IMG/VR virus record: IMGVR_UViG_3300045988_091615 | Coordinates: 1 to 25,518 of that record | Direction: 5' to 3' (one strand) | Source of the DNA: a virus | Lineage: Duplodnaviria; Heunggongvirae; Uroviricota; Caudoviricetes | DNA: 25,518 nucleotides | Part shown: positions 1-25,518 of the stretch, in pieces | Layout of the letters: every line of letters starts with the position of its first letter | Numbering within the stretch: the stretch's first letter is position 1 | Translations under genes and position numbers: made by a program | The notes under the pieces: model-generated | The model's input: only the letters and a program-made list of their open reading frames with translations | Database searches by the model: none | What the model was told of the DNA's origin: nothing

Positions 1-1
1 C

Positions 2-118
2 GCCATGATTCGCCATATCACAAAGGCGGAGTTATCCCGCGTGGAGATAGTCGAGCTGCTCAGTCAGGAGTCGGAAAAATTTCACAATATCGGATTGTCT
101 CGCGGGGAGGTGCTTTGA
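2..118 (+). CDS. 3' end of an upstream early-operon gene (5'-partial; start lies outside the window)
   Basis: Frame 2 is open from the window edge and ends at TGA 116-118, overlapping the next ATG at 118 (TGATG coupling). The translation (...[38 protein letters not shown]) is protein-like, whereas frame 1 over the same bases is Gly/Arg/Ser-rich. Confidence 0.4.
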
Positions 119-420
119 TGTCCTGTTCTCATTCAGTTGTATTACTGAATAACGCCTTAAAAATCGCCGTTATGAAAAATGGCGATTTGTCTCTTATTCA
201 ACTTTGTCTTGATAAAGAAAAACGCGACATAACTGAATCTGTTATCGCGATTTATCAGAATGAATTAAACCTCCTGTCTGATGTGGTCAATTTACTTGTT
301 AAACGCGCTGTGTTCCACAAGCAAATTTCCTCAGTGGATGAACTGACAAAATTAACGACAGAACTCGCCAGTTATTGCGCTGATGTATCCAGGAAACTTA
401 ACGATAAAAGGAGCTGGTAA
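118..420 (+). CDS. Hypothetical early-operon protein (~100 aa), AT-rich relative to neighbours
   Basis: ATG at 118 preceded by GGGGAGG (104-110) at 7-nt spacing. The ORF track start at 115 is a TTG one codon upstream. Stop TAA 418-420 overlaps the next ATG at 420. No motif recognised. Confidence 0.6.
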   Translation: MSCSHSVVLLNNALKIAVMKNGDLSLIQLCLDKEKRDITESVIAIYQNELNLLSDVVNLLVKRAVFHKQISSVDELTKLTTELASYCADVSRKLNDKRSW

Positions 421-644
421 TGCCGGACAACGTAGATTTTATTCAGGAACAACAGGCTGAATTACTGGAGCGCCAGATTAACGCGGCAAGGGTAAAACAT
501 TGCGGTGCTTCTGCGCTGGTTTGCGAAGAGTGTGACGCGCCAATACCTGCTGCCCGTCGTGCGGCTTATCCGTCAGCCACGCGTTGTGTTTCCTGTCAGT
601 CAGTCTTTGAAGCAAAAAACAAACATTACCGGAGAATGGCATGA
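420..644 (+). CDS. TraR/DksA-family C4-type zinc-finger protein (small phage early protein)
   Basis: 74 aa with paired Cys motifs (CEECDAPIP ... CVSCQ) typical of phage TraR/DksA-like zinc fingers. Start overlaps the upstream stop (TAATG) and stop overlaps the downstream start (ATGA), indicating translational coupling. Confidence 0.75.
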   Translation: MPDNVDFIQEQQAELLERQINAARVKHCGASALVCEECDAPIPAARRAAYPSATRCVSCQSVFEAKNKHYRRMA

Positions 645-916
645 GCATTCGTATTGAAATTGGCGAACGTTATGTGGTTACCAGTGACAGCTTCCAGTTT
701 ATTCTCCACGAGAAAAAGAGAGCGGAAAGCGGTAAAAACGCCGGTCAGGAGTGGCTGGCGGTGGTTGGTTATTACCCGAAATTAAGCCAGCTCGTTTCCG
801 GCCTGATGCATCACGATATTCTGACCGGAAGCGCAAAGTCTTTTGCTGATTTAAACGCGCAGGTTGAGCAACTCAGCAAGCGTTGTTCAGAGGCTTTTGG
901 CTCATATGGCCGTTAA
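641..916 (+). CDS. Hypothetical early-operon protein (91 aa)
   Basis: ATG 641 overlaps the preceding stop. ORF ends TAA 914-916, overlapping the start of gene A. Same orientation and tight coupling as the flanking early genes. Confidence 0.6.
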   Translation: MSIRIEIGERYVVTSDSFQFILHEKKRAESGKNAGQEWLAVVGYYPKLSQLVSGLMHHDILTGSAKSFADLNAQVEQLSKRCSEAFGSYGR

Positions 917-3182
917 AGCCTCCGGGCGTTTTGTCCCTCCGTCAGCATTTGCCGCAGGCACCGGTAAGGCGTTTACCGGTGCTTATGCATGGAACGCGCC
1001 ACGCGAGGCTGTCGGGCGCGAAAGACCTCTTACACGTGACGAGATGCGTCAGGTGCAAGGTGTTTTATCCACGATTAACCGCCTGCCTTACTTTTTGCGC
1101 TCGCTGTTTACTTCACGCTATGACTACATCCGGCGCAATAAAAGCCCGGTGCACGGGTTTTATTTCCTCACATCCACTTTTCAGCGTCGTTTATGGCCGC
1201 GCATTGAGCGCGTGAATCAGCGCCATGAAATGAACACCGACGCGTCGTTACTGTTTCTGGCAGAGCGTGACCACTATGCGCGCCTGCCGGGAATGAATGA
1301 CAAGGAGCTGAAAAAATTTGCCGCCCGTATCTCATCGCAGCTTTTCATGATGTATGAGGAACTCTGCGATGCCTGGGTGGATGCCCATGGCGAAAAAGAA
1401 TCGCTGTTTACGGATGAGGCGCAGGCTCACCTGTATGGTCATGTTGCTGGCGCTGCACGTGCTTTCAATATTTCCCCGCTCTACTGGAAAAAATACCGTA
1501 AAGGACAGATGACCACGAGGCAGGCATATTCTGCCATTGCCCGCCTGTTTAACGATGAGTGGTGGACTCATCAGCTTAAAGGCCAGCGTATGCGCTGGCA
1601 TGAGGCGTTACTGATTGCTGTCGGGGAGGTCAATAAAGACCGTTCTCCTTATGCCAGTAAACATGCCATTCGTGATGTGCGTGCGCGCCGCCAGGCAAAT
1701 CTGGAATTTCTTAAATCGTGTGACCTTGAAAACAGGGAAACAGGCGAGCGCATCGACCTTATCAGTAAGGTGATGGGCAGTATTTCTAATCCTGAAATTC
1801 GCCGGATGGAGCTGATGAACACCATTGCCGGTATTGAGCGTTACGCCGCCGCAGAGGGTGATGTGGGGATGTTTATCACGCTTACCGCGCCGTCAAAGTA
1901 TCACCCGACACGTCAGGTCGGAAAAGGCGAAAGTAAAACCGTTCAGCTTAATCACGGCTGGAACGATGAGGCATTTAATCCAAAGGATGCGCAGCGTTAT
2001 CTCTGCCGTATCTGGAGCCTGATGCGCACGGCATTCAAGGATAATGATTTACAGGTCTACGGTTTGCGTGTCGTCGAGCCACACCACGACGGAACGCCGC
2101 ACTGGCATATGATGCTTTTTTGTAATCCGCGCCAGCGTAACCAGATTATCGAAATCATGCGTCGCTATGCGCTCAAAGAGGATGGCGACGAAAGAGGAGC
2201 CGCGCGAAACCGTTTTCAGGCAAAACACCTTAACCGGGGCGGTGCTGCGGGGTATATCGCGAAATACATCTCAAAAAACATCGACGGCTATGCACTGGAT
2301 GGTCAGTTCGATAACGATACCGGCAGGCCGCTTAAAGATACTGCCGCGGCTGTTACCGCATGGGCGTCAACGTGGCGCATTCCGCAATTTAAAACGGTTG
2401 GCCTGCCGACAATGGGGGCTTACCGTGAACTACGCAAATTGCCTCGTGGCGTCAGCATTGCTGATGAGTTTGACGAACGCGTCGAGGCTGCACGCGCCGC
2501 CGCAGACAGTGGTGATTTTGCGTTGTATATCAGCGCGCAGGGTGGGGCAAATGTCCCGCGCGATTGTCAGACTGTCAGGGTCGCCCGTAGCCCGTCGGAT
2601 GACGTTAACGAGTACGAGGAAGAAGTCGAGAGAGTGGTCGGCATTTACGCGCCGCATCTCGGCGCGCGTCATATTCATATCACCAGAACGACGGACTGGC
2701 GCATTGTGCCGAAAGTTCCGGTCGTTGAGCCTTTGACTTTAAAAAGCGGCATCGCCGCGCCTCGGAGTCCTGTCAATAACTGTGGAAAGCTCACCGGTGG
2801 TGATACTTCGTTACCGGCTCCCACGCCTTCTGAGCACGCCGCAGCAGTGCTTAATCTGGTTGATGACGGTGTTATCGAATGGTATGACCCGGAGGTCGTG
2901 AGGGCGCTCAGGGGCGCATTAAAACACGGCCTGAGAAGACCAAACCGTCAGCAAAGAAACGGAAGCCCGTTAAAACCGCATGAAATAGCGCCATCGGCCA
3001 GACTGACCCGGTCGGAAAGAATGCAAATTACCCGTATCCGCGTTGACCTTGCTCAGAACGGTATCAGGCCTCAGAGATGGGAGCTTGAGGCGCTGGCGCG
3101 TGGCGCGACTGTAAATTACGACGGTAAAAAATTCACGTATCCGGTCGCTGATGAGTGGCCGGGATTCACAATGGACCATTGA
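906..3182 (+). CDS. A: Rolling-circle replication initiation endonuclease, P2 gpA family
   Basis: Long ORF with the characteristic GpA motifs (HWHMMLF; AGYIAKYISKNIDGY with catalytic tyrosines). First ATG is at 906 with GAGG upstream; the ORF-track start at 864 is a TTG. From 906 the product is 758 aa, close to the ~761 aa I recall for P2 A. Confidence 0.9.
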   Translation: MAVKASGRFVPPSAFAAGTGKAFTGAYAWNAPREAVGRERPLTRDEMRQVQGVLSTINRLPYFLRSLFTSRYDYIRRNKSPVHGFYFLTSTFQRRLWPRIERVNQRHEMNTDASLLFLAERDHYARLPGMNDKELKKFAARISSQLFMMYEELCDAWVDAHGEKESLFTDEAQAHLYGHVAGAARAFNISPLYWKKYRKGQMTTRQAYSAIARLFNDEWWTHQLKGQRMRWHEALLIAVGEVNKDRSPYASKHAIRDVRARRQANLEFLKSCDLENRETGERIDLISKVMGSISNPEIRRMELMNTIAGIERYAAAEGDVGMFITLTAPSKYHPTRQVGKGESKTVQLNHGWNDEAFNPKDAQRYLCRIWSLMRTAFKDNDLQVYGLRVVEPHHDGTPHWHMMLFCNPRQRNQIIEIMRRYALKEDGDERGAARNRFQAKHLNRGGAAGYIAKYISKNIDGYALDGQFDNDTGRPLKDTAAAVTAWASTWRIPQFKTVGLPTMGAYRELRKLPRGVSIADEFDERVEAARAAADSGDFALYISAQGGANVPRDCQTVRVARSPSDDVNEYEEEVERVVGIYAPHLGARHIHITRTTDWRIVPKVPVVEPLTLKSGIAAPRSPVNNCGKLTGGDTSLPAPTPSEHAAAVLNLVDDGVIEWYDPEVVRALRGALKHGLRRPNRQQRNGSPLKPHEIAPSARLTRSERMQITRIRVDLAQNGIRPQRWELEALARGATVNYDGKKFTYPVADEWPGFTMDH

Positions 3183-3280
3183 TGATTAACATGAAAGAAT
3201 TACGGAGCTTGCTTATATCGTGTTATGTCAGTTTACTGGATACAGGGCAAGTGAATGCCCCTTTCCATGAATTAGATTAA
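3182..3280 (+). CDS. Micro-ORF (32 aa) translationally coupled to A; possible leader peptide or remnant at the cargo junction
   Basis: ATG 3182-3184 overlaps the A stop (TGATG). Translation MINMKELRSLLISCYVSLLDTGQVNAPFHELD, stop TAA 3278-3280, 11 nt before the cargo gene ATG. Below the ORF-track size cutoff; read by hand. Confidence 0.25.
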   Translation: MINMKELRSLLISCYVSLLDTGQVNAPFHELD

Positions 3281-3291
3281 AGGCTTGCAAA

Positions 3292-4623
3292 ATGAACAAT
3301 AACAGTAAGAAAACTTTGAGTAAGAAAAGAACCAAGAAAGCCAAAAAGAAGTCGCTTACCCCTGAACAAAAAGCATTGCAAGCAGAACAAGCAGCAAAAA
3401 AAGCGCAAATTATAGAGAATAGGCGCTCTATTACAGCTCATGCTATTAATCTTTTTCAGCAATATACAGCACTCCGTAAAAAAGGATTAGATAGTTCCAC
3501 TGCTACTTTGCAAGCTTATGCTGATTATGAAAAAGTACATGGACATAAATTCCTTAGTTCTGTCTCTATGTGGACAAAAATCAAAACTGAAGCAGGGATT
3601 CGGATCTATGATCTTGAGAGACAAGATAGCCGTAAATCGCTTAATCTTGCTAAGATTCCGACCCGTTTAGAGGCTAAGCGTAGTGTACTGACACAGAACC
3701 AAAAGAAAGTACATAACCAGAATGCAAATACATTACGCTTAATCGGTGGCAAAAAGCTACCTGTAACATCTATGGGGCTTATTGTATGCCCTGTCTGCGA
3801 GATACATATAAAAGATAGTGCTATAGAGTGGCATTTACGACACAACCACGTAGATCATGTAGATAACCCGTTTACTAACCCTATAGTAGCTCCTATTGAT
3901 ACCTTAGAAGAGACTGTAGAAATACGTGATCTACTAATTGGTGATAAAACACTTCCGATTAAATCTAGTACTATTAATATGGGGAGTTACAAGAAAGATA
4001 AACGTTATTTTAATAAGCAAGTTTATCAAACGGCATTGCTAACAATGACACAATCAGAAGCGTGGAAACTCGCGACTGATGAAGAATCTAGTATGACTTT
4101 TTTAAGCAATCAGTACATAAGTCCATTAACATCACCCGAACCCAATAATGAAATATCTCTTATCATGGATGGAACGGATATAGCCATTAATGAAAGTCTA
4201 ACTAATCCTTTCAAGGCCGCAAACGATACCTGTGCTACAGGACGAACAGTCGAGGTTACTCACAAAGTCCGTCATGCTGGAGATCAAGCTGATTTCAAAC
4301 GCCGTGTTTGGGATAACTTCAATGGCAGATGTGCTATTACTGGCTATCCATTGCCAGAGGGGATATTGGAAGCCGCACATATTGAAGCAATAACAGAATC
4401 AGCAAATAATAACACATCTAATGGCCTGTTACTTGAAGTAAGTTTACACCGAATGTTTGATAAAGGATTAATGGGGATTAATCCAGAGGACTTAACGGTT
4501 CATTTCTCTATTAATTGTATCCACAAAACTATGTTTGAGGGTAAAACTCTACAACCGCATCATGTAGAACTTGATGCTGGGAAGTTGATGACAAAATGGA
4601 AAAAGTTCCATGATAAGCGTTAA
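3292..4623 (+). CDS. Cargo protein with C-terminal HNH_2-type nuclease domain, internal C2H2-like zinc-finger motif and Lys-rich N-terminus (candidate defence effector)
   Basis: 443-aa ORF, ATG 3292 with AAGG 8 nt upstream, markedly AT-rich. C-terminus carries the HNH_2 signature GRCAITG...EAAHIEA...SNGLLLEVSLHRMFDKG. Mid-protein CPVCEIHIKDSAIEWHLRHNH resembles a C2H2 finger. N-terminal ~45 aa are highly basic (KKTLSKKRTKKAKKK...). Confidence 0.8.
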   Translation: MNNNSKKTLSKKRTKKAKKKSLTPEQKALQAEQAAKKAQIIENRRSITAHAINLFQQYTALRKKGLDSSTATLQAYADYEKVHGHKFLSSVSMWTKIKTEAGIRIYDLERQDSRKSLNLAKIPTRLEAKRSVLTQNQKKVHNQNANTLRLIGGKKLPVTSMGLIVCPVCEIHIKDSAIEWHLRHNHVDHVDNPFTNPIVAPIDTLEETVEIRDLLIGDKTLPIKSSTINMGSYKKDKRYFNKQVYQTALLTMTQSEAWKLATDEESSMTFLSNQYISPLTSPEPNNEISLIMDGTDIAINESLTNPFKAANDTCATGRTVEVTHKVRHAGDQADFKRRVWDNFNGRCAITGYPLPEGILEAAHIEAITESANNNTSNGLLLEVSLHRMFDKGLMGINPEDLTVHFSINCIHKTMFEGKTLQPHHVELDAGKLMTKWKKFHDKR

Positions 4624-4650
4624 CATGACTTCTTCTGGTGCAGAGAGGCG

Positions 4651-4679
4651 TTAGATTTAATTATGTATTATGATTTAAT
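4651..4679 (+). promoter_or_regulatory. Possible sigma70-like promoter for the second cargo gene
   Basis: TTAGAT (4651-4656), 17-nt spacer, TTTAAT (4674-4679) in the AT-rich 91-bp gap between the two cargo ORFs. Weak match, by eye only. Confidence 0.2.
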
Positions 4680-4714
4680 TTTGGGTGTGATTTGTTATAT
4701 GGGGAATAGATTAT

Positions 4715-5134
4715 ATGGTGACGCTTGATATGGTTTATTGGAAATTTGGTTATGCTTCGGAAGCAGCTCAATTACTGGAGACTGAGTTGATAAATGTTAT
4801 CACTGAGTATGATATGAGTCAGGGGAAAGATATACAGTCGCTGAAAAAACAGTTTTTAGAAATGGATAAATACACGCTGGGTAAATTGAATTACGCACTG
4901 AAGTCTAGGATGGTGGAGGATGCTGATACACTGGAGTATGTGTCAGATGCTCTTAAAGCCAGAAACTACTTGGCACATGATTTTTTTCGCGCTCATAATT
5001 TTGCCAAAGATACCCCAGCAGGACGGCAAAAAATGCTTGATGATTTACAAAAAACACACAACATTATTTTTGAGGCATACCGGAAAGTACTGCTAATTAG
5101 TGGCATCAAAATTCCACCTTTAGAAGATGATTAG
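4715..5134 (+). CDS. Small cargo protein (139 aa) with RNxxxH motif; possible HEPN-like RNase or partner/immunity protein
   Basis: ATG 4715 (alternative ATG at 4730), GGGGA 9 nt upstream, AT-rich, co-oriented with the HNH ORF. Contains KARNYLAHDFF, which fits the HEPN Rx4-6H (RNxxxH) signature. A short motif only. Confidence 0.65.
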   Translation: MVTLDMVYWKFGYASEAAQLLETELINVITEYDMSQGKDIQSLKKQFLEMDKYTLGKLNYALKSRMVEDADTLEYVSDALKARNYLAHDFFRAHNFAKDTPAGRQKMLDDLQKTHNIIFEAYRKVLLISGIKIPPLEDD

Positions 5135-5262
5135 CCGACGCCCGCAATAGTTGCATTATTCTGCATGGCTTTTAAGGGGCGGATCTACGTGACCACCGCC
5201 AGTACTGGTGCGTCTCCAGTGTGTTCATGCACCTGCATTAAAACCGACCCATGAAGCGGGCG

Positions 5263-5281
5263 GGCGAGGCGGGGAAAGCAC
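5263..5281. other. cos: cos site: 19-nt cohesive-end sequence GGCGAGGCGGGGAAAGCAC
   Basis: Exact match to the 19-nt P2 cohesive end as I remember it, at the expected position between the A-side cargo locus and the 3' end of Q. Flanked by an 11-bp inverted repeat (ACCACCGCCAG 5192-5202 / CTGGCGGTGGT 5288-5298) and a G+T-rich strand-biased stretch. Confidence 0.7.
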
Positions 5282-5420
5282 TGCGCGCTGGCGGTGGTGC
5301 TGATTTTATTTTTTCAGCGTCTGAGCGCGTCGTGATGGCGTTTAGATTGTGCGCCGGGGCGTTGGTGTGTCTGCGGGGTGTTTTGTGCGGTGGTGAGCGT
5401 GTGAGGGCGTGATGGCGGGT

Positions 5421-5444
5421 TGTAAAAAGCCGCCCGTAGGCGGC
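5421..5444 (-). terminator. Rho-independent terminator of the P-Q operon
   Basis: Minus-strand hairpin GCCGCC-TACG-GGCGGC (5429-5444) followed by TTTTTAC, immediately 3' of the Q stop. Confidence 0.6.
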
Positions 5445-5449
5445 GATGT

Positions 5450-6484
5450 TCAGCCGTTGTCAGTGTCCAGTGAGTAGTTTTTAAAGCGGATGACCTCCTG
5501 ACCGAGCCAGCCGTTTATCTCGCGGATCCTGTCCTGTAACGGGATAAGCTCATTGCGGACAAAGACCTTTGCCACTTTCTCAATATCACCCAGCGACCCG
5601 ACGTTCTCCGGCTTGCCGCCCATCAACTGAAAGGGGATGCGGTGCGCGTCCAGCAGGTCAGCGGCGCTGGCTTTTTTGATATTAAAAAAATCGTCCTTCG
5701 TTGCCACTTCACTGAGCGGGATAATTTTAATGCCGTCAGCTTTCCCCTGCGGGGCATAGAGAAACAGGTTTTTAAAGTTGTTGCGGCCTTTCGACTTCAC
5801 CATGTTTTCGCGGAGCATTTCGATATCGTTGCGATCCTGCACGGCATCGGTGACGTACATGATGTATCCGGCATGCGCGCCGTTTTCGTAATACTTGCGG
5901 CGGAACAGCGTGGCCGACTCATTCAGCCAGGCAGAGTTAAGGGCGCTGAGATATTCCGGCAGGCCGTACAGCTCCTGATTAATATCCGGCTCCAGCAGGT
6001 GAAACACGGAGCCGGGCGCGAAAGGTGTCGGCTCGTTGAAGGACGGCACCCACCAGTAAACATCCTCTTCCACACCACGGCGGGTATATTTTGCCGGTGA
6101 GGTTTCCAGTCTGATGACCTTACCGGTGGTGCTGTAACGCTTTTCCAGAAACGCATTACCGAACACCAGAAAATCCAGCACAAAGCGGCTGAAATCCTGC
6201 TGGGAAAGCCACGGATGCGGGATAAATGTCGAGGCCAGAATATTACGTTTGACGTAAATCGGTGAGCTGTGATGCACGGCAGCACGCAGGCTTTTTGCCA
6301 GACCGGTAAAGCTGACCGGTGGCTCATACCATCTGCCGTTACTGATGCATTCGACGTAATCCAGAATGTCACGGCGGTCGAGTACCGGCACCGGCTCACC
6401 AAAGGTGAATGCCTCCATTTTCGGGGCGCTGGTGGTCATTGTTTTTGCCGCAGGTTGCGGTGTTTTCCCTTTTTTCTTGCTCAT
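5450..6484 (-). CDS. Q: Portal protein, P2 gpQ family
   Basis: 344 aa, the same length I recall for P2 Q, and recognisable as P2 portal sequence. Its ATG overlaps the P stop by one base (ATGA). Confidence 0.9.
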   Translation of the reverse strand: MSKKKGKTPQPAAKTMTTSAPKMEAFTFGEPVPVLDRRDILDYVECISNGRWYEPPVSFTGLAKSLRAAVHHSSPIYVKRNILASTFIPHPWLSQQDFSRFVLDFLVFGNAFLEKRYSTTGKVIRLETSPAKYTRRGVEEDVYWWVPSFNEPTPFAPGSVFHLLEPDINQELYGLPEYLSALNSAWLNESATLFRRKYYENGAHAGYIMYVTDAVQDRNDIEMLRENMVKSKGRNNFKNLFLYAPQGKADGIKIIPLSEVATKDDFFNIKKASAADLLDAHRIPFQLMGGKPENVGSLGDIEKVAKVFVRNELIPLQDRIREINGWLGQEVIRFKNYSLDTDNG

Positions 6485-8256
6485 CAGTAAAACTCCAGAA
6501 TGGTGGATGTCAGCGGGGTGCTGATACCGGCGGTGAGTGGCTCATTTAACAGGGCGTGCATGGTCGCCCAGGCGAGGTCGGCATGGCTGGCTTCCTCGCT
6601 GCGGCTGGCCTCATAGGTGGCGCTGCGTCCGCTGCTGGTCATGGTCTTGCGGATAGCCATAAACGAGCTGGTGATGTCGGTGGCGCTGACGTCATATTCC
6701 AGACAGCCACGGCGAATAACGTCTTTTGCCTTGAGCACCATTGCGGTTTTCATTTCCGGCGTGTAGCGGATATCGCGCGCGGCGGGATAGAACGAGCGAA
6801 CGAGCTGGAACACGCCGACACCGAGGCCGGTGGCATCAATTCCGATGTATTCGACGTTGTATTTTTCGGTGAGTTTGCGGATGGATTCAGCCTGGGTGGC
6901 AAAGTCCATGCCTTTCCACTGGTGACGCTCAAGTATTCTGAATTTGCCACCGGCCACCACCGGCGGTGCCAGCACCACGCATCCGGCACTGTCGCCACGG
7001 TGTGACGGGTCGTAACCAATCCATACCGGACGTGAGCCGAACGGATTGGCGGCAAACGGCGCATAGTCTTCCCATTCTTCCAGCGTGTCGACCATGCAGC
7101 GTTGCAGATCCTCGAACGGGAACACCGACGCCTTGTCGTCAACAAATTCACACATGAACAGGTTTTTAAAATCGTCGGCGCTGTTTTCACGTTTGAGCTG
7201 CTCAATGTCGAACAGTGTGCAGCCACCTTTCAGGGCATCCTCAATGGTGACAATCTGCCGCCACTGGCCGTCCGCACAGAGAAGACCACCGGCAAGGGCG
7301 TTATGACTGACGTCGATTTCCACGCGTTCGGCGGCGCTGGCGCGTCCCCGGTTGAACAGTTCACCTGACCAGAACGGGTAGGCGTCGTGCGCCAGCGTGG
7401 ACGGGGTGGAGAAATAGGTCGAGCGCAGGTGACTCTGTGAGGCCATACCTGATGCTACCTTACGCAGTACCTGAAAATTCGGGATCCAGAAAATCTCGTC
7501 GACGTACAGGTCGCCGTTATGGCTCTGTGCGGTGTTGGAGTTGGTGCCGAGAAAAATCAGTTTTGCACCGTTATTGCCCAGGACAATCGGGTCACCGGTC
7601 AGGTCAACGTCAACCAGACGGGCAAAGGCGATGATGTATTCGCGGAACACATACGCCTGCGTTTTACTGGCCGACAGAAAAATCTGGTTATGGCCGGTTT
7701 TCAGGGCACGCAGCAGCGCCTCGCGGGAAAAATAAAACGTCGCGCCAATCTGGCGGGATTTCAGGATATCGCGGATGCGGTGCTCAAGCCCGGCGCGATA
7801 CCAGTGCAACTGATAGTCGAAAGACTGCTCAAAGAAAATCTGCTCCAGCTTTTCGATGGCCTCGTCACTGAAAAAATTCTTTTTCGGTTTGCGACGCCCG
7901 CCTTTGTTGCGGTTAGCGACGTTCGGATTAAGGTCTGCCTCGTTGCCGGTCTGACTGTAACGGTTTACCCGTGCCAGTCGTTCAATCTGGCGTCCCAGCA
8001 GGTCAATTTCCTTGAAGTCACCGCCGGTTTTCTGCGGTTTGATGATGAGCTGGGTCAGCCGCGCTTCCAGACTCATTTCGACACGGCTGATGGGGGCAAC
8101 GCTGTCCCAGCCGTCGCGCTGTTTCCAGCTCTGCACCGTCGGGCGTTTCATCTGCAACATGGCGGCAATCTGCGGCACGGAAAACCCCTGCCAGTACAGC
8201 AGCGCCGCCTGACGACGCGGGTCGTGTAAAAGAGTGGTGTCTGTGGTGATGGTCAT
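6484..8256 (-). CDS. P: Terminase large (ATPase) subunit, P2 gpP family
   Basis: Large minus-strand ORF. Likely start is the ATG ending at 8256 (MTITTDTTLL...), giving 590 aa; the ORF-track start at 8286 adds 10 residues. Position immediately upstream of Q and divergent from O as in P2. Confidence 0.9.
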   Translation of the reverse strand: MTITTDTTLLHDPRRQAALLYWQGFSVPQIAAMLQMKRPTVQSWKQRDGWDSVAPISRVEMSLEARLTQLIIKPQKTGGDFKEIDLLGRQIERLARVNRYSQTGNEADLNPNVANRNKGGRRKPKKNFFSDEAIEKLEQIFFEQSFDYQLHWYRAGLEHRIRDILKSRQIGATFYFSREALLRALKTGHNQIFLSASKTQAYVFREYIIAFARLVDVDLTGDPIVLGNNGAKLIFLGTNSNTAQSHNGDLYVDEIFWIPNFQVLRKVASGMASQSHLRSTYFSTPSTLAHDAYPFWSGELFNRGRASAAERVEIDVSHNALAGGLLCADGQWRQIVTIEDALKGGCTLFDIEQLKRENSADDFKNLFMCEFVDDKASVFPFEDLQRCMVDTLEEWEDYAPFAANPFGSRPVWIGYDPSHRGDSAGCVVLAPPVVAGGKFRILERHQWKGMDFATQAESIRKLTEKYNVEYIGIDATGLGVGVFQLVRSFYPAARDIRYTPEMKTAMVLKAKDVIRRGCLEYDVSATDITSSFMAIRKTMTSSGRSATYEASRSEEASHADLAWATMHALLNEPLTAGISTPLTSTILEFY

Positions 8257-8429
8257 GAATACCTCGCCGTGATGAATACAGGGCAAGGCTACTGAGTCGC
8301 GCCCCGCGATTCGCTAAGGTGCTGTTGTGTCAGTGATAAGCCATCCGGGACTGATGGCGGAGGATGCGCATCGTCGGGAAACTGATGCCGACATGTGACT
8401 CCTCTAATCACTATTCAGGACTCCTGACA

Positions 8430-9284
8430 ATGGCAAAAAAAGTCTCAAAATTCTTTCGTATCGGCGTTGAGGGTGACACCTGTGACGGGCGTGTCATCAG
8501 TGCGCAGGATATTCAGGAAATGGCCGAAACCTTTGACCCGCGTGTCTATGGTTGCCGCATTAACCTGGAACATCTGCGCGGCATCCTGCCTGACGGTATT
8601 TTTAAGCGTTATGGTGATGTGGCCGAACTGAAGGCCGAAAAGATTGACGATGATTCGGCGCTGAAAGGCAAATGGGCGCTGTTTGCGAAAATCACCCCGA
8701 CCGATGACCTTATCGCGATGAACAAGGCCGCGCAGAAGGTCTACACCTCAATGGAAATTCAGCCGAACTTTGCCAACACCGGCAAATGTTATCTGGTGGG
8801 GCTGGCCGTCACCGATGACCCGGCAAGCCTCGGCACGGAATACCTGGAATTCTGCCGCACGGCAAAACACAACCCTCTGAACCGCTTCAAATTAAGCTCT
8901 GAAAACCTGATTTCAGTGGCAACGCCCGTTGAGCTGGAATTTGAAGACCTGCCTGAAACCGTGTTCACCGCCCTGACCGAAAAGGTGAAATCCATTTTTG
9001 GCCGCAAACAGGCCAGCGATGACGCCCGTCTGAATGACGTGCATGAAGCGGTGACCGCTGTTGCTGAACATGTGCAGGAAAAACTGAGCGCCACTGAGCA
9101 GCGCCTCGCTGAGATGGAAACTGCCTTTTCCGCTCTTAAGCAGGAGGTGACTGACAGGGCGGATGAAACCAGCCAGGCATTCACCCGCCTGAAAAACAGT
9201 CTCGACCACACCGAAAGTCTGACCCAGCAGCGCCGCAGCAAGGCCACCGGTGGTGGCGGTGACGCCCTGATGACGAACTGCTGA
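8430..9284 (+). CDS. O: Capsid scaffolding protein, P2 gpO family
   Basis: Start ATG 8430 (MAKKVSKFF...) with AGGA 9 nt upstream gives 284 aa; the ORF-track start at 8364 is an upstream extension. First gene of the O-N-M-L block, divergent from P. Confidence 0.88.
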   Translation: MAKKVSKFFRIGVEGDTCDGRVISAQDIQEMAETFDPRVYGCRINLEHLRGILPDGIFKRYGDVAELKAEKIDDDSALKGKWALFAKITPTDDLIAMNKAAQKVYTSMEIQPNFANTGKCYLVGLAVTDDPASLGTEYLEFCRTAKHNPLNRFKLSSENLISVATPVELEFEDLPETVFTALTEKVKSIFGRKQASDDARLNDVHEAVTAVAEHVQEKLSATEQRLAEMETAFSALKQEVTDRADETSQAFTRLKNSLDHTESLTQQRRSKATGGGGDALMTNC

Positions 9285-9342
9285 CCGGCGTCAGTCAGTC
9301 CGGGAAAACCTTCACGATTAACCCTTAATTTCAGGAAAAACT

Positions 9343-10416
9343 ATGCGCCAGGAAACCCGCTTTAAATTTAATGCCTACCTGTCCCGTGTTGCCGAACTGA
9401 ACGGCATCGACGCCGGTGATGTGTCGAAAAAATTCACCGTTGAACCGTCGGTCACCCAGACCCTGATGAACACCATGCAGGAGTCCTCTGACTTTCTGAC
9501 CCGCATCAACATTGTGCCGGTCAGCGAAATGAAAGGGGAAAAAATTGGTATTGGTGTCACCGGCTCCATCGCCAGCACCACCGACACCGCCGGTGGCACC
9601 GAGCGTCAGCCGAAGGACTTCTCGAAGCTGGCGTCAAACAAGTACGAATGCGACCAGATTAACTTCGATTTTTATATCCGCTACAAAACGCTTGACCTGT
9701 GGGCGCGTTATCAGGATTTCCAGCTCCGTATCCGTAACGCCATTATCAAACGCCAGTCCCTTGATTTAATCATGGCCGGTTTTAACGGCGTGAAGCGTGC
9801 CGAAACCTCTGACCGCAGCAGCAATCCGATGCTGCAGGATGTGGCAGTCGGCTGGCTGCAGAAATACCGCAATGAAGCCCCGGCGCGCGTGATGAGCAAG
9901 GTTACTGACGAGGAAGGCCGCACCACCTCTGAGGTTATCCGCGTGGGTAAGGGCGGTGATTATGCCAGCCTTGATGCACTGGTGATGGATGCGACCAACA
10001 ACCTGATTGAGCCGTGGTATCAGGAAGACCCTGACCTTGTGGTGATTGTGGGGCGTCAGCTACTGGCGGACAAGTATTTCCCCATCGTCAACAAGGAGCA
10101 GGACAACAGCGAAATGCTGGCCGCTGACGTCATCATCAGCCAGAAACGCATCGGTAACCTGCCGGCGGTACGCGTCCCGTACTTCCCGGCGGATGCGATG
10201 CTCATCACGAAGCTGGAAAACCTGTCCATCTACTACATGGATGACAGCCATCGCCGCGTGATTGTGGAAAACCCGAAACTCGACCGCGTGGAGAACTACG
10301 AGTCAATGAACATTGATTACGTGGTGGAAGACTACGCCGCCGGTTGTCTGGTGGAAAAAATCAGGGTCGGTGATTTCTCCACACCGGCTAAGGCGACCGC
10401 AGAGCCGGGAGCGTAA
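9343..10416 (+). CDS. N: Major capsid protein, P2 gpN family
   Basis: 357 aa, AGGA upstream of ATG 9343. Translation (MRQETRFKFNAYLSRVAELNG...) recognisable as P2-type major capsid protein. Confidence 0.92.
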   Translation: MRQETRFKFNAYLSRVAELNGIDAGDVSKKFTVEPSVTQTLMNTMQESSDFLTRINIVPVSEMKGEKIGIGVTGSIASTTDTAGGTERQPKDFSKLASNKYECDQINFDFYIRYKTLDLWARYQDFQLRIRNAIIKRQSLDLIMAGFNGVKRAETSDRSSNPMLQDVAVGWLQKYRNEAPARVMSKVTDEEGRTTSEVIRVGKGGDYASLDALVMDATNNLIEPWYQEDPDLVVIVGRQLLADKYFPIVNKEQDNSEMLAADVIISQKRIGNLPAVRVPYFPADAMLITKLENLSIYYMDDSHRRVIVENPKLDRVENYESMNIDYVVEDYAAGCLVEKIRVGDFSTPAKATAEPGA

Positions 10417-10419
10417 CCG

Positions 10420-11157
10420 ATGACGAGTCCCGCACAGCGCCACATGATGCGGGTCTCGGCAGCGATGACCGCGCAGCGGGAAGCCGCCCCGCTGCGACAT
10501 GCAACTGTCTATGAGCAGATGCTGGTCAAGCTGGCCGCAGACCAGCGCACACTGAAAGCGATTTATTCAAAAGAGCTGAAGGCCGCGAAAAAACGCGAAC
10601 TGCTGCCGTTCTGGTTGCCGTGGGTGAACGGCGTGCTGGAGCAGGGCAAAGGTGCACAGGATGACATTCTGATGACGGTCATGCTGTGGCGTCTGGATAC
10701 CGGCGATATTGCCGGTGCGCTGGAGATTGCCCGTTATGCCCTGAAGTACGGTCTGACCATGCCGGGTAAACACCGCCGTACCCCGCCGTACATGTTCACC
10801 GAGGAGGTGGCGCTTGCGGCCATGCGCGCTCACGCTGCCGGTGAGTCTGTGGATCCCCGCCTGCTGACGGACACCCTTGAACTGACCGCCACGGCTGACA
10901 TGCCTGATGAAGTGCGCGCAAAGCTGCACAAAATCACCGGTCTGTTTCTGCGTGACGGTGGTGATGCCGCAGGTGCGCTGGCACACCTGCAACGTGCGAC
11001 ACAGCTCGACTGTCAGGCAGGCGTCAAAAAAGAGATTGAACGACTGGAGCGGGAGCTGAAACCGAAGCCGGAGCCAAAAGCGGTCACCCGCGCCCCGCGT
11101 AAGACCCGGAGTGCGACACCGGCAAAACGTGGACGCCCGAAAAAGAAAGCCAGTTAA
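10420..11157 (+). CDS. M: Terminase small (endonuclease) subunit, P2 gpM family
   Basis: 245 aa ORF starting 4 nt after the N stop, with a basic C-terminal tail (KTRSATPAKRGRPKKKAS), in the position of P2 M. Confidence 0.85.
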   Translation: MTSPAQRHMMRVSAAMTAQREAAPLRHATVYEQMLVKLAADQRTLKAIYSKELKAAKKRELLPFWLPWVNGVLEQGKGAQDDILMTVMLWRLDTGDIAGALEIARYALKYGLTMPGKHRRTPPYMFTEEVALAAMRAHAAGESVDPRLLTDTLELTATADMPDEVRAKLHKITGLFLRDGGDAAGALAHLQRATQLDCQAGVKKEIERLERELKPKPEPKAVTRAPRKTRSATPAKRGRPKKKAS

Positions 11158-11255
11158 CAACGAATGCGCCCCGCGCCAGGGCGGCACGCCGGTCAGTGAG
11201 GGTGAATCACCTGACGCTGTACCGGCGTCCACCGCCCGACTTTTCAGAGGTAGTC

Positions 11256-11765
11256 ATGATGACGCTGATTATTCCGCGAAAGGAGGCTCCCGTGTCCGGT
11301 GAGGGTACGGTGGTCATCCCGCAACCGGCAGGCGACGAGCCGGTGATTAAAAACACGTTCTTTTTTCCCGATATCGACCCGAAGCGCGTCCGGGAACGTA
11401 TGCGCCTTGAGCAGACCGTCGCCCCCGCCCGTCTGCGAGAGGCCATCAAGTCAGGCATGGCGGAGACGAATGCGGAGCTGTACGAGTACCGCGAACAGAA
11501 AATTGCCGCCGGTTTTACGCGTCTGGCGGACGTCCCGGCGGACGACATCGACGGTGAAAGCATCAAGGTTTTTTACTACGAGCGCGCTGTGTGTGCGATG
11601 GCGACCGCGTCGCTTTATGAGCGTTATCGCGGCGTGGATGCCAGTGCGAAAGGCGACAAGAAGGCTGACAGCATTGACAGCACCATTGATGAACTGTGGC
11701 GGGATATGCGCTGGGCGGTGGCGCGCATCCAGGACAAGCCGCGCTGCATCGTGAGTCAAATCTGA
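11256..11765 (+). CDS. L: Head completion/stabilisation protein, P2 gpL family
   Basis: ATG 11256 with GAGG 5 nt upstream gives 169 aa; the track start at 11196 is an extension. Stop overlaps the X start (TGATG). Confidence 0.85.
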   Translation: MMTLIIPRKEAPVSGEGTVVIPQPAGDEPVIKNTFFFPDIDPKRVRERMRLEQTVAPARLREAIKSGMAETNAELYEYREQKIAAGFTRLADVPADDIDGESIKVFYYERAVCAMATASLYERYRGVDASAKGDKKADSIDSTIDELWRDMRWAVARIQDKPRCIVSQI

Positions 11766-11968
11766 TGAAGACCTTTGCGCTACAGGGCGACACGCTCGAC
11801 GCCATTTGTGTCCGGTATTACGGGCGCACTGAGGGCGTGGTTGAGACCGTGCTCGCCGCAAATCCGGGACTGGCTGAACTGGGTGCGGTGCTGCCACACG
11901 GCACCGCTGTCGAACTGCCCGACGTTCAGACCGCGCCCGTGGCTGGAACTGTCAATCTGTGGGAGTAA
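11765..11968 (+). CDS. X: Tail protein X (LysM-like), P2 gpX family
   Basis: ATG 11765 gives 67 aa (MKTFALQGDTLDAICVRYYGRTEG...); the track ORF from 11696 is an N-terminal extension in the same frame. Confidence 0.8.
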   Translation: MKTFALQGDTLDAICVRYYGRTEGVVETVLAANPGLAELGAVLPHGTAVELPDVQTAPVAGTVNLWE

Positions 11969-11971
11969 CGC

Positions 11972-12253
11972 ATGACAGCAGAAGAAAAAAGCGTCCTGTC
12001 GCTTTTCATGATTGGGGTGCTGATTGTTGTCGGCAAGGTGCTTGCCGGTGGTGAACCCATCACCCCGCGTCTGTTTATCGGGCGCATGTTGCTCGGTGGT
12101 TTTGTCTCGATGGTTGCCGGTGTTGTTCTGGTGCAGTTTCCTGACCTGTCACTGCCTGCGGTGTGCGGCATCGGCTCCATGCTGGGTATCGCCGGTTATC
12201 AGGTGATTGAGATTGCCATTCAGCGCCGCTTTAAGGGCAGGGGGAAACCGTAA
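11972..12253 (+). CDS. Y: Holin, P2 gpY family
   Basis: 93 aa, GGGAG upstream, hydrophobic segments (LSLFMIGVLIVVGKVLAGG; GGFVSMVAGVVLVQF), immediately upstream of the endolysin. Confidence 0.85.
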   Translation: MTAEEKSVLSLFMIGVLIVVGKVLAGGEPITPRLFIGRMLLGGFVSMVAGVVLVQFPDLSLPAVCGIGSMLGIAGYQVIEIAIQRRFKGRGKP

Positions 12254-12750
12254 TGCCGGTAATTAACACGCATCAGAATATCGCCGCCTTTCTCGACATG
12301 CTGGCCGTGTCCGAAGGGACGGCGAATCATCCGCTGACGAAAAACCGGGGCTATGACGTGATAGTCACCGGACTGGACGGAAAGCCGGAAATCTTCACCG
12401 ACTACAGTGACCACCCGTTCGCGCATGGCCGACCGGCGAAGGTGTTTAACCGTCGCGGTGAAAAATCCACGGCCTCCGGTCGCTATCAGCAGCTTTACCT
12501 GTTCTGGCCGCACTACCGCAAACAGCTTGCCCTGCCGGATTTCAGTCCGTTGTCACAGGACAGACTTGCCATTCAGTTGATCCGCGAACGCGGTGCACTG
12601 GATGACATCCGGGCGGGACGCATTGAGCGCGCCATTTCACGCTGTCGCAATATCTGGGCGTCCCTGCCGGGTGCCGGTTACGGTCAGCGTGAGCATTCAC
12701 TGGAAAAACTGGTCACCGTCTGGCGTACCGCTGGCGGCGTACCGGCTTAA
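12253..12750 (+). CDS. K: Endolysin (lysozyme), P2 gpK family
   Basis: 165 aa; start overlaps the Y stop (TAATG). N-terminus MPVINTHQNIAAFLDMLAVSEGT is typical of P2-type lysozyme. Confidence 0.9.
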   Translation: MPVINTHQNIAAFLDMLAVSEGTANHPLTKNRGYDVIVTGLDGKPEIFTDYSDHPFAHGRPAKVFNRRGEKSTASGRYQQLYLFWPHYRKQLALPDFSPLSQDRLAIQLIRERGALDDIRAGRIERAISRCRNIWASLPGAGYGQREHSLEKLVTVWRTAGGVPA

Positions 12751-12764
12751 ACGGAGTAAACACC

Positions 12765-13190
12765 ATGAAGAAATTATCCCTTTCACTGATGCTGAACGTG
12801 TCGCTGGCGCTGATGCTGGCACTGTCCCTGATTTACCCGCAGAGCGTGGCCGTCAGTTTTGTCGCCGCCTGGGCGATTCTGGCGACGGTTACCTGTGTGG
12901 TTGCCGGTGGTGTCGGCGTGTATGCCACTGAGTATGTGCTGGAACGCTACGGGCGGGAGCTGCCGCCGGAATCGCTGGCCGTGAAGATTGTCGCGTCGCT
13001 GTTTTTGCAGCCGGTGCCGTGGTGCAGACGGGCGGCGGCTCTGGTGGTGATGGTGGCGACATTTATCTCGCTGGTCGCTGCCGGGTGGATTTTTACCGCG
13101 CTGATTTATCTCGTGGCGTCGGTGTTCTTCCGGCTGATACGTAAGGCCTGCCGTCAGCGTCTTGAGGGGCGGGAACCATGTCAAAGCTGA
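12765..13190 (+). CDS. lysA: Lysis regulatory membrane protein LysA
   Basis: 141 aa, strongly hydrophobic multi-helix protein, in the position of P2 lysA after K. Confidence 0.8.
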   Translation: MKKLSLSLMLNVSLALMLALSLIYPQSVAVSFVAAWAILATVTCVVAGGVGVYATEYVLERYGRELPPESLAVKIVASLFLQPVPWCRRAAALVVMVATFISLVAAGWIFTALIYLVASVFFRLIRKACRQRLEGREPCQS

Positions 13191-13603
13191 TGATTGTGAT
13201 GGTTGTGTTGTTATCGCTGGCGGTGGTGGGGCTGTTTCTGGCGAAGCATGAAAACGCCAGCCTGTGCGCCTCGCTGGACAGGGTGAACAACGTCGCCAGT
13301 GAACAGCAGACGACCATCACCATGCTGAAAAATCAGCTTCATGTTGCCCTCACCAGGGCAGACAAAAACGAGCTGGCGCAGGTGGCTCTGCGTCAGGAGC
13401 TGGAGAACGCCGCGAAGCGTGAAGCACAGCGCGAGAAAACCATCACGAGGTTACTCAATGAAAACGAAGATTTTCGCCGCTGGTATGGTGCTGACCTGCC
13501 TGATGCTGTGCGCCGGTTGCACCAGCGTCCGGCCTGCACTGACGCCAGTGATTGTCCACAACGCCTGCCCGAAAGTGAGCCTTTGCCCGATGCCGGGCAG
13601 TGA
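13178..13603 (+). CDS. lysB: LysB, Rz-like inner-membrane spanin
   Basis: 141 aa with an N-terminal transmembrane helix (LMIVMVVLLSLAVVGLFLA) followed by a charged coiled-coil-like region. Overlaps the lysA stop. Confidence 0.8.
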   Translation: MSKLMIVMVVLLSLAVVGLFLAKHENASLCASLDRVNNVASEQQTTITMLKNQLHVALTRADKNELAQVALRQELENAAKREAQREKTITRLLNENEDFRRWYGADLPDAVRRLHQRPACTDASDCPQRLPESEPLPDAGQ

Positions 13604-13748
13604 CCCGGAGACGAACGGCGATTTAAGTGCCGATATCCGGCAGCTTGAGAACGCGCTGGCACGCTGTGCCAGCCAGGTAAAAATGATTAAACACTGTCAG
13701 GACGAAAACGATGCTCAAACCCGACAGCCTGCGCAGGGCGTTGACTGA
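13458..13748 (+). CDS. lysC: LysC, Rz1-like outer-membrane lipoprotein spanin, embedded in the +1 frame of lysB
   Basis: ATG 13458 gives 96 aa beginning MKTKIFAAGMVLTCLMLCAGC (signal peptide with lipobox LCAGC). The track ORF from 13341 is an upstream extension of the same frame. Confidence 0.75.
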   Translation: MKTKIFAAGMVLTCLMLCAGCTSVRPALTPVIVHNACPKVSLCPMPGSDPETNGDLSADIRQLENALARCASQVKMIKHCQDENDAQTRQPAQGVD

Positions 13749-14178
13749 TGCCGTCACGGTGCTGAAAACTAACCCCGAGATGCTGCGGATATTCGTGGAT
13801 AACGGGAGTATTGCCTCCACGCTGGCGGCGTCGTTGTCATTCGAAAAGCGTTACACGCTCAATGTCATTGTGACCGACTTTACCGGTGATTTTGACCTGC
13901 TCATTGTGCCGGTGCTGGCGTGGCTGCGGGAAAATCAGCCCGACATCATGACCACCGACGCAGGCCAGAAAAAGGGCTTCACGTTTTATGCAGACATCAA
14001 CAATGACAGCAGCTTTGATATCAGCATCAGCCTGATGCTGACCGAGCGCACGCTGGTCAGTGAGGTGGACGGCGCGCTGCATGTGAAGAATATCCCGGAA
14101 CCCCCGCCGCCGGAGCCGGTCAACCGCCCGATGGAGCTTTATATCAATGGCGAACTGGTGAGCAAGTGGGATGAATGA
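13711..14178 (+). CDS. R: Tail completion protein, P2 gpR family
   Basis: 155 aa, matching P2 R length and position. Confidence 0.85.
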   Translation: MLKPDSLRRALTDAVTVLKTNPEMLRIFVDNGSIASTLAASLSFEKRYTLNVIVTDFTGDFDLLIVPVLAWLRENQPDIMTTDAGQKKGFTFYADINNDSSFDISISLMLTERTLVSEVDGALHVKNIPEPPPPEPVNRPMELYINGELVSKWDE

Positions 14179-14623
14179 GTTTAAGCGTTTTGAAGACCGG
14201 CTGACCGGACTGATTGAATCGCTGTCACCGTCAGGGCGTCGGCGACTGAGTGCCGAACTGGCGAAACGTCTGCGGCAGAGTCAGCAGCGTCGGGTGATGG
14301 CTCAGAAAGCCCCCGACGGCACACCCTACGCACCACGCCAGCAGCAGAGCGCCAGAAAAAAGACCGGTCGTGTTAAGCGAAAAATGTTTGCGAAACTTAT
14401 CACCAGTCGTTTTTTGCATATCCGCGCCAGCCCGGAACAGGCATCAATGGAATTTTACGGCGGGAAGTCGCCGAAAATCGCCAGTGTGCATCAGTTCGGT
14501 CTGTCGGAAGAAACCCGGAAAGACGGTAAGAAAATTGATTATCCGGCGCGTCCTCTGCTCGGCTTTACCGGTGAGGATGTGCAGATGATTGAAGAGATTA
14601 TCCTGGCTCACCTTGAGCGTTAG
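14171..14623 (+). CDS. S: Tail completion protein, P2 gpS family
   Basis: 150 aa; start overlaps the R stop; matches P2 S length and position. Confidence 0.85.
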   Translation: MNEFKRFEDRLTGLIESLSPSGRRRLSAELAKRLRQSQQRRVMAQKAPDGTPYAPRQQQSARKKTGRVKRKMFAKLITSRFLHIRASPEQASMEFYGGKSPKIASVHQFGLSEETRKDGKKIDYPARPLLGFTGEDVQMIEEIILAHLER

Positions 14624-14653
14624 TTTTATCCAGGCAGAGGCTGATGCGCAATT

Positions 14654-14688
14654 AAACATTGAGCGGCCATGCTGGTCGCTCAATGTTT
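14654..14688. terminator. Strong hairpin between convergent S and the S-V cargo gene (possible bidirectional terminator)
   Basis: Perfect 12-bp inverted repeat AAACATTGAGCG (14654-14665) / CGCTCAATGTTT (14677-14688) with an 11-nt loop, 31 nt after the S stop and 7 nt after the stop of the minus-strand cargo gene. T-tract weak on both strands. Confidence 0.5.
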
Positions 14689-14694
14689 AGAGGT

Positions 14695-15480
14695 TTATGA
14701 GTGATTTTTATTTGATGCTTTGTATTCTAAAACCTTCTTATTGGCGTAAAAGAATTTTGTATATGACAGGAATATAACCAGACCTGAAGTGAAATAGACG
14801 AGGGATAGTATTAATAATGCTTTTTTGTGACTGTTATTATCTTTAATCTCCTGGCTTAACCATTCGGAGTCCTCCTCGTTTAGCTGTAAGAGCTTATTGC
14901 AGGCGATCTCAGGAAGTGTGTCTTTTATAAATACGTTTCGTAGCCTCTTGCAATCGGCAAGGCTATAAGTTTTATTGAATTCAACTGTTTTATTGTTGAA
15001 GGATAAAAGAACTTTGTCACTATAAACATAGTACATCATATTTTTATATGGTATGCCTATGGCATCTCTTACTATAGCGGATTGTTTGTTGTGTATATAA
15101 CATGCGAGGAGAATGTAAAAAATACTGGCCAGAATTACAATTATTGTTTTAATTATGTGTGGTGGTTTTGTTATGTCACCCCAGATGCGAGTAAGGAAAA
15201 AATACGATGTTTTTAGTTTTCCATCAATCAGTCCCTGCTGTATCATTCTCACATTTTCAATGCCTGATACATTGATTCCGTTAATTATTTTAAATAGTTG
15301 AATGTCGCGCCACTCGCGGTCAAGTCTTTTTAATTTTTTGTCTGAATATCCAAAATTGAAATAATGTGCAATAAGCCTCATAAGGTTACTTTTACCAAAG
15401 CTAAAAAATGCTAATACTGCAAAGCTACAAAGGAAAAAAACGATTAGCCCCCACACATTAGTCACATTATAGCTGACCAT
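14695..15480 (-). CDS. Cargo: predicted three-helix membrane protein (261 aa), unknown function
   Basis: Minus-strand ORF with a strong RBS (AAGGAG 6 nt upstream of the ATG ending at 15480), very AT-rich. Three hydrophobic stretches (VWGLIVFFLCSFAVLAFFSF; IIKTIIVILASIFYILLACYI; ALLILSLVYFTSGLVIFLSY). Inserted in opposite orientation between S and V. Confidence 0.8.
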   Translation of the reverse strand: MVSYNVTNVWGLIVFFLCSFAVLAFFSFGKSNLMRLIAHYFNFGYSDKKLKRLDREWRDIQLFKIINGINVSGIENVRMIQQGLIDGKLKTSYFFLTRIWGDITKPPHIIKTIIVILASIFYILLACYIHNKQSAIVRDAIGIPYKNMMYYVYSDKVLLSFNNKTVEFNKTYSLADCKRLRNVFIKDTLPEIACNKLLQLNEEDSEWLSQEIKDNNSHKKALLILSLVYFTSGLVIFLSYTKFFYANKKVLEYKASNKNHS

Positions 15481-15563
15481 TACGCTCTCCTTGAATGTTG
15501 TCTGGTAGTTCTACAAATGAATCCAGATAGCATAACTTTTATATATTGTGCAATCTCACATGC

Positions 15564-16199
15564 ATGAACACTCTCGCAAATATTCAGGAACTCGCGCGCG
15601 CACTGCGCAACATGATTCGCACCGGCATTATCGTCGAAACCGACCTTAACGCCGGTCGCTGCCGTGTGCAGACCGGCGGCATGTGCACTGACTGGCTTCA
15701 GTGGCTGACCCATCGTGCCGGTCGTTCGCGCACATGGTGGGCACCTTCCGTGGGGGAGCAGGTGCTGATTCTGGCCGTGGGCGGTGAACTCGACACGGCG
15801 TTCGTTCTGCCGGGGATTTATTCCGGCGATAACCCCTCGCCGTCTGTGTCGGCGGATGCCCTGCATATCCGTTTCCCTGACGGGGCGGTGATTGAATATG
15901 AACCCGAAACCAGTGCACTCACGGTAAGCGGAATTAAAACGGCCAGCGTGACGGCTTCTGATTCTGTTACTGCCACGGTGCCGGTGGTCATGGTGAAAGC
16001 ATCAACCCGCGTCACCCTGGACACCCCGGAGGTGGTCTGCACCAACAGGCTGATTACCGGCACGCTGGAAGTGCAGAAGGGCGGGACGATGCGCGGCAAC
16101 ATTGAACACACCGGCGGTGAACTCTCATCAAACGGTAAGGTACTGCATACCCATAAACACCCCGGCGACAGCGGCGGCACAACCGGGAGTCCTTTATGA
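15564..16199 (+). CDS. V: Baseplate assembly/spike protein, P2 gpV family
   Basis: ATG 15564 gives 211 aa (MNTLANIQELARALRNMIRTG...); the track start at 15546 is a TTG. Stop overlaps the W start (ATGA). Confidence 0.88.
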   Translation: MNTLANIQELARALRNMIRTGIIVETDLNAGRCRVQTGGMCTDWLQWLTHRAGRSRTWWAPSVGEQVLILAVGGELDTAFVLPGIYSGDNPSPSVSADALHIRFPDGAVIEYEPETSALTVSGIKTASVTASDSVTATVPVVMVKASTRVTLDTPEVVCTNRLITGTLEVQKGGTMRGNIEHTGGELSSNGKVLHTHKHPGDSGGTTGSPL

Positions 16200-16543
16200 C
16201 AGCGCGTTATCTCGGAATGAATCGCAGTGATGGCCTGACTGTCACTGACCTTGAGCATATCAGCCAGAGTATCGGCGATATCCTGCGCACACCGGTCGGC
16301 TCACGGGTGATGCGTCGTGATTACGGCTCGTTGCTGGCATCAATGATTGACCAGCCGCAGACCCCGGCGCTTGAGTTGCAGATTAAGGTCGCCTGTTACA
16401 TGGCGGTGCTGAAATGGGAACCCCGCGTCACCCTGTCATCCGTCACCACTGAGCGCAGTTTTGACGGGCGAATGACGGTCACGTTAACCGGCCAGCACAA
16501 CGACACCGGCCAGCCACTTTCGTTAACCATCCCTGTGAGTTGA
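16196..16543 (+). CDS. W: Baseplate wedge protein, P2 gpW family
   Basis: 115 aa, coupled to V and followed by J, as in P2. Confidence 0.88.
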   Translation: MTARYLGMNRSDGLTVTDLEHISQSIGDILRTPVGSRVMRRDYGSLLASMIDQPQTPALELQIKVACYMAVLKWEPRVTLSSVTTERSFDGRMTVTLTGQHNDTGQPLSLTIPVS

Positions 16544-16547
16544 AACC

Positions 16548-17456
16548 ATGCCGATTATCGACCTGAACCAGCTACCCGCACCGGATGTGGTCGAGGAGCT
16601 GGACTTTGAAACCATTCTCGCTGAACGCAAGGCGACACTGATTTCCCTTTACCCGGAAGACCAGCAGGAGGCGGTCGCCCGTACCCTGACGCTGGAATCC
16701 GAGCCTCTCGTCAAACTGCTGGAGGAAAATGCTTATCGTGAGCTTATCTGGCGTCAGCGTGTGAATGAGGCTGCACGGGCGGTGATGCTGGCCTGTGCCG
16801 CCGGTAATGACCTTGATGTGATTGGTGCCAATTACAACACCACACGCCTGATTATCACCCCGGCAGATGATTCGACCCTCCCGCCGACACCGGCCGTGAT
16901 GGAATCTGATACTGATTATCGTCTGCGTATTCAGCAGGCGTTTGAAGGTTTAAGCGTCGCCGGGTCGGTGGGGGCCTATCAGTATCATGGTCGCAGTGCC
17001 GACGGGCGTGTCGCGGATATTTCTGTCACCAGTCTGTCTCCGGCCTGCGTCACCATCTCTGTGCTGTCACGTGAAAATAACGGTGTGGCATCCGAAGACC
17101 TGCTGGCCGTGGTGCGTAACGCCCTTAATGGCGAGGACGTCAGGCCGGTGGCCGACCGCGTGACCGTGCAGTCTGCCGCCATTGTTGAATACCAGATAAA
17201 CGCCACGCTTTACCTTTACCCTGGTCCCGAAAGCGAACCCATCCGCGCTGCTGCCGTGAAAAAACTGGAAGCGTACATCACGGCGCAGCACCGGCTGGGG
17301 CGCGACATCCGTCTGTCTGCCATTTATGCCGCTTTGCATGTGGAAGGCGTGCAGCGTGTCGAGCTGGCCGCACCACTGGCCGACATTGTGCTCAACAGTA
17401 CGCAGGCGTCTTTCTGTACCGAATACCGCGTCGTGACCGGAGGCTCGGATGAGTGA
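16548..17456 (+). CDS. J: Baseplate protein, P2 gpJ family
   Basis: 302 aa, matching P2 J length and position. Confidence 0.9.
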   Translation: MPIIDLNQLPAPDVVEELDFETILAERKATLISLYPEDQQEAVARTLTLESEPLVKLLEENAYRELIWRQRVNEAARAVMLACAAGNDLDVIGANYNTTRLIITPADDSTLPPTPAVMESDTDYRLRIQQAFEGLSVAGSVGAYQYHGRSADGRVADISVTSLSPACVTISVLSRENNGVASEDLLAVVRNALNGEDVRPVADRVTVQSAAIVEYQINATLYLYPGPESEPIRAAAVKKLEAYITAQHRLGRDIRLSAIYAALHVEGVQRVELAAPLADIVLNSTQASFCTEYRVVTGGSDE

Positions 17457-17976
17457 GCGCCTGCTGCCGACCGGCTCATCACCGCTTGAAGTCGCCGCCG
17501 CAAAAGCCTGTGCGGAAATTGAAAAAACGCCGGTCAGTATTCGTGAACTGTGGAACCCGGACACCTGCCCGGGAAATCTGCTGCCGTGGCTGGCGTGGGC
17601 GTTTTCGGTCGACAGGTGGGATGAAAAGTGGCCGGAAGCGACAAAACGCGCCGTTATCCGCGATGCCTATTTCATCCACTGTCATAAGGGCACGATAGGT
17701 GCAATCCGGCGTGTGGTGGAGCCGCTCGGCTATCTCATCAACGTGACGGAGTGGTGGGAAAACAGTGACCCGCCAGGCACCTTCCGGCTTGATATTGGTG
17801 TACTGGAAAGCGGCATCACGGAGGCAATGTATCAGGAAATGGAACGGCTGATTGCCGATGCCAAACCTGCAAGCCGCCACCTTATTGGCCTGAACATTAC
17901 CCGGGACATTCCCGGCTATCTGTTCGCCGGTGGTGTGGCTTACGACGGCGATGTAATTACGGTTTACCCCGGATAA
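17449..17976 (+). CDS. I: Baseplate protein, P2 gpI family
   Basis: 175 aa; start overlaps the J stop; in the position of P2 I. Confidence 0.88.
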   Translation: MSERLLPTGSSPLEVAAAKACAEIEKTPVSIRELWNPDTCPGNLLPWLAWAFSVDRWDEKWPEATKRAVIRDAYFIHCHKGTIGAIRRVVEPLGYLINVTEWWENSDPPGTFRLDIGVLESGITEAMYQEMERLIADAKPASRHLIGLNITRDIPGYLFAGGVAYDGDVITVYPG

Positions 17977-17986
17977 GTGAGGAATA

Positions 17987-19996
17987 ATGAGCACGAAATT
18001 TAAAACCGTTATCACCACTGCCGGTGCAGCAAAGCTGGCAGCGGCAACCGCGCCGGGAGGGCGGAAGGTCAACATTACCACGATGGCCGTCGGGGATGGC
18101 GGTGGTAAATTGCCTGTCCCGGATGCCGGACAGACCGGGCTTATCCACGAAGTCTGGCGACATGCGCTGAACAAAATCAGCCAGGACAAACGAAACAGTA
18201 ATTATATTATCGCAGAGCTGGTTATTCCGCCGGAGGTGGGCGGTTTCTGGATGCGTGAGCTTGGCCTGTACGATGATGCTGGAACGTTAATTGCCGTGGC
18301 GAACATGGCCGAAAGTTATAAGCCAGCTCTTGCCGAAGGCTCAGGGCGTTCGCAGACCTGTCGCATGGTCATCATCGTCAGCAGTGTGGCCTCAGTGGAG
18401 CTGACCATTGACACCACAACGGTGATGGCGACGCAGGATTACGTTGATGACAAAATTGCAGAACATGAACAGTCACGACGTCACCCGGACGCCTCGCTGA
18501 CCGCAAAAGGTTTTACTCAGTTAAGCAGTGCGACCAACAGCACGTCTGAAACACTGGCCGCAACGCCGAAAGCGGTAAAGGCCGCGTATGACCTGGCTAA
18601 CGGGAAATATACCGCACAGGACGCCACCACAGCGCGAAAAGGCCTTGTCCAGCTCAGTAGTGCCACCAACAGCACGTCTGAAACGCTCGCCGCAACACCA
18701 AAAGCCGTTAAGACGGTAATGGATGAAACGAACAAAAAAGCGCCATTAAACAGCCCTGCACTGACCGGAACGCCAACGACGCCAACTGCGCGACAGGGAA
18801 CGAATAATACTCAGATCGCAAACACGGCTTTCGTTATGGCCGCGATTGCCGCCCTTGTAGACTCGTCGCCTGACGCACTGAATACGCTGAACGAGCTGGC
18901 GGCGGCGCTGGGCAATGACCCGAATTTTGCTACCACCATGACTAATGCGCTTGCGGGTAAGCAACCGAAAGATGCCACTTTGACGGCGCTGGCGGGGCTT
19001 GCTACTGCGGCAGACAGGTTTCCGTATTTTACGGGGAATGATGTTGCCAGCCTGGCGACCCTGACAAAAGTCGGGCGGGATATTCTGGCTAAATCGACCG
19101 TTGCCGCCGTTATCGAATATCTCGGTTTACAGGAAACGGTAAACCGAGCCGGGAACGCCGTGCAAAAAAATGGCGATACCTTGTCCGGTGGACTTACTTT
19201 TGAAAACGACTCAATCCTTGCCTGGATTCGAAATACTGACTGGGCGAAGATTGGATTTAAAAATGATGCCGATGGTGACACTGATTCATACATGTGGTTT
19301 GAAACGGGGGATAACGGCAATGAATATTTCAAATGGAGAAGCCGCCAGAGTACCACAACAAAAGACCTGATGACGTTGAAATGGGATGCACTAAATATTC
19401 TTGTTAATGCCGTCATTAATGGCTGTTTTGGAGTTGGTACGACGAATGCACTAGGTGGTAGCTCAATTGTTCTTGGTGATAATGATACCGGATTTAAACA
19501 GAATGGAGACGGTATTCTTGATGTTTATGCTAACAGTCAGCGAGTATTCCGTTTTCAGAATGGAGTGGCTATTGCTTTTAAAAATATTCAGGCAGGGGAT
19601 AGTAAAAAGTTCTCGCTATCCAGCTCTAACACATCCACGAAGAATATTACCTTTAATTTATGGGGTGCTTCCACCCGTCCAGTGGTTGCAGAGTTAGGCG
19701 ATGAGGCCGGATGGCATTTCTATAGCCAGCGAAATACAGATAACTCGGTAATATTTGCTGTTAACGGTCAGATGCAACCCAGCAACTGGGGGAATTTTGA
19801 TTCCCGCTATGTGAAAGATGTTCGCCTGGGTACGCGAGTTGTTCAATTGATGGCGCGAGGTGGTCGTTATGAAAAAGCCGGACACACGATTACCGGATTA
19901 AGAATCATTGGTGAAGTGGATGGCGATGATGAAGCCATCTTCAGGCCGATACAAAAATACATCAATGGCACATGGTATAACGTTGCGCAGGTGTAA
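17987..19996 (+). CDS. H: Tail fibre protein, P2 gpH family, with AT-rich C-terminal receptor-binding region
   Basis: 669 aa. N-terminal part is GC-rich P2-like; it contains tandem phage-tail-fibre repeats (QLSSATNSTSETLAATPKAVK twice). From about 19150 onward the composition drops to ~40% G+C, suggesting an exchanged distal module. Confidence 0.9.
   Translation: MSTKFKTVITTAGAAKLAAATAPGGRKVNITTMAVGDGGGKLPVPDAGQTGLIHEVWRHALNKISQDKRNSNYIIAELVIPPEVGGFWMRELGLYDDAGTLIAVANMAESYKPALAEGSGRSQTCRMVIIVSSVASVELTIDTTTVMATQDYVDDKIAEHEQSRRHPDASLTAKGFTQLSSATNSTSETLAATPKAVKAAYDLANGKYTAQDATTARKGLVQLSSATNSTSETLAATPKAVKTVMDETNKKAPLNSPALTGTPTTPTARQGTNNTQIANTAFVMAAIAALVDSSPDALNTLNELAAALGNDPNFATTMTNALAGKQPKDATLTALAGLATAADRFPYFTGNDVASLATLTKVGRDILAKSTVAAVIEYLGLQETVNRAGNAVQKNGDTLSGGLTFENDSILAWIRNTDWAKIGFKNDADGDTDSYMWFETGDNGNEYFKWRSRQSTTTKDLMTLKWDALNILVNAVINGCFGVGTTNALGGSSIVLGDNDTGFKQNGDGILDVYANSQRVFRFQNGVAIAFKNIQAGDSKKFSLSSSNTSTKNITFNLWGASTRPVVAELGDEAGWHFYSQRNTDNSVIFAVNGQMQPSNWGNFDSRYVKDVRLGTRVVQLMARGGRYEKAGHTITGLRIIGEVDGDDEAIFRPIQKYINGTWYNVAQV
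18518..18712 (+). repeat. Tandem in-frame 63-nt tail-fibre repeat units (period 132 nt) inside H
   Basis: Unit 18518-18580 and unit 18650-18712 are ~80% identical at nucleotide level and encode the same 21-aa motif. Consistent with the phage tail-fibre repeat family (Pfam Phage_fiber_2, as I recall). Confidence 0.8.
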
Positions 19997-19999
19997 GTT

Positions 20000-20527
20000 A
20001 TGCAGCATTTAAAGAACATTAAGTCAGGTAATCCAAAAACAAAAGAGCAATATCAGCTAACAAAGAATTTTGATGTTATCTGGTTATGGTCCGAAGACGG
20101 AAAAAACTGGTATGAGGAAGTGAAGAACTTTCAGCCAGACACAATAAAGATTGTTTACGATGAAAATAATATTATTGTCGCTATCACCAGAGATGCTTCA
20201 ACGCTTAATCCTGAAGGTTTTAGCGTTGTTGAGGTTCCTGATATTACCTCCAACCGACGTGCTGACGACTCAGGTAAATGGATGTTTAAGGATGGTGCTG
20301 TGGTTAAACGGATTTATACGGCAGATGAACAGCAACAACAGGCGGAATTACAGAAGGCAGCTTTGCTTTCCGAAGCTGAATCCGTAATTTTGCCGCTGGA
20401 GCGCGCTGTCAGGCTGAATATGGCAACAGATGAGGAACGCAGCCGACTGGAAGCATGGGAACGCTACAGCGTTCTGGTCAGTCGTGTGGATCCTGCAAAT
20501 CCTGAATGGCCGGAAATGCCACAATAA
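20000..20527 (+). CDS. G: Tail fibre assembly chaperone, P2 gpG / Tfa family
   Basis: 175 aa, ATG 4 nt after the H stop, AT-rich like the H C-terminus. Typical Tfa position and size. Confidence 0.85.
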
Positions 20528-20588
20528 GCTGTATAAACTCTGGTGTGAGCTCACATATCTATAACACAGAGTAACCCCTAATCTGACA

Positions 20589-20612
20589 GTCCGCTCTGTG
20601 CCAAGAGCGGAC
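20589..20612. other. Stable hairpin downstream of G (9-bp stem, 6-nt loop); not a canonical intrinsic terminator
   Basis: GTCCGCTCT (20589-20597) / AGAGCGGAC (20604-20612). No U-tract follows on either strand. Confidence 0.4.
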
Positions 20613-20717
20613 ATTGATAACATCAAGGCTCTCTGGTCAGAGGGGCTCAGGTCATTTACAGCATACAAAGAAAAAATTGAAATATTTTTCAAATAAACAC
20701 ATTGCAGGGCTTAGGCC

Positions 20718-21488
20718 TTACTCTTTAGCTCGTTTGGTCATCTCATTTGCTAACTGTGTAGACCAATAATGTTGACTCTTTGCTTCTAATATGAAAAGTA
20801 GCGCTCTCACACATTGTAGCTGAGCATGCACATAAGCATGAATATTACCAACTGAAGTAGGAACTAAGTGGGTTTCAGGTGTGTAGTAGTGGTAGATGCT
20901 CGTTTGTGAAGGATGAACATATTCGCTAAGTATGTCATAAGTCAGTTCAAAATCACTTTCCATCTGATTAGTCTGCTTCATCTCATCTTTATAGAGTTCG
21001 CGTAAAGCAGTCATCACATGCATACTGACAGCAAGTAGGTTTTCAAAACGATATTTAGCCTCCTCAGTAAACATGTAGTCGTTCGGGTCAAATACTCCTT
21101 TCTGAATCTTTTCTTGCTCTGACTTTTTAAATCGAGAACTATTCGTAAAGTTCAATATAACTTCGATAGCGTTATCTACACTTGCGTGGCCATTTTGGGT
21201 AGTCAAAATTTTCTCTACTTTCTTGTTTAAGAGTCGTGAGAAGGCATGAGTTTCAATCATTCCTCGGCTAACAATACAAGCGCTTTGGTATCGTTCGTTT
21301 TCGAGGAGGAGAAGCGCATCATCGAAGATGTCTATCTGCCTGTTCATAAGTAAATTGGCATAATTAACGAGATACAGTCCGCGGTCAGGGTTATGTGTTT
21401 TTTCGACAATTACACCATTAGTCTTGCTCAGCGCAGCTCTGGCGGCTTTTGCCTCATTCAGTCTCTGTTCTATAAGTTCTTTATACAT
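20718..21488 (-). CDS. Cargo: hypothetical soluble protein (256 aa), unknown function, at the P2 Z/fun position
   Basis: Minus-strand ORF, AAGGA upstream of the ATG ending at 21488, AT-rich, opposite orientation to the flanking G and FI. No domain recognised. Contains an Rx5H stretch (SRGMIETH), which is too loose to call HEPN. Confidence 0.8.
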   Translation of the reverse strand: MYKELIEQRLNEAKAARAALSKTNGVIVEKTHNPDRGLYLVNYANLLMNRQIDIFDDALLLLENERYQSACIVSRGMIETHAFSRLLNKKVEKILTTQNGHASVDNAIEVILNFTNSSRFKKSEQEKIQKGVFDPNDYMFTEEAKYRFENLLAVSMHVMTALRELYKDEMKQTNQMESDFELTYDILSEYVHPSQTSIYHYYTPETHLVPTSVGNIHAYVHAQLQCVRALLFILEAKSQHYWSTQLANEMTKRAKE

Positions 21489-21687
21489 GCTTTGTTTCCT
21501 TACAGGAGGATGTGTATCAACGAATAATCATTCCGCCTTTTGTCAGCTTGACTGTAAGGTATCATGCTGAAGTTAGCCATACAAAGCTCTGCCCATTATC
21601 AGTTTACCCAAAGCAGACTGTCAGATTTGATAGCGTTTGGGCTATGTAAATTGTCAGTCGGAAAATGAGTGAGTACAAATCAGGACA

Positions 21688-21716
21688 GGCGGGCGAATTG
21701 CCCGCCTTTTCTTTAT
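21688..21716 (+). terminator. Rho-independent terminator on the plus strand upstream of FI
   Basis: GGCGGGC (21688-21694) - GAATT - GCCCGCC (21700-21706) followed by TTTTCTTTAT. Canonical GC-rich stem plus U-tract on the plus strand only. Confidence 0.65.
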
Positions 21717-21810
21717 CTGTTGTTTCATCCACTGACCAGCCAGGTCAAATAGCGTCTCATGCACTGCCCAACAGAAAATAGTTGCACCCATTAACCACGG
21801 AGTTAAACGG

Positions 21811-23001
21811 ATGAGTGACTATCATCACGGCGTGCAGGTGCTGGAGATTAACGACGGCACCCGCGTCATTTCCACCGTATCCACTGCCGTTGTCGGCATG
21901 GTCTGTACGGCTAGCGATGCGGATGCGGAAACCTTCCCCCTCAATAAACCTGTGCTGATTACCAATGTGCAGAGCGCAATTGCAAAGGCCGGTAAAAAAG
22001 GCACGCTGGCGGCATCGTTGCAGGCCATCGCCGACCAGTCAAAACCGGTCACCGTTGTCGTGCGTGTGGAAGACGGCACCGGTGACGACGAGGAAACGAA
22101 ACTCGCGCAGACCGTTTCCAATATCATCGGCACCACCGACGAAAACGGTCAGTACACCGGACTGAAAGCCCTGCTGGCGGCAGAGTCGGTAACCGGTGTT
22201 AAACCGCGTATTCTCGGCGTGCCGGGACTGGACACCAAAGAGGTGGCTGTTGCACTGGCATCAGTCTGTCAGAAGCTGCGCGCTTTCGGGTATATCAGCG
22301 CATGGGGCTGTAAGACTATTTCCGAGGTGAAAGCCTACCGCCAGAATTTCAGCCAGCGTGAGCTGATGGTCATCTGGCCGGATTTCCTCGCATGGGATAC
22401 GGTCACCAGTACCACCGCCACCGCGTATGCCACCGCCCGTGCGCTGGGTCTGCGCGCTAAAATCGACCAGGAGCAGGGCTGGCATAAAACGCTGTCCAAT
22501 GTCGGGGTGAACGGTGTTACCGGCATCAGCGCATCCGTCTTCTGGGATTTGCAGGAGTCCGGCACCGATGCTGACCTGCTTAACGAGTCAGGCGTCACTA
22601 CGCTGATTCGCCGCGACGGTTTCCGCTTCTGGGGTAACCGTACCTGCTCCGATGACCCGCTGTTCCTCTTTGAAAACTACACCCGCACCGCGCAGGTGCT
22701 GGCCGACACGATGGCTGAGGCGCACATGTGGGCGGTGGACAAGCCCATCACTGCAACGCTGATTCGCGACATCGTTGACGGCATCAATGCCAAATTCCGT
22801 GAGCTGAAAACAAACGGCTATATCGTGGATGCGACCTGCTGGTTCAGCGAAGAATCCAACGATGCGGAAACCCTCAAGGCCGGAAAACTGTATATCGACT
22901 ATGACTATACCCCGGTGCCTCCTCTCGAAAACCTGACCCTGCGCCAGCGTATTACTGATAAATATCTGGCAAATCTGGTCACCTCGGTTAACAGCAATTA
23001 A
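21811..23001 (+). CDS. FI: Contractile tail sheath protein, P2 gpFI family
   Basis: 396 aa, matching P2 FI length; followed by the tail tube gene. Confidence 0.92.
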   Translation: MSDYHHGVQVLEINDGTRVISTVSTAVVGMVCTASDADAETFPLNKPVLITNVQSAIAKAGKKGTLAASLQAIADQSKPVTVVVRVEDGTGDDEETKLAQTVSNIIGTTDENGQYTGLKALLAAESVTGVKPRILGVPGLDTKEVAVALASVCQKLRAFGYISAWGCKTISEVKAYRQNFSQRELMVIWPDFLAWDTVTSTTATAYATARALGLRAKIDQEQGWHKTLSNVGVNGVTGISASVFWDLQESGTDADLLNESGVTTLIRRDGFRFWGNRTCSDDPLFLFENYTRTAQVLADTMAEAHMWAVDKPITATLIRDIVDGINAKFRELKTNGYIVDATCWFSEESNDAETLKAGKLYIDYDYTPVPPLENLTLRQRITDKYLANLVTSVNSN

Positions 23002-23013
23002 GGAGCCTGACCG

Positions 23014-23532
23014 ATGGCAATGCCGCGCAAACTCAAGTTAATGAACGTCTTTCTGAACGGCTACAGCTATCAGGGCGTTGCAAAGTCCGTCACGCTGCCA
23101 AAACTGACCCGTAAGCTCGAAAACTATCGCGGTGCGGGGATGAACGGCAGCGCACCGGTAGACCTCGGCCTTGATGACGATGCGCTGTCAATGGAGTGGT
23201 CGCTCGGGGGCTTCCCGGATTCGGTTATCTGGGAACTTTACGCCGCAACCGGTGTGGATGCCGTACCGATTCGTTTTGCAGGCTCTTACCAGCGCGACGA
23301 TACCGGCGAAACGGTGGCCGTCGAGGTGGTCATGCGTGGACGTCAGAAAGAAATCGACACTGGCGAGGGTAAACAGGGAGAAGACACTGAGTCGAAAATC
23401 TCCGTGGTCTGCACCTATTTCCGGCTGACGATGGACGGTAAGGAGCTGGTCGAAATTGACACCATCAACATGATTGAGAAGGTGAACGGCGTCGACCGGC
23501 TGGAGCAACACCGCCGCAATATCGGCCTGTGA
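23014..23532 (+). CDS. FII: Tail tube protein, P2 gpFII family
   Basis: 172 aa with AAGGAG RBS (23000-23005), immediately after the sheath gene. Confidence 0.9.
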   Translation: MAMPRKLKLMNVFLNGYSYQGVAKSVTLPKLTRKLENYRGAGMNGSAPVDLGLDDDALSMEWSLGGFPDSVIWELYAATGVDAVPIRFAGSYQRDDTGETVAVEVVMRGRQKEIDTGEGKQGEDTESKISVVCTYFRLTMDGKELVEIDTINMIEKVNGVDRLEQHRRNIGL

Positions 23533-23539
23533 TTTTCAT

Positions 23540-23560
23540 CCGGTCAGCCTGGCTGACCGG
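23540..23560. other. Inverted repeat between FII and E (possible attenuator or processing hairpin)
   Basis: CCGGTCAGCC (23540-23549) - T - GGCTGACCGG (23551-23560), a 10-bp perfect inverted repeat starting 8 nt after the FII stop. No U-tract follows. Confidence 0.4.
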
Positions 23561-23588
23561 TTAACCCCGATTCATAAGTGAGAAAACC

Positions 23589-23864
23589 ATGAACAAAGAA
23601 AATGTCATTACCCTGGACAATCCGGTCAAACGTGGTGAGCAGGTTATCGAACAGGTCACGCTGATGAAACCCAATGCCGGGACGCTGCGTGGTGTCAGTC
23701 TGGCAGCGGTCGCGAACTCCGAAGTCGATGCACTGATTAAGGTGCTGCCGCGCATGACGGCACCGATGCTGACCGAGCAGGAAGTCGCCGCGCTGGAACT
23801 GCCTGACCTTGTGGCGCTGGCTGGTAAGGTGGTCGGTTTTTTGTCGCCGAACTCGGTGCAGTGA
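23589..23864 (+). CDS. E: Tail assembly chaperone, P2 gpE (short form)
   Basis: 91 aa ORF upstream of the tape measure gene, ending ...VGFLSPNSVQ; carries the slippery site near its 3' end. Confidence 0.85.
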   Translation: MNKENVITLDNPVKRGEQVIEQVTLMKPNAGTLRGVSLAAVANSEVDALIKVLPRMTAPMLTEQEVAALELPDLVALAGKVVGFLSPNSVQ

Positions 23865-24016
23865 CGTTTCCAAAAAATCTCTCGGTCGATGACCTGATGG
23901 CGGATGTGGCAGTGGTATTTCACTGGCCGCCATCAGAACTGTATCCCATGAGCCTGACCGAACTCATCACATGGCGCGAAAAGGCGCTCCGGCGAAGCGG
24001 AAACACGAATGAGTAA
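23589..24016 (+). CDS. E': E' long-form tail assembly chaperone made by -1 frameshift at 23837-23843
   Basis: Hand-read: after the slip the -1 frame reads GTC GCC GAA CTC ... AAT GAG TAA with no stop until 24014-24016, giving ~140 aa in total and overlapping the T start. Matches the conserved E/E' arrangement of P2-like phages. Confidence 0.65.
23837..23843 (+). other. Slippery heptamer T_TTT_TTG for -1 programmed ribosomal frameshifting (E to E')
   Basis: TTTTTTG at 23837-23843 in the E zero frame (GGT TTT TTG). The -1 frame stays open from here to TAA 24014-24016. Confidence 0.7.
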
Positions 24017-25518
24017 CAATGTAAAATTACAGGTATTGCTCAGGGCTGTTGACCAGGCATCCCGCCCGTTTAAATCCATCCGCACAGCGAGCAAATCGCT
24101 GTCGGCGGATATCCGGGAAACACAAAAATCACTGCGCGAGCTGAACGGTCAGGCATCCCGTATTGAGGGATTTCGCAAGACCAGTGCACAGCTCGCCGTG
24201 ACTGGTCATGCACTTGAAAAGGCACGGCAGGAGGCCGAAGCCCTTGCCACACAGTTTAAAAACACCGAACGTCCGACACGTGCTCAGGCGAAAGTGCTGG
24301 AATCCGCAAAGCGTGCGGCGGAGGACTTACAGGCGAAATATAACCGCCTGACGGATTCCGTTAAACGCCAGCAGCGGGAACTGGCCGCTGTGGGAATTAA
24401 TACCCGCAATCTTGCACATGATGAGCAGGGACTGAAAAACCGTATCAGTGAAACCACCGCACAGCTTAACCGTCAGCGCGACGCGCTGGCGCGTGTCAGT
24501 GCGCAACAGGCAAAACTTAACGCAGTCAAACAGCGTTATCAGGCCGGAAAGGAACTGGCCGGAAATATGGCCTCAGTGGGCGCTGCCGGTGTGGGGATTG
24601 CGGCGGCGGGAACGATGGCCGGAGTTAAGTTGCTGATGCCCGGTTATGAGTTTGCGCAGAAAAACTCAGAATTGCAGGCTGTGCTCGGTGTGGCAAAAGA
24701 CTCCGCCGAAATGGCTGCACTACGCAAGCAGGCGCGCCAGCTCGGCGATAATACCGCCGCCTCGGCGGATGATGCGGCCGGTGCGCAGATTATCATTGCG
24801 AAAGCGGGTGGAGATGCTGCGGCTATTCAGGCGGCAACGCCGGTCACGCTGAATATGGCACTGGCGAATCAGCGGTCGATGGAAGAAAACGCGCAACTGT
24901 TGCTGGGGACTAAGGCATCCTTTCAACTGTCAAATGATGATGTCAGCCATGTGGGCGACGTGTTGTCGGCAACGATGAATAAGTCGGCGGCTGATTTTCA
25001 GGGGCTCAGTGATGCACTGACTTACCTCGGGCCGGTTGCGAGGACGGCAGGTGTAAGTCTTGAGCAGGCAGCGGCCATGACAGGTGTGCTGCATGACAAT
25101 AACATCAGGGGGTCAATGGCGGGTACGGGTAGCAGTGCCGTTGTCACCCGATTACAGGCACCGACTGGAAAAGCATGGGATGCACTCAAAGAGCTTGGCG
25201 TTAAAACCTCGGACAAAAAGGGAAATATGCGTCCGTTGTTCACCATTCTGAAAGAGATTCAGGCCAGCTTTGATAAACACAAGCTGGGAACGTCTCAGAA
25301 GGGGGAATACCTTAAAACCATTTTTGGTGAGGAAGCCCTGAAATCAGCGAACGTTTTACTGGCAGCGGCAGCAAGCGGAAAACTGGATACGCTGACCGCC
25401 ACGCTGAAAGCCTCGGACGGTAAAACGGAAGAGCTGGTTAAAATCATGCAGGATAACCTCGGCGGTGACTTTAAGGAGTTTCAGTCCGCTTATGAGGCGG
25501 TGGGGACTGACCTGTTTG
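24009..25518 (+). CDS. T: Tail tape measure protein, P2 gpT family (3'-truncated by window end)
   Basis: ATG 24009 (MSNNVKLQVLLRAVDQ...). Open frame to the window edge; alanine-rich and coiled-coil-like, typical of tape measure proteins. Absent from the ORF track because no stop falls within the window. Confidence 0.88.
   Translation, partial: MSNNVKLQVLLRAVDQASRPFKSIRTASKSLSADIRETQKSLRELNGQASRIEGFRKTSAQLAVTGHALEKARQEAEALATQFKNTERPTRAQAKVLESAKRAAEDLQAKYNRLTDSVKRQQRELAAVGINTRNLAHDEQGLKNRISETTAQLNRQRDALARVSAQQAKLNAVKQRYQAGKELAGNMASVGAAGVGIAAAGTMAGVKLLMPGYEFAQKNSELQAVLGVAKDSAEMAALRKQARQLGDNTAASADDAAGAQIIIAKAGGDAAAIQAATPVTLNMALANQRSMEENAQLLLGTKASFQLSNDDVSHVGDVLSATMNKSAADFQGLSDALTYLGPVARTAGVSLEQAAAMTGVLHDNNIRGSMAGTGSSAVVTRLQAPTGKAWDALKELGVKTSDKKGNMRPLFTILKEIQASFDKHKLGTSQKGEYLKTIFGEEALKSANVLLAAAASGKLDTLTATLKASDGKTEELVKIMQDNLGGDFKEFQSAYEAVGTDLF

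Follow-up and report, generated by a model that had tools for sequence, protein, structure and literature searches.

The AT-rich gene between orf80 and orf82 of a P2-type phage: identity, history and possible role

A short gene that is much more AT-rich than the genes on either side of it raises the question of whether it is a foreign gene lately absorbed or a long-standing member of its operon. Such a gene is the 100-aa open reading frame at positions 118-420 of the window, by which we mean the whole 25,518-nucleotide stretch of viral DNA analyzed here (IMG/VR record IMGVR_UViG_3300045988_091615). The first-pass annotation of this DNA took the ORF for a moron in an otherwise GC-rich early operon, and for a candidate host-takeover or anti-defense factor.

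The gene and its setting

The window belongs to a P2-type (Peduovirus) phage and starts in the last part of the early operon. Its bases 1-1000 match 75 phage records at 90-99% identity, all of them Peduovirus, and its gene order, orf80-orf81-orf82-orf83-A, is that of the P2 annotation and of 38 IMG/VR loci. The features of the region are as follows.

2..118, plus strand: 3' part of the DUF2732 gene (P2 orf80 homologue), cut by the window edge (PF10809 E=8.4e-5 on the fragment; PHROG 128; P2 annotation)
106..110, plus strand: Shine-Dalgarno-like GGAGG, 7 nt ahead of ATG118 and within the orf80 3' end (read from the sequence)
116..120, plus strand: TGATG, overlap of orf80 stop and orf81 start (read from the sequence)
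118..420, plus strand: orf81 coding sequence, 100 aa, DUF5405 family, orthologue of P2 Orf81 by sequence
161..188, plus strand: inverted repeat of 11 bp within orf81, made up of K-I-A-V and N-G-D-L codons and probably incidental
418..422, plus strand: TAATG, overlap of orf81 stop and orf82 start (read from the sequence), with AAGGAG at 408-413
420..644, plus strand: orf82, TraR/DksA-type C4 zinc-finger protein (PF01258 E=2.9e-11; TIGR02419 78.3 bits)
641..916, plus strand: orf83, second DUF5405 gene (PF17399 E=2e-13)
906..3182, plus strand: gene A, rolling-circle replication nickase (tblastn 98% identity to P2 gpA; P2 annotation)

Sequence comparison identifies the ORF at 118-420 as the orthologue of phage P2 orf81, a gene already catalogued. 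Its protein is 89% identical to P2 Orf81 (NP_046792), and several E. coli and Salmonella phages, including the vB_EcoM-12474 phages, encode exactly the same protein (100% identity); amino acid identity was 89-100% in 73 of the 75 Peduovirus records and 76% in the remaining two. P2 Orf81 and its Peduovirus orthologues (Wphi, L-413C, fiAA91-ss and others) have the same length, the same slot between orf80 and orf82 and the same TGATG and TAATG junctions, and the window copy, with its N-terminal 'MSCSH...' allele and 'CADVSRKLNDKRSW' tail variant, shows no essential difference from them. At the 50% identity level, the orf81-type branch comprises 19 representatives among 1.84 billion proteins.

The protein matches Pfam DUF5405 (PF17399) with 104.7 bits (E=3.5e-30, profile positions 1-87 of 88) against a gathering cutoff of 21.6, and PHROG 265 from end to end (E=9e-54, positions 1-99 of 99). 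No function for orf81, DUF5405 or DUF2732 is recorded in the searchable literature, whose entries read only 'unknown', among them a comparative paper that gives Orf81 as such (PMC3091744). Searches of NCBIfam and of the PADLOC defense proteins returned no match for orf81 or orf83, and a PDB sequence search with orf81 returned nothing significant (best E=0.016, a siderophore synthetase).

The zinc-finger gene and A had been named as bare neighbors of the ORF, an oversight in that orf83 (641-916) lies between them. P2 Orf82 binds RNA polymerase at the DksA site and inhibits rrnB P1, and the other small ORFs of the P2 operon were given as of unknown function in the same work (PMC9239242).

Several unusual arrangements of these genes were encountered. 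Two natural Orf81-Orf82 fusions occur, one of 175 aa (P0113; 74 member sequences, 10 contigs) with a 1-nt deletion near the orf81 3' end and one of 167 aa (P0111) with a small in-frame deletion across the junction, and three apparent Orf80-Orf81 'fusions' (P0003, P0032 and P0064) are frameshifted read-throughs. As Rosetta-stone evidence of interaction both kinds were set aside as too weak, consisting of frameshifts and small deletions. Recurrent 157-aa orf83-type proteins (P0180, P0188, P0228 with 104 member sequences, and others) carry DUF5405 followed by a C-terminal DUF7415.

The reading frame of orf81 runs from ATG118 to TAA418-420. A TTG at 115 appears as an alternative start in the ORF listing, but ATG118 is the better start because GGAGG at 106-110 sits 7 nt upstream of it. 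The orf80 stop is TGA116-118 and the orf82 start ATG420-422, so that stop and start overlap at both ends of orf81, as proposed in the first-pass annotation; the same holds in most orthologous loci, with the TAATG junction common to P2 and many relatives and TGATG-like overlaps also seen. Farther downstream, the start of gene A overlaps the end of orf83 by 11 nt. We propose that orf81 would be translated by coupling from the early (Pe) polycistronic transcript, with the Shine-Dalgarno sequence and start of each gene in the series orf80, orf81, orf82, orf83 and A embedded in the end of the preceding one.

No other ORF of at least 30 aa lies within 118-420 on either strand, and all 45 distinct orf81-type proteins drawn from the loci are encoded by uninterrupted ORFs. 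These intact frames, the purifying dN/dS ratio and the confident AlphaFold2 model (both given below) establish orf81 as a real protein-coding gene. A consensus scan of positions 1-1200 found no sigma-70-like promoter site, and a scan for terminator-like sites gave two where 1.7 were expected by chance; at the level of consensus scans, orf81 lacks its own transcription signals.

A cis-acting DNA or RNA element, such as the 161-188 hairpin or a nucleoid-protein site, might account for the AT-rich stretch, with translation incidental. The stem is a perfect-looking 11 bp (-13.8 kcal/mol), and low GC is conserved at the nucleotide level. The stem is, however, a product of codon complementarity, the Ile-Ala codons (ATCGCC) being complementary to the Gly-Asp codons (GGCGAT) of the first beta-hairpin, and among 14 orthologues it was not consistently kept, having been lost in L004, L046, L014, L063 and L095. 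Against such an element also stand the chance number of terminator-like sites, an Rfam search whose best match reached only 18.3 bits, far from the gathering score of 80.4, and the conserved frame with dN/dS below 1. We regard the idea as largely refuted and scarcely credible.

Base composition and distribution across P2-like phages

The AT-richness of the ORF was confirmed. Both GC and GC3 of orf81 are 37.6%, while GC is 51.3% in the orf80 fragment, 50.7% in orf82, 48.2% in orf83, 53.9% in gene A and 52.3% in the window as a whole, and only 7.2% of 303-nt windows are equally AT-rich. For the same protein written in the core-gene codon usage of the phage, the expected GC is 48.8% (z = -6.8) and the expected GC3 64.6% (z = -5.9). 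Because the observed values fall so far below this expectation, the deficit comes mostly from AT-ending codons and not from amino acid composition. The description of the rest of the early operon as GC-rich fits the neighbors, at 48-54%, but is overstated for the operon as a whole, since in P2 itself cox has 46% GC and B 43.5%, with orf81 at 37.3%. The early operon is thus uneven in GC, and orf81 is its minimum.

The anomaly recurs in relatives. In all 42 loci with both genes, orf81 has a lower GC content than gene A (mean 38.8% versus 53.6%); the orf81 values lie at 35-43% in 40 of them, and the full range is 35-49%. In the loci checked by hand, no gene of the B-to-A module falls below orf81 in GC, although ties occur; this includes orthologues at 25-38% amino acid identity. 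Low GC that persists over the whole divergence of orf81 is no mark of recent acquisition, and we conclude that it is an old trait of the family, brought about mainly by AT-ending codons. Nor would fast evolution alone be a sufficient cause of low GC3, since gene B is low in GC3 too, yet highly conserved.

The sole low-GC exceptions are two distant orf81-type genes at 49% GC (L083:4960-5265 and L098:4147-4488), in loci whose gpA identity is 58-61%. Both loci have about 700-1250 bp of unclassified sequence between the small genes and A.

Low-GC stretches of the window (303-nt windows with GC of at most 42%) occur at its 5' end, where orf81 lies, and in three further regions. The interval from gene A to the portal gene (5450-6484, minus strand), which in P2 holds orf91, tin and old, contains two AT-rich ORFs at 3292-5134. 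The first (443 aa, 37.8% GC) has an HNH_2 domain and PADLOC HNH matches and the second (139 aa) a weak PD-Lambda-3_B match; judged by these matches, the pair is probably defense-type cargo. In the late region, adjacent AT-rich ORFs of 260 and 127 aa (14695-15866, minus strand) have no Pfam match and sit at a low-GC island of 14508-15663. An AT-rich 255-aa ORF with a DUF5677 domain (20718-21488, minus strand) falls in a low-GC stretch near the tail-fiber genes (19181-21750), where it may represent cargo corresponding to the Z/fun locus of P2.

Every one of the 75 phage records matching the region has orf81. A gene A of at least 90% identity was found in 77 records, one of which is only a 90-aa fragment in an unrelated phage, namely Aeromonas phage AP1 (MT713136, 254 kb), where positions 242698-242967 encode 90 aa that are 100% identical to gpA residues 540-629; the fragment in this jumbo-phage record may stem from contamination of the assembly or from a very recent transfer. 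The orf80-orf83 block (1-916) was found in 1603 of 5426 complete E. coli genomes (about 30%), and in 1588 of these 1603 at 80% cover or more. An E. coli prophage (NZ_OZ392446, 1485697-1486844) has an interrupted block that matches in two pieces over 1148 bp instead of 916 and holds an extra annotated hypothetical protein.

Beyond the genus the picture differs. Phage 186 has no orf81-type gene, its order being DUF2732, TraR, an RNase T-like gene, DUF5405 (orf83), a PAPS-reductase-like gene and A, and in the 186 record the small ORFs that lie from dhr to A are marked non-essential. For a wider sample we used 80 IMG/VR loci with a P2-type gpA (57-99% identity, found via gpA alignment), whose ORFs were classed by HMMs built from alignments of this analysis; 70 loci were readable after RepB. 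The orders after RepB were as follows.

DUF2732-orf81-TraR-orf83-A: 38 loci
DUF2732-orf83-A: 15 loci (gpA 74-77% identity)
DUF2732-TraR-A: 4 loci
DUF2732-TraR-orf83-A: 3 loci
others, including DUF2732-orf81-orf83(-A): 10 loci

The gene is accordingly present in 46 of the 70 P2-type replication modules and absent from 24. The absence is real, since in the loci without orf81 DUF2732 abuts orf83 or TraR and leaves no space for a further gene. Where orf81 occurs its slot is constant, following DUF2732, with few exceptions directly, and preceding TraR or orf83; this holds at 25-57% amino acid identity and with P2-type or 186-type immunity regions alike. That orf81 simply tracks the P2-type helicase loader RepB was ruled out, RepB occurring without it in 24 modules.

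Judged from these records, orf81 is nearly fixed in the genus Peduovirus and patchy across the wider P2-like family, and its absence from 186 and from 24 of the 70 modules supports its being dispensable at the family level. In our reading it is a long-standing member of the B-to-A replication and early module that is fixed in Peduovirus and was gained or lost elsewhere in P2-like lineages.

Local divergence, paralogy with orf83 and the moron question

Evolutionary rates were taken from seven Peduovirus genomes. For orf81, dN is 0.072, dS 0.29 and dN/dS 0.25 (ratio of means; pairwise values 0.13-0.39), while for orf80, orf82, orf83 and A, dN is about 0.005-0.013, dS 0.04-0.11 and dN/dS 0.08-0.13, and for gene B the values are 0.005, 0.16 and 0.03. 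The protein is thus under net purifying selection and the gene is a local divergence hotspot, with a dN about 14-fold above that of its neighbors. L26, K33, Y46 and D55 are conserved residues.

Two classes of N-terminal allele, 'MSCS[HR]SVVLLNNALK...' and 'MKNILLNNWLK...', show 21 differences over 45 aligned residues, and the 50 C-terminal residues that follow are identical in the two. Part of the divergence of orf81, by this comparison, appears to be recombinational swapping of the N-terminal half. The 'MKNILLNNWLK...' class is accompanied by an extra 81-aa ORF upstream.

An alternative haplotype occurs in Yersinia phage vB_YpM_117 (L004:2523-3282) and in three further loci (L034, L040 and L043). 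It has a different DUF2732-type gene, the extra 81-aa ORF, for which there is no Pfam match, and a replaced orf81 N-terminal half, while the orf81 C-terminal half and the downstream genes are still about 99% identical. Mosaicism of this kind points to a recombination breakpoint inside orf81.

BLASTP detects no similarity between orf81 and orf83, and their relationship is visible only by profile methods. Both genes exceed the Pfam threshold for DUF5405, and hhalign aligns the two families over 83 columns, nearly their full length (probability 94.9%, E=4.3e-8), with a conserved Tyr (Y46/Y45) and a conserved Cys (C87/C82) in register. By profile comparison, then, orf81 is a remote paralogue of the gene two places downstream, which favors duplication within the module over foreign import. 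We infer that a DUF5405 gene was duplicated inside the module to give orf81, and the present distribution may reflect duplication then loss, or repeated gain.

P2 Orf83 and 186 Orf83 share with Orf81 the Pfam family, the operon and a similar size (91 aa), and the orf83 model has a C-terminal helical hairpin at positions matching the Orf81 model, although its mean pLDDT is only 55.5. The orf83 type is far more widespread than orf81, with 690 versus 297 matches in a word-indexed search and a wide distribution in Enterobacteriaceae; it is also more conserved (dN 0.005 versus 0.072) and less AT-rich (46-50% GC in Peduovirus).

These results bear on the reading of orf81 as a moron, that is, a foreign AT-rich gene recently absorbed and serving as a host-takeover or anti-defense factor. 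Like morons in the Juhala/Hendrix sense, and like the P2 cargo genes tin/old and Z/fun, orf81 has deviant AT-rich composition and codon usage, its GC3 of 38% resembling that of the cargo ORFs at 3292-5134 (30% and 37%), and its presence across P2-like phages is patchy. Its raised dN and swapped N-terminal alleles would fit a target in an arms race, and the adjacent Orf82 is a proven reprogrammer of host RNA polymerase (PMC9239242). Unlike morons, orf81 has no promoter or terminator of its own, is embedded by overlaps at both ends in an essential operon and is nearly fixed in its genus. It is also old, keeping slot and low GC in relatives down to 25-35% amino acid identity, and paralogous to the nearby orf83, and its dN/dS of 0.25 indicates net purifying and not positive selection.

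Of the moron claim, then, the deviant composition and the dispensability across the family stand, while recent and autonomous acquisition does not, and we consider a moron origin unlikely. Moreover, orf81 is neither universal in P2-like early operons nor free of the composition anomaly in relatives, and no replication function is recorded for it, so that the findings named in the first-pass annotation as refuting its reading did not appear. Orf81 may have a host-directed or anti-defense role.

Predicted fold and possible roles

AlphaFold2, given a 15-sequence alignment, returned an Orf81 model with a mean pLDDT of 83.9, consisting of four strands (7-10, 14-18, 24-32 and 37-46) followed by two helices (49-66 and 73-98). 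A PDB fold search found no convincing match to a solved structure. Foldseek against BFVD returned small uncharacterized phage proteins, several labelled DUF5405, at TM 0.5-0.7. Proteins of about 85-100 aa from Salmonella phage vB_SalP_TR2, Morganella phage vB_MmoM_MP1 and the Lactobacillus phages Bacchae and LP65 are predicted to have a similar fold (BFVD E 2e-4 to 2e-3, TM 0.5-0.6), but they differ from Orf81 in having 11-18% sequence identity and belonging to other phage types, and all are uncharacterized. The poor orf83 model leaves a fold shared by orf81 and orf83 unsupported by structure.

The reading that we favor, with moderate confidence, is that orf81 is an old, non-autonomous and dispensable accessory member of the B-to-A module encoding a small binding protein. 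Its size, predicted fold and operon context suggest a small non-enzymatic binding module, in which the variable four-stranded N-terminal sheet would form a specificity surface and the conserved C-terminal helical hairpin would be a scaffold or oligomerization element. Early in lytic growth such a protein may modulate some partner from the host or the phage, much as Orf82, the TraR homologue, acts on RNA polymerase, and replication itself would not depend on it.

The position of orf81, always between RepB and gene A, raises the alternative that its product is a replication accessory protein assisting gpB in helicase loading or gpA in nicking at ori. The category assigned to PHROGs 265 and 154 is 'DNA, RNA and nucleotide metabolism', and Pfam gives a sub-threshold DnaB_2 match (E=0.18). 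That match scores 12 bits, far under the cutoff of 22, and searches of Pfam, NCBIfam and PDB (sequence and fold) found no homology to a characterized replication initiator or loader domain. Replication modules with RepB and A do without orf81 in the 24 cases described, and 186 replicates in its absence. The P2 mini-chromosome, moreover, reportedly needs A and ori and not orf80-83 (work of Liu, Saha and Haggard-Ljungquist in 1993), which counts against a role of this kind.

The product name 'replication initiation protein', as used in RefSeq and PHROG, has no traceable experimental basis and turns up, misspelt 'Relication initiation protein', on the UniRef cluster of orf83; the NCBI annotation of E. 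coli genomes names both proteins DUF5405 only. It appears to be a propagated label, and we judge a replication accessory role improbable.

A further alternative places the function of orf81 mainly in its translation, as a relay or attenuator whose poorly adapted, AT-rich codons would tune ribosome flow into the growth-arresting orf82 and the cis-acting A, the protein being secondary. The overlapping stop/start junctions are conserved, as is low GC3 even where the protein sequence has diverged. Among the five early genes of the window (orf80 fragment to A), orf81 has the lowest codon adaptation, 0.48 versus 0.57-0.68 for the others. According to the 186 record, translation of A requires translation to the end of orf84. 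A relay of this kind is difficult to reconcile with a protein that is under purifying selection, confidently folded in the AlphaFold2 model and conserved at the four residues named above, and many related phages join DUF2732 straight to TraR or orf83 with no spacer between them. We consider a mainly translational role quite improbable, more so than one in replication.

The divergence of the N-terminal half invites a bolder extension of the binding-protein reading. The orf81-type DUF5405 proteins might be rapidly diversifying specificity factors, for example inhibitors of a host defense, replication or transcription component, whose N-terminal beta-sheet is swapped as an allelic cassette. We offer this as speculation with little chance of being right; if it were true, the orf81/orf83 pair would represent an uncharacterized phage protein fold without a solved homologue.

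The importance of orf81 is limited in that it is a catalogued gene, carried by about 30% of complete E. coli genomes. Its low GC is not a sign of recent acquisition, which cautions against calling every AT-rich ORF a moron, and the name 'replication initiation protein' is spreading through RefSeq and PHROG annotation without visible support. Upstream of A, small early genes are mixed and matched from a set made up of the paralogues orf81 and orf83 with DUF2732 and TraR. The prevalence of orf81 in E. coli prophages would lend it added interest should a host function prove to be the target of its product.

What the first reader, a model, noticed from the sequence alone, without database searches (positions are those of the whole stretch)
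3183..5262. AT-rich two-gene cargo at the A-cos (P2 tin/old) hotspot: HNH-nuclease-domain protein plus small partner; candidate undescribed anti-phage system
Seen in sequence: G+C drops sharply right after the A stop and recovers at cos. The island carries two co-oriented ORFs. ORF1 (3292-4623, 443 aa) has a Lys-rich basic N-terminus, a C2H2-like motif (CPVCEIHIKDSAIEWHLRHNH) and a C-terminal HNH_2-type signature with the conserved Cys, His, Asn and His (GRCAITG / EAAHIE / SNGLL / LHRMFD). ORF2 is 4715-5134 (139 aa). Established knowledge: in P2 this interval holds tin and old, and P2-like prophages use it as a swap site for antiviral cargo (Rousset et al. 2022, as I recall). Inference: a nuclease effector with a companion protein at a defence hotspot is most simply a defence or abortive-infection module. 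I do not recognise this domain arrangement as a named system.
Basis: partly seen in the sequence, partly recalled or inferred. Interest (0 to 1): 0.85.

Follow-up and report, generated by a model that had tools for sequence, protein, structure and literature searches.

The report
Two independent cargo genes beside P2 cos
The AT-rich stretch at the end of this P2-like prophage holds two separately inherited, untested candidate anti-phage genes, a zinc-finger HNH DNA nuclease and a small HEPN-like probable RNase, rather than one two-gene defence system.

Summary
ORF1 (3292-4623) and ORF2 (4715-5134) lie in a 38% G+C island between gpA and cos (5263-5281). ORF1 has a conserved C2H2 zinc finger and a C-terminal HNH_2 domain. 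The "two-gene system" reading fails its own test. ORF1 relatives (64-78% identical) occur without ORF2 in a lambdoid prophage, a Pectobacterium mobile element and a Gabija-adjacent Citrobacter island. ORF2 relatives occur without ORF1 in 19 of 31 E. coli genomes that carry one, in Salmonella, Citrobacter and Kosakonia prophages, as gp38 of phage PSP3, and in 72 loci from many phyla with no conserved neighbour. In P2/186-like phages ORF2 is always the last gene, 129-138 nt before cos. ORF2 belongs to a large family with no Pfam model (about 2,000 clusters). It has a near-invariant RNxLxHxF motif and weak hits to seven HEPN families, so it is probably a stand-alone HEPN RNase. ORF1 is probably a solitary nuclease against foreign DNA with an unrecognised sensor region. 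Rousset et al. 2022 list the pair as "HNH_2 + hypothetical", but their table of tested systems does not include it. Modest interest: two plausible new variants of known kinds, not a new system.

The parts
864..3182 (+). gpA replication endonuclease. This is the left border of the hotspot (context, not cargo).
   Evidence: PF05840 Phage_GPA E 3e-124. G+C 0.538.
3183..3291 (+). AT-rich leader between the gpA stop and the ORF1 start, with only a weak promoter-like site (3165-3192).
   Evidence: The number of promoter-like sites in the region is no higher than in shuffled sequence.
3292..4623 (+). ORF1, 443 aa: a solitary zinc-finger HNH_2 nuclease (module 1, swapped-in cargo).
   Evidence: Present in 12 of 5426 complete E. 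coli genomes.
3361..3639 (+). ORF1 residues 24-116: three long helices predicted with confidence, preceded by a Lys-rich tail. This N-terminus varies across the family.
   Evidence: AlphaFold model, pLDDT 81-96 over this stretch. The alignment shows a different N-terminus in distant relatives.
3730..3861 (+). ORF1 residues 147-190: C2H2 zinc finger (C166, C169, H181, H186).
   Evidence: At least 90% conserved in 54 relatives. Weak C2H2 hits in PDB and Pfam. Beta-hairpin plus helix in the model.
4015..4113 (+). ORF1 residues 242-274: small conserved helical domain (Y245, A248, A257), no family match.
4270..4620 (+). ORF1 residues 327-443: HNH_2 nuclease domain (Pfam core 347-397, nt 4330-4482) with invariant C347, H363, N377, H386, H404.
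   Evidence: Nearest solved relative 6yex (VcaM4I), E 8e-5.
4637..4714 (+). Conserved leader of about 77 nt that travels with ORF2. The junction between the ORF1 module and the ORF2 cassette lies at about 4636/4637.
   Evidence: DNA alignment with E. coli ST131 and Salmonella prophages. The megablast match starts at window 4638.
4715..5134 (+). ORF2, 139 aa: all-helical protein of the PSP3 gp38 family, probably HEPN (module 2, cos-linked).
4961..4984 (+). ORF2 residues 83-90, R-N-Y-L-A-H-D-F: an Rx4H (HEPN-type) motif followed by x-F.
   Evidence: H88 invariant; R83, N84, L86 and F90 at least 90% conserved in 76 diverse members.
5144..5168 (+). TGCAT-rich element directly after the ORF2 stop, conserved in every ORF2-bearing prophage examined. 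Function unknown.
5263..5281 (+). cos cohesive-end sequence GGCGAGGCGGGGAAAGCAC. It lies 129 nt after the ORF2 stop.

Best explanation
The island is a stack of two separately inherited single-gene modules at the right end of a P2-like prophage. It is not one system.

Module 1 (ORF1) is a solitary DNA nuclease. It has a variable basic and helical N-terminus, a C2H2 zinc finger, a small helical domain and a C-terminal HNH_2 (His-Me finger) catalytic domain. It moves as a single gene between accessory sites of unrelated mobile elements. Inferred: it is a defence nuclease that cuts incoming phage DNA. It tells foreign from host DNA through its N-terminal and zinc-finger region, as type IV (modification-dependent) HNH enzymes do with their reader domains. 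No methyltransferase or immunity gene accompanies it in any context examined.

Module 2 (ORF2) is a 139-aa helical protein of the PSP3 gp38 family. In P2/186-like phages it is always the last gene before cos, whatever cargo lies upstream. In many other bacteria it is a solitary gene. Inferred: it is a minimal HEPN-type, metal-independent RNase that acts as a dimer through its RNxLxH site. It would work as a stand-alone abortive-infection or toxin-like effector that is latent until infection. The Tyr that MntA antitoxins AMPylate in HepT toxins is a Phe here, which fits the lack of any antitoxin neighbour.

Shown: domain content, conservation, independence of the two genes, the cos linkage, purifying selection and the defence-rich neighbourhoods of ORF1 relatives. 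Inferred: nuclease and RNase activity, targets, triggers and any anti-phage phenotype.
For: Independence of the two genes. ORF1 relatives lack any ORF2-like gene (tblastn and HMM searches) in four settings: a lambdoid prophage beside a CAP12-PCTIR_TIR gene (78% identity), a Pectobacterium integrase/relaxase element, a Citrobacter island beside a Gabija-like AAA_15/TOPRIM plus UvrD pair, and an E. coli island beside a PARIS-like AAA_15/21 plus DUF4435 pair.

ORF2 relatives lack ORF1 in 19 of the 31 complete E. coli genomes that carry one. They follow other cargo instead: PDC-M18A/B plus PDC-S31 in the ST131-type strain SaT040, DUF3850, DinI plus a 243-aa protein in Salmonella, and two small ORFs in Citrobacter. 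In Kosakonia, ORF2 follows DinI and a GmrSD_N gene lies beyond cos. 72 loci from many phyla contain no ORF1 and no conserved neighbour.

A 97%-identical ORF1 pairs with an 84% ORF2 allele in L076. ORF1 is IS3-disrupted in strain W13-16 while ORF2 is intact.

cos lies 129-138 nt after the ORF2 stop in 9 loci, and gp38 ends 128 nt from the right end of the PSP3 genome. ORF2 alleles are 72-99% identical among prophages whose gpA and portal are 97.5-99% identical.

ORF1 chemistry. HNH_2 passes Pfam's cut-off and the catalytic residues are invariant. The nearest solved relative is the type IV enzyme VcaM4I (PMC7897488). No methyltransferase appears in any context examined.

Against: No experiment supports defence by either gene. 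ORF1 has no recognisable modified-base reader domain, and Foldseek found nothing, so the type IV analogy rests on the nuclease domain alone. HNH_2 also occurs in type IIS enzymes (PMC5714182) and in lytic Salmonella phages.

In E. coli every ORF1 copy does sit next to an ORF2 (12 of 12), so a local functional interaction cannot be excluded. ORF2's fixed distance from cos could reflect a phage-side role rather than defence. Distant ORF2 homologues are mostly surrounded by housekeeping genes, not by defence islands.
Confidence: 0.55

Rival explanations
1. One reading: ORF1 and ORF2 form one two-gene defence or abortive-infection system, with an HNH effector and a small sensor, regulator or immunity partner.
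For: The genes are co-oriented and 91 nt apart. All 12 E. coli genomes with ORF1 have ORF2 directly downstream. Rousset's table lists three accession combinations of 'HNH_2 + hypothetical'.
Against: All ORF1 copies in P2 prophages are at least 97% identical, so they can be explained by one ancestral insertion. Every more diverged ORF1 relative examined lacks ORF2. ORF2 occurs far more widely without ORF1. ORF2 brings its own conserved leader, and the junction with the ORF1 module lies between the two genes. ORF2 survives intact where ORF1 is IS-disrupted.
Confidence: 0.12
2. ORF1 is a selfish free-standing HNH endonuclease of the homing type, or one that otherwise serves the phage. It would spread into intergenic sites of mobile elements rather than act as a host-protecting defence gene.
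For: HNH plus a DNA-binding finger is a typical homing-endonuclease layout. The gene appears at unrelated sites in different elements. Its HNH_2 domain has 34-48% identical relatives in lytic Salmonella and Pantoea phages.
Against: Every insertion site is a known accessory or defence hotspot next to TIR, Gabija-like or PARIS-like genes. None is inside or beside a conserved target gene. There is one copy per genome. The closest characterised nuclease domains are restriction enzymes.
Confidence: 0.1
3. ORF2 is not a defence effector. It would be a phage-side gene tied to the genome end, such as a counter-defence factor, a lysogeny or induction modulator, or a non-catalytic HEPN-like binding protein.
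For: It is invariably the last gene, 129-138 nt before cos, across P2-type and 186-type phages. It is present in the virion genome of PSP3. It has no antitoxin, although minimal HEPN toxins normally have one. The HEPN assignment is below significance.
Against: The family is mostly found outside P2 phages, as a solitary chromosomal gene in many phyla. The putative catalytic R, N and H are at least 90% conserved across 76 diverse members. Alleles diverge far faster than the phage backbone, as expected for conflict genes.
Confidence: 0.2

Closest known systems
HNH_2-type modification-dependent (type IV) restriction endonucleases, such as VcaM4I (EVE-HNH, PDB 6yex), TagI and ScoA3IV (SRA-HNH), and by analogy prophage-encoded EcoKMcrA
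   Same: C-terminal HNH_2 His-Me finger with the same conserved Cys, His, Asn and His pattern. A single polypeptide with no methyltransferase partner. Carried on mobile elements.
   Different: The N-terminal part is not an EVE, SRA, PUA, YTH, SBD or winged-helix reader. It consists of long helices, a C2H2 zinc finger and a small helical domain with no family match. Modification dependence is untested. The similarity covers the nuclease domain only (E 8e-5).
P2 old and tin, and the validated P2-hotspot systems of Rousset et al. 2022 and Vassallo et al. 2022
   Same: Same locus, between gpA and cos. Same AT-rich moron character and same modular swapping.
   Different: No sequence relationship to any of them in PADLOC. 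The pair is listed in Rousset's Table S5, but these accessions are not in the table of tested systems.
[quoted passage not shown]
   Same: Small size, all-helical, and an RNxxxH motif followed two residues later by an aromatic residue (RX4HXY in HepT, RNxLxHxF here). One family member is fused to a HepT-like domain.
   Different: No MNT gene is adjacent. The AMPylated Tyr is replaced by Phe. No significant Pfam HepT hit (best E 0.074).
ApeA and other single-protein HEPN defence effectors
   Same: A stand-alone HEPN-type protein with no partner. Apea-like HEPN is the most frequent weak Pfam hit (5 of 76 members), and Cas13-ApeA models hit in PADLOC.
   Different: All hits are below significance. 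At 139 aa, ORF2 is a bare domain with no attached sensor region. From memory, not checked here, ApeA is much larger.
gp38 (orf38) of Salmonella phage PSP3
   Same: Same family (71% identity, full length) and same position as the last gene before the right genome end.
   Different: gp38 is itself uncharacterised. In PSP3 it follows tumA, tumB (DinI) and gp37, not an HNH gene.

Membership tests
HNH_2 / His-Me finger nucleases (PF13391) - ORF1 | Profile match above the curated cut-off | tested here: met
   42.1 bits against a cut-off of 21, residues 347-397. All 54 relatives match.
HNH_2 / His-Me finger nucleases (PF13391) - ORF1 | Catalytic His, Asn and His and the flanking Cys are conserved | tested here: met
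   C347, H363, N377, H386 and H404 are invariant in 54 sequences.
Type IV modification-dependent HNH restriction enzymes - ORF1 | A recognisable modified-base reader domain (SRA, EVE, PUA, YTH, SBD or winged helix) fused to the nuclease | tested here: not met
   No such Pfam hit in ORF1 or any of 54 relatives. Foldseek against PDB found nothing.
Type IV modification-dependent HNH restriction enzymes - ORF1 | Solitary nuclease without a cognate methyltransferase | tested here: met
   No methyltransferase next to ORF1 or its relatives in six contexts.
Type IV modification-dependent HNH restriction enzymes - ORF1 | Cleavage depends on a DNA modification | not testable with these tools
   Needs biochemistry or plaque assays with modified and unmodified phages.
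Type II/IIS R-M with an HNH_2 nuclease (AlwI, HphI, BbrI) - ORF1 | An adjacent protective methyltransferase | tested here: not met
   Same contexts as above. The family is described in PMC5714182.
A named two-gene defence system (PADLOC-DB v2, for example PD-Lambda-3) | Both components match the system's models | tested here: not met
   ORF1 matches only generic HNH models. ORF2 hits PD-Lambda-3_B at E 0.002 over 60 residues, and there is no A component.
HEPN superfamily - ORF2 | A conserved Rx4-6H motif | tested here: met
   R83-N-x-L-x-H88. H88 is invariant; R83 and N84 are at least 90% conserved in 76 members.
HEPN superfamily - ORF2 | A compact all-alpha bundle fold | tested here: met
   Model pLDDT 90 with five helices.
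HEPN superfamily - ORF2 | A statistically significant profile or structure match to a known HEPN family | tested here: inconclusive
HepT/MntA type VII toxin-antitoxin - ORF2 | A neighbouring MNT nucleotidyltransferase and the acceptor Tyr in RX4HXY | tested here: not met
   No MNT and no conserved neighbour. The position is Phe in at least 90% of members. The motif is defined in PMC7641770.

The most novel reading that the evidence does not exclude
ORF2 (the PSP3 gp38 family, about 2,000 clusters at 50% identity, no Pfam model) is a new, widespread branch of HEPN RNases that lacks an antitoxin and works as a single-gene immunity or abortive-infection module. P2/186-like phages would keep it welded to their cos end. 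ORF1 would found a family of defence nucleases in which a C2H2 zinc finger, rather than a PUA- or SRA-type reader, guides an HNH_2 domain to phage DNA.
Probability: 0.3. Interest if true: 0.6.

Novelty: new variant of a known kind. Interest (0 to 1): 0.4.

Why it matters
If either gene protects against phage, it adds a compact single-gene module to the catalogue of P2-hotspot defences. ORF1 would show a non-canonical, zinc-finger-based way of aiming an HNH_2 nuclease at foreign DNA. ORF2 would put a function on a large unannotated protein family found across many phyla. It would also raise the question of how a bare HEPN domain is kept harmless without an antitoxin. The case is a practical warning too: adjacency in a swap hotspot does not make a system, because these hotspots stack independent modules.

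Tried and rejected
- Foldseek of the ORF1 model against PDB gave nothing with E below 1. The model is a string of domains (pTM 0.30).
- The afdb50 library was unavailable.
- PDB sequence-profile searches with the ORF2 alignments A2 and A3 returned only chance hits.
- hhalign of the ORF2 profile against the fused HepT-like domain of P0168 found no similarity, but the template was a single degenerate sequence, so the test is uninformative.
- A 139-aa ORF near the Cronobacter ORF1 relative looked like a possible ORF2. It is an unrelated protein with a signal-peptide-like N-terminus.
- A cryptic upstream partner for ORF2 was considered, because 43 of 52 upstream neighbours are co-oriented. They share no family by BLAST clustering or Pfam.
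- ORF1 as a packaging-associated HNH was rejected. It is present in only 12 of 5426 genomes, although P2-like prophages are far commoner.
- Promoter-like sites in the island are no more frequent than in shuffled sequence.
- Rfam found no RNA family in the window.
- No paper mentions the three protein accessions searched: WP_023304084 (ORF1-type), WP_023281582 (ORF2-type) and WP_001576649 (the ORF2 homologue of strain SaT040).
Full report
**Observation.** The window carries the early and late regions of a P2-like prophage. gpA (864-3182; PF05840, E 3e-124) is followed by two co-oriented ORFs, 3292-4623 (443 aa) and 4715-5134 (139 aa), and then by the portal gene on the opposite strand. G+C falls from 0.52-0.59 to 0.34-0.42 across the two ORFs. 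By gene: ORF1 0.378, ORF2 0.383, gpA 0.538, portal 0.534. The 19-nt P2 cohesive-end sequence, recalled from memory, occurs once, at 5263-5281. Sequenced Peduovirus genomes end exactly at window 5262.

**ORF1.** PF13391 HNH_2 matches residues 347-397 above the curated cut-off. PADLOC gives only generic HNH models. NCBIfam gives a far sub-threshold hit to a phosphorothioate-dependent restriction enzyme. Across 54 relatives the HNH residues C347, H363, N377, H386 and H404 are invariant, and the C2H2 residues C166, C169, H181 and H186 are at least 90% conserved. The AlphaFold model (pLDDT 67, pTM 0.30) shows separate folded pieces joined by disordered linkers: three long helices (24-116), a hairpin-helix zinc finger (147-190), a small helical domain (242-274) and the HNH domain (329-443). 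The nearest solved relative by sequence profile is 6yex, the EVE-HNH type IV enzyme VcaM4I (E 8e-5, nuclease domain only; PMC7897488). No modified-base reader domain is detectable, and Foldseek found nothing. HNH_2 also occurs in type IIS enzymes that need a methyltransferase (PMC5714182). No methyltransferase accompanies ORF1 or its relatives in any context examined.

**ORF2.** There is no Pfam hit. An alignment of 31 relatives, and then of 76, shows an invariant H88. R83, N84, L86 and F90 are at least 90% conserved, giving the motif R-N-x-L-x-H-x-F. An N-terminal E-A-A-Q-L-L-E-x-E-L helix is also conserved. This is the Rx4H signature of HEPN RNases. It closely resembles the RX4HXY motif of HepT toxins, whose Tyr is AMPylated by the MntA antitoxin (PMC7641770); here that position is Phe. 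The model is confident (pLDDT 90) and all-helical.

**Do the two genes travel together? No.**
- ORF1 relatives at 64-78% identity sit alone in three settings: a lambdoid prophage beside a TIR gene, a Pectobacterium integrase/relaxase element, and a Citrobacter island beside a Gabija-like pair.
- More distant ORF1 relatives sit beside a PARIS-like pair in E. coli and in a small integrase island in Cronobacter.
- None of these loci has an ORF2-like gene by tblastn or HMM search.
- ORF2-like genes occur in 31 of 5426 complete E. coli genomes and ORF1 in only 12.
- The other ORF2 copies follow different cargo: PDC-M18A/B plus PDC-S31 in strain SaT040, DUF3850, DinI plus a 243-aa protein in Salmonella, and two small ORFs in Citrobacter. 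In Kosakonia ORF2 follows DinI. In phage PSP3 it is gp38.
- Seventy-two loci from Acidobacteriota, Gemmatimonadota, Planctomycetota, many Proteobacteria and other phyla contain no ORF1. They have no conserved neighbour by clustering or Pfam.
- A 97%-identical ORF1 is joined to an 84% ORF2 allele in L076.
- In strain W13-16, ORF1 is split by IS3 while ORF2 stays intact.

**Anatomy of the ORF2 cassette.** Homology between ORF2-bearing prophages starts about 77 nt upstream of the ATG, at about window 4637. The junction with the ORF1 module therefore lies between the two genes. In nine loci the cos core lies 129 nt after the ORF2 stop, or 138 nt in one locus that has an extra 9-nt repeat. This includes two loci where additional cargo sits on the other side of cos, between cos and the portal gene. 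PSP3 gp38 ends 128 nt from the right genome end. ORF2 is therefore a cos-linked right-end gene found in both P2-type and 186-type phages. Even so, its alleles range from 72% to 99% identity among prophages whose gpA and portal are 97.5-99% identical. Both genes are under purifying selection (dN/dS 0.13-0.28).

**Literature.** The gpA-cos interval is an established defence hotspot (PMC9122126; PMC9519451; PMC13586616). Rousset et al.'s locus table already lists "HNH_2 + hypothetical, WP_023304084 + WP_023281582", as well as the ST131-type four-gene arrangement that contains the ORF2 homologue. None of these accessions, and no "HNH", appears in their table of tested systems. No paper mentions the accessions.

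**Interpretation.** The most economical reading is two stacked, autonomous modules. ORF1 is a solitary zinc-finger HNH_2 nuclease that hops between defence-rich accessory sites. It is probably a nuclease against foreign DNA whose discrimination lies in its unrecognised N-terminal region; it works like a type IV enzyme but fails the membership test for a known reader domain. ORF2 is a probable minimal HEPN RNase without an antitoxin, whose role (abortive infection, or a phage-side function tied to cos) is open. Three rivals remain possible at lower probability: an obligate two-gene system, a selfish homing-type HNH, and a non-defence ORF2.

**Verdict.** This is a new variant of known kinds, not a new system, and interest is moderate (0.4). 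The most interesting thread is the ORF2/gp38 family itself.

Noticed in passing
window 14695-15480 (- strand), low-G+C island about 14.6-15.6 kb: A 261-aa minus-strand ORF in a 34% G+C island between tail genes S and V (the orf30 position of P2). RefSeq annotates it as hypothetical. At least 80% of the segment is present in 460 of 5426 complete E. coli genomes. It is absent from the GPEC1446 prophage, whose A-cos cargo is identical to the window's.
   Followed up: partly
window 20718-21488 (- strand), low-G+C region about 19.2-21.8 kb: A 256-aa minus-strand ORF at the Z/fun position, between tail-fibre assembly and sheath genes. Matching genomes annotate it as a DUF5677 domain protein, and only 8 genomes carry the full segment. 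A DUF6988/DUF5677-like protein also sits directly downstream of a distant ORF2 homologue in an Acidobacteriota MAG (L003:10476-11078). This may be coincidence.
   Followed up: partly
L100:6677-8220 and L101:6631-8409: In Citrobacter and Kosakonia prophages, extra cargo (273-aa plus 239-aa proteins, or a 592-aa GmrSD_N protein) lies between the cos core and the portal gene. That places it on the left-end side of cos, a second insertion site within the gpA-gpQ interval.
   Followed up: partly
window 5144-5168; L001:6507-6530: A TGCAT-rich element (GCATTAGATGCATT-like) directly follows the ORF2 stop in every ORF2-bearing prophage examined. One 9-nt unit is duplicated in the ST131-type locus. It is not found at megablast level in Peduovirus genomes that lack ORF2. 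Its function is unknown; it could be a terminator, an operator or part of an extended cos region.
   Followed up: partly
NZ_CP080235.1 (E. coli W13-16), match to window 3292-4623: ORF1 is interrupted by an IS3-family element after nt 752 of the gene, while ORF2 downstream is 100% identical and intact.
   Followed up: no
L088:6001-7509 (P0003), L092:6001-7524 (P0007), P0010: The roughly 500-aa Citrobacter, Pectobacterium and Enterobacter ORF1 homologues carry an extra segment of about 55 aa between the zinc finger and the small helical domain (RVNRTTGEKYISFW...KWFD). It is absent from the window protein, from the lambdoid-prophage copy and from the distant relatives. By eye it resembles an AP2-type DNA-binding sheet, but no Pfam hit at E 0.01 or better supports this.
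   Followed up: partly
P0168 and P0373 (metagenomic, 279 aa): An ORF2-like domain (1-143, motif ARNRLIHGFF in P0168, ARNGLSHGFF in P0373) is fused to a HepT-like PF01934 domain (167-263). In P0168, the copy inspected, the HepT-like domain appears to have lost its own Rx4H motif.
   Followed up: partly
L114 (NZ_CM142773.1, GPEC1446 prophage): A prophage with 100% identical A-cos cargo has an IS21-family element (ISEc12) inside tail-fibre gene H and a different set of tail-region accessory genes. This illustrates mosaic exchange around identical cargo.
   Followed up: no
L003-L068, genes directly upstream of distant ORF2 homologues: 43 of 52 upstream neighbours are co-oriented and often end within tens of bases of the ORF2 start, yet they share no detectable family. 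The gene calls were crude (longest-ORF calling in high-G+C DNA), so a very divergent small partner cannot be fully excluded.
   Followed up: partly

Follow-up and report, generated by a model that had tools for sequence, protein, structure and literature searches.

What part of the DNA between the variable cargo of a P2-like prophage and its portal gene would be recognised and cut when the genome is packaged? The question arises for the stretch analysed here, a piece of viral DNA of 25,518 nucleotides in total that we call the window. An earlier note on this DNA had placed a cos site with a P2-type 19-nt cohesive end between the cargo next to gene A and the end of gene Q, and had proposed that an inverted repeat around the 19-mer and repeats in the G+T-rich DNA to its right are terminase recognition elements.

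The P2 terminase consists of a large subunit with ATPase and nuclease activity, gpP, and a small one, gpM. The enzyme acts on circular phage DNA after excision and replication, when proheads are present. Two nicks are made 19 bp apart at cos, and the linear genome is packaged into proheads via the gpQ portal. The 5'-protruding ends anneal after injection, and the genome is recircularised. Since attP lies elsewhere on the circle, cos is internal in the prophage.

The genes next to the site, and those for the terminase, are arranged in the window as follows.

864-3182, plus strand: gene A (replication), Pfam Phage_GPA
3292-5134, plus strand: variable cargo between gene A and cos
3292-4623, plus strand: cargo protein of 443 aa with a C-terminal HNH_2 domain
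4715-5134, plus strand: cargo protein of 139 aa
5450-6484, minus strand: portal gene Q, 344 aa, Pfam Phage_portal, annotated by RefSeq as 'phage portal protein' in a near-identical prophage
6484-8286, minus strand: terminase large subunit gene P, Pfam Terminase_6N and Terminase_6C
10420-11157, plus strand: terminase small subunit gene M, Pfam Phage_term_smal (E = 1.3e-47)

The coordinates of P are taken from the first in-frame start of the open reading frame; its homologue is annotated as 590 aa. At its N-terminus, P carries a helix-turn-helix domain (Terminase_5/HTH_23 at residues 22-79, Pfam). Both terminase genes, P and M, are intact in the window. With Pfam-backed neighbours on both sides, the last cargo stop at 5134 and the 3' end of Q at 5450, the site lies where the earlier note had put it. 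The stop codon of Q is 187 nt from the nick in the window, and 180-220 nt from it in 86 of 93 related loci.

The 19-nt sequence GGCGAGGCGGGGAAAGCAC, at 5263-5281 on the plus strand, is the cohesive-end sequence and the equivalent of cosN. It has a single match in the whole window, even when up to 3 mismatches are allowed, with 0.01 matches expected per shuffle. The earlier note had taken the 19-mer for the P2 cohesive end, and alignment to the P2 cos bears this out: the stretch is identical to bases 1-19 of P2 (NC_001895), annotated 'cosL; left cohesive end', to P2 cosR at 33575-33593, and also to the P4 end. When 5135-5449 is used as the query, about 30 linear phage records start at the base that matches 5263 (query position 129), among them fiAA91-ss (with annotated cosL), L-413C, HQ103, P24A7b, S164 and VB-YPM-4. 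The alignment to 186 that the note had called for was also run, and the architecture is the same, with a 19-mer that is 2 positions off. The records of 186 and PSP3 annotate the equivalent 19 positions as 'top strand cut at 5' end, bottom strand cut at 3' end'. On the basis of this annotation, we place the predicted nicks in the window at 5262/5263 in the top strand and 5281/5282 in the bottom strand, which would leave 5'-protruding ends of 19 nt. Signed positions below are counted from the top-strand nick.

The 19-mer is embedded in a longer common sequence.

5234-5288, plus strand: 55-bp core, made up of TGCATTAAAACCGACCCATGAAGCGGGCG, the 19-mer and TGCGCGC

When the joined ends of P2 and P4 are compared, exactly 55 bp are in common, namely TGCATTAAAACCGCCCCG..AAGCGGGCG, the 19-mer and.GCGCGC. 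The core of the window agrees with P2 at 53 of 55 positions, and the two differences (C to A, G to A) are both frequent among other phages. A core cos signal common to P2 and P4 is known (PMC9122126, PMC13586616), and the '55 bp core' is credited to Ziermann & Calendar 1990 in later papers (PMC9594776, PMC5694545). In 19-mer, 55-bp core and gene position, the locus has what is expected of a P2-type (Peduoviridae) cos site, and the sequence thus supports this identification. The core also contains a dyad, CCGnCCC...GGGCGG, which we considered as a required hairpin and rejected, because its left half varies without compensation, as for example in the Ralstonia phage, which has CCATTCG (judged by eye).

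Cleavage at 5263 and 5281 in this very prophage is what the annotated relatives predict. Many P2-like E. coli prophages are cryptic, and the window is without att sites, int and a full late gene set, so that the site might be seen as an inert relic of a defective prophage that is never cut. Several observations speak against this reading, which we regard as unlikely. The core is one base off the cos cores of propagated phages; for D8 and 12W this single difference holds over 72 nt (5227-5298). Genes A, Q, P and M have their full length and match Pfam families strongly, and open reading frames that correspond to the other head, tail and lysis genes are present in P2 order in the window. Finally, near-identical prophages are present in several unrelated strains; a prophage that is 99.3% identical is annotated by RefSeq in E. 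coli chromosomes of pig, chicken and human origin.

The left neighbour of the site is the cargo locus. The locus between gpA and gpQ, beside cos, is known in P2-like phages as a hotspot for cargo (defence) genes (Rousset et al. 2022, PMC9122126; PMC13586616), and in the window, too, conserved gpA and the cos/gpQ block have variable genes between them. The full cargo is found in 12 of 5426 complete E. coli genomes, and some part of the query 3200-5500 is matched in 2156. In the profiled part of the cargo region, 4600-5150, the G+C content is 28-43%. The last cargo open reading frame stops at 5134, and DNA of the conserved cos flank begins at about 5148. The statement that the site marks the right edge of the cargo locus is thus correct in that the site adjoins the gpA-gpQ hotspot, but the edge itself is about 115-130 bp left of the nick and not at the 19-mer. 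A P2-type cos site and an adjacent cargo hotspot are already known biology.

For a wider comparison, cos regions were gathered by a scan of IMG/VR for GGCGWGGCGGGGAAAGCAY, together with P2, 186, PSP3, P4 and several phage records. The resulting 123 unique cos regions were sorted by the portal gene just downstream, as phage-type when it was present and as satellite-type when it was absent. The range from -120 to +220 was covered in 84 phage-type and 32 satellite-type regions, and the range from -300 to +300 in 80 and 31; the satellite sample consists mostly of close P4 relatives. The core region is near-invariant across the 84 phage-type and 32 satellite-type regions.

The first candidates for recognition elements are the arms of the inverted repeat and a palindrome that overlaps the left one.

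5192-5202, plus strand: left arm of the inverted repeat, ACCACCGCCAG, lineage-specific
5196-5212: imperfect palindrome CCGCCAGTACTGGTGCG, which supplies the inner half of the left arm
5288-5298, plus strand: right arm of the inverted repeat, CTGGCGGTGGT, within the conserved phage-type right flank

As the earlier note had said, ACCACCGCCAG and its reverse complement CTGGCGGTGGT bracket the 19-mer, and together they make up a perfect inverted repeat of 11 nt whose arms are 85 nt apart. It is possible to imagine that this repeat, together with the G+T-rich repeats on the Q side, forms the recognition elements of the terminase, in the way that cosB adjoins lambda cosN on its gene side. The inverted repeat is indeed improbable by chance, since just 0.85% of 2000 dinucleotide-preserving shuffles of 5192-5449 contain a perfect one of at least 11 nt, and in the 186 type the left palindrome is complementary over 9 nt to the DNA that begins just right of the nick. 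However, the arms are not conserved as a pair, and for this reason the inverted repeat was rejected as a conserved feature. In the other 83 aligned phage-type cos regions, between 1 and 9 of the 11 arm positions are complementary (mode 5), and full complementarity is confined to the window among the 84. Outside this set, the prophage GPEC1446, which has the same cargo, carries the repeat at 11/11, and pro483 has 8/11. The right arm is near-invariant in P2-type relatives, reads CCAGCGGTGGT in the 186 type and is CTGACGGTGGT in P2 itself. The left arm is absent from P2 and P4, and P4 is without either arm. P2 has CTGACGG where the window has CTGGCGG, and it therefore has no 11-nt inverted repeat.

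The outer part of the left arm, ACCACC, is conserved at just 20-40%. Its inner half belongs to the palindrome CCGCCAGTACTGGTGCG, the local form of a recurrent element, GCCAG-NN-CTGG[C/T]GCG, at about -67 to -51. This element is present in many 186-type and P2-type relatives, P2 and many others have unrelated sequence there, and P4 has a different GC-rich palindrome at its place. The distribution suggests that the palindrome is dispensable. Folded as RNA, the left flank gains no stability over shuffled sequence (z = +0.72). The 11-nt inverted repeat appears to be an accident of this lineage, built on the recurrent GCCAG/CTGGC motif, and the proposal that it is a terminase element is not supported.

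On the right side of the nick, the candidates lie in DNA of unusual composition.

5289-5428, plus strand: G+T-rich non-coding spacer, in phages only, delimited by composition and conservation
5304-5314: T-tract within the spacer, flanked by GCTGA/TCAGC
about 5321-5332: conserved block CTGAGCGCGTCG within the spacer
5331-5340 and 5408-5417: direct repeat CGTGATGGCG within the spacer
5424-5444, minus strand: tQ, the Rho-independent terminator that ends the Q-P operon, with the hairpin GCCGCC-TACG-GGCGGC at 5444-5429 and TTTTT after it (terminator scan)

The G+T bias that had been noticed downstream of the 19-mer is real. Over 5282-5449, the top strand is 72.6% G+T (G 72, T 50, C 29, A 17), compared to a mean of 50.5% (sd 5.3%) for 168-nt windows overall. 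Only 0.06% of these reach 72.6%, and the maximum starts at 5256, so that the right flank has the most extreme bias of the whole stretch. It is also conserved across the 84 phage-type regions, even between the P2 and 186 types. Bias and conservation would both fit a role of the flank in terminase recognition, as would the recurrence of a near-repeat, CGTGAYGGCG / CGTGATGRCG, in many P2-type relatives (it is not found in P2 or the 186 type).

Several findings speak against such a role, however. The direct repeat CGTGATGGCG is present at both of its places, but a perfect direct repeat of at least 10 nt occurs in 8.4% of the 2000 dinucleotide-preserving shuffles of 5192-5449 and is not significant alone, and the 10-mer is not repeated in P2 itself. 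It is a near-repeat typical of a low-complexity G+T-rich flank. The Q terminator, homologous to P2 'tQ' (160-181) and 186 'tW', takes up the last approximately 25 nt of the flank. In the P4-like satellite cos regions (31-32, plus P4), similarity to the window ends after TGCGCGC at +26, and yet P4 is packaged by the P2 terminase (PMC9122126). Because P4 lacks the flank, the flank should not be required for recognition and cutting in trans. The repeats of the right flank are thus not conserved in every DNA packaged by the same terminase, which sets them apart from a lambda-like cosB. In two distant P2-like phages, the Ralstonia phage YO009_3 and the Erwinia phage ENT90, the core and the left boxes described below are kept, but the right flank is not visibly G+T-rich (judged by eye, not computed). 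We consider it quite improbable that the terminase recognises the inverted repeat and the G+T-rich repeats, and the function suggested for them is not borne out.

Some function of the right flank is probable, given how well it is conserved in phages. It may contribute in cis to the packaging of full-length phage DNA. A phage-specific role can be envisaged, for example as a spacer or insulator that separates cos from the Q terminator; alternatively, the flank could act at a later step of phage-length packaging or injection. A structured RNA was rejected, as Rfam gave no match at gathering thresholds in the whole window, or at E <= 1 in 5000-5600. The sequence GCTGGCGG in the right flank is one mismatch from Chi; it was discarded as a Chi-like site, since by our reasoning its orientation would be wrong for RecBCD entering this end.

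A further rival reading is that the interval encodes a small protein. An open reading frame of 53 aa exists at 5251-5412, homologous frames are annotated as 'hypothetical protein' in 9W and other phage records, and by eye P2 retains an open frame from a GTG. However, the frame spans the nick and would be split in virion DNA, nothing like a Shine-Dalgarno sequence precedes it, and the equivalent frame of 186 has, by eye, no start codon and a stop after 18 codons. The top strand, with 10% A, has few stop codons from composition alone, and the single Pfam hit is noise (E = 0.0046, below cut-off). The frame was rejected as a gene, and we consider it highly implausible that it encodes a protein.

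We return to the left side of the nick, where the phages and the satellites have more than the core in common.

5152-5166: distal TGCAT boxes at -111 (5152-5156) and -101 (5162-5166), candidate cosB-like repeats
5227-5238: proximal boxes, ATGCA at -36 (5227-5231) and TGCAT at -29 (5234-5238), ATGCACCTGCAT

A further box at -124, found in most relatives, is degenerate or lost in the window, at the cargo junction. The window has 4 boxes in 128 nt, compared to 0.22 expected from the window-wide density. In an alignment-free position histogram, TGCAT stands at -124 in 24 of 80 phage-type and 25 of 31 satellite-type regions, at -111 or -110 in 60 and 25, at -101 in 53 and 28, and at -29 in 76 and all 31; ATGCA is found at -36 in 55 phage-type and 12 satellite-type regions. 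Likewise without alignment, the information content of 111 unique cos regions peaks at the boxes and falls between them. The phasing is the same in P2, 186, PSP3 and P4, and it recurs in 27 further cos regions with 19-mers unlike the P2 and 186 sequences; across these variants, the 19-mer changes mainly at positions 5, 13-14 and 19. YO009_3 has boxes at -124, -111, -101 (as CGCAT) and -29, without the one at -36, and ENT90 has them at -125/-121, -112, -102, -36 and -29. In both phages, the DNA between the boxes is unalignable, although the phasing is kept.

Since TGCA is self-complementary, any two boxes can pair, and the array could in principle be no more than a terminator hairpin. This fits most satellites: in P4 (dG -17.2 kcal/mol) and in 18 of the 31 satellites, the -124 and -111 boxes pair into a strong hairpin with a T-run behind it. 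Transcription termination could therefore account for part of the box conservation in satellites. In phages, a strong box hairpin is found in just 13 of 80, and the boxes persist where the potential for a hairpin is weak. Of 40 such phages, 32 retain the -111 box and 37 the -101 box, and termination alone is therefore insufficient to explain the conservation. The explanation by a terminator hairpin was rejected on these grounds.

Taken together, the DNA that phages and satellites have in common consists of the 55-bp core and [T/C]GCAT boxes at about -124, -111, -101, -36 and -29. Because only the left side is common to P2-like phages and to the P4-like satellites that use the same terminase, the recognition determinants are most likely in and left of the core, on the cargo side. 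Sequence comparison makes it highly probable that a P2-like (Peduovirus) E. coli prophage has its cos core at 5234-5288, with recognition in or left of the core and the G+T-rich flank as a spacer. The TGCAT boxes are the best candidates for terminase binding, presumably by gpM or by the N-terminal helix-turn-helix domain of gpP. More specifically, the phased [T/C]GCAT array may be a cosB-like recognition region that P4-like satellites have copied, with a phage-only role for the G+T-rich flank; we put forward this reading tentatively, and give it somewhat less than an even chance. In such a scheme, the terminase would recognise the core together with the left-side boxes and nick at 5262/5263 and 5281/5282. 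It is known that DNA beyond the 55-bp P4 core raises cosmid transduction more than 1000-fold, without a statement about the responsible side (PMC9594776). This gain from longer flanks agrees with the proposed recognition of the left boxes.

The finding that prompted the analysis, taken by itself, amounts to locating a textbook element. For annotation, it is useful in that the position of cos fixes the inferred virion genome ends of the prophage and the right boundary of the cargo hotspot. The phased TGCAT array is a side observation beside a known cos site. We found no description of it in the searchable literature, and Ziermann & Calendar 1990 may already contain one. Cosmid delivery systems based on P2 and P4 are being actively developed, and flanks of different length around the 55-bp core change their efficiency more than 1000-fold (PMC9594776). 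If the left-side boxes matter and the G+T-rich flank is dispensable for satellites, minimal packaging signals of high efficiency should be easier to design. If the proposal is true, the box array would also help to explain how satellites gain their specificity for the helper.

Of the known systems, we compare the cos site of the window first with that of P2. The 19-mer is identical, the core agrees at 53 of 55 positions, and TGCGCGC follows after the nick. The right side also corresponds, with a G+T-rich spacer and tQ before Q, and about 89% identity over +1 to +186, and so does the place of the site between the variable locus on the gpA side and Q. In contrast, there is no resemblance left of about -42, where P2 has the old promoter region. 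There, the left flank of the window (CCGCCAGTACTGGTGCG...CCAGTGTGTTCATGCACC) is similar to 186 and unlike P2, and a lineage-specific extension of a common motif gives the inverted repeat of 11 nt that P2 lacks. The cargo also differs, with orf91, tin and old in P2, and the HNH protein and the 139-aa protein in the window. In 186 and PSP3 (Eganvirus), the architecture is the same, the left flank from about -70 to -1 is very similar, the right flank is G+T-rich too (0.66), and the portal terminator tW is found at the equivalent place. The 19-mer, however, is 2 positions off (GGCGTGGCGGGGAAAGCAT), the right flank opens with CCAG instead of CTGG, and the overall identity is about 73%.

P4 and the P4-like satellites share the identical 19-mer and the 55-bp core, and have TGCAT at -124, -111, -101 and -29. 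Their resemblance to the window ends at +26, and both the G+T-rich flank and the portal gene are missing. In P4, the -124 and -111 boxes lie inside a strong hairpin with a T-run after psu; the window is without the -124 box. The lambda cos (cosQ-cosN-cosB) is similar in the staggered nicks and 5' cohesive ends, as is generally known, but there is no sequence similarity, and the overhang is 19 nt in P2-type phages and 12 nt in lambda. P2 packages from circular monomers and not from concatemers, and a separate termination element of the cosQ type may therefore be unneeded. By analogy with lambda, short repeated boxes beside the nick would be a plausible array for the binding of the small terminase subunit (see PMC4669245). 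The candidate array of the window is on the side that faces away from the terminase and portal genes.

To the left of the cos nick (inferred top-strand cut at 5262/5263), [T/C]GCAT boxes are phased at about -124, -111, -101, -36 and -29 from the nick. In the window, they fall into two stretches, and such boxes are also present in P2, 186, PSP3, P4 and the collected cos loci L138, L139 and L142-L191.

5152-5166: distal [T/C]GCAT boxes
5227-5238: proximal [T/C]GCAT boxes

The positions of the boxes are kept among P2-like phages, P4-like satellites and the distant phages Ralstonia YO009_3 and Erwinia ENT90; the spacer DNA between them cannot be aligned. Judged by this pattern in the sequences, the phased boxes are candidate terminase-binding repeats. 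No account of phased [T/C]GCAT boxes at cos was found in the searchable literature. As the terminase large subunit gpP carries an N-terminal helix-turn-helix, it might, besides the small subunit gpM, be involved in the sequence-specific recognition of cos.

6484-8286, minus strand: gpP, with the helix-turn-helix at residues 22-79 (Pfam Terminase_5, HTH_23)

In P4 (L017) and in 18 of the 31 satellite loci, a strong hairpin followed by a T-run spans -136 to -98 and encloses the TGCAT boxes at -124 and -111 (for example GCCATGCA...TGCATGGC-TTT, dG -17.2 kcal/mol). Some pairs of its outer stem, judged by eye, are apparently compensatory (GCC/GGC vs ACC/GGT). The hairpin DNA that carries these two boxes probably also terminates the psu operon in P4-like satellites.

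The cargo between gene A and cos consists of two genes.

3292-4623, plus strand: protein of 443 aa, with an HNH_2 domain at the C-terminus (phrog_20585, function unknown)
4715-5134, plus strand: 139-aa protein (phrog_12893, function unknown)

The G+C content is 28-43% in the profiled part (4600-5150), the PADLOC matches are weak (HNH, 1.9e-11; PD-Lambda-3_B, 0.002), and the complete cargo is rare, being found in 12 of 5426 complete E. coli genomes. The two genes may together make up an anti-phage system. An IS3-family transposase interrupts the same cargo locus in E. coli O139:H1 strain W13-16 (NZ_CP080235.1), where the 2.3-kb query (3200-5500) matches in two pieces over about 3.6 kb.

One further open reading frame lies across the nick itself.

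5251-5412, plus strand: 53-aa open reading frame

Several phage entries in GenBank, e.g. that of 9W, annotate homologues of it as 'hypothetical protein'. The frame was rejected as a gene; almost certainly, it is an artefact of base composition, the top strand being poor in A.

Among L142-L191, the loci with variant cos 19-mers, differences occur chiefly at positions 5 (A/T/G), 13-14 (AA/AT/AG/GG/TA) and 19 (C/T/G), and the flanking AAGCGGGC and TGCGCGC are nearly invariant. On sequence comparison, this natural variation is a map of the positions tolerated by the terminase. Just right of the nick, P2-type phages have GCGC-TG-GCGG, whereas 186-type loci (L012, L014, L008, L011) have GCGC-CA-GCGG. 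The two-base change (5289-5290 in the window) flips the hexamer GCTGGC to GCCAGC, and switches which half of the left-flank palindrome complements the right flank.

What the first reader, a model, noticed from the sequence alone, without database searches (positions are those of the whole stretch)
14624..15563. Oppositely oriented AT-rich membrane-protein gene inserted between tail genes S and V
Seen in sequence: a 261-aa minus-strand ORF (14695-15480) with a strong AAGGAG RBS, much lower G+C than the flanking tail genes, and three predicted transmembrane helices (N-terminal, central, C-terminal). A perfect 12-bp-stem hairpin sits between it and S. Only 83 bp separate its start from the V start, so its promoter and the late V promoter must be back to back. 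Inference: a moron expressed from the prophage independently of late genes. Membrane-protein morons in temperate phages are often superinfection-exclusion or abortive-infection factors. I recall P2 carrying a non-essential low-GC ORF (orf30) at this S-V position, which would make this a third swap locus, but I am not certain of that.
Basis: partly seen in the sequence, partly recalled or inferred. Interest (0 to 1): 0.65.

Follow-up and report, generated by a model that had tools for sequence, protein, structure and literature searches.

The report
Phage P2 orf30 membrane-protein cargo gene
This is the long-known but never explained gene orf30 of phage P2, an optional membrane-protein gene that sits in a swappable slot between two tail genes where related phages carry anti-phage defence genes, so it probably helps the lysogen fend off other phages, though nobody has shown this.

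Summary
A 261-aa minus-strand ORF (14695-15480, 34% G+C against 54-60% in the flanks) lies between tail genes S and V. It has an AAGGAG ribosome-binding site, three transmembrane helices and a strong hairpin next to S.

It is phage P2's annotated gene orf30 ('nonessential'). The segment is 98% identical to P2, so the gene and the variable S-V locus are already known.

- The family is small, confined to Enterobacterales, and a divergent branch of Pfam DUF6216.
- Homologs only 20-25% identical sit in the same S-V slot, divergent from V, in P2-like prophages of Serratia, Yersinia, Pectobacterium and Sodalis.
- Alleles diverge far faster than the flanks (45% against 90-94% identity; dN/dS 0.4-0.6 against 0-0.2).
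- Among 78 close P2 relatives the slot is empty in 53 and holds orf30 in 16. In 9 it holds other AT-rich cargo, including a Pycsar cyclase, a RelA/SpoT protein and an ATPase-TIR protein.

Best reading: an autonomous inner-membrane accessory protein acting in inter-phage competition, most likely envelope-level exclusion. No known exclusion or defence family matches, no clear promoter was found, and function is untested. Interest is moderate to low.

The parts
14624..15563 (.). S-V cargo cassette (940 bp, 35% G+C). It replaces the 66-bp S-V spacer found in orf30-less P2 relatives.
   Evidence: Homology to L-413C breaks right after the S stop codon and resumes at the V ATG. G+C is 0.351. The interval is 939 or 940 bp in 16 of 78 IMG/VR P2 loci and 66 bp in 53.
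14695..15480 (-). orf30 coding sequence: a 261-aa protein with three transmembrane helices, belonging to PHROG 2407 and to a divergent branch of DUF6216.
   Evidence: ORF list. The 1.4-kb segment is 98.1% identical to P2, where this CDS is annotated orf30, 'nonessential'. PHROG 2407 at E 2e-148. dN/dS is 0.4-0.6 with all 261 codons intact in six alleles. AlphaFold model pLDDT 84.5.
15487..15492 (-). Ribosome-binding site AAGGAG, 6 nt upstream of the orf30 ATG.
   Evidence: Read directly from the sequence. AAGGAG in 5 of 7 alleles and GAGGAG in the other 2.
14653..14689 (.). Hairpin with 17-nt arms and a 3-nt loop, between the convergent 3' ends of S and orf30. It is a putative terminator of the late O operon and possibly also of orf30.
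   Evidence: Inverted repeat I3. Fold of -30.3 kcal/mol, z -4.2. Annotated in P2 as 'putative rho-independent terminator for O operon'. The U-tract is weak on the + strand and absent on the - strand.
15495..15522 (+). Ogr/activator binding site of the late V promoter. It lies inside the orf30 5' region, 2 nt beyond the orf30 ribosome-binding site.
   Evidence: Coordinates transferred from the P2 annotation 10239-10266. A TGTTGT half-site is kept about 65-70 nt upstream of V in most alternative cassettes examined, with TTGTGCC and GTTGTA variants in two.
15524..15552 (-). Best but weak sigma-70-like candidate promoter for orf30: TGCACA, 17-nt spacer, TG-n-TATCTG.
   Evidence: My own scoring gives 4/6 and 3/6 hexamer matches plus a TG. 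The standard scan found nothing in the spacer. This is a candidate only.
14171..14623 (+). Tail completion gene S, the left flank of the slot and the last gene of the late O operon.
   Evidence: ORF list. P2 annotation.
15564..16199 (+). Baseplate spike gene V, the right flank of the slot and the first gene of the late V operon.
   Evidence: ORF list. P2 annotation. V homologs flank family members in Serratia, Yersinia, Pectobacterium and Sodalis prophages.

Best explanation
Shown: the feature is phage P2's accessory gene orf30, carried as a 940-bp AT-rich cassette in the S-V slot of a P2-like prophage.

The slot is a swap locus that is usually empty. When it is filled, it holds either an Orf30-family gene or one of several unrelated single-gene cargos, some of which match anti-phage defence families.

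Inferred anatomy of Orf30: an inner-membrane protein with a short periplasmic N-terminus and three TM helices.
- Between TM1 and TM2 lies a roughly 78-aa basic helical cytoplasmic domain. It carries the family's most conserved motif, D-x-Q-L-F-[KR]-x2-N-G-I-N-V.
- Between TM2 and TM3 lies a roughly 88-aa periplasmic alpha/beta domain with two family-wide cysteines, probably forming a disulfide.
- A long helix runs into TM3, followed by a short basic cytoplasmic tail.

Inferred mechanism, not shown: the protein is made in the lysogen and works on its own, without other P2 genes. It acts at the cell envelope in competition with other phages. The most likely mode is that its periplasmic and membrane parts interfere with genome entry by superinfecting phages (superinfection exclusion). 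Rapid allele turnover would then reflect different target phages.
For: Identity and slot:
- 98.1% identity to P2 across S-orf30-V, with the orf30 annotation.
- Presence/absence polymorphism: 459 E. coli complete genomes carry it out of 1,571 that match the flanks. In IMG/VR the slot is 53 empty, 16 orf30 and 9 other.

Slot cargo points to defence:
- PycC Pycsar cyclase at E 1e-128.
- RelA_SpoT protein matching candidate family PDC-S33.
- AAA+TIR_2 and AAA proteins matching candidate family PDC-S59.
- Burkholderia P2-like phages carry an OLD-like gene (KS5) or a DNA methylase (KL3) there (PMC3091744).

Association with P2-like phages:
- Nine further family members were traced to P2-like prophages of Serratia, Yersinia, Pectobacterium and Sodalis or to P2-like viral contigs. 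Seven lie in the S-V slot next to V and an eighth lies beside V in a decayed prophage remnant. One more lies next to the portal gene, on the side of the main P2 defence hotspot.

The protein works autonomously:
- An intact copy persists as a stand-alone 36% G+C islet in many Enterobacter cloacae chromosomes, with no V or S remnants.
- It also persists in decayed prophage remnants in S. rubidaea and E. coli B.

Fast, constrained evolution:
- Alleles are 45% identical between S and V genes that are 90% and 94% identical.
- dN/dS is 0.4-0.6 against 0-0.2 for R, S, V and W.
- Variable sites concentrate in TM1, TM2 and the inter-TM2/3 domain.

Topology:
- The N-terminus has no K or R. Loop 1 has a net charge of +5.6 and the C-tail +2.1.
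- Loop 2 carries the only two conserved cysteines, present in 35/36 and 36/36 members.

Some Serratia loci have an extended -10 element (TGCTACAAT) upstream of the homolog.
Against: - No convincing promoter in the E. coli/P2 version, and the late activator site overlaps the orf30 leader. Expression in the lysogen is therefore unproven.
- A functional selection against T4, lambda-vir and T7 recovered seven systems in P2-like prophages, all at the two other hotspots (PMC9519451).
- From memory: the classical P2 exclusion phenotypes are all assigned to old, tin and fun.
- Guilt by location is indirect. The same slot also holds a methylase and cargo of unknown function.
- The topology and the disulfide are predictions.
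Confidence: 0.4

Rival explanations
1. Abortive-infection effector. Orf30 forms an oligomeric membrane channel or pore that stays closed in healthy lysogens. Its cytoplasmic domain senses an infection cue and opens the channel, which collapses the membrane potential and kills the infected cell before the phage completes its cycle.
For: - Most identifiable alternative cargos of the slot are typical abortive-infection enzymes: Pycsar cyclase, RelA/SpoT toxin-like protein and ATPase-TIR.
- The most conserved motif lies in the predicted cytoplasmic domain.
Against: - The CorA signature GMN is absent from the sequence.
- No oligomer evidence exists.
- Known single-protein membrane Abi systems were not matched in PADLOC.
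Confidence: 0.2
2. A host-directed lysogenic-conversion factor unrelated to phages. The membrane protein would alter envelope physiology, for example stress tolerance or resistance to colicins, tailocins or host factors. It would be kept because it benefits the bacterium.
For: - A stand-alone copy is conserved between housekeeping genes in many Enterobacter cloacae genomes.
- It is retained in decayed prophages.
- Another P2 cargo slot carries neaT, a virulence-linked acyltransferase (PMC3573123).
Against: - The family is otherwise almost confined to P2-like phages and their cargo slots.
- The alleles turn over much faster than expected for a housekeeping envelope function.
- No similarity to any known envelope-modifying family.
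Confidence: 0.15
3. A late-expressed helper of P2's own cycle, for example tuning lysis or preventing re-injection into lysing cells. It would be co-regulated with the V operon through the shared Ogr site and would not be a prophage-expressed gene.
For: - It is always immediately divergent from V wherever it occupies the S-V slot.
- The 83-bp spacer is almost invariant among alleles whose coding regions differ by 6-13% at nonsynonymous sites.
- No independent consensus promoter was found in the P2 version.
- The lysis genes lie just upstream of R and S.
Against: - About two thirds of otherwise near-identical P2 relatives lack it, including viable phages such as L-413C.
- It is annotated as nonessential.
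- The Ogr site centre lies only about 28 bp from the orf30 ATG, the wrong geometry for activation in that direction.
- It survives without any phage genes in E. cloacae.
Confidence: 0.12
4. A decaying or functionless hitch-hiker ORF that is merely tolerated in a permissive intergenic site.
For: - It is nonessential and absent from most relatives.
- dN/dS is raised compared with neighbouring genes.
- No known domain was found in the window protein.
Against: - dN/dS stays well below 1, and all six alleles compared codon by codon keep exactly 261 codons.
- Full-length homologs of 250-270 aa, with conserved motifs and two conserved cysteines, persist across at least six genera at 20-25% identity.
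- A confident fold is predicted.
Confidence: 0.03

Closest known systems
Bacteriophage P2 orf30 (AF063097 / NC_001895, protein AAD03281; PHROG 2407)
   Same: It is the same gene. The segment is 98% identical in DNA. The position between S and V, the orientation, the 261-aa length, the hairpin and the 83-bp spacer with the V-promoter activator site all match.
   Different: Only a few point differences. The window's allele is closest (99.4%) to phages vB_EcoM-12474II-V. No function is recorded for any of them.
Pfam DUF6216 (PF19723), an uncharacterised proteobacterial membrane-protein family
   Same: The Sodalis S-V-slot homolog passes the DUF6216 gathering score over its full length (28.9 bits against 27.3). 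Ten of 36 family members give weak hits. Length and collinearity match.
   Different: The window protein itself gives no DUF6216 hit, so the link is transitive. DUF6216 has no known function and no literature.
P2 defence and cargo hotspots: TO region (old, tin) and Z/fun region
   Same: AT-rich, optional, rapidly swapped cargo between conserved phage genes, often single genes and often anti-phage. The S-V slot shows the same behaviour and holds Pycsar, RelA/SpoT and ATPase-TIR genes in some relatives. It is listed as the third variable locus in PMC3091744.
   Different: The S-V slot is usually empty (68%). One family, Orf30, dominates when it is filled. Recent hotspot surveys (PMC9122126, PMC9519451, bioRxiv 10.1101/2024.10.15.618418) do not treat it.
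Single-gene membrane superinfection-exclusion proteins (T4 Imm and Sp, P22 SieA, HK97 gp15, lactococcal Sie2009)
   Same: A prophage- or phage-encoded, stand-alone cytoplasmic-membrane protein with an exposed extracytoplasmic part. It is optional, AT-rich moron-like cargo (comparison from general knowledge; topology).
   Different: No sequence or structural similarity was detected. Orf30 is larger, with two folded soluble domains on opposite sides of the membrane. No exclusion phenotype is known.
CorA / ZntB / Mrs2 divalent-cation channels
   Different: Identity is 4-8%. There is no GMN motif. The TM number and predicted sidedness differ. The scores are close to generic helical noise.

Membership tests
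P2 Orf30 / PHROG 2407 | Full-length sequence match to P2 Orf30 | tested here: met
   PHROG 2407 at E 2e-148 over residues 1-261 of 261. The DNA is 98.1% identical to P2 across the gene.
P2 Orf30 / PHROG 2407 | Location between tail genes S and V, transcribed opposite to them | tested here: met
   Window ORF map compared with the P2 annotation.
Pfam DUF6216 (PF19723) | Score at or above the Pfam gathering threshold | tested here: inconclusive
   The window protein gives no hit even at E<=1. Homolog P0029 (E 5.6e-14 to the Orf30 profile) passes with 28.9 against 27.3 bits over its full length. Membership is therefore only transitive.
Moron (autonomous cargo unit in a prophage) | Composition unlike the backbone, and presence/absence among close relatives | tested here: met
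   34% against 54-60% G+C. The site is empty in 53 of 78 relatives and in most of the 1,571 matching E. coli genomes.
Moron (autonomous cargo unit in a prophage) | Own terminator | tested here: inconclusive
   A strong hairpin lies 5 nt past the stop codon, but there is no U-tract on the orf30 strand. Serratia homologs overlap S and have no hairpin.
Moron (autonomous cargo unit in a prophage) | Own promoter active in the lysogen | tested here: inconclusive
   No site passes the consensus scan in the spacer. The best candidate is weak. Serratia loci do show TGCTACAAT. Transcription itself cannot be tested with these tools.
Known anti-phage defence systems (PADLOC-DB 2.0) | Match to any defence-protein model | tested here: not met
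   0 families at E<=1.
Superinfection-exclusion proteins | Cytoplasmic-membrane location | tested here: met
   Three hydrophobic 19-residue windows scoring above 2.2. They are helical in a model with pLDDT 84.5. This is prediction only.
Superinfection-exclusion proteins | Blocks entry of superinfecting phage DNA without killing the cell | not testable with these tools
   Requires plating, adsorption and DNA-entry assays.
Superinfection-exclusion proteins | Homology to a characterised exclusion protein | tested here: not met
   No Pfam, PHROG-function, PDB or BFVD match.
CorA / MIT channel superfamily | GMN signature after the first pore helix, and two C-terminal TM helices | tested here: not met

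The most novel reading that the evidence does not exclude
Orf30/DUF6216 is a previously unrecognised single-protein anti-phage system of the inner membrane, working by exclusion or by abortive channel opening. It would be the main tenant of a third, overlooked defence slot (S-V) of P2-like phages. Its hyper-divergent alleles would each target different invading phages.
Probability: 0.4. Interest if true: 0.6.

Novelty: already known. Interest (0 to 1): 0.35.

Why it matters
P2 is a textbook phage, and about 8% of complete E. coli genomes (459 of 5,426) carry this gene. Yet orf30 has had no function since it was sequenced in the 1990s.

If it proves to be an envelope-level anti-phage protein, three things follow:
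- A new single-gene defence family (DUF6216) would be added.
- S-V would be defined as a third defence slot that recent P2 hotspot surveys passed over.
- It would explain why this one family is kept beside the baseplate promoter across several genera.

If it has no phage phenotype, the stand-alone Enterobacter copy points to an envelope function worth finding. Either way the claim can be tested with simple cloning and plating experiments.

Tried and rejected
Searches on the window protein that found nothing:
- Pfam, NCBIfam and PADLOC gave nothing usable.
- PDB sequence searches with a 6-sequence and a 36-sequence profile gave only noise.
- Foldseek against viral structures gave nothing at E<=0.001.
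- The AFDB library was unavailable.

Attempts to extend the family or find context that failed:
- The search for related loci with the family alignment failed because no stretch was conserved enough.
- A word-indexed search from the DUF6216-positive homolog found only itself.
- tblastn of one distant homolog against GenBank phages found nothing. Two others found only the P2 group, all annotated 'hypothetical'.

Literature:
- No paper assigns a function to P2 orf30, DUF6216 or WP_000490543.
- Casjens & Grose 2016 could not be read.
- neaT of CFT073 was checked as a possible S-V cargo, but it lies in the Z/fun slot.

Other checks:
- The NCTC9040/R18C-type S-V gene was tested for family membership. 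It is unrelated, soluble, and has no Pfam or PADLOC hit.
- No Rfam family or tRNA lies in the window.
- A lipoprotein reading of the N-terminus was rejected: there is no lipobox, and that cysteine is not conserved.
- Co-evolution with the adjacent spike V was rejected: V is 94% identical where Orf30 alleles are only 45% identical.
Full report
**1.

The minus-strand ORF 14695-15480 encodes 261 aa from an ATG. AAGGAG lies 6 nt upstream of that ATG. The ORF is 33.8% G+C, against 54.1% for S, 59.7% for V and 52.3% for the window. The composition profile shows a sharp trough confined to about 14600-15600.

Three 19-residue hydrophobic windows stand out, at about 9-29, 108-131 and 220-241. Between the convergent ends of S and the ORF lies an inverted repeat with 17-nt arms (14653-14669 and 14673-14689), 94% complementary, with a 3-nt loop. 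It folds far better than shuffled sequence, with z -4.2 and 0 of 200 shuffles as stable.

V begins at 15564 (MNTLANIQ...), so 83 bp separate the two divergent start codons.

**2. What it is**

The 1.4-kb segment is 98.1% identical to bacteriophage P2 and 99.4% identical to phages vB_EcoM-12474II-V. The P2 record annotates the following:
- the ORF as orf30, 'nonessential';
- the hairpin as a putative rho-independent terminator of the late O operon;
- a 28-bp activator (Ogr) binding site for the V promoter inside the 83-bp spacer, equivalent to window 15495-15522.

The rest of the window is a P2-type prophage. It contains replication gene A, portal, lysis genes, R, S, V, W, J, I, H and tail-fibre assembly.

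P2 relatives such as L-413C, pro483 and fiAA91-ss lack the gene and have only 66 bp between S and V. Homology breaks immediately after the S stop codon and resumes at the V ATG. These points match the finding's coordinates.

**3. The gene is real and under selection**

Six alleles from E. coli and Yersinia-propagated Peduovirus phages all keep 261 codons. Pairwise dN/dS for orf30 is 0.4-0.6, or 0.2-0.3 for the two closest pairs. For R, S, V and W it is mostly 0.0-0.2. Nonsynonymous divergence in orf30 is 5-15 times that of the flanks, and dS is also higher.

Variable residues concentrate in TM1 (67% of sites), TM2 (50%) and the domain between TM2 and TM3 (34%). The first soluble domain (23%) and the C-tail (15%) are more conserved.

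**4. The family**

A word-indexed search found only five clusters, all enterobacterial. An exhaustive HMM search of 1.84 billion representatives found 44 representatives, and the 23 that match over nearly the whole profile are 249-271 aa long. Named members come from Escherichia, Yersinia, Serratia, Pectobacterium, Enterobacter and Sodalis, and all are annotated 'hypothetical'.

The alignment shows these conserved features:
- an N-terminal TM helix ending in GG;
- the motif D-x-Q-L-F-[KR]-x2-N-G-I-N-V-x4-D-A;
- a second TM helix;
- a beta-rich segment;
- the motif A-C-x-Y-L;
- a long helix that becomes the third TM helix.

Only two cysteines are conserved, in 35/36 and 36/36 members, and both lie between TM2 and TM3.

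The window protein hits no Pfam family. However, 10 of 36 relatives give weak DUF6216 hits, and the Sodalis homolog passes the gathering score over its full length. Orf30 is therefore a divergent branch of DUF6216. I found no literature on that family.

**5. Predicted structure and topology**

With 36 sequences, AlphaFold gives pLDDT 84.5 and pTM 0.74. The elements, in order, are:
- TM1;
- a helical domain (residues 29-93);
- TM2 (108-133);
- four short strands plus two helices (140-197);
- one 59-residue helix (201-259) containing TM3.

Across the family the short N-terminus carries no K or R, the first loop has a net charge of +5.6 and the C-tail +2.1. The second loop is neutral and carries the cysteine pair.

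By the positive-inside rule, and given the usual periplasmic location of structural disulfides, I infer the following topology: N-terminus out, loop 1 cytoplasmic, loop 2 periplasmic, C-terminus in. This is a prediction. I could not read model coordinates to check the Cys-Cys distance.

**6. Genomic context of relatives**

This is the most informative result.
- Homologs only 20-25% identical to the window protein lie between V and S, divergent from V and 113-165 bp from its start. This holds in P2-like prophages of Serratia nevei, S. ureilytica, S. quinivorans, a Logan Serratia-like contig, Yersinia, Pectobacterium and Sodalis, and in two IMG/VR contigs.
- In Serratia rubidaea a decayed remnant keeps V, the homolog, an S fragment and ogr.
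- E. coli B's defective P2 keeps an intact copy.
- Every copy is 32-38% G+C inside a 53-60% G+C backbone. The low G+C is therefore a persistent property of the family and does not mark a recent arrival.
- Flank and cargo are decoupled. Two Serratia prophages with V 94% and S 90% identical carry homologs only 45% identical. Window against Serratia gives V 63-67% but Orf30 21-23%.
- Exceptions exist. A stand-alone 36% G+C islet sits between peptidase-U32 and yegS genes in many Enterobacter cloacae chromosomes, with no V or S remnants. One copy lies directly downstream of a P2-type portal gene, on the side of the main P2 defence hotspot. One lies upstream of R in a divergent P2-like phage. One sits on short contigs beside dsbA.

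The protein therefore does not need neighbouring P2 genes, and it moves among P2 cargo sites.

**7. The slot**

In 5,426 complete E. coli genomes, 1,571 match the flanks and 459 carry orf30. Most of the listed remainder show the 527-bp span that corresponds to an empty site.

| S-V interval in 78 IMG/VR loci with V >=95% identical | Loci |
|---|---|
| 66 bp (empty) | 53 |
| 939 or 940 bp with an Orf30-family ORF | 16 |
| Other AT-rich cargo (34-38% G+C), at least seven kinds | 9 |

The other cargo types are:
- a Pycsar cyclase PycC (PADLOC E 1e-128, with an AGS_C sensor domain);
- a RelA_SpoT protein (Pfam E 2e-21; PADLOC candidate PDC-S33);
- an AAA+TIR_2 protein and an AAA protein (both PDC-S59);
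- a Cys-rich 251-aa protein;
- a 357-aa protein with two TM helices;
- the 247-aa soluble protein also present in E. coli NCTC9040. It matches in size and position the ORF described in phage R18C (PMC6823313).

Published work places an OLD-like gene (phage KS5) and a DNA methylase (phage KL3) at this slot in Burkholderia P2-like phages. It also names orf30, Z/fun and the TO region as the three loci where foreign genes accumulate (PMC3091744). Recent hotspot studies discuss the other two loci, or a cI-proximal one, but not S-V.

Most alternative cassettes examined retain a TGTTGT Ogr half-site about 65-70 nt upstream of V, and two carry close variants (TTGTGCC, GTTGTA). Cargo exchange therefore preserves the late V promoter.

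**8. Regulation**

In the window and in P2, the activator site begins 2 nt beyond the orf30 ribosome-binding site. Any orf30 promoter must therefore overlap the V promoter or lie inside V. The consensus scan finds nothing there. My lenient scoring finds only TGCACA-17-TGnTATCTG.

The spacer is almost invariant among seven alleles, which is expected because it also holds the V promoter. Four of five Serratia loci have a good extended -10 element (TGCTACAAT or TGCTAATAT) between the Ogr half-site and the ribosome-binding site. Prophage-independent expression is thus plausible for the family but unproven for this copy.

**9. Interpretation**

Shown:
- identity with P2 orf30;
- optional cargo in a genuine swap slot;
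- a selected, fast-evolving, P2-associated family of three-TM proteins;
- the slot's other tenants include defence genes;
- the protein can persist alone.

Inferred:
- the topology;
- the disulfide;
- a role in phage-phage competition.

I favour envelope-level exclusion for three reasons. Stand-alone membrane proteins with an exposed domain are the typical form of exclusion factors. The protein has no enzymatic or sensor partner. The variable parts are the membrane and predicted periplasmic regions.

An abortive channel, a host-directed envelope function and a late phage helper remain open. A functionless ORF is unlikely.

Evidence against a defence role:
- there is no homology to any known system;
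- no clear promoter was found;
- the gene was not recovered in the T4, lambda-vir and T7 functional selection;
- classical P2 genetics assigns the known exclusions to old, tin and fun (from memory).

**10. Verdict**

The feature is already known as an entity, and its locus is already recognised as variable. Its function is an open question, though a modest one.

- the link to DUF6216;
- the cross-genus conservation of position combined with extreme allele divergence;
- the evidence that S-V is a defence-gene slot;
- a concrete, testable model.

Interest is moderate to low.

Noticed in passing
window 3292-5134: Between replication gene A (864-3182) and the portal gene (5450-6484, minus strand), P2 carries old and tin. 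This prophage instead has a 35-41% G+C block encoding a 443-aa HNH_2 protein (Pfam E 8e-11; PADLOC HNH models) and a 139-aa ORF with no hits. It is probably a different defence cargo in hotspot 1.
   Followed up: partly
window 20718-21488 (minus strand): The Z/fun slot, between tail-fibre assembly gene G (20000-20527) and the sheath gene, holds an oppositely oriented 256-aa DUF5677 protein at about 39-40% G+C. It has no PADLOC hit.
   Followed up: partly
window ~19000-20500: G+C drops to 41-47% across the 3' part of tail-fibre gene H and gene G. This is consistent with a swapped host-range module.
   Followed up: no
L095, L085, L043, L084 (IMG/VR P2-like contigs), S-V interval: The same slot carries a full-length Pycsar cyclase PycC, a RelA/SpoT (toxSAS-like) protein, an AAA+TIR protein and an AAA protein in different P2 relatives. 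The Pycsar cargo interval (2,030 bp) showed no obvious effector ORF of 50 aa or more beside the cyclase.
   Followed up: partly
L018 5001-5765 (Enterobacter cloacae chromosome): An Orf30-family gene sits alone as a 36% G+C islet between a peptidase-U32 gene and yegS. No V or S homologs were detectable anywhere in the 10.8-kb locus, and the arrangement recurs in at least 24 contigs.
   Followed up: partly
L009 66-752 and 991-1743: A distant family member (P0017) lies divergent from a DsbA-like thioredoxin gene on short 40% G+C contigs of unknown origin. This is notable because the family has a conserved cysteine pair.
   Followed up: no
L019 5800-7440 (Pectobacterium prophage): Here the S-V slot is expanded. 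Besides the Orf30 homolog next to V, it holds an ORF6N-domain gene and two small ORFs.
   Followed up: no
L001 2663 (P2 record 10308) = window 15564: The P2 record places the V-operon transcription start at the first base of the V start codon. That would make the V mRNA leaderless, or else the annotation is approximate.
   Followed up: no
L022 1-4163 (E. coli B): E. coli B's defective P2 prophage has lost the genes from portal to S, leaving a portal fragment fused to an S fragment. It keeps orf30 and the baseplate and tail-fibre genes downstream to the edge of the locus. An 'ABC-three component system' plus an AAA ATPase sit just outside the portal remnant.
   Followed up: no
L003 8779-8801; L006 5776-5804; L021 5794-5804: In Serratia and Sodalis prophages the Orf30 homolog's 3' end overlaps the 3' end of S by 11-29 bp, convergently. 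There is therefore no room for the hairpin terminator seen in the E. coli cassette.
   Followed up: no

Follow-up and report, generated by a model that had tools for sequence, protein, structure and literature searches.

A G+C step in the tail fibre gene of a P2-type prophage as the probable scar of a travelling tip–chaperone cassette

Tail fibre gene H of this P2-type prophage is, in our reading of the sequence comparisons, a chimera of at least three modules. Its distal tip, together with the adjoining chaperone gene G, would be a travelling Sv-U host-range cassette, and the step in G+C content inside H would be the scar of its acquisition (probability roughly 90%). The tip–chaperone cassette of P2 is already known and ordinary, a textbook case of tail-fibre mosaicism described in 1992, when Haggard-Ljungquist, Halling, and Calendar reportedly published the same conclusion, exchange of the fibre tip, for P2 itself. 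The window, meaning the whole 25.5-kb stretch of DNA that was analyzed, covers only part of the prophage; its DNA is 97–98% identical to that of phage P2. The features are as follows.

17987–19996, + strand: gene H, tail fibre protein, 669 aa (open reading frame; P2 annotation)
17987–18481, + strand: H aa 1–165, predicted lineage-specific baseplate-attachment domain, G+C 0.547 (Pfam PF12571)
18482–19109, + strand: H aa 166–375, G+C-rich shaft with two Phage_fiber_2 repeats (PF03406, two stretches)
19110–19135, + strand: relic Gin/Cin-type crossover site, TTATCGAATATC-TC-GGTTTACAGGAA (gix/cix alignment)
19136–19423, + strand: H aa ~384–479, conserved proximal tip, the putative 5′ recombination arm, G+C ~0.44 (nucleotide identity to P1 and D108)
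19164: maximum-likelihood G+C change point within H–G (log-likelihood gain 18.7)
19424–19789, + strand: H aa 480–601, variable tip core (unmatched in P1 and D108)
19790–19996, + strand: H aa 602–669, conserved C-terminal end, the putative 3′ recombination arm, contiguous with G (nucleotide match to P1 and D108)
20000–20527, + strand: gene G, tail fibre assembly protein (Tfa), 175 aa (open reading frame; Pfam Caudo_TAP, PF02413)
20621–21608: low-G+C cargo locus in place of P2 fun(Z) (break in P2 homology)
20718–21488, − strand: cargo open reading frame, 256 aa, DUF5677, G+C 0.394 (Pfam PF18928, E = 1e-9)

H lies directly after the baseplate genes V-W-J-I and before G, which starts 4 nt past the H stop codon. 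The window is collinear with P2 (AF063097 / NC_001895) at 97.6% nucleotide identity over 14990–20620, spanning V, W, J, I, H, and G. The two share the gene order I-H-G and an identical relic crossover site, H and G have the lengths of P2 gpH and gpG (669 and 175 aa), and the H–G pair is 98.0% identical across 2541 nt; H aa 166–669 and G aa 1–80 are both 100% identical at the protein level. The window differs from P2 in the 3′ third of G, where nucleotide identity drops to 82–94%, and downstream of G, where P2 carries fun(Z) and the window the DUF5677 open reading frame.

The G+C step within H is confirmed. The original prediction had set it by eye at ~19150, and the computed optimum falls at 19164, with a gain that none of 2000 shuffles reached (base shuffles peaked at 12.0, codon shuffles at 12.6). 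G+C is 0.553 in H from 17987 to 19149, 0.439 in H from 19150 to 19996, and 0.436 in G, against 0.567 in FI and 0.523 in the whole window. The drop had been described as a level ~40% through G; the fall itself stands, but to a level of about 0.44, and composition varies within G, with 0.358 in codons 1–80, the N-domain, and 0.505 in codons 81–175, the C-domain. The low composition does persist through G as described, and it also runs on: a two-change-point fit places the block at 19165–21825, past the end of G, and the part beyond G, to about 21825, is a separate cargo locus. GC3 is 0.58–0.68 in J, I, FI, and the 5′ part of H, and 0.36–0.44 in 3′ H and G. Because synonymous positions show the drop too, amino-acid composition alone does not explain it.

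Upstream of the step, the protein has two kinds of relatives. PF12571, the N-terminal tail-collar fibre domain, matches H aa 1–151 (E = 2e-58, 197 bits against a cut-off of 23), which identifies the anchor domain of a P2-type (Peduovirus) gpH. Homologues of this anchor (aa ~26–160) are confined to P2-like and other contractile-tail phages, with 86–100% identity across the Peduovirus relatives and 67% in the Xuanwuvirus P88_4B11, and protein comparison detected nothing similar to aa 1–165 in P1, D108/Mu, lambda, or vB_YpM_41. The shaft module (about aa 166–376), however, recurs in lambda Stf and in the constant region of P1 S, so that the earlier description of the 5′ two-thirds of H as GC-rich and P2-like is half right in its second term, holding for the anchor but not for aa 166–376. 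Lambda stf (orf-401/orf-314) matches the shaft at 79% nucleotide identity over 18628–19125 (76–78% in protein), and P1 Sc at 70% over 18737–19129 (58% in protein). Lambda Tfa (orf-194) also resembles G in its C-domain (45% identity to G aa 81–175), but lambda, a phage with a non-contractile tail, resembles the window in neither anchor nor tip. Internal repeats of the shaft at 18505–18580 and 18637–18712 coincide with the points at which L-413C (18592) and fiAA91-ss (18714) part from the window.

The tip and G have relatives of another kind, as had been foreseen for the C-terminus of H and G as against the N-terminus. Both are 82–100% identical in protein to their counterparts in P1, Mu/D108, and two invertase-carrying phages, vB_YpM_41 (a Yersinia phage, OR545054) and P88_4B11 (LR595891), and this discordance with the P2-like anchor supports the proposed exchange of a receptor-binding tip with its cognate chaperone. 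H aa 377–480 are 100% identical to vB_YpM_41, 88% to P1, and 89% to D108, and fully identical (100%) in P88_4B11; the corresponding values are 99%, 91%, and 82% for H aa 602–669, and 94%, 98%, and 96% for G aa 1–80. The converse case is fiAA91-ss, in which the anchor is 100% identical and identity is 69% in H aa 377–480, 44% in H aa 602–669 (82–99% in all other carriers), and 65% in G aa 1–80.

G carries the domain and occupies the position of a Tfa protein (PF02413, E = 1.5e-36, 125.8 bits against a cut-off of 22.1), and matches chain B of PDB 5YVQ (Mu U), a solved fibre–chaperone complex, over its full length (residues 1–175, E = 2e-105). By homology with Mu U, it would bind the fibre tip, its N-domain engaging the fibre end, and would be needed for trimerisation of the fibre, driven by its C-domain; the modular action of Tfa proteins is summarised in PMC9608196. 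P7 U′ is 93.7% identical to G. Similarity in G is a patchwork at a scale below 100 bp, which makes “one cassette, one transfer” a simplification.

The tip is likewise a mosaic, so that its transfer is upheld but not its exchange as a single unit. Only 19103–19423 and 19790–20527 are common with Mu and P1. The proximal stretch, 19136–19423, is 87–88% identical in DNA to P1 and D108, and one 738-nt match (19790–20527) spans the end of H and all of G (88% in P1, 85% in D108). Pfam Gp34_trimer matches H aa 419–481, and chain A of 5YVQ (Mu S) matches aa 375–517. The intervening core, 19424–19789, is matched in P1 and D108 neither in DNA nor in protein, its aa 481–601 are unrelated to the cores of Mu or P1, and P2_AC1 and L-413C diverge from the window within it. 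Short motifs of the core recur in T2 gp37 (H aa ~479–536, 67%) and in the T4 gp34 and S16 gp37 structures. The core, aa 480–601, is the probable determinant of receptor specificity.

Shaft and tip meet at a relic crossover site (H aa 375–383). It matches D108 gixR at 23 of 26 positions and gixL at 22 of 26, its right half-site and central TC are identical to Mu gix, and it is one base off the H-side site of the invertase-bearing relatives; in a base-by-base alignment with D108 gix and P1 cixR, its central dinucleotide (19122–19123) falls on the crossover point annotated in P1 cixR. Homology from the 5′ side ends here (lambda at 19125, P1 Sc at 19129) and homology from the 3′ side begins here (D108 Sv at 19103, the distal part of P1 Sv at 19128), so four boundaries converge within 19103–19129, and the tip and chaperone are homologous to Sv-U from the crossover site onward. 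The G+C optimum lies about 40 nt 3′ of the site's centre, and because the likelihood is nearly flat over 19110–19194 (about 80 nt), step and site coincide within resolution rather than exactly. The site also lies in coding sequence (VIEYLGLQE), and protein constraint alone could account for its conservation. P1 cixR was considered as the direct counterpart of the tip junction, which holds only in part: alignment of the P2 shaft with P1 Sc runs as far as cixR, but that of the P2 tip with P1 Sv starts at an internal pseudo-site about 610 nt further in (L002 3466), where the P1 G+C dip also begins. A passage of PMC8986868 credits Sandmeier with recombination-site-like sequences at the ends of tail-fibre segments.

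Intact invertible versions of the arrangement are present in the relatives. vB_YpM_41 and P88_4B11 resemble the window in the tip (95–100% in protein) and G (87–95%), at about 91% nucleotide identity over one unbroken stretch that begins in the shaft and runs to the stop codon of G, with the left-hand crossover site at the homologous position. They differ in carrying the tip and G, an inverted G′–tip′ cassette, and a DNA invertase, all bracketed by an inverted pair of sites, and in the anchor, which is undetectable in vB_YpM_41 and 67% identical in P88_4B11. In the G segment of Mu/D108 (S-U / S′-U′, with Gin) and the C segment of P1 (S-U / S′-U′, with Cin), the proximal tip, the C-terminus of the fibre, and the chaperone are 85–88% identical in DNA to the window, the junction lies at the gix/cix crossover site, and the same G+C dip is seen; unlike these phages, the window is without an invertase, a partner site, and an alternative cassette. 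With up to 6 mismatches allowed, neither strand of the 25.5-kb window shows a second or inverted 26-bp site. In tblastn searches of the window, D108 Gin and the vB_YpM_41 invertase had no hit below E = 1, and the only matches of D108 U′ and S′ were on the + strand, to G and the final part of H. Since the window has a single, degenerate site and neither invertase nor alternative cassette, the cassette in it is, as in P2, frozen. A working inversion system that includes 19110–19135 and makes host range phase-variable is therefore rejected and scarcely credible, despite the near-identity of the site to that of the invertase-bearing relatives: partner, invertase, and S′/U′ cassette are all absent from the window (part of the prophage), FI follows G after only the 1.3-kb cargo locus, and the P2 arrangement is identical.

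Two further explanations concern the low composition itself. Under one, the block 19165–21825, comprising the H tip, G, and the DUF5677 gene, arrived as a single foreign insert, as the two-change-point fit and a G+C that stays below 0.55 between G and the cargo gene would suggest. The comparisons make this very unlikely and we reject it, since tip plus G and the cargo gene occur in different combinations across P2 and E. coli genomes. P2 has the tip and G at 97–100% identity with fun(Z) rather than the DUF5677 gene, and its homology stops at 20620 and returns at 21609; in many E. coli genomes the same tip and G (97%) are accompanied by other cargo, in strain E47 G and the DUF5677 gene occur together with another tip, and homology to P1, D108, vB_YpM_41, and P88_4B11 stops at the G stop codon. 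The position between G and FI is variable (fun(Z) in P2, orf44 in Wphi, other open reading frames in P2_AC1, fiAA91-ss, and L-413C), with four different genes in four relatives. The DUF5677 gene of the window, low in G+C and set ahead of the pF promoter, thus occupies the variable cargo locus of P2-like phages, which is typically home to a non-essential gene; P2 fun(Z), its counterpart at this position, blocks T5. The product of the DUF5677 gene is labelled “DUF5677 domain-containing protein” by RefSeq in 3 E. coli genomes; a PADLOC scan of this open reading frame and of the one at the orf30 position gave no matches, and passages of PMC9122126 and of the 2026 bioRxiv preprint on the P2 defence hotspot contain no mention of the G–FI locus, tail fibres, or DUF5677. 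Under the other explanation, nothing was transferred, and the step reflects protein constraints on a beta-rich tip (rich in Asn, Lys, Ser, Thr, and Ile) or a local mutational bias of the P2 lineage. Fibre tips are compositionally unusual proteins, and the tip and the N-domain of G are lower in GC1 and GC2 as well, but GC3 drops too, from about 0.6 to about 0.4, codon-shuffled controls always stay below the observed signal, DNA 85–91% identical with the same G+C profile occurs in unrelated phage lineages, and the relatives of anchor and tip are discordant. We consider this highly improbable.

In the chimeric reading that we prefer, the lineage-specific N-terminal domain would dock the fibre onto a P2-type baseplate, the G+C-rich shaft would be the module also present in lambda Stf and in the constant region of P1 S, and the lower-G+C tip, presumably co-transcribed with G, would form with it one arm (Sv-U) of a Gin/Cin/Hin-type invertible cassette. 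Such cassettes would circulate among Mu-like, P1-like, and some P2-like phages and keep their own composition wherever they are located; the G+C step would be an acquisition scar because the cassette carries its composition with it and is frozen at a lone site. The direction and timing of the transfer we infer. The arms at 19136–19423 and from 19790 to the end of G flank the core at 19424–19789, and homologous recombination in them could swap receptor specificity while the fibre C-terminus stays matched to its chaperone.

The finding carries little weight as a discovery; its practical gain is a precise module map of a prophage fibre, with the anchor at aa 1–165, the shaft at aa 166–375, the junction at aa 375–383, conserved arms, and the core at aa 480–601. 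P2/P4 particles have been retargeted through exchange of the C-terminal portion of H along with the chaperone that fits it (PMC9942202, PMC9594776), and the best engineered P2–P1 fusion joins P2 H aa 370 to P1 S aa 446 with the matching chaperone co-supplied (PMC9942202), a point 6–7 residues upstream of the natural junction. A composition step judged by eye can place such a junction within about 50 nt. The relic site in P2-type H might, as an unlikely further possibility suggested by its sequence, still serve as a substrate for invertases supplied in trans (Gin of a co-resident Mu, Cin of P1, or the enzyme of an invertase-bearing prophage), with a true gix or cix elsewhere in the cell as partner. 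Exchange of tip and chaperone would then be site-specific, instead of proceeding by homologous or illegitimate recombination.

Phage P2 matches all 2541 nt of the tail fibre gene H and its assembly chaperone gene G (17987-20527) at 98.0% identity (megablast) and 88% of the window's first 25 kb at 97.3%. The annotated P2 record has the same V-W-J-I-H-G order and the same H and G lengths as the window, and the region is a P2-type prophage. The features relevant to the fibre cassette are:

17987-19996, H, tail fibre gene, 669 aa
20000-20527, G, tail fibre assembly chaperone (Tfa) gene, 175 aa
19110-19135, junction site TTATCGAATATC-TC-GGTTTACAGGAA, matching D108 gixR at 23/26 and gixL at 22/26 positions

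In a 300-nt sliding window, G+C is 0.55-0.62 over 15600-19200, falls to 0.41-0.47 over 3' H and 0.37-0.38 at the H/G boundary, reaches 0.49 over the latter half of G, is then 0.38-0.44 to ~21700 and is back at 0.57-0.61 in FI. By segment, H 17987-19149 averages 0.553, H 19150-19996 averages 0.439 and G averages 0.436. The fall within H, originally predicted at about 19150, was borne out: the optimal single change point in H-G is 19164 (19110-19194 being nearly equal), some 15 nt away, and its log-likelihood gain of 18.7 exceeds those of all 2000 base shuffles (maximum 12.0) and all 2000 codon shuffles (maximum 12.6). GC3 drops from 0.58-0.68 in J, I, FI and 5' H to 0.36-0.44 in 3' H and G, so the step does not reflect amino-acid content alone. 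Low G+C does continue through G as predicted, but not uniformly (0.358 in codons 1-80 vs 0.505 in codons 81-175), and the block extends beyond the gene to ~21825. The predicted end, 20527, is nevertheless where the fibre cassette itself ends on its 3' side.

Nearest relatives differ between the parts of H. In tblastn searches with H aa 1-392, matches to the first ~160 residues came solely from contractile-tail phages, both P2-like and others, among them Ralstonia, Pseudomonas, Vibrio and Clostridioides phages at 32-55%; aa 1-151 form a tail-collar fibre N-terminal domain (Pfam). H aa 393-669 instead matched P1 S inside the invertible segment, D108/Mu S and a 49-kb Yersinia phage, along with short motifs in T2-type gp37 and in Aeromonas T4-like fibres. 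G is 93.7% identical to P7 U' and 88% to Mu U.

Protein identity of H and G segments to four phages
fiAA91-ss: H 1-165, 100%; H 377-480, 69%; H 602-669, 44%; G 1-80, 65%
vB_YpM_41: H 1-165, none; H 377-480, 100%; H 602-669, 99%; G 1-80, 94%
P1: H 1-165, none; H 377-480, 88%; H 602-669, 91%; G 1-80, 98%
D108: H 1-165, none; H 377-480, 89%; H 602-669, 82%; G 1-80, 96%

Four independent DNA homologies meet within the same ~25 nt: those to lambda stf (79%) and the constant part of P1 S, Sc (70%), stop at 19125 and 19129, and those to the variable part (Sv) of D108 (88%) and distal Sv of P1 (87%) begin at 19103 and 19128. When the junction site is aligned with P1 cixR, the annotated crossover point falls on its central dinucleotide, 19122-19123. 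At the motif encoded by the site, (E)YLGLQE, H stops aligning with P1 Sc along the shaft (P1 aa 453-458, cixR-encoded) and starts aligning along the tip with D108 S (aa 167, at gixL) and with an internal motif repeat in P1 Sv (aa 654). The tip boundary is thus a relic of an invertase crossover site. Sandmeier and colleagues (1992, 1994) discussed sequences resembling invertase sites at the borders of tail-fibre segments, according to PMC8986868; the work is also cited in PMC12315714.

Yersinia phage vB_YpM_41 (OR545054) and Xuanwuvirus P88_4B11 (LR595891) carry the same shaft, tip and G at ~91% nucleotide identity, in one unbroken match that starts in the shaft and ends with the stop codon of G. 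After G, both have a second chaperone gene and a fibre-tip fragment, each inverted, and a DNA invertase gene; their site at the homologous position, TTATCGAATACC..., differs from the window's by one base, and its inverted partner adjoins the invertase gene. The window and P2 have one crossover site each. Searches of the window by tblastn gave no invertase match with Gin or the vB_YpM_41 invertase, and U' and S' had no matches other than G and the end of H. The H tip and G are therefore one arm of an invertible host-range cassette, present here as a fixed copy. The pair works in the same way as Sv-U in Mu and P1, but it lacks three of the four defining features of invertible segments and is therefore not classed as one. 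Segments at 4464-7593 of the vB_YpM_41 record and 4037-6740 of the P88_4B11 record appear to be intact invertible host-range segments, with inverted gix-like sites, a neighbouring DNA invertase and almost the same tip as P2; apart from the invertase, every vB_YpM_41 gene is labelled 'hypothetical', and the record's taxonomy ends at 'Viruses'.

Homologous DNA in D108 and P1 has the same G+C profile as the window: ~0.41-0.46 in the tip, a dip to 0.36-0.40 where fibre and chaperone genes meet and ~0.50-0.52 over the latter half of the chaperone gene. Proximal Sv of P1 is at 0.53-0.55, the fall starting at an internal pseudo-site near position 3466 of its record. The low composition thus moves with the cassette; as to its origin, the motifs shared with AT-rich T-even-type fibres are only suggestive.

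The remainder of the low-G+C block, past G, is separate from the cassette. P2 homology ends at 20620 and restarts at 21609, and in place of P2 fun(Z), which blocks T5, the window has a DUF5677 ORF, without a PADLOC match; Wphi, P2_AC1, fiAA91-ss and L-413C each have another gene there. Part of 19100-21900 is matched in 2300 of 5426 complete E. coli genomes, the full combination in three; others share tip and G but differ in cargo, or share G and cargo but differ in the tip. The DUF5677 gene is a candidate for a defence or conversion function encoded by the prophage. ORFs of this and two further low-G+C islands are:

20718-21488, minus strand, DUF5677 ORF, 256 aa, G+C 0.394, at the fun(Z) position between G and FI (locus 20621-21608)
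3292-4623, plus strand, ORF, 443 aa, HNH_2 (Pfam E=8e-11; PADLOC HNH PDLC04132 E=2e-11)
4715-5134, plus strand, ORF, 139 aa, weak PD-Lambda-3_B match (E=0.002)
14695-15480, minus strand, ORF, G+C 0.338, without Pfam or PADLOC match

The island at 3000-5100 (0.37-0.43) follows replication gene A, where P2 has its old/tin cargo locus. The third, 14600-15585, lies between S and V, where P2 has orf30; since P2 homology starts no earlier than 14990, its ORF differs from orf30 in the 3' part. A strong terminator-like hairpin at 21687-21707 on the plus strand has a 9-bp stem with seven G-C pairs and a T-rich tail. It is located after the cargo gene and before the region homologous to the pF activator site of P2, and could end V-operon read-through.

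H aa 375-517 match Mu tail fibre protein S and full-length G matches Mu assembly protein U (E=2e-105), both chains of one solved complex, 5YVQ. PMC9608196, summarising North et al. 2019, describes Mu Tfa as modular, with a variable N-terminal domain that binds the distal fibre and a conserved C-terminal helical domain that drives trimerisation, and as remaining on the mature fibre. This fits G being two-part in both composition and conservation; matches limited to aa 128-175 (Shigella and Klebsiella phages) or aa 1-80 (Phapecoctavirus-type phages) point the same way. By homology with Mu, it also accounts for tip and chaperone moving together. Engineering results are in line: in the best P2-P1 chimera, aa 370 of P2 H is fused to aa 446 of P1 S, and P1 U or U' is provided (PMC9942202). 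The fusion point is 6-7 residues upstream of the natural junction. Horizontal exchange of tip and chaperone, as originally proposed for the confirmed composition switch, is thus supported by the discordant relatives, with refinements, and does not depart from the picture already known.

Both genes are mosaic. The 5' two-thirds of H, predicted to be GC-rich and P2-like, is G+C-rich, but aa 166-376 (0.562) are not P2-specific: identity is 76-78% to lambda Stf, 58% to P1 Sc, 95% to P88_4B11 and 83% to vB_YpM_41, and just 44-55% to the Peduoviruses L-413C and fiAA91-ss. The latter two lose similarity at 18592 and 18714, respectively, at two Phage_fiber_2 repeats (18505-18580 and 18637-18712, cross-matching at ~80% nt), which are therefore likely recombination hot spots. 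G is identical to P2 until ~20281 and 82-94% identical beyond, and 25 of the 53 window-P2 differences across H-G lie in its last 290 nt (20237-20527). Because identity to each relative shifts bin by bin at the 80-nt scale, G is a fine-grained recombination patchwork (<100 bp). Tip DNA shared with Mu and P1 is confined to 19103-19423 and 19790-20527; P2_AC1 homology stops at 19411 and restarts at 19790, where L-413C also restarts. The variable part of the tip is the core 19424-19789 (aa 480-601), which we infer sets receptor specificity, with the conserved flanking arms allowing it to be exchanged by homologous recombination.

Follow-up and report, generated by a model that had tools for sequence, protein, structure and literature searches.

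What is the gene that stands, turned against its neighbours, between the tail genes G and FI of this phage DNA, and what might its product do? The stretch that we analysed, called the window below, is 25,518 nucleotides long, and an earlier note made from its letters had taken the G–FI interval for the Z/fun hotspot of P2 and for a place where related phages swap cargo. As to its kind the gene is ordinary; in detail it is uncharacterised. We propose that a P2-like E. coli prophage took up, at its Z/fun hotspot, a single-gene cassette which consists of a leader, the coding sequence of this gene and a decayed terminator.

Cargo and backbone between G and FI

The interval and its flanks contain the following elements:

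20000–20527, plus strand: G, tail-fibre assembly protein, left flank of the hotspot (Pfam Caudo_TAP, E 1.5e-36)
20589–20612, no strand assigned: backbone hairpin GTCCGCTCT-gtgcca-AGAGCGGAC, 9-bp perfect stem, downstream of G
20617–21608, no strand assigned: cargo-specific insert (blastn and short-word blastn against P2-like phages with other cargo)
21687–21717, plus strand: intrinsic terminator of the backbone, its 9-bp stem (7 of the pairs GC) followed by a T-run (terminator scan)
21811–23001, plus strand: FI, tail sheath protein, right flank of the hotspot (Pfam Phage_sheath_1, Phage_sheath_1C and Gp18_domIII_N)

The Pfam matches (Caudo_TAP and the tail sheath families) show that G and FI had been named correctly, and the description of the interval (20528–21810) as AT-rich agrees with the 39.6% GC of the insert. 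In reference P2 the same place is occupied, in the same opposite orientation, by fun(Z), which bears out the hotspot assignment. P2 Fun(Z) is a T5-exclusion lysogenic-conversion gene that runs against the late operons; it is non-essential cargo, and the same backbone terminator and pF region flank the window gene. The two products differ in length (528 aa for Fun(Z) versus 256 aa here), and homology to Fun(Z) (NP_046777) was rejected at an hhalign probability of 0.3%, so that no T5-exclusion phenotype can be transferred to the window protein.

Mapping of the breakpoints by blastn of the G–FI interval against loci L003–L006, together with short-word blastn, revealed that the left flank ceases to be homologous to P2-like phages of different cargo at 20603–20625, and that homology returns at 21609 on the right. 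Unrelated cargo is found between the same breakpoints in related phages (Wphi orf44, a SMEK-domain gene, a metal-binding-domain gene and a 175-aa hypothetical), just as expected of a cargo-swap site, and the interval thus combines a variable gene with conserved backbone joints, which is what identifies cargo of the Z/fun hotspot. The ORF had also been described as flanked by hairpins. Two clear hairpins do exist, at 20589–20612 and 21687–21707, but both are part of the conserved P2 backbone and not of the cargo. The left one, which has no U-tract, is kept in P2-like phages with different cargo (L003, L006, L023 and, in part, L004/L005), lies where the V-operon terminator is annotated after G in P2, and marks the left recombination joint of the hotspot. 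The right one is the hairpin of the plus-strand terminator, sits at the right hotspot edge upstream of the pF region, and is conserved in P2 itself and in L001.

The cargo gene has 39.4% GC (GC3 37.7%), compared with 56.7% (GC3 68.3%) for FI and 52.3% for the whole window, and by this measure the cargo is foreign in composition. When alleles were compared across G–FI loci, as the earlier note had proposed, this insert appeared in 4 of the 2,104 flank-matching E. coli complete genomes. The coding sequence can be 100% identical where the surrounding backbone is 2–3% diverged, and L021 and L022 combine the same cargo with another G/H allele. From these sequence comparisons, horizontally acquired cargo appears to us a very secure description of the interval gene.

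Related copies are found well beyond this site. One lies at G–FI in L023 (84% identity) and one at the S–V hotspot in L024 (82%); in L014 a 186-like prophage has a copy at its end, directly downstream of the integrase; further copies occupy lambdoid prophage ends and a 30-kb plasmid, and in L002 the gene is part of an IS3-flanked E. coli island that retains P2 flank sequence. Judging from these positions, the cassette seems to move among at least three P2-type hotspots, lambdoid prophages, small plasmids and chromosomal islands. A MAFFT alignment suggested that the 3' flank of distant copies (L008, L016 and L017) is also the P2 backbone hairpin; blastn did not support this, and among these copies P2 flank sequence occurs only in the island copy L002. 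A tblastn search with the window protein found the gene in none of the 50,697 deposited phage records, P2 included. The window has a second minus-strand cargo ORF of unknown function (14695–15480), for which no paralogy with the G–FI gene was found.

The cassette and its expression signals

Within and around the insert the following features belong to, or were considered for, the cassette:

20690–20714, minus strand: remnant of the cassette's intrinsic terminator, directly 3' of the stop codon
20718–21488, minus strand: DUF5677-family coding sequence, 256 aa, stop codon included in the coordinates, ATG start (ORF list)
21489–21571, minus strand: leader travelling with the gene, kept in 7 loci
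21497–21502, minus strand: Shine-Dalgarno TAAGGA, 8 nt 5' of the ATG (read off the sequence)
21595–21624, minus strand: promoter-like site CTGACA-18-GATAAT, 10/12 matches (consensus scan)

The minus-strand ORF with its own ribosome-binding site, reported earlier, is confirmed by the ATG start and by TAAGGA, the latter kept in 6 of 7 aligned leaders. Since the gene is oriented against the late operons, it could be expressed on its own in the lysogen. The leader is conserved in seven loci from six genera and in seven different contexts, and the sequence further upstream is context-specific; the leader presumably comprises promoter, 5'UTR and RBS. It is ~95 nt long in relatives, and the window allele has lost 16 nt of it by an internal deletion. 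Conservation does not extend to homologues below ~70% identity, and the leaders of distant homologues are unrelated. No consensus RNA structure was found in the leader, as RNAalifold gave zero pairs and the single-sequence z-scores of −0.1 and −1.7 were non-significant. A hairpin that would sequester the RBS (21493–21505 with 21552–21564) is absent from L002, L007 and L008 and was treated as chance, and an Rfam scan of the G–FI interval returned no family at E≤1.

The promoter-like site at 21595–21624 is a weak candidate promoter: it straddles the insert boundary and is not conserved in cassette copies at other loci. Promoter-like sites numbered 2 against a shuffled expectation of 2.8, and terminator-like sites 2 against 1.2, neither being above the shuffles. 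Downstream of the gene, intact cassette terminators form hairpins in L002 (AAGCCC..GGGCTT followed by a T-run), in L018 (AAGCCCCT..AGGGGCTT) and, similarly, in L016. The corresponding sequence in the window and in L001 is AAGCCCTGCAATG, then a three-position gap and TGTTT, so that a 3-nt deletion has cost the window allele the 3' arm.

Could the ORF then be a chance reading frame, or a functionless pseudogene in decay? The 3-nt terminator deletion and the 16-nt leader deletion of this allele would fit decay, as would its rarity in E. coli. The frame is nevertheless intact over its full length and colinear with 108 homologues from Enterobacterales, Pseudomonas, Vibrio and Xanthomonadales; dN/dS against homologues is 0.12–0.32, that is, purifying selection; the exact window protein is present on 203 contigs; and the AF2 model is confident (pLDDT 92, pTM 0.88). 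A chance ORF is effectively refuted by this conservation, and we regard a gene without function as extremely improbable.

Membership in DUF5677

No domain had been recognised in the protein earlier, which turned out to be wrong. It matches Pfam DUF5677 (PF18928), a family of unknown function, with 39.0 bits (E 1.1e-9) against a gathering cut-off of 27.1 bits, residues 43–202 aligning with positions 3–159 of the 166-position profile. All 47 of 47 subfamily members match DUF5677 as well, and hhalign of the subfamily profile (A1) with that of the minimal ~220-aa DUF5677 clade (A6) gave 99.5% probability and E 2.7e-22 over 198 columns. On this sequence evidence, membership in DUF5677 is virtually certain. 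The subfamily is compact (16 clusters at E<1e-30 among 1.84 billion representatives). It shares with the family the invariant R...E and YxxLSExxHP motifs, and differs from it in an extra insert of ~30 residues (~121–151) and in an invariant NSSRxK...Q motif of its own. Across the family, all 40 sequences compared have R75, Y184, E189 and H192, and 38 of them have E79.

Defence databases, a check that had been proposed earlier, gave for their PADLOC part no known defence model: no PADLOC-DB v2 family was hit by the window protein at E≤10, and there was likewise no match in PHROGs or NCBIfam. Relatives produced only scattered single PADLOC matches at E>0.004. A homologue with 87% identity carries the UniRef label 'HEPN domain-containing protein'.

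Predicted fold and comparison with HEPN proteins

The protein has a mass of 29.7 kDa, a mildly acidic pI of 6.2 and zero transmembrane segments, which together with the AF2 model supports the earlier view of a soluble, helical protein. The model suggests a HEPN-like four-helix bundle as the probable fold, with additional predicted elements (a helix at the N-terminus, a helical insert that separates core helices 2 and 3, and a beta-hairpin ahead of the final helix). A minimal DUF5677 member of 217 aa has the same predicted topology. The best structural match of the model is the HEPN-T protein AF0298 (PDB 2hsb), the structure with which AbiV was grouped by Anantharaman 2013. The window protein differs from AF0298-type HEPN-T in having no MNT partner and no AbiTii fusion and in being about twice the size of a minimal HEPN domain. 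Foldseek, which the earlier note had suggested, found nothing significant in PDB or BFVD, and sequence searches of PDB with three profiles yielded only noise, with no similarity to any PDB HEPN chain.

Where are the invariant residues located in such a bundle? H192, itself invariant, follows the predicted helix 179–189, and we infer that it shares the end of core helix 3, the usual place of the HEPN Rx4-6H motif, with E189 and Y184. E79 is on predicted helix 67–97, core helix 2, as placed by secondary-structure order and not by coordinates; in the same mapping R75 would join E79 on core helix 2 and R50 would be on core helix 1. The Rx4-6H motif itself is absent, as positions −4 to −6 of H192 are S188, L187 and I186 (−7 being D185), none of them basic. 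HEPN families which keep the H and lack the R, namely Parep1/8 and c2405, are still predicted to be active (Anantharaman 2013). They possess an invariant His at the HEPN motif position, with an acidic residue conserved on core helix 2 and conserved basic residues elsewhere, and the predicted mapping would give the same pattern here. The family-invariant residues may represent a non-canonical active site, in which the His at the canonical position would be complemented by arginine and glutamate from core helices 1–2 or from the insert.

The closest comparison with a known abortive-infection protein is with lactococcal AbiV (HEPN_AbiV, PF18728), a HEPN RNase that cleaves rRNA and is the toxin in an abortive-infection system of the type III toxin-antitoxin kind. 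The published order of its secondary-structure elements is the same as that predicted for the window protein. HEPN_AbiV is the only non-DUF5677 family matched by more than one of the 40 members: 3 of the 40, all distant, match it weakly (best E 0.009; the one examined scored 14 bits versus a cut-off of 27.1). Neither the window protein nor the other 46 subfamily members match HEPN_AbiV, the PADLOC AbiV model found none, and profile searches with A2 and A6 reached only DUF5677 proteins and no AbiV. The active sites would differ as well. In AbiV the catalytic R91-x5-H97 (RNHKSKH-type) is found in a flexible, lysine-rich insert after core helix 2, whereas the window protein has its invariant His at the end of core helix 3 and is acidic, not lysine-rich. 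An AbiV-type Rx5H is absent, since NSSRxK (residues 116–121 of the protein, in the insert) has no His 4–6 residues later, and no more than 22 of 40 family members have R or K as the basic residue of this site. AbiV, furthermore, requires the upstream abiV2 RNA with its protein-binding hairpin. Such an RNA antitoxin was considered here and rejected: the leader is kept in close relatives, yet a consensus structure is lacking, and the leaders of distant homologues bear no relation to it.

Possible roles of the gene

What does the gene do, then? Three lines point towards defence: the hotspot position, the defence genes that adjoin copies at other loci, and the predicted similarity in fold to Abi RNases. 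We consider a defence role about evenly balanced. Among the neighbours are RmrT/RmrA in L007, HEC-01B/OLD-TOPRIM in L015, and a retron RT_V, a RES-domain gene and a YaaC-like gene in L024. As neighbours differ in every context, a conserved partner gene was rejected and the gene is solo; no antitoxin partner for a putative toxin was found.

The explanation that we favour, tentatively and at somewhat lower confidence than defence as such, is a stand-alone HEPN-like abortive-infection gene. Its product would be a stand-alone, probably dimeric HEPN-type RNase; upon infection by another phage it would cleave RNA, translation would stop and the infection would be aborted, protecting the lysogen population and the prophage. 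The RNase mechanism is possible but rather doubtful. We would be similarly cautious about a wider reading, in which DUF5677 might be an unrecognised HEPN branch with a rearranged site, acting as a stand-alone abortive-infection RNase without antitoxin.

The same hotspot and context evidence would equally suit a defence or superinfection-exclusion gene that is not a nuclease, its bundle blocking a phage or host component or serving as a sensor or scaffold, with the R/E/H/Y residues used for dimerisation or ligand binding. The missing canonical HEPN motif and the acidic pI agree with this; the E/K pair that is most conserved on the corresponding helix of AbiV belongs to the dimer interface and is not catalytic, and many HEPN-fold proteins are non-catalytic. 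However, an invariant His that maps exactly to the catalytic His of HEPN enzymes, with a Glu and a Tyr beside it that are invariant too, resembles an active site more than it does an interface, and absence of the R does not prevent other HEPN families from being predicted active. We consider a non-nuclease defence protein rather unlikely. An enzyme of another helical-bundle type, for example a metal-dependent hydrolase or transferase acting through E189-x2-H192 and R75-x3-E79 on a nucleotide or small molecule, is less likely still.

Alternatively, the gene could be a non-defence 'moron', such as a selfish toxin of addiction or stabilisation, a counter-defence gene or a host-fitness factor that uses permissive sites in mobile elements. 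P2-type sites have been described as defence hotspots, and rapid cargo swapping as typical of P2 defence cargo; the Z/fun hotspot has also been described as mixed-purpose, and P2 hotspots host partition systems and toxins. In three loci plasmid-type VapBC and RelB/ParE modules adjoin the gene, no known defence model was matched, and a distant Bacillota DUF5677 ORF was not among the five active candidates when tested against six Enterococcus phages and gave no phage protection. Against this, the gene recurs at P2-like defence hotspots beside bona fide defence genes, a solo gene without cognate antitoxin would make a poor addiction module, and anti-defence genes are rare in P2. A role outside defence seems to us improbable, to about the same degree as defence by a non-nuclease.

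Coming back to the favoured abortive-infection gene, P2-like prophages are a proven anti-phage reservoir, much of whose hotspot cargo is still unannotated, and here a gene is available with a predicted HEPN/AbiV-like fold as a lead and a short list of invariant residues. If it is protective, DUF5677 would earn a name as a family of single-gene defence, one that is widespread in Proteobacteria, and would provide, after AbiV, a second atypical HEPN active site in abortive infection; if the HEPN-branch reading is true, it would represent a new way of building such a site. If it is not protective, the gene could usefully serve as a negative control when guilt-by-association is applied to a hotspot of mixed purpose. 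Its natural history matches that of validated defence cargo, as it is swapped rapidly and occurs in more than one hotspot and in mobile elements of several kinds.

A DUF5677 gene as solo cargo at the Z/fun hotspot

The window is a P2-like prophage (gpA, portal, S, V, W, J, I, H, G, FI and FII), and its interval between G and FI contains only one substantial ORF, arranged as follows.

Layout of the window around the cargo
864-3182, gpA
17987-19996, H
20000-20527, G
20589-20612, backbone hairpin, conserved among P2-like phages
20718-21488, minus strand, sole substantial ORF of the G-FI interval, 256 aa, ATG start
21687-21707, plus strand, backbone terminator, conserved among P2-like phages
21811-23001, FI

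The ORF is preceded by a Shine-Dalgarno sequence (TAAGGA) 8 nt 5' of the ATG and has a GC content of 39.4% (GC3 37.7%) versus 56.7% (GC3 68.3%) in FI, so the coordinates and description in the earlier note, an AT-rich minus-strand gene with its own ribosome-binding site, are correct. That note recognised no domain, but Pfam DUF5677 matches the protein with 39 bits against a cut-off of 27.1. The hairpins that it saw on both sides of the gene do exist as two clear structures, but they are features of the P2-like backbone and not of the cargo. Promoter-like and terminator-like sites are not more frequent than in shuffled sequence.

The interval is indeed the P2 Z/fun locus, as had been proposed: in reference P2 it is occupied, on the opposite strand, by fun(Z), a non-essential lysogenic-conversion gene that blocks T5 when cloned. 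The literature describes this locus as a mixed-purpose diversity hotspot, where defence-like genes and tail-fibre modules are swapped. The window protein shows no homology to Fun(Z). Comparison of G-FI alleles across P2-like phages, which the earlier note had suggested, showed that unrelated genes fill the site: Wphi orf44, a hypothetical of 175 aa, and one gene each with a SMEK domain and with a metal-binding domain. Homology to these phages ends at 20603-20625, inside or just past the backbone hairpin, and restarts at 21609, which delimits a cargo-specific insert of ~20617-21608. Among 2,104 complete E. coli genomes matching the flanks only four have this insert at the site, and four further E. 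coli genomes hold the gene at other places. The hotspot is a textbook one, and databases already list the gene as a DUF; the analysis shows it to be mobile, selectively maintained (dN/dS 0.12-0.32 versus homologues) and solo cargo there.

The gene moves as a cassette

In seven close copies, found in six genera and seven contexts, ~95 nt 5' of the ATG travel with the gene, and beyond this leader the upstream sequence is context-specific in all seven. Relative to copies elsewhere, the window allele lacks 16 nt of the leader (21489-21571). In relatives an intrinsic terminator hairpin lies right behind the stop codon, with arms that vary compensatorily across loci; in the window (20690-20714) and in the compared locus L001 a 3-nt deletion ruins its 3' arm. 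We found no sign of an abiV2-like RNA, as RNAalifold gives the leader no base pairs and the leaders of distant homologues are unrelated. A copy on the E. coli ws5-3 chromosome (locus L002, 6354-10479 of that locus) lies between two IS3 copies in an integrase/H-NS island, with 88% nucleotide identity over the aligned 1.07-kb cassette. P2 flank sequence, with the backbone hairpin, is still attached to it, so this island copy was probably derived from a P2 hotspot.

Further copies of the DUF5677 gene
L023, G-FI hotspot, 84% copy accompanied by one extra ORF
L024 (IMG/VR UViG_3300002464_000036), diverged P2-like phage, 82% copy in its S-V hotspot
L014, 186-like prophage in Klebsiella, directly 3' of its integrase
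L007, accessory end of a lambdoid prophage, Pseudescherichia, adjoining RmrT/RmrA
L008, accessory end of a lambdoid prophage, Providencia
L015, by a P2-type tail cluster and a HEC-01B/OLD-TOPRIM-DUF4276 gene, Pseudomonas
L012, L013 and CP067555, small plasmid-like or phage-like elements, adjoining VapBC or RelB/ParE modules
L010 and L011, transposase-rich islands, Pseudoxanthomonas

In L024 (2469-9065) the S-V interval is a 6-kb island in which a type V retron reverse transcriptase (RT_V, PADLOC 2e-161) and RES-domain and YaaC-like genes flank the copy. L014 has its copy in the int-att interval, which the literature counts as a minor defence hotspot of P2. The neighbours of the L007 copy (9220-11115; RmrA and RmrT, PADLOC 1e-179 and 1e-72) and of the L015 copy (6121-7565) are known or candidate defence genes. 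The spread over P2 hotspots, other prophages, plasmids and cryptic islands matches the pattern that the preprint of Moura de Sousa et al. describes for P2 defence genes that were validated. A conserved partner gene is absent across the ~15 contexts examined.

Recent recombination around the cargo

The backbones of the window and E. coli MFDS1001074 are 2-3% diverged everywhere else, yet 19750-21694 (~1.95 kb), spanning the tip of H, gene G and the DUF5677 gene, is without mismatch. Such identity indicates a recent recombinational transfer of this block and suggests that the receptor-binding module and the cargo moved together recently. This linkage is not obligatory, since in two IMG/VR contigs (L021 and L022) the same cargo, at 98% identity, accompanies a G allele of only 77% identity.

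Downstream, a hypervariable patch at 21716-21784 has 29 differences in 70 nt from L001, which carries the phage P2 allele. The P2 annotation places the pF promoter region and its activator-binding site here, and the window therefore has a different allele of the late-promoter region.

Protein family and predicted fold

The 29.7-kDa protein (pI 6.2) has no membrane segment. Its 108 homologues come from Enterobacterales, Pseudomonas, Vibrio, Xanthomonadales and metagenomes; the subfamily is compact, for an exhaustive profile search returned no more than 62 clusters at 50% identity, of which 16 lie at E<1e-30. The exact protein is present on 203 Escherichia contigs, where its only annotation is DUF5677 or hypothetical. 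R75, Y184, E189 and H192 are invariant in the wider family (40/40 sequences), with E79 (38/40), L187, P193 and R50 near-invariant; the motifs are aR[SG]xxE and YxxLSExxHP, to which the subfamily adds a ~30-residue insert and an invariant NSSRxK...Q motif.

The AlphaFold2 model is confident (pLDDT 92, pTM 0.88) and contains helices 2-18, 38-63 and 67-97, a helical insert 100-173, a helix 179-189 (continuing as 195-202), a beta-hairpin 208-217 and a helix 218-255, and a minimal 217-aa family member is predicted to have the same element order. Weak HEPN_AbiV matches over core helices 1-2 in 3 of the 40 members (the only family besides DUF5677 matched by more than one) and the UniRef title of an 87%-identical homologue, 'HEPN domain-containing protein', independently point toward HEPN. 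H192 directly follows helix 179-189 and E79 sits on helix 67-97; mapped by secondary-structure order, this placement fits the HEPN families Parep1/8 and c2405, which retain the His without the Arg (Anantharaman et al.). A HEPN-like fold of the AbiV/AF0298 type is predicted, with moderate support. Membership of AbiV itself was rejected: the window protein has no HEPN_AbiV or PADLOC match and no Rx5H in the insert, and it is acidic, whereas AbiV is lysine-rich. What is new is the proposed tie between DUF5677 and the structural class of HEPN/AbiV, the delimitation of the cassette and its movement among several hotspots.

Proposed mechanism

We propose that the protein is a dimeric RNase, with a putative site formed from H192, E189 and Y184 together with R75, E79 and R50. 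Three rival readings compete with this one: an exclusion or sensor protein that is not catalytic, a non-defence moron or addiction toxin, and an enzyme of different chemistry. In the lysogen the RNase would be made from the gene's own leader; an infecting phage would activate it, and it would then halt translation, leading to abortive infection. More speculatively, late V-operon transcripts that read through the hairpin, which lacks a U-tract, would run antisense to the gene up to the terminator at 21687-21707 and might silence it once the prophage itself turns lytic. The only experiment on the family is remote and negative: when a DUF5677 ORF from Bacillota was expressed in E. faecalis, it was outside the five candidates that reduced plaquing by six phages. 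The gene can reasonably be regarded as a candidate member of a new single-gene defence family.

Other cargo in the window

The classical P2 old/tin hotspot, between gpA and portal (5450-6484, minus strand), holds other cargo: a 443-aa protein (3292-4623, plus strand) whose C-terminal part is an HNH_2 nuclease domain (Pfam 8e-11; PADLOC 'HNH' 1.9e-11), and after it a 139-aa ORF (4715-5134, plus strand) with no significant match. The prophage may thus have a second candidate defence locus here. A third cargo ORF, of 261 aa and oppositely oriented (14695-15480, minus strand), lies in the gap from S (14171-14623) to V (15546-16199); it has no Pfam or PADLOC match and is unrelated to DUF5677, and E. 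coli MFDS1001074 has it too, as a hypothetical protein.

Follow-up and report, generated by a model that had tools for sequence, protein, structure and literature searches.

The region at 21489–21716 of the window, the whole stretch of 25,518 nt analysed here, marks the right edge of the Z/fun (TO) cargo hotspot in a P2-like (Peduovirus) prophage. Its hairpin at 21687–21716 is very probably the terminator of the V–G late operon, displaced from gene G and now lying beside a cargo gene, with three TGTCAG copies and a 34-aa open reading frame (ORF) as by-products of this arrangement; we hold this explanation as a whole with high confidence. The architecture, its conservation, the empty sites of relatives and a recombination breakpoint were read directly by sequence analysis. 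The P2 gene order H, G, FI, FII is kept, as judged from the ORFs and from the RefSeq annotation of a near-identical prophage, in which gene G is labelled "tail fiber assembly protein" (Table 1). The segment 21609–21810 is 95–99% identical to Wphi, P2-type and other Peduovirus genomes, regardless of the cargo that they carry; the right junction of Wphi (E. coli W) matches at 99%.

Table 1. Features at the G–FI junction of the window, with strand and the basis of each assignment.
Feature	Position	Strand	Basis or remark
Gene G, tail-fibre assembly, last gene of the late V-W-J-I-H-G operon	20000–20527	+	ORF; Pfam Caudo_TAP, E = 1.5e-36
Left inverted repeat of the Z/fun (TO) hotspot	20528–20612	+	Annotated "left inverted repeat" in AJ512683 and AJ512676
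Cargo gene, 256-aa DUF5677 protein	20718–21488	−	ORF; Pfam PF18928, E = 1.1e-9; RefSeq "DUF5677 domain-containing protein"
Cargo-specific leader/promoter region of the DUF5677 gene	21489–21608	−	Homology to other P2-like phages begins only at 21609
34-aa ORF, non-genic frame formed by chance across cargo leader and repeat	21564–21668	+	Start in cargo-specific DNA
Candidate sigma-70 promoter of the cargo gene	21595–21624	−	Prediction only; 10/12 match
Right inverted repeat of the Z/fun hotspot, minus its inner 14 nt	21609–21686	+	Annotated in AJ512683, AJ512677, AJ512685 and AJ512682
Intrinsic terminator of the V–G late operon	Stem 21687–21695 / 21699–21707; U tract 21707–21716	+	Backbone, not cargo
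Ogr/delta activator binding site of pF	21717–21746	+	Aligned to NC_001895 "activator binding site; activation of pF promoter", 17555–17583
Putative pF −10 (GAAAAT) and start (~21785–21787) of the FI-FII-E-T-U-D operon	21774–21787	+	Aligned to NC_001895
FI, tail sheath protein	21811–23001	+	ORF; RefSeq "phage tail sheath protein"

The canonical plus-strand intrinsic terminator recorded in the preliminary description stands clearly above chance. Its core, GGCGGGC-GAATT-GCCCGCC at 21688–21706, can be extended to 21687–21707, giving a stem of nine pairs, seven of them G-C, with a loop of 3–5 nt, and it is followed by the T tail TTTTCTTTAT (21707–21716), that is, a G+C-rich stem-loop and then a U-rich tract. 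The RNA fold reaches −20.1 kcal/mol compared with −9.5 ± 2.5 kcal/mol for shuffled sequences (z = −4.3), and none of 200 shuffles equalled it. Under lenient criteria, the hairpin is the only strong plus-strand terminator-like site from the G stop (20527) to FI (21811). No plus-strand gene ends just upstream of it, as had been remarked before; the nearest is G, ending at 20527, and with G as the last upstream plus-strand gene and no strong terminator between, the hairpin lies at the end of a same-strand transcription unit. Judging from its sequence and conservation, termination in vivo would be expected at 21710–21716.

Relatives bear out the earlier suggestion that this is the ancestral V–G operon terminator, separated from G by the cargo. 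At about 40 cargo-free loci, 34 of them from other Enterobacterales genera, the G stop lies 0–6 nt before the hairpin, the upstream plus-strand ORF ending 122–132 nt before the FI ATG, which is the hairpin's 5′ edge. In the E. coli-type empty sites (L011, L042, L044, L047, L072 and L075), G ends in ...CAATAA, followed by A(T/C) and then by ACAGGCGGGC...GCCCGCCTTTTCTTT, which places its stop (CAATAA-AT-ACAGGCGGGC...) beside the same hairpin that the window has. Precise deletion is, in principle, an alternative origin for these E. coli sites, and the argument for ancestry rests on the more distant genera. In more distant P2-like prophages the position is likewise taken by a terminator, but the stems differ. 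Of 154 distinct upstream regions, 103 contain a terminator-like hairpin ending at −115 to −93, whereas shuffling produced one in 34 of 3080 sequences (1.1%), and at least 10 unrelated stems occupy the position (e.g., CGGGC/GCCCG, CCTCC/GGAGG, GATCG/CGATC, GCCCC/GGGGC and CCACG/TGTGG), so that across the 154 distinct relatives the structure is kept despite sequence change.

A terminator at this position is not obligatory, because the hairpin was undetected there in about one third of the 154 distinct relatives, many of which have a DNA invertase gene that ends right at pF. It is also dispensable in some arrangements, since the reference P2 (NC_001895) has a degenerate, unannotated equivalent (−10.8 kcal/mol) and its annotated terminator, the "putative rho-independent terminator for V operon" (15639–15666), lies inside the fun(Z) insert, P2's own cargo. 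The annotated P2 element is built alike, as a G+C-rich stem with a short loop and then a U tract on the same strand after G, and both would act as any intrinsic terminator does, but it is a different hairpin; the hairpin of the window is displaced by 1.16 kb from G.

We propose that in the backbone state the G stop is followed within 0–6 nt by a G+C-rich hairpin and U tract that would end V-operon transcripts. A block of 1,158 bp (20528–21685) would have been inserted between the G stop and this terminator, made up of the left inverted repeat, the leftward DUF5677 gene together with the leader that belongs to it, and the right inverted repeat in truncated form. Because the block would have entered after the G stop, the hairpin is now isolated, the nearest plus-strand gene being 1.16 kb away. 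V-operon read-through, which here would cross the cargo gene in antisense, presumably still stops at the hairpin, and in relatives with rightward cargo, such as Wphi (orf44), it may also keep cargo transcripts of the lysogen out of the tail genes.

The Ogr site of pF starts directly after the T tail of the terminator. This abutment would keep the two tail operons separate and shield pF from incoming transcription, the hairpin acting as a putative insulator of pF. The site aligns with that of P2 pF, a member of the TGT-N12-ACA class, and keeps TGT-N12-CCA (21721–21738), the same half-sites as P2 pF; the predicted transcription start was transferred from the NC_001895 feature "transcription start site for F operon" (17626–17628). 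The window nevertheless has the Wphi-type allele, which differs substantially from the P2 type between the T tail and the transcription start, whereas the three other DUF5677 prophages carry the P2-type pF allele. From the cargo to the end of the T tail, the four prophages differ at one base only, in the hairpin loop; from the next base after the tail they split into these two alleles. The conserved repeat and terminator may therefore offer a stretch of homology for swapping cargo modules between phages.

The Z/fun repeats that bound the inserted block are already known and annotated in GenBank (AJ512676–AJ512685, "proviral Z-region"; Nilsson et al. 2004), where they lie at the same G–FI locus with cargo between them. 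The stretch 20528–20612 corresponds to the left repeat of these records, and 21609–21686 is 95–97% identical to the annotated right repeat (96.5% to AJ512683, with the match overlapping its "right inverted repeat" at 1743–1833). The window's right repeat is a truncated member of this family: unlike the annotated copies, it lacks the inner 14 nt, and its cargo, DUF5677, is rare. The right repeat is 95–99% identical across about 60 P2-like phages with unrelated cargo, and its alignment comprised 42 distinct copies. The inner 33-nt core of the left repeat, AATCTGACAGTCCGCTCTGTGCCAAGAGCGGAC (20580–20612), holds the hairpin GTCCGCTCT/AGAGCGGAC (20589–20612), which on the minus strand is the first strong hairpin after the cargo gene and is then followed by TGTCAGATT. 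In the consensus of 39 distinct sequences, left-core conservation falls just past ...GAGCGGAC; overall, conservation drops immediately after GGAC in the left core and immediately before GTCC in the right core. The two cores are inverted with respect to each other, matching at 28 of 33 nt in consensus, and 21609–21627 has its inverted partner just past the G stop (20580–20598, 89% complementary). The right repeat lacks the GTCCGCTTCTCGCT half of the core hairpin, in whose place cargo-specific sequence stands; the complete inner core hairpin GTCCGCTTCTCGCTCAAAGCAGAC is absent on the right side, and the right repeats of the window and of the three relatives with the same cargo start at CAAAGCAGAC.

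The right repeat also contains an imperfect 44-nt hairpin, GACTG...CAGTC, which is without covariation support, as one pair is compensated (ATAAC/GTTAT, in L021 and L054) and as many are broken. The left repeat contains GAGCTCACATATCTA, which we take to be close to the ERIC core. An ERIC/REP-type dispersed repeat was ruled out for the hotspot repeat, which occurs in 2,395 of 5,426 E. coli genomes at a median of one place per genome and a maximum of five; the number of genomes that carry it is close to the number that match the P2-like G–FI region (2,294).

The DUF5677 cargo occupies this locus in 4 of 5426 complete E. coli genomes. It had no PADLOC match to a known defence system, and in the literature DUF5677 was found only in a 2025 preprint that chose a DUF5677 ORF as a candidate. 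In the cargo leader, AAGGA precedes the ATG at 21488 as the ribosome-binding site, and about 70 nt before this ATG, including AAGCTGACAAAAG, are conserved with DUF5677 homologues outside P2 in Pseudescherichia, Pantoea and Providencia.

The hexamer TGTCAG does occur three times within 120 bp (21541, 21619 and 21652), as first described; the accompanying judgement that this is unlikely by chance is weak. TGTCAG is enriched across the whole window, with 27 copies found against 11 expected, and random placement of its 18 plus-strand copies puts three inside 117 nt at P = 0.046. Among 2000 shuffles of the 228-nt region, 102 contain some hexamer three times within 120 nt, and 38 different hexamers form such a cluster somewhere in the window. 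The copies at 21619 and 21652 lie inside the right inverted repeat, with a mirror copy on the minus strand of the left core at 20583–20588; the CTGTCAG of the right repeat is nearly palindromic and has its mirror image, CTGACAG, in the left repeat. The copy at 21541–21546 lies inside the DUF5677 leader, where it reads CTGACA on the coding strand and where conservation extends outside P2. The cluster would thus be a juxtaposition of two copies from the repeat and one from the 5′ leader of the cargo. With these two separate origins and a marginal clustering, the proposal of a regulator binding site is not supported, and an array of transcription-factor sites was rejected on P ~0.05, the two independent origins, the spacing of 78 and 33 nt and the variation of the motif in relatives.

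It is very unlikely that TGTCAG (CTGACA) serves as a protein-binding or promoter element of the leftward cargo gene, for example with 21619–21624 as a hybrid −35 element used with a cargo-borne −10. The candidate promoter has CTGACA as its −35 (21624–21619, in the conserved repeat), an 18-nt spacer and GATAAT as its −10 (21600–21595, cargo-specific). This 10/12 match is the only minus-strand promoter-like site in 19900–22000 and lies upstream of the cargo gene, its sequence is identical in all four DUF5677 prophages, and the copy at 21541 falls within the leader block conserved among DUF5677 homologues. The scan, however, yielded fewer promoter-like sites than shuffled sequences (2 compared with 4.5), so that a match alone is not evidence, and the usual untruncated repeat has no −10 after CTGACA, so that any promoter role would be specific to the junction of the window; the position given for the cargo promoter is a putative one. 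Moreover, the TGTCAG copies are independent in origin and irregularly spaced, and the hexamer within the repeat is conserved no better than its neighbours, with AGTCAG, CGTCAG, TGTCAT or TATCAG in several relatives. The leader copy reads CTGGCA in P. vulneris and CTAACA in Pantoea. A second possibility, that the ~80-nt repeat and the terminator form a small RNA or small-protein gene ending at the hairpin, is highly improbable. A conserved non-coding stretch with a strong terminator has the typical look of a small RNA, but no Rfam family was matched (best E = 3), the 191-nt stretch is not unusually structured (z = −1.4), and in the internal 44-nt hairpin broken pairs are as frequent among relatives as compensated ones. 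The conserved part contains no plus-strand promoter-like site; the sole plus-strand promoter match (9/12, 21499–21528) lies in cargo-specific DNA, in the ribosome-binding region of the cargo gene. A small regulatory RNA gene was rejected on these grounds. For a small protein, there is a possible AAGG four nucleotides before the ATG of the 34-aa ORF, and another ORF (21665–21781) is called "hypothetical protein" in several phage records. The 34-aa ORF translates exactly as first read and ends 19–20 nt before the hairpin, yet it is not kept in relatives: its start codon and first 15 codons lie in cargo-specific DNA, P2-like homology beginning at 21609, and its frame is interrupted by stops in 8 of 42 distinct relatives. 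Substitutions by codon position (43/31/54) show no third-position excess, and no Pfam match was found. The alternative first put forward, of a short plus-strand transcript carrying this ORF, is not supported in view of these findings and the lack of an Rfam match, and a protein-coding small ORF was likewise rejected on its frame, start and third-position substitutions. A 34-codon ORF is unremarkable here, where 36 ORFs of at least 20 aa overlap 19900–21900. The four prophages with the same cargo are identical throughout the region and are uninformative on conservation of the ORF. Empty-site relatives lack the whole stretch and still have the terminator.

The displaced terminator is compatible with a further reading, in which the inverted cores (AATCTGACAGTC-CGCTC...GAGCG-GAC and its mirror), including TGTCAG/CTGACA, are the sites of a site-specific or hairpin-directed recombination system that inserts or exchanges cassettes, the motif being a recombination signal rather than a transcription signal. 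We consider this unlikely, but several observations point towards it. At least 25 distinct cargo types share their boundaries to within a few nucleotides, and in 48 loci the cargo is bracketed by exactly two cores, one per side. Comparable cores stand on both sides of a DUF5677 homologue that lies in a Providencia chromosome and not in a P2 prophage (2121–2154, plus strand, and 3355–3428, minus strand, of L172; nhmmer E = 1.7e-4 and 3.7e-4), and in another P2-like prophage a different cargo island, at the junction of the S and V operons, has a full copy of the left repeat (E = 3.7e-13) as its boundary. Nilsson, Karlsson and Haggard-Ljungquist (Mol Biol Evol, 2004) reportedly proposed site-specific recombination at the Z/fun locus. 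Against this stand the uneven boundaries, with 14 nt missing from the right core of the window, the first TGTCAG lost in L068 and homology starting only at the terminator in L008. The cassettes have no recombinase linked to them, the E. coli copies of the repeat are not dispersed, and the switch of pF allele after the T tail shows that ordinary homologous exchange occurs in the flanks. No cargo-free "solo" core pair was found in IMG/VR, where the pattern AATCTGACAG-N36-66-CTGTCAGATT gave one match, a chance palindrome in an unrelated phage region; the core matches outside P2 have modest E-values obtained in a small search space. It is more speculative still, and decidedly unlikely, that the 33-nt cores with CTGWCAG could be the ends of a mobile cassette, such that an uncharacterised recombination process loads defence-type genes into chromosomal sites and, in P2-like phages, into the junctions of late operons (G/FI and S/V), with the cassette of the window "frozen" by the loss of half a core.

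Under the preferred explanation, a displaced V–G terminator beside the cargo, the architecture is ordinary and largely known already. A moron is an insertion between two late-operon genes that consists of one gene with a promoter and a terminator of its own. The hotspot shares with phage morons an autonomously expressed gene at an operon boundary, and it receives many cargoes at one site. Integron cassettes with attC hairpins likewise have imperfect hairpin-forming repeats at their ends; the hotspot differs in having no associated integrase or attI and in placing inverted copies on both sides of the cargo, whereas each integron cassette has a single attC. Arrays are uncommon at the hotspot (2 of 60 loci have a weak third core), and no sequence similarity was seen between attC and the hotspot cores.

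For annotation, the hairpin should be labelled as the V-operon terminator and insulator of pF, the 34-aa ORF and the 38-aa "hypothetical protein" of some records should not be called, and the TGTCAG copies should not be taken for an operator. Many unrelated genes occupy the space between the same two hairpin cores, and similar cores are also present at a second P2 hotspot and, outside P2, around a homologous gene. Cargo at the Z/fun defence hotspot can be delimited by the G stop, the left core, which ends ...GAGCGGAC, the right core, which starts GTCCGC..., the terminator and the Ogr site, and these landmarks are precise and portable, which makes them useful for mining defence genes.

The window has the gene order of a P2-like (Peduovirus) prophage, and its G–FI gap corresponds to the variable P2 locus called Z/fun or TO, a site known to be a hotspot for genes of lysogenic conversion and phage defence (PMC9519451; bioRxiv 10.1101/2024.10.15.618418). 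Relatives were gathered as 80 close loci from IMG/VR and 80 from Enterobacterales, with one genome per species. When 50,697 phage records were searched, 21609–21810 was recovered at 95–99% identity in ~60 P2-like phages with unrelated cargo (the variable insert between G and FI), including Wphi, several "Peduovirus P2" records, Yersinia phages HQ103 and L-413C, and P2-EC isolates, and 21489–21608 had no counterpart in these phages. The DUF5677 cargo is rare at the G–FI locus, being present in 4 of 5,426 complete E. coli genomes. P2-like FI genes 81–91% identical to that of E. coli also occurred in genome contigs (L090, L092, L095 and L164) from assemblies labelled Chryseobacterium sp., Vagococcus sp. 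and Sporobacter termitidis (MAG); these contigs are most likely contaminating or mis-binned enterobacterial DNA.

Features of the window and of comparison loci
Feature	Position	Remarks
Tail fibre H	17987-19996	
Tail-fibre assembly G	20000-20527	Caudo_TAP, E 1.5e-36
Annotated left inverted repeat	~20528-20612	AJ512676-AJ512685 mapped onto window
DUF5677 gene	20718-21488	256 aa, leftward
Annotated right inverted repeat	~21595-21685	AJ512676-AJ512685 mapped onto window
Terminator hairpin	21687-21707	
Ogr site half-sites TGT-N12-CCA	21721-21738	alignment with annotated P2
pF start	~21785-21787	alignment with annotated P2
Tail sheath FI	21811-23001	
Tail tube FII	after FI	
Providencia core-like hairpins	L172 2121-2154 (+), 3355-3428 (-)	resemble P2 hotspot repeats
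S/V cargo island	L179 7918-13797	reverse transcriptase, cold-shock domain, DUF5677, RES, YaaC

The preliminary description had suggested that a plus-strand hairpin upstream of FI could be the ancestral terminator of the V-G operon, now separated from G by the cargo. The hairpin, AGGCGGGCG-AAT-TGCCCGCCT followed by TTTTCTTTAT, folds at -20.1 kcal/mol, compared with -9.5 ± 2.5 in shuffles (z -4.3), and is the sole strong plus-strand terminator-like site from the G stop to FI, even with lenient criteria. In six cargo-free E. coli-type relatives (L011, L042, L044, L047, L072 and L075), G ends in ...CAATAA and, two bases later, the same hairpin follows (ACAGGCGGGC...GCCCGCCTTTTCTTT), which bears out the suggestion. 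Likewise, the upstream plus-strand ORF stops 122–132 nt ahead of the FI start, where the hairpin begins on its 5′ side, in ~40 loci, of which 34 belong to other genera (including Kosakonia, Enterobacter, Citrobacter, Scandinavium, Yersinia and Rouxiella). Of 154 distinct upstream regions, 103 have a hairpin and T tract ending at -115 to -93 from FI, whereas the rate in shuffled controls is 1.1%; at least 10 of the stem sequences are unrelated. Comparison of these regions indicates that the structure is kept at one position while its sequence turns over. This positional conservation, together with the adjacency of G and hairpin in relatives, shows that an inserted block of 1,158 bp (20528–21685) separates the G stop from its terminator. 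At this position, no hairpin is present in about one third of relatives, and in many of them an invertase gene ends right at pF, the late promoter of the FI operon. This DNA invertase gene (Hin/Gin-type C-terminus ...STLYKKFP...) fills the G–FI slot in many P2-like prophages (L006, L018, L024 and ~20 other IMG/VR loci, at -700 to -100 from FI); it ends directly at the activator site of pF, and no terminator hairpin separates the two.

After induction, V-operon transcripts running beyond the G stop would meet no other strong terminator, and would cross the cargo gene antisense before ending at 21710–21716. With rightward cargo, such as Wphi orf44 and P2-EC30 ORF1, the same hairpin would serve as terminator of the cargo transcript and would bar transcription of lysogen-expressed cargo from the tail genes. 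Reference P2 (L004, NC_001895) differs in carrying a weakened copy (3517–3552 of its locus; GGTGAGC in place of GCCCGCC; -10.8 versus -19.6 kcal/mol). This degenerate copy is unannotated in the P2 record, whose "putative V-operon terminator" is a separate hairpin inside the fun(Z) insert. The P2 cargo gene is leftward, which, together with the separate hairpin, fits a relaxed need for the ancestral one.

The inserted block is bounded by repeats already annotated in GenBank AJ512676–AJ512685 ("proviral Z-region"), where the "left inverted repeat" follows closely on G and the "right inverted repeat" closely precedes the hairpin. The cargo is flanked by a single 33-nt core on either side in 48 loci (left, AATCTGACAGTCCGCTCTGTGCCAGGAGCGGAC; right, GTCCGCTTCTCGCTCAAAGCAGACTGTCAGATT); the two match as an inverted pair at 28 of 33 positions, each can form a hairpin, and conservation drops off exactly at their inner ends. 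The window and three further E. coli genomes that carry this cargo have a right core from which the inner 14 nt are missing. A dispersed genomic repeat was ruled out: the sequence occurs in 2,395 of 5,426 genomes at a median of one copy per genome, a number close to that of genomes carrying a P2-like G–FI region. On the strand that reads out of the cargo, TGTCAGATT(T) comes after each core hairpin, a weak terminator-like arrangement, and the cores may therefore serve as cassette terminators that face outwards. Two loci with long cargo (3.5–3.9 kb; L012 2720–2743 and L073 1401–1427) gave a weak internal match to a third core, which may mark the junction of two cassettes.

The outer foot of each core holds TGTCAG/CTGACA (CTGTCAG is the reverse complement of CTGACAG, and CTGWCAG is a 7-bp palindrome). 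TGTCAG does occur at 21541, 21619 and 21652, as had been reported; the view that this is unlikely by chance proved weak. When the window's 18 plus-strand copies were placed at random, three fell within 117 nt with P = 0.046; 5% of shuffled versions of the region had some hexamer three times in 120 nt; and 38 different hexamers cluster likewise somewhere in the window. Over the whole window, TGTCAG is enriched (27 versus 11 ± 3.3 expected), a count reached by no shuffle. Comparison of cores and repeats assigns the copies at 21619 and 21652 to the right repeat, with a mirror copy at 20583–20588. The 21541 copy arrived with the cargo gene and has an origin separate from that of the repeat copies, because ~70 nt of 5′ leader, including AAGCTGACAAAAG, the complement of this TGTCAG, is common to the window and to non-P2 DUF5677 homologues. 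The cluster is a product of juxtaposition. Upstream of the cargo gene, the minus strand has a single sigma-70-like site (CTGACA-18-GATAAT, 21624–21595, 10/12), which predicts a hybrid promoter, with its -35 from the repeat and its -10 from the cargo; alternatively, the promoter could lie in a block around CATGAT (21566–21561) conserved with the non-P2 homologues.

The 34-aa ORF translates exactly as previously written but is a spurious chance frame: the ATG and the first 15 codons are in DNA specific to the cargo and the remainder in the repeat, the frame has a stop in 8 of 42 distinct repeat sequences, substitutions by codon position are 43/31/54, and it has no Pfam match. Its identity across the four same-cargo relatives carries no weight either way. 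A small RNA was likewise unsupported, with no Rfam match, no plus-strand promoter-like site in the conserved part of the stretch, unremarkable overall stability (z -1.4) and inconsistent covariation in an internal 44-nt hairpin.

Alignment with the annotated P2 genome indicated that the T tail of the terminator passes directly into the pF activator (Ogr) site. The four prophages that carry DUF5677 share one sequence from the cargo to the last T of this tail, bar one hairpin-loop base, and from the next base (21716/21717) two pF alleles appear, Wphi type in the window (ATCTGTTGTTTCATCC...) and P2 type in the other three (L003, L167 and L168; ACCGGTGGTTGTGCTGTCG...), both retaining TGT-N12-CCA. 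This switch maps a crossover to the end of the conserved repeat-plus-terminator stretch and provides direct evidence that cargo modules travel by homologous exchange in these flanks. Nearby, ATGAGTGAGTA (21665–21675), where the right repeat ends on its outer side, is similar to the start of FI, ATGAGTGACTA (21811–21821), and a 38-aa ORF from 21665 (MSEYKSGQ..., compared with MSDYHHGVQ... in FI) extends across the terminator and pF; the likeness may have arisen by chance or through a small duplication of the 5′ end of FI. Several phage records matching 21609–21810 annotate a "hypothetical protein" here, which may be this ORF.

A dedicated mechanism exchanging cassettes at the cores, an idea reportedly already proposed by Nilsson et al. 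in 2004, judging by the title, is kept alive by near-identical boundaries common to very many cargo types and by two occurrences elsewhere. On a Providencia chromosome, next to umuDC and outside a P2 prophage, core-like sequences flank a DUF5677 homologue (L172). In another P2-like prophage (L179), a second late-operon junction, S/V, holds a cargo island of five genes, and an inverted full copy of the "left" repeat (~13610–13690; E 3.7e-13) forms the island's right edge, just upstream of the V promoter. However, boundaries are ragged at several loci, including the window, no recombinase is linked to the cassettes, and homologous exchange is demonstrably at work in the four DUF5677 prophages. 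A weaker core copy was also seen at L175 2860–2893, with an SMC-like gene on one side and another DUF5677 gene on the other.

Outside P2 prophages, DUF5677 homologues of 80–83% identity were found in Pseudescherichia, Pantoea and Providencia. Neighbours of the cargo's homologues (L177 and L178) are PIN/PhdYeFM toxin-antitoxin genes, an N6 methyltransferase, a reverse transcriptase or an SMC-like ATPase, which suggests a defence role for the cargo, although it has no PADLOC model. Overall, the finding is real as sequence and ordinary in meaning, a displaced terminator of the P2-like backbone beside a known hotspot repeat. The architecture is essentially known, since public records already annotate pF and the repeats, and good descriptions of the hotspot exist; the sole lead with some potential is the hairpins at the cassette boundaries.
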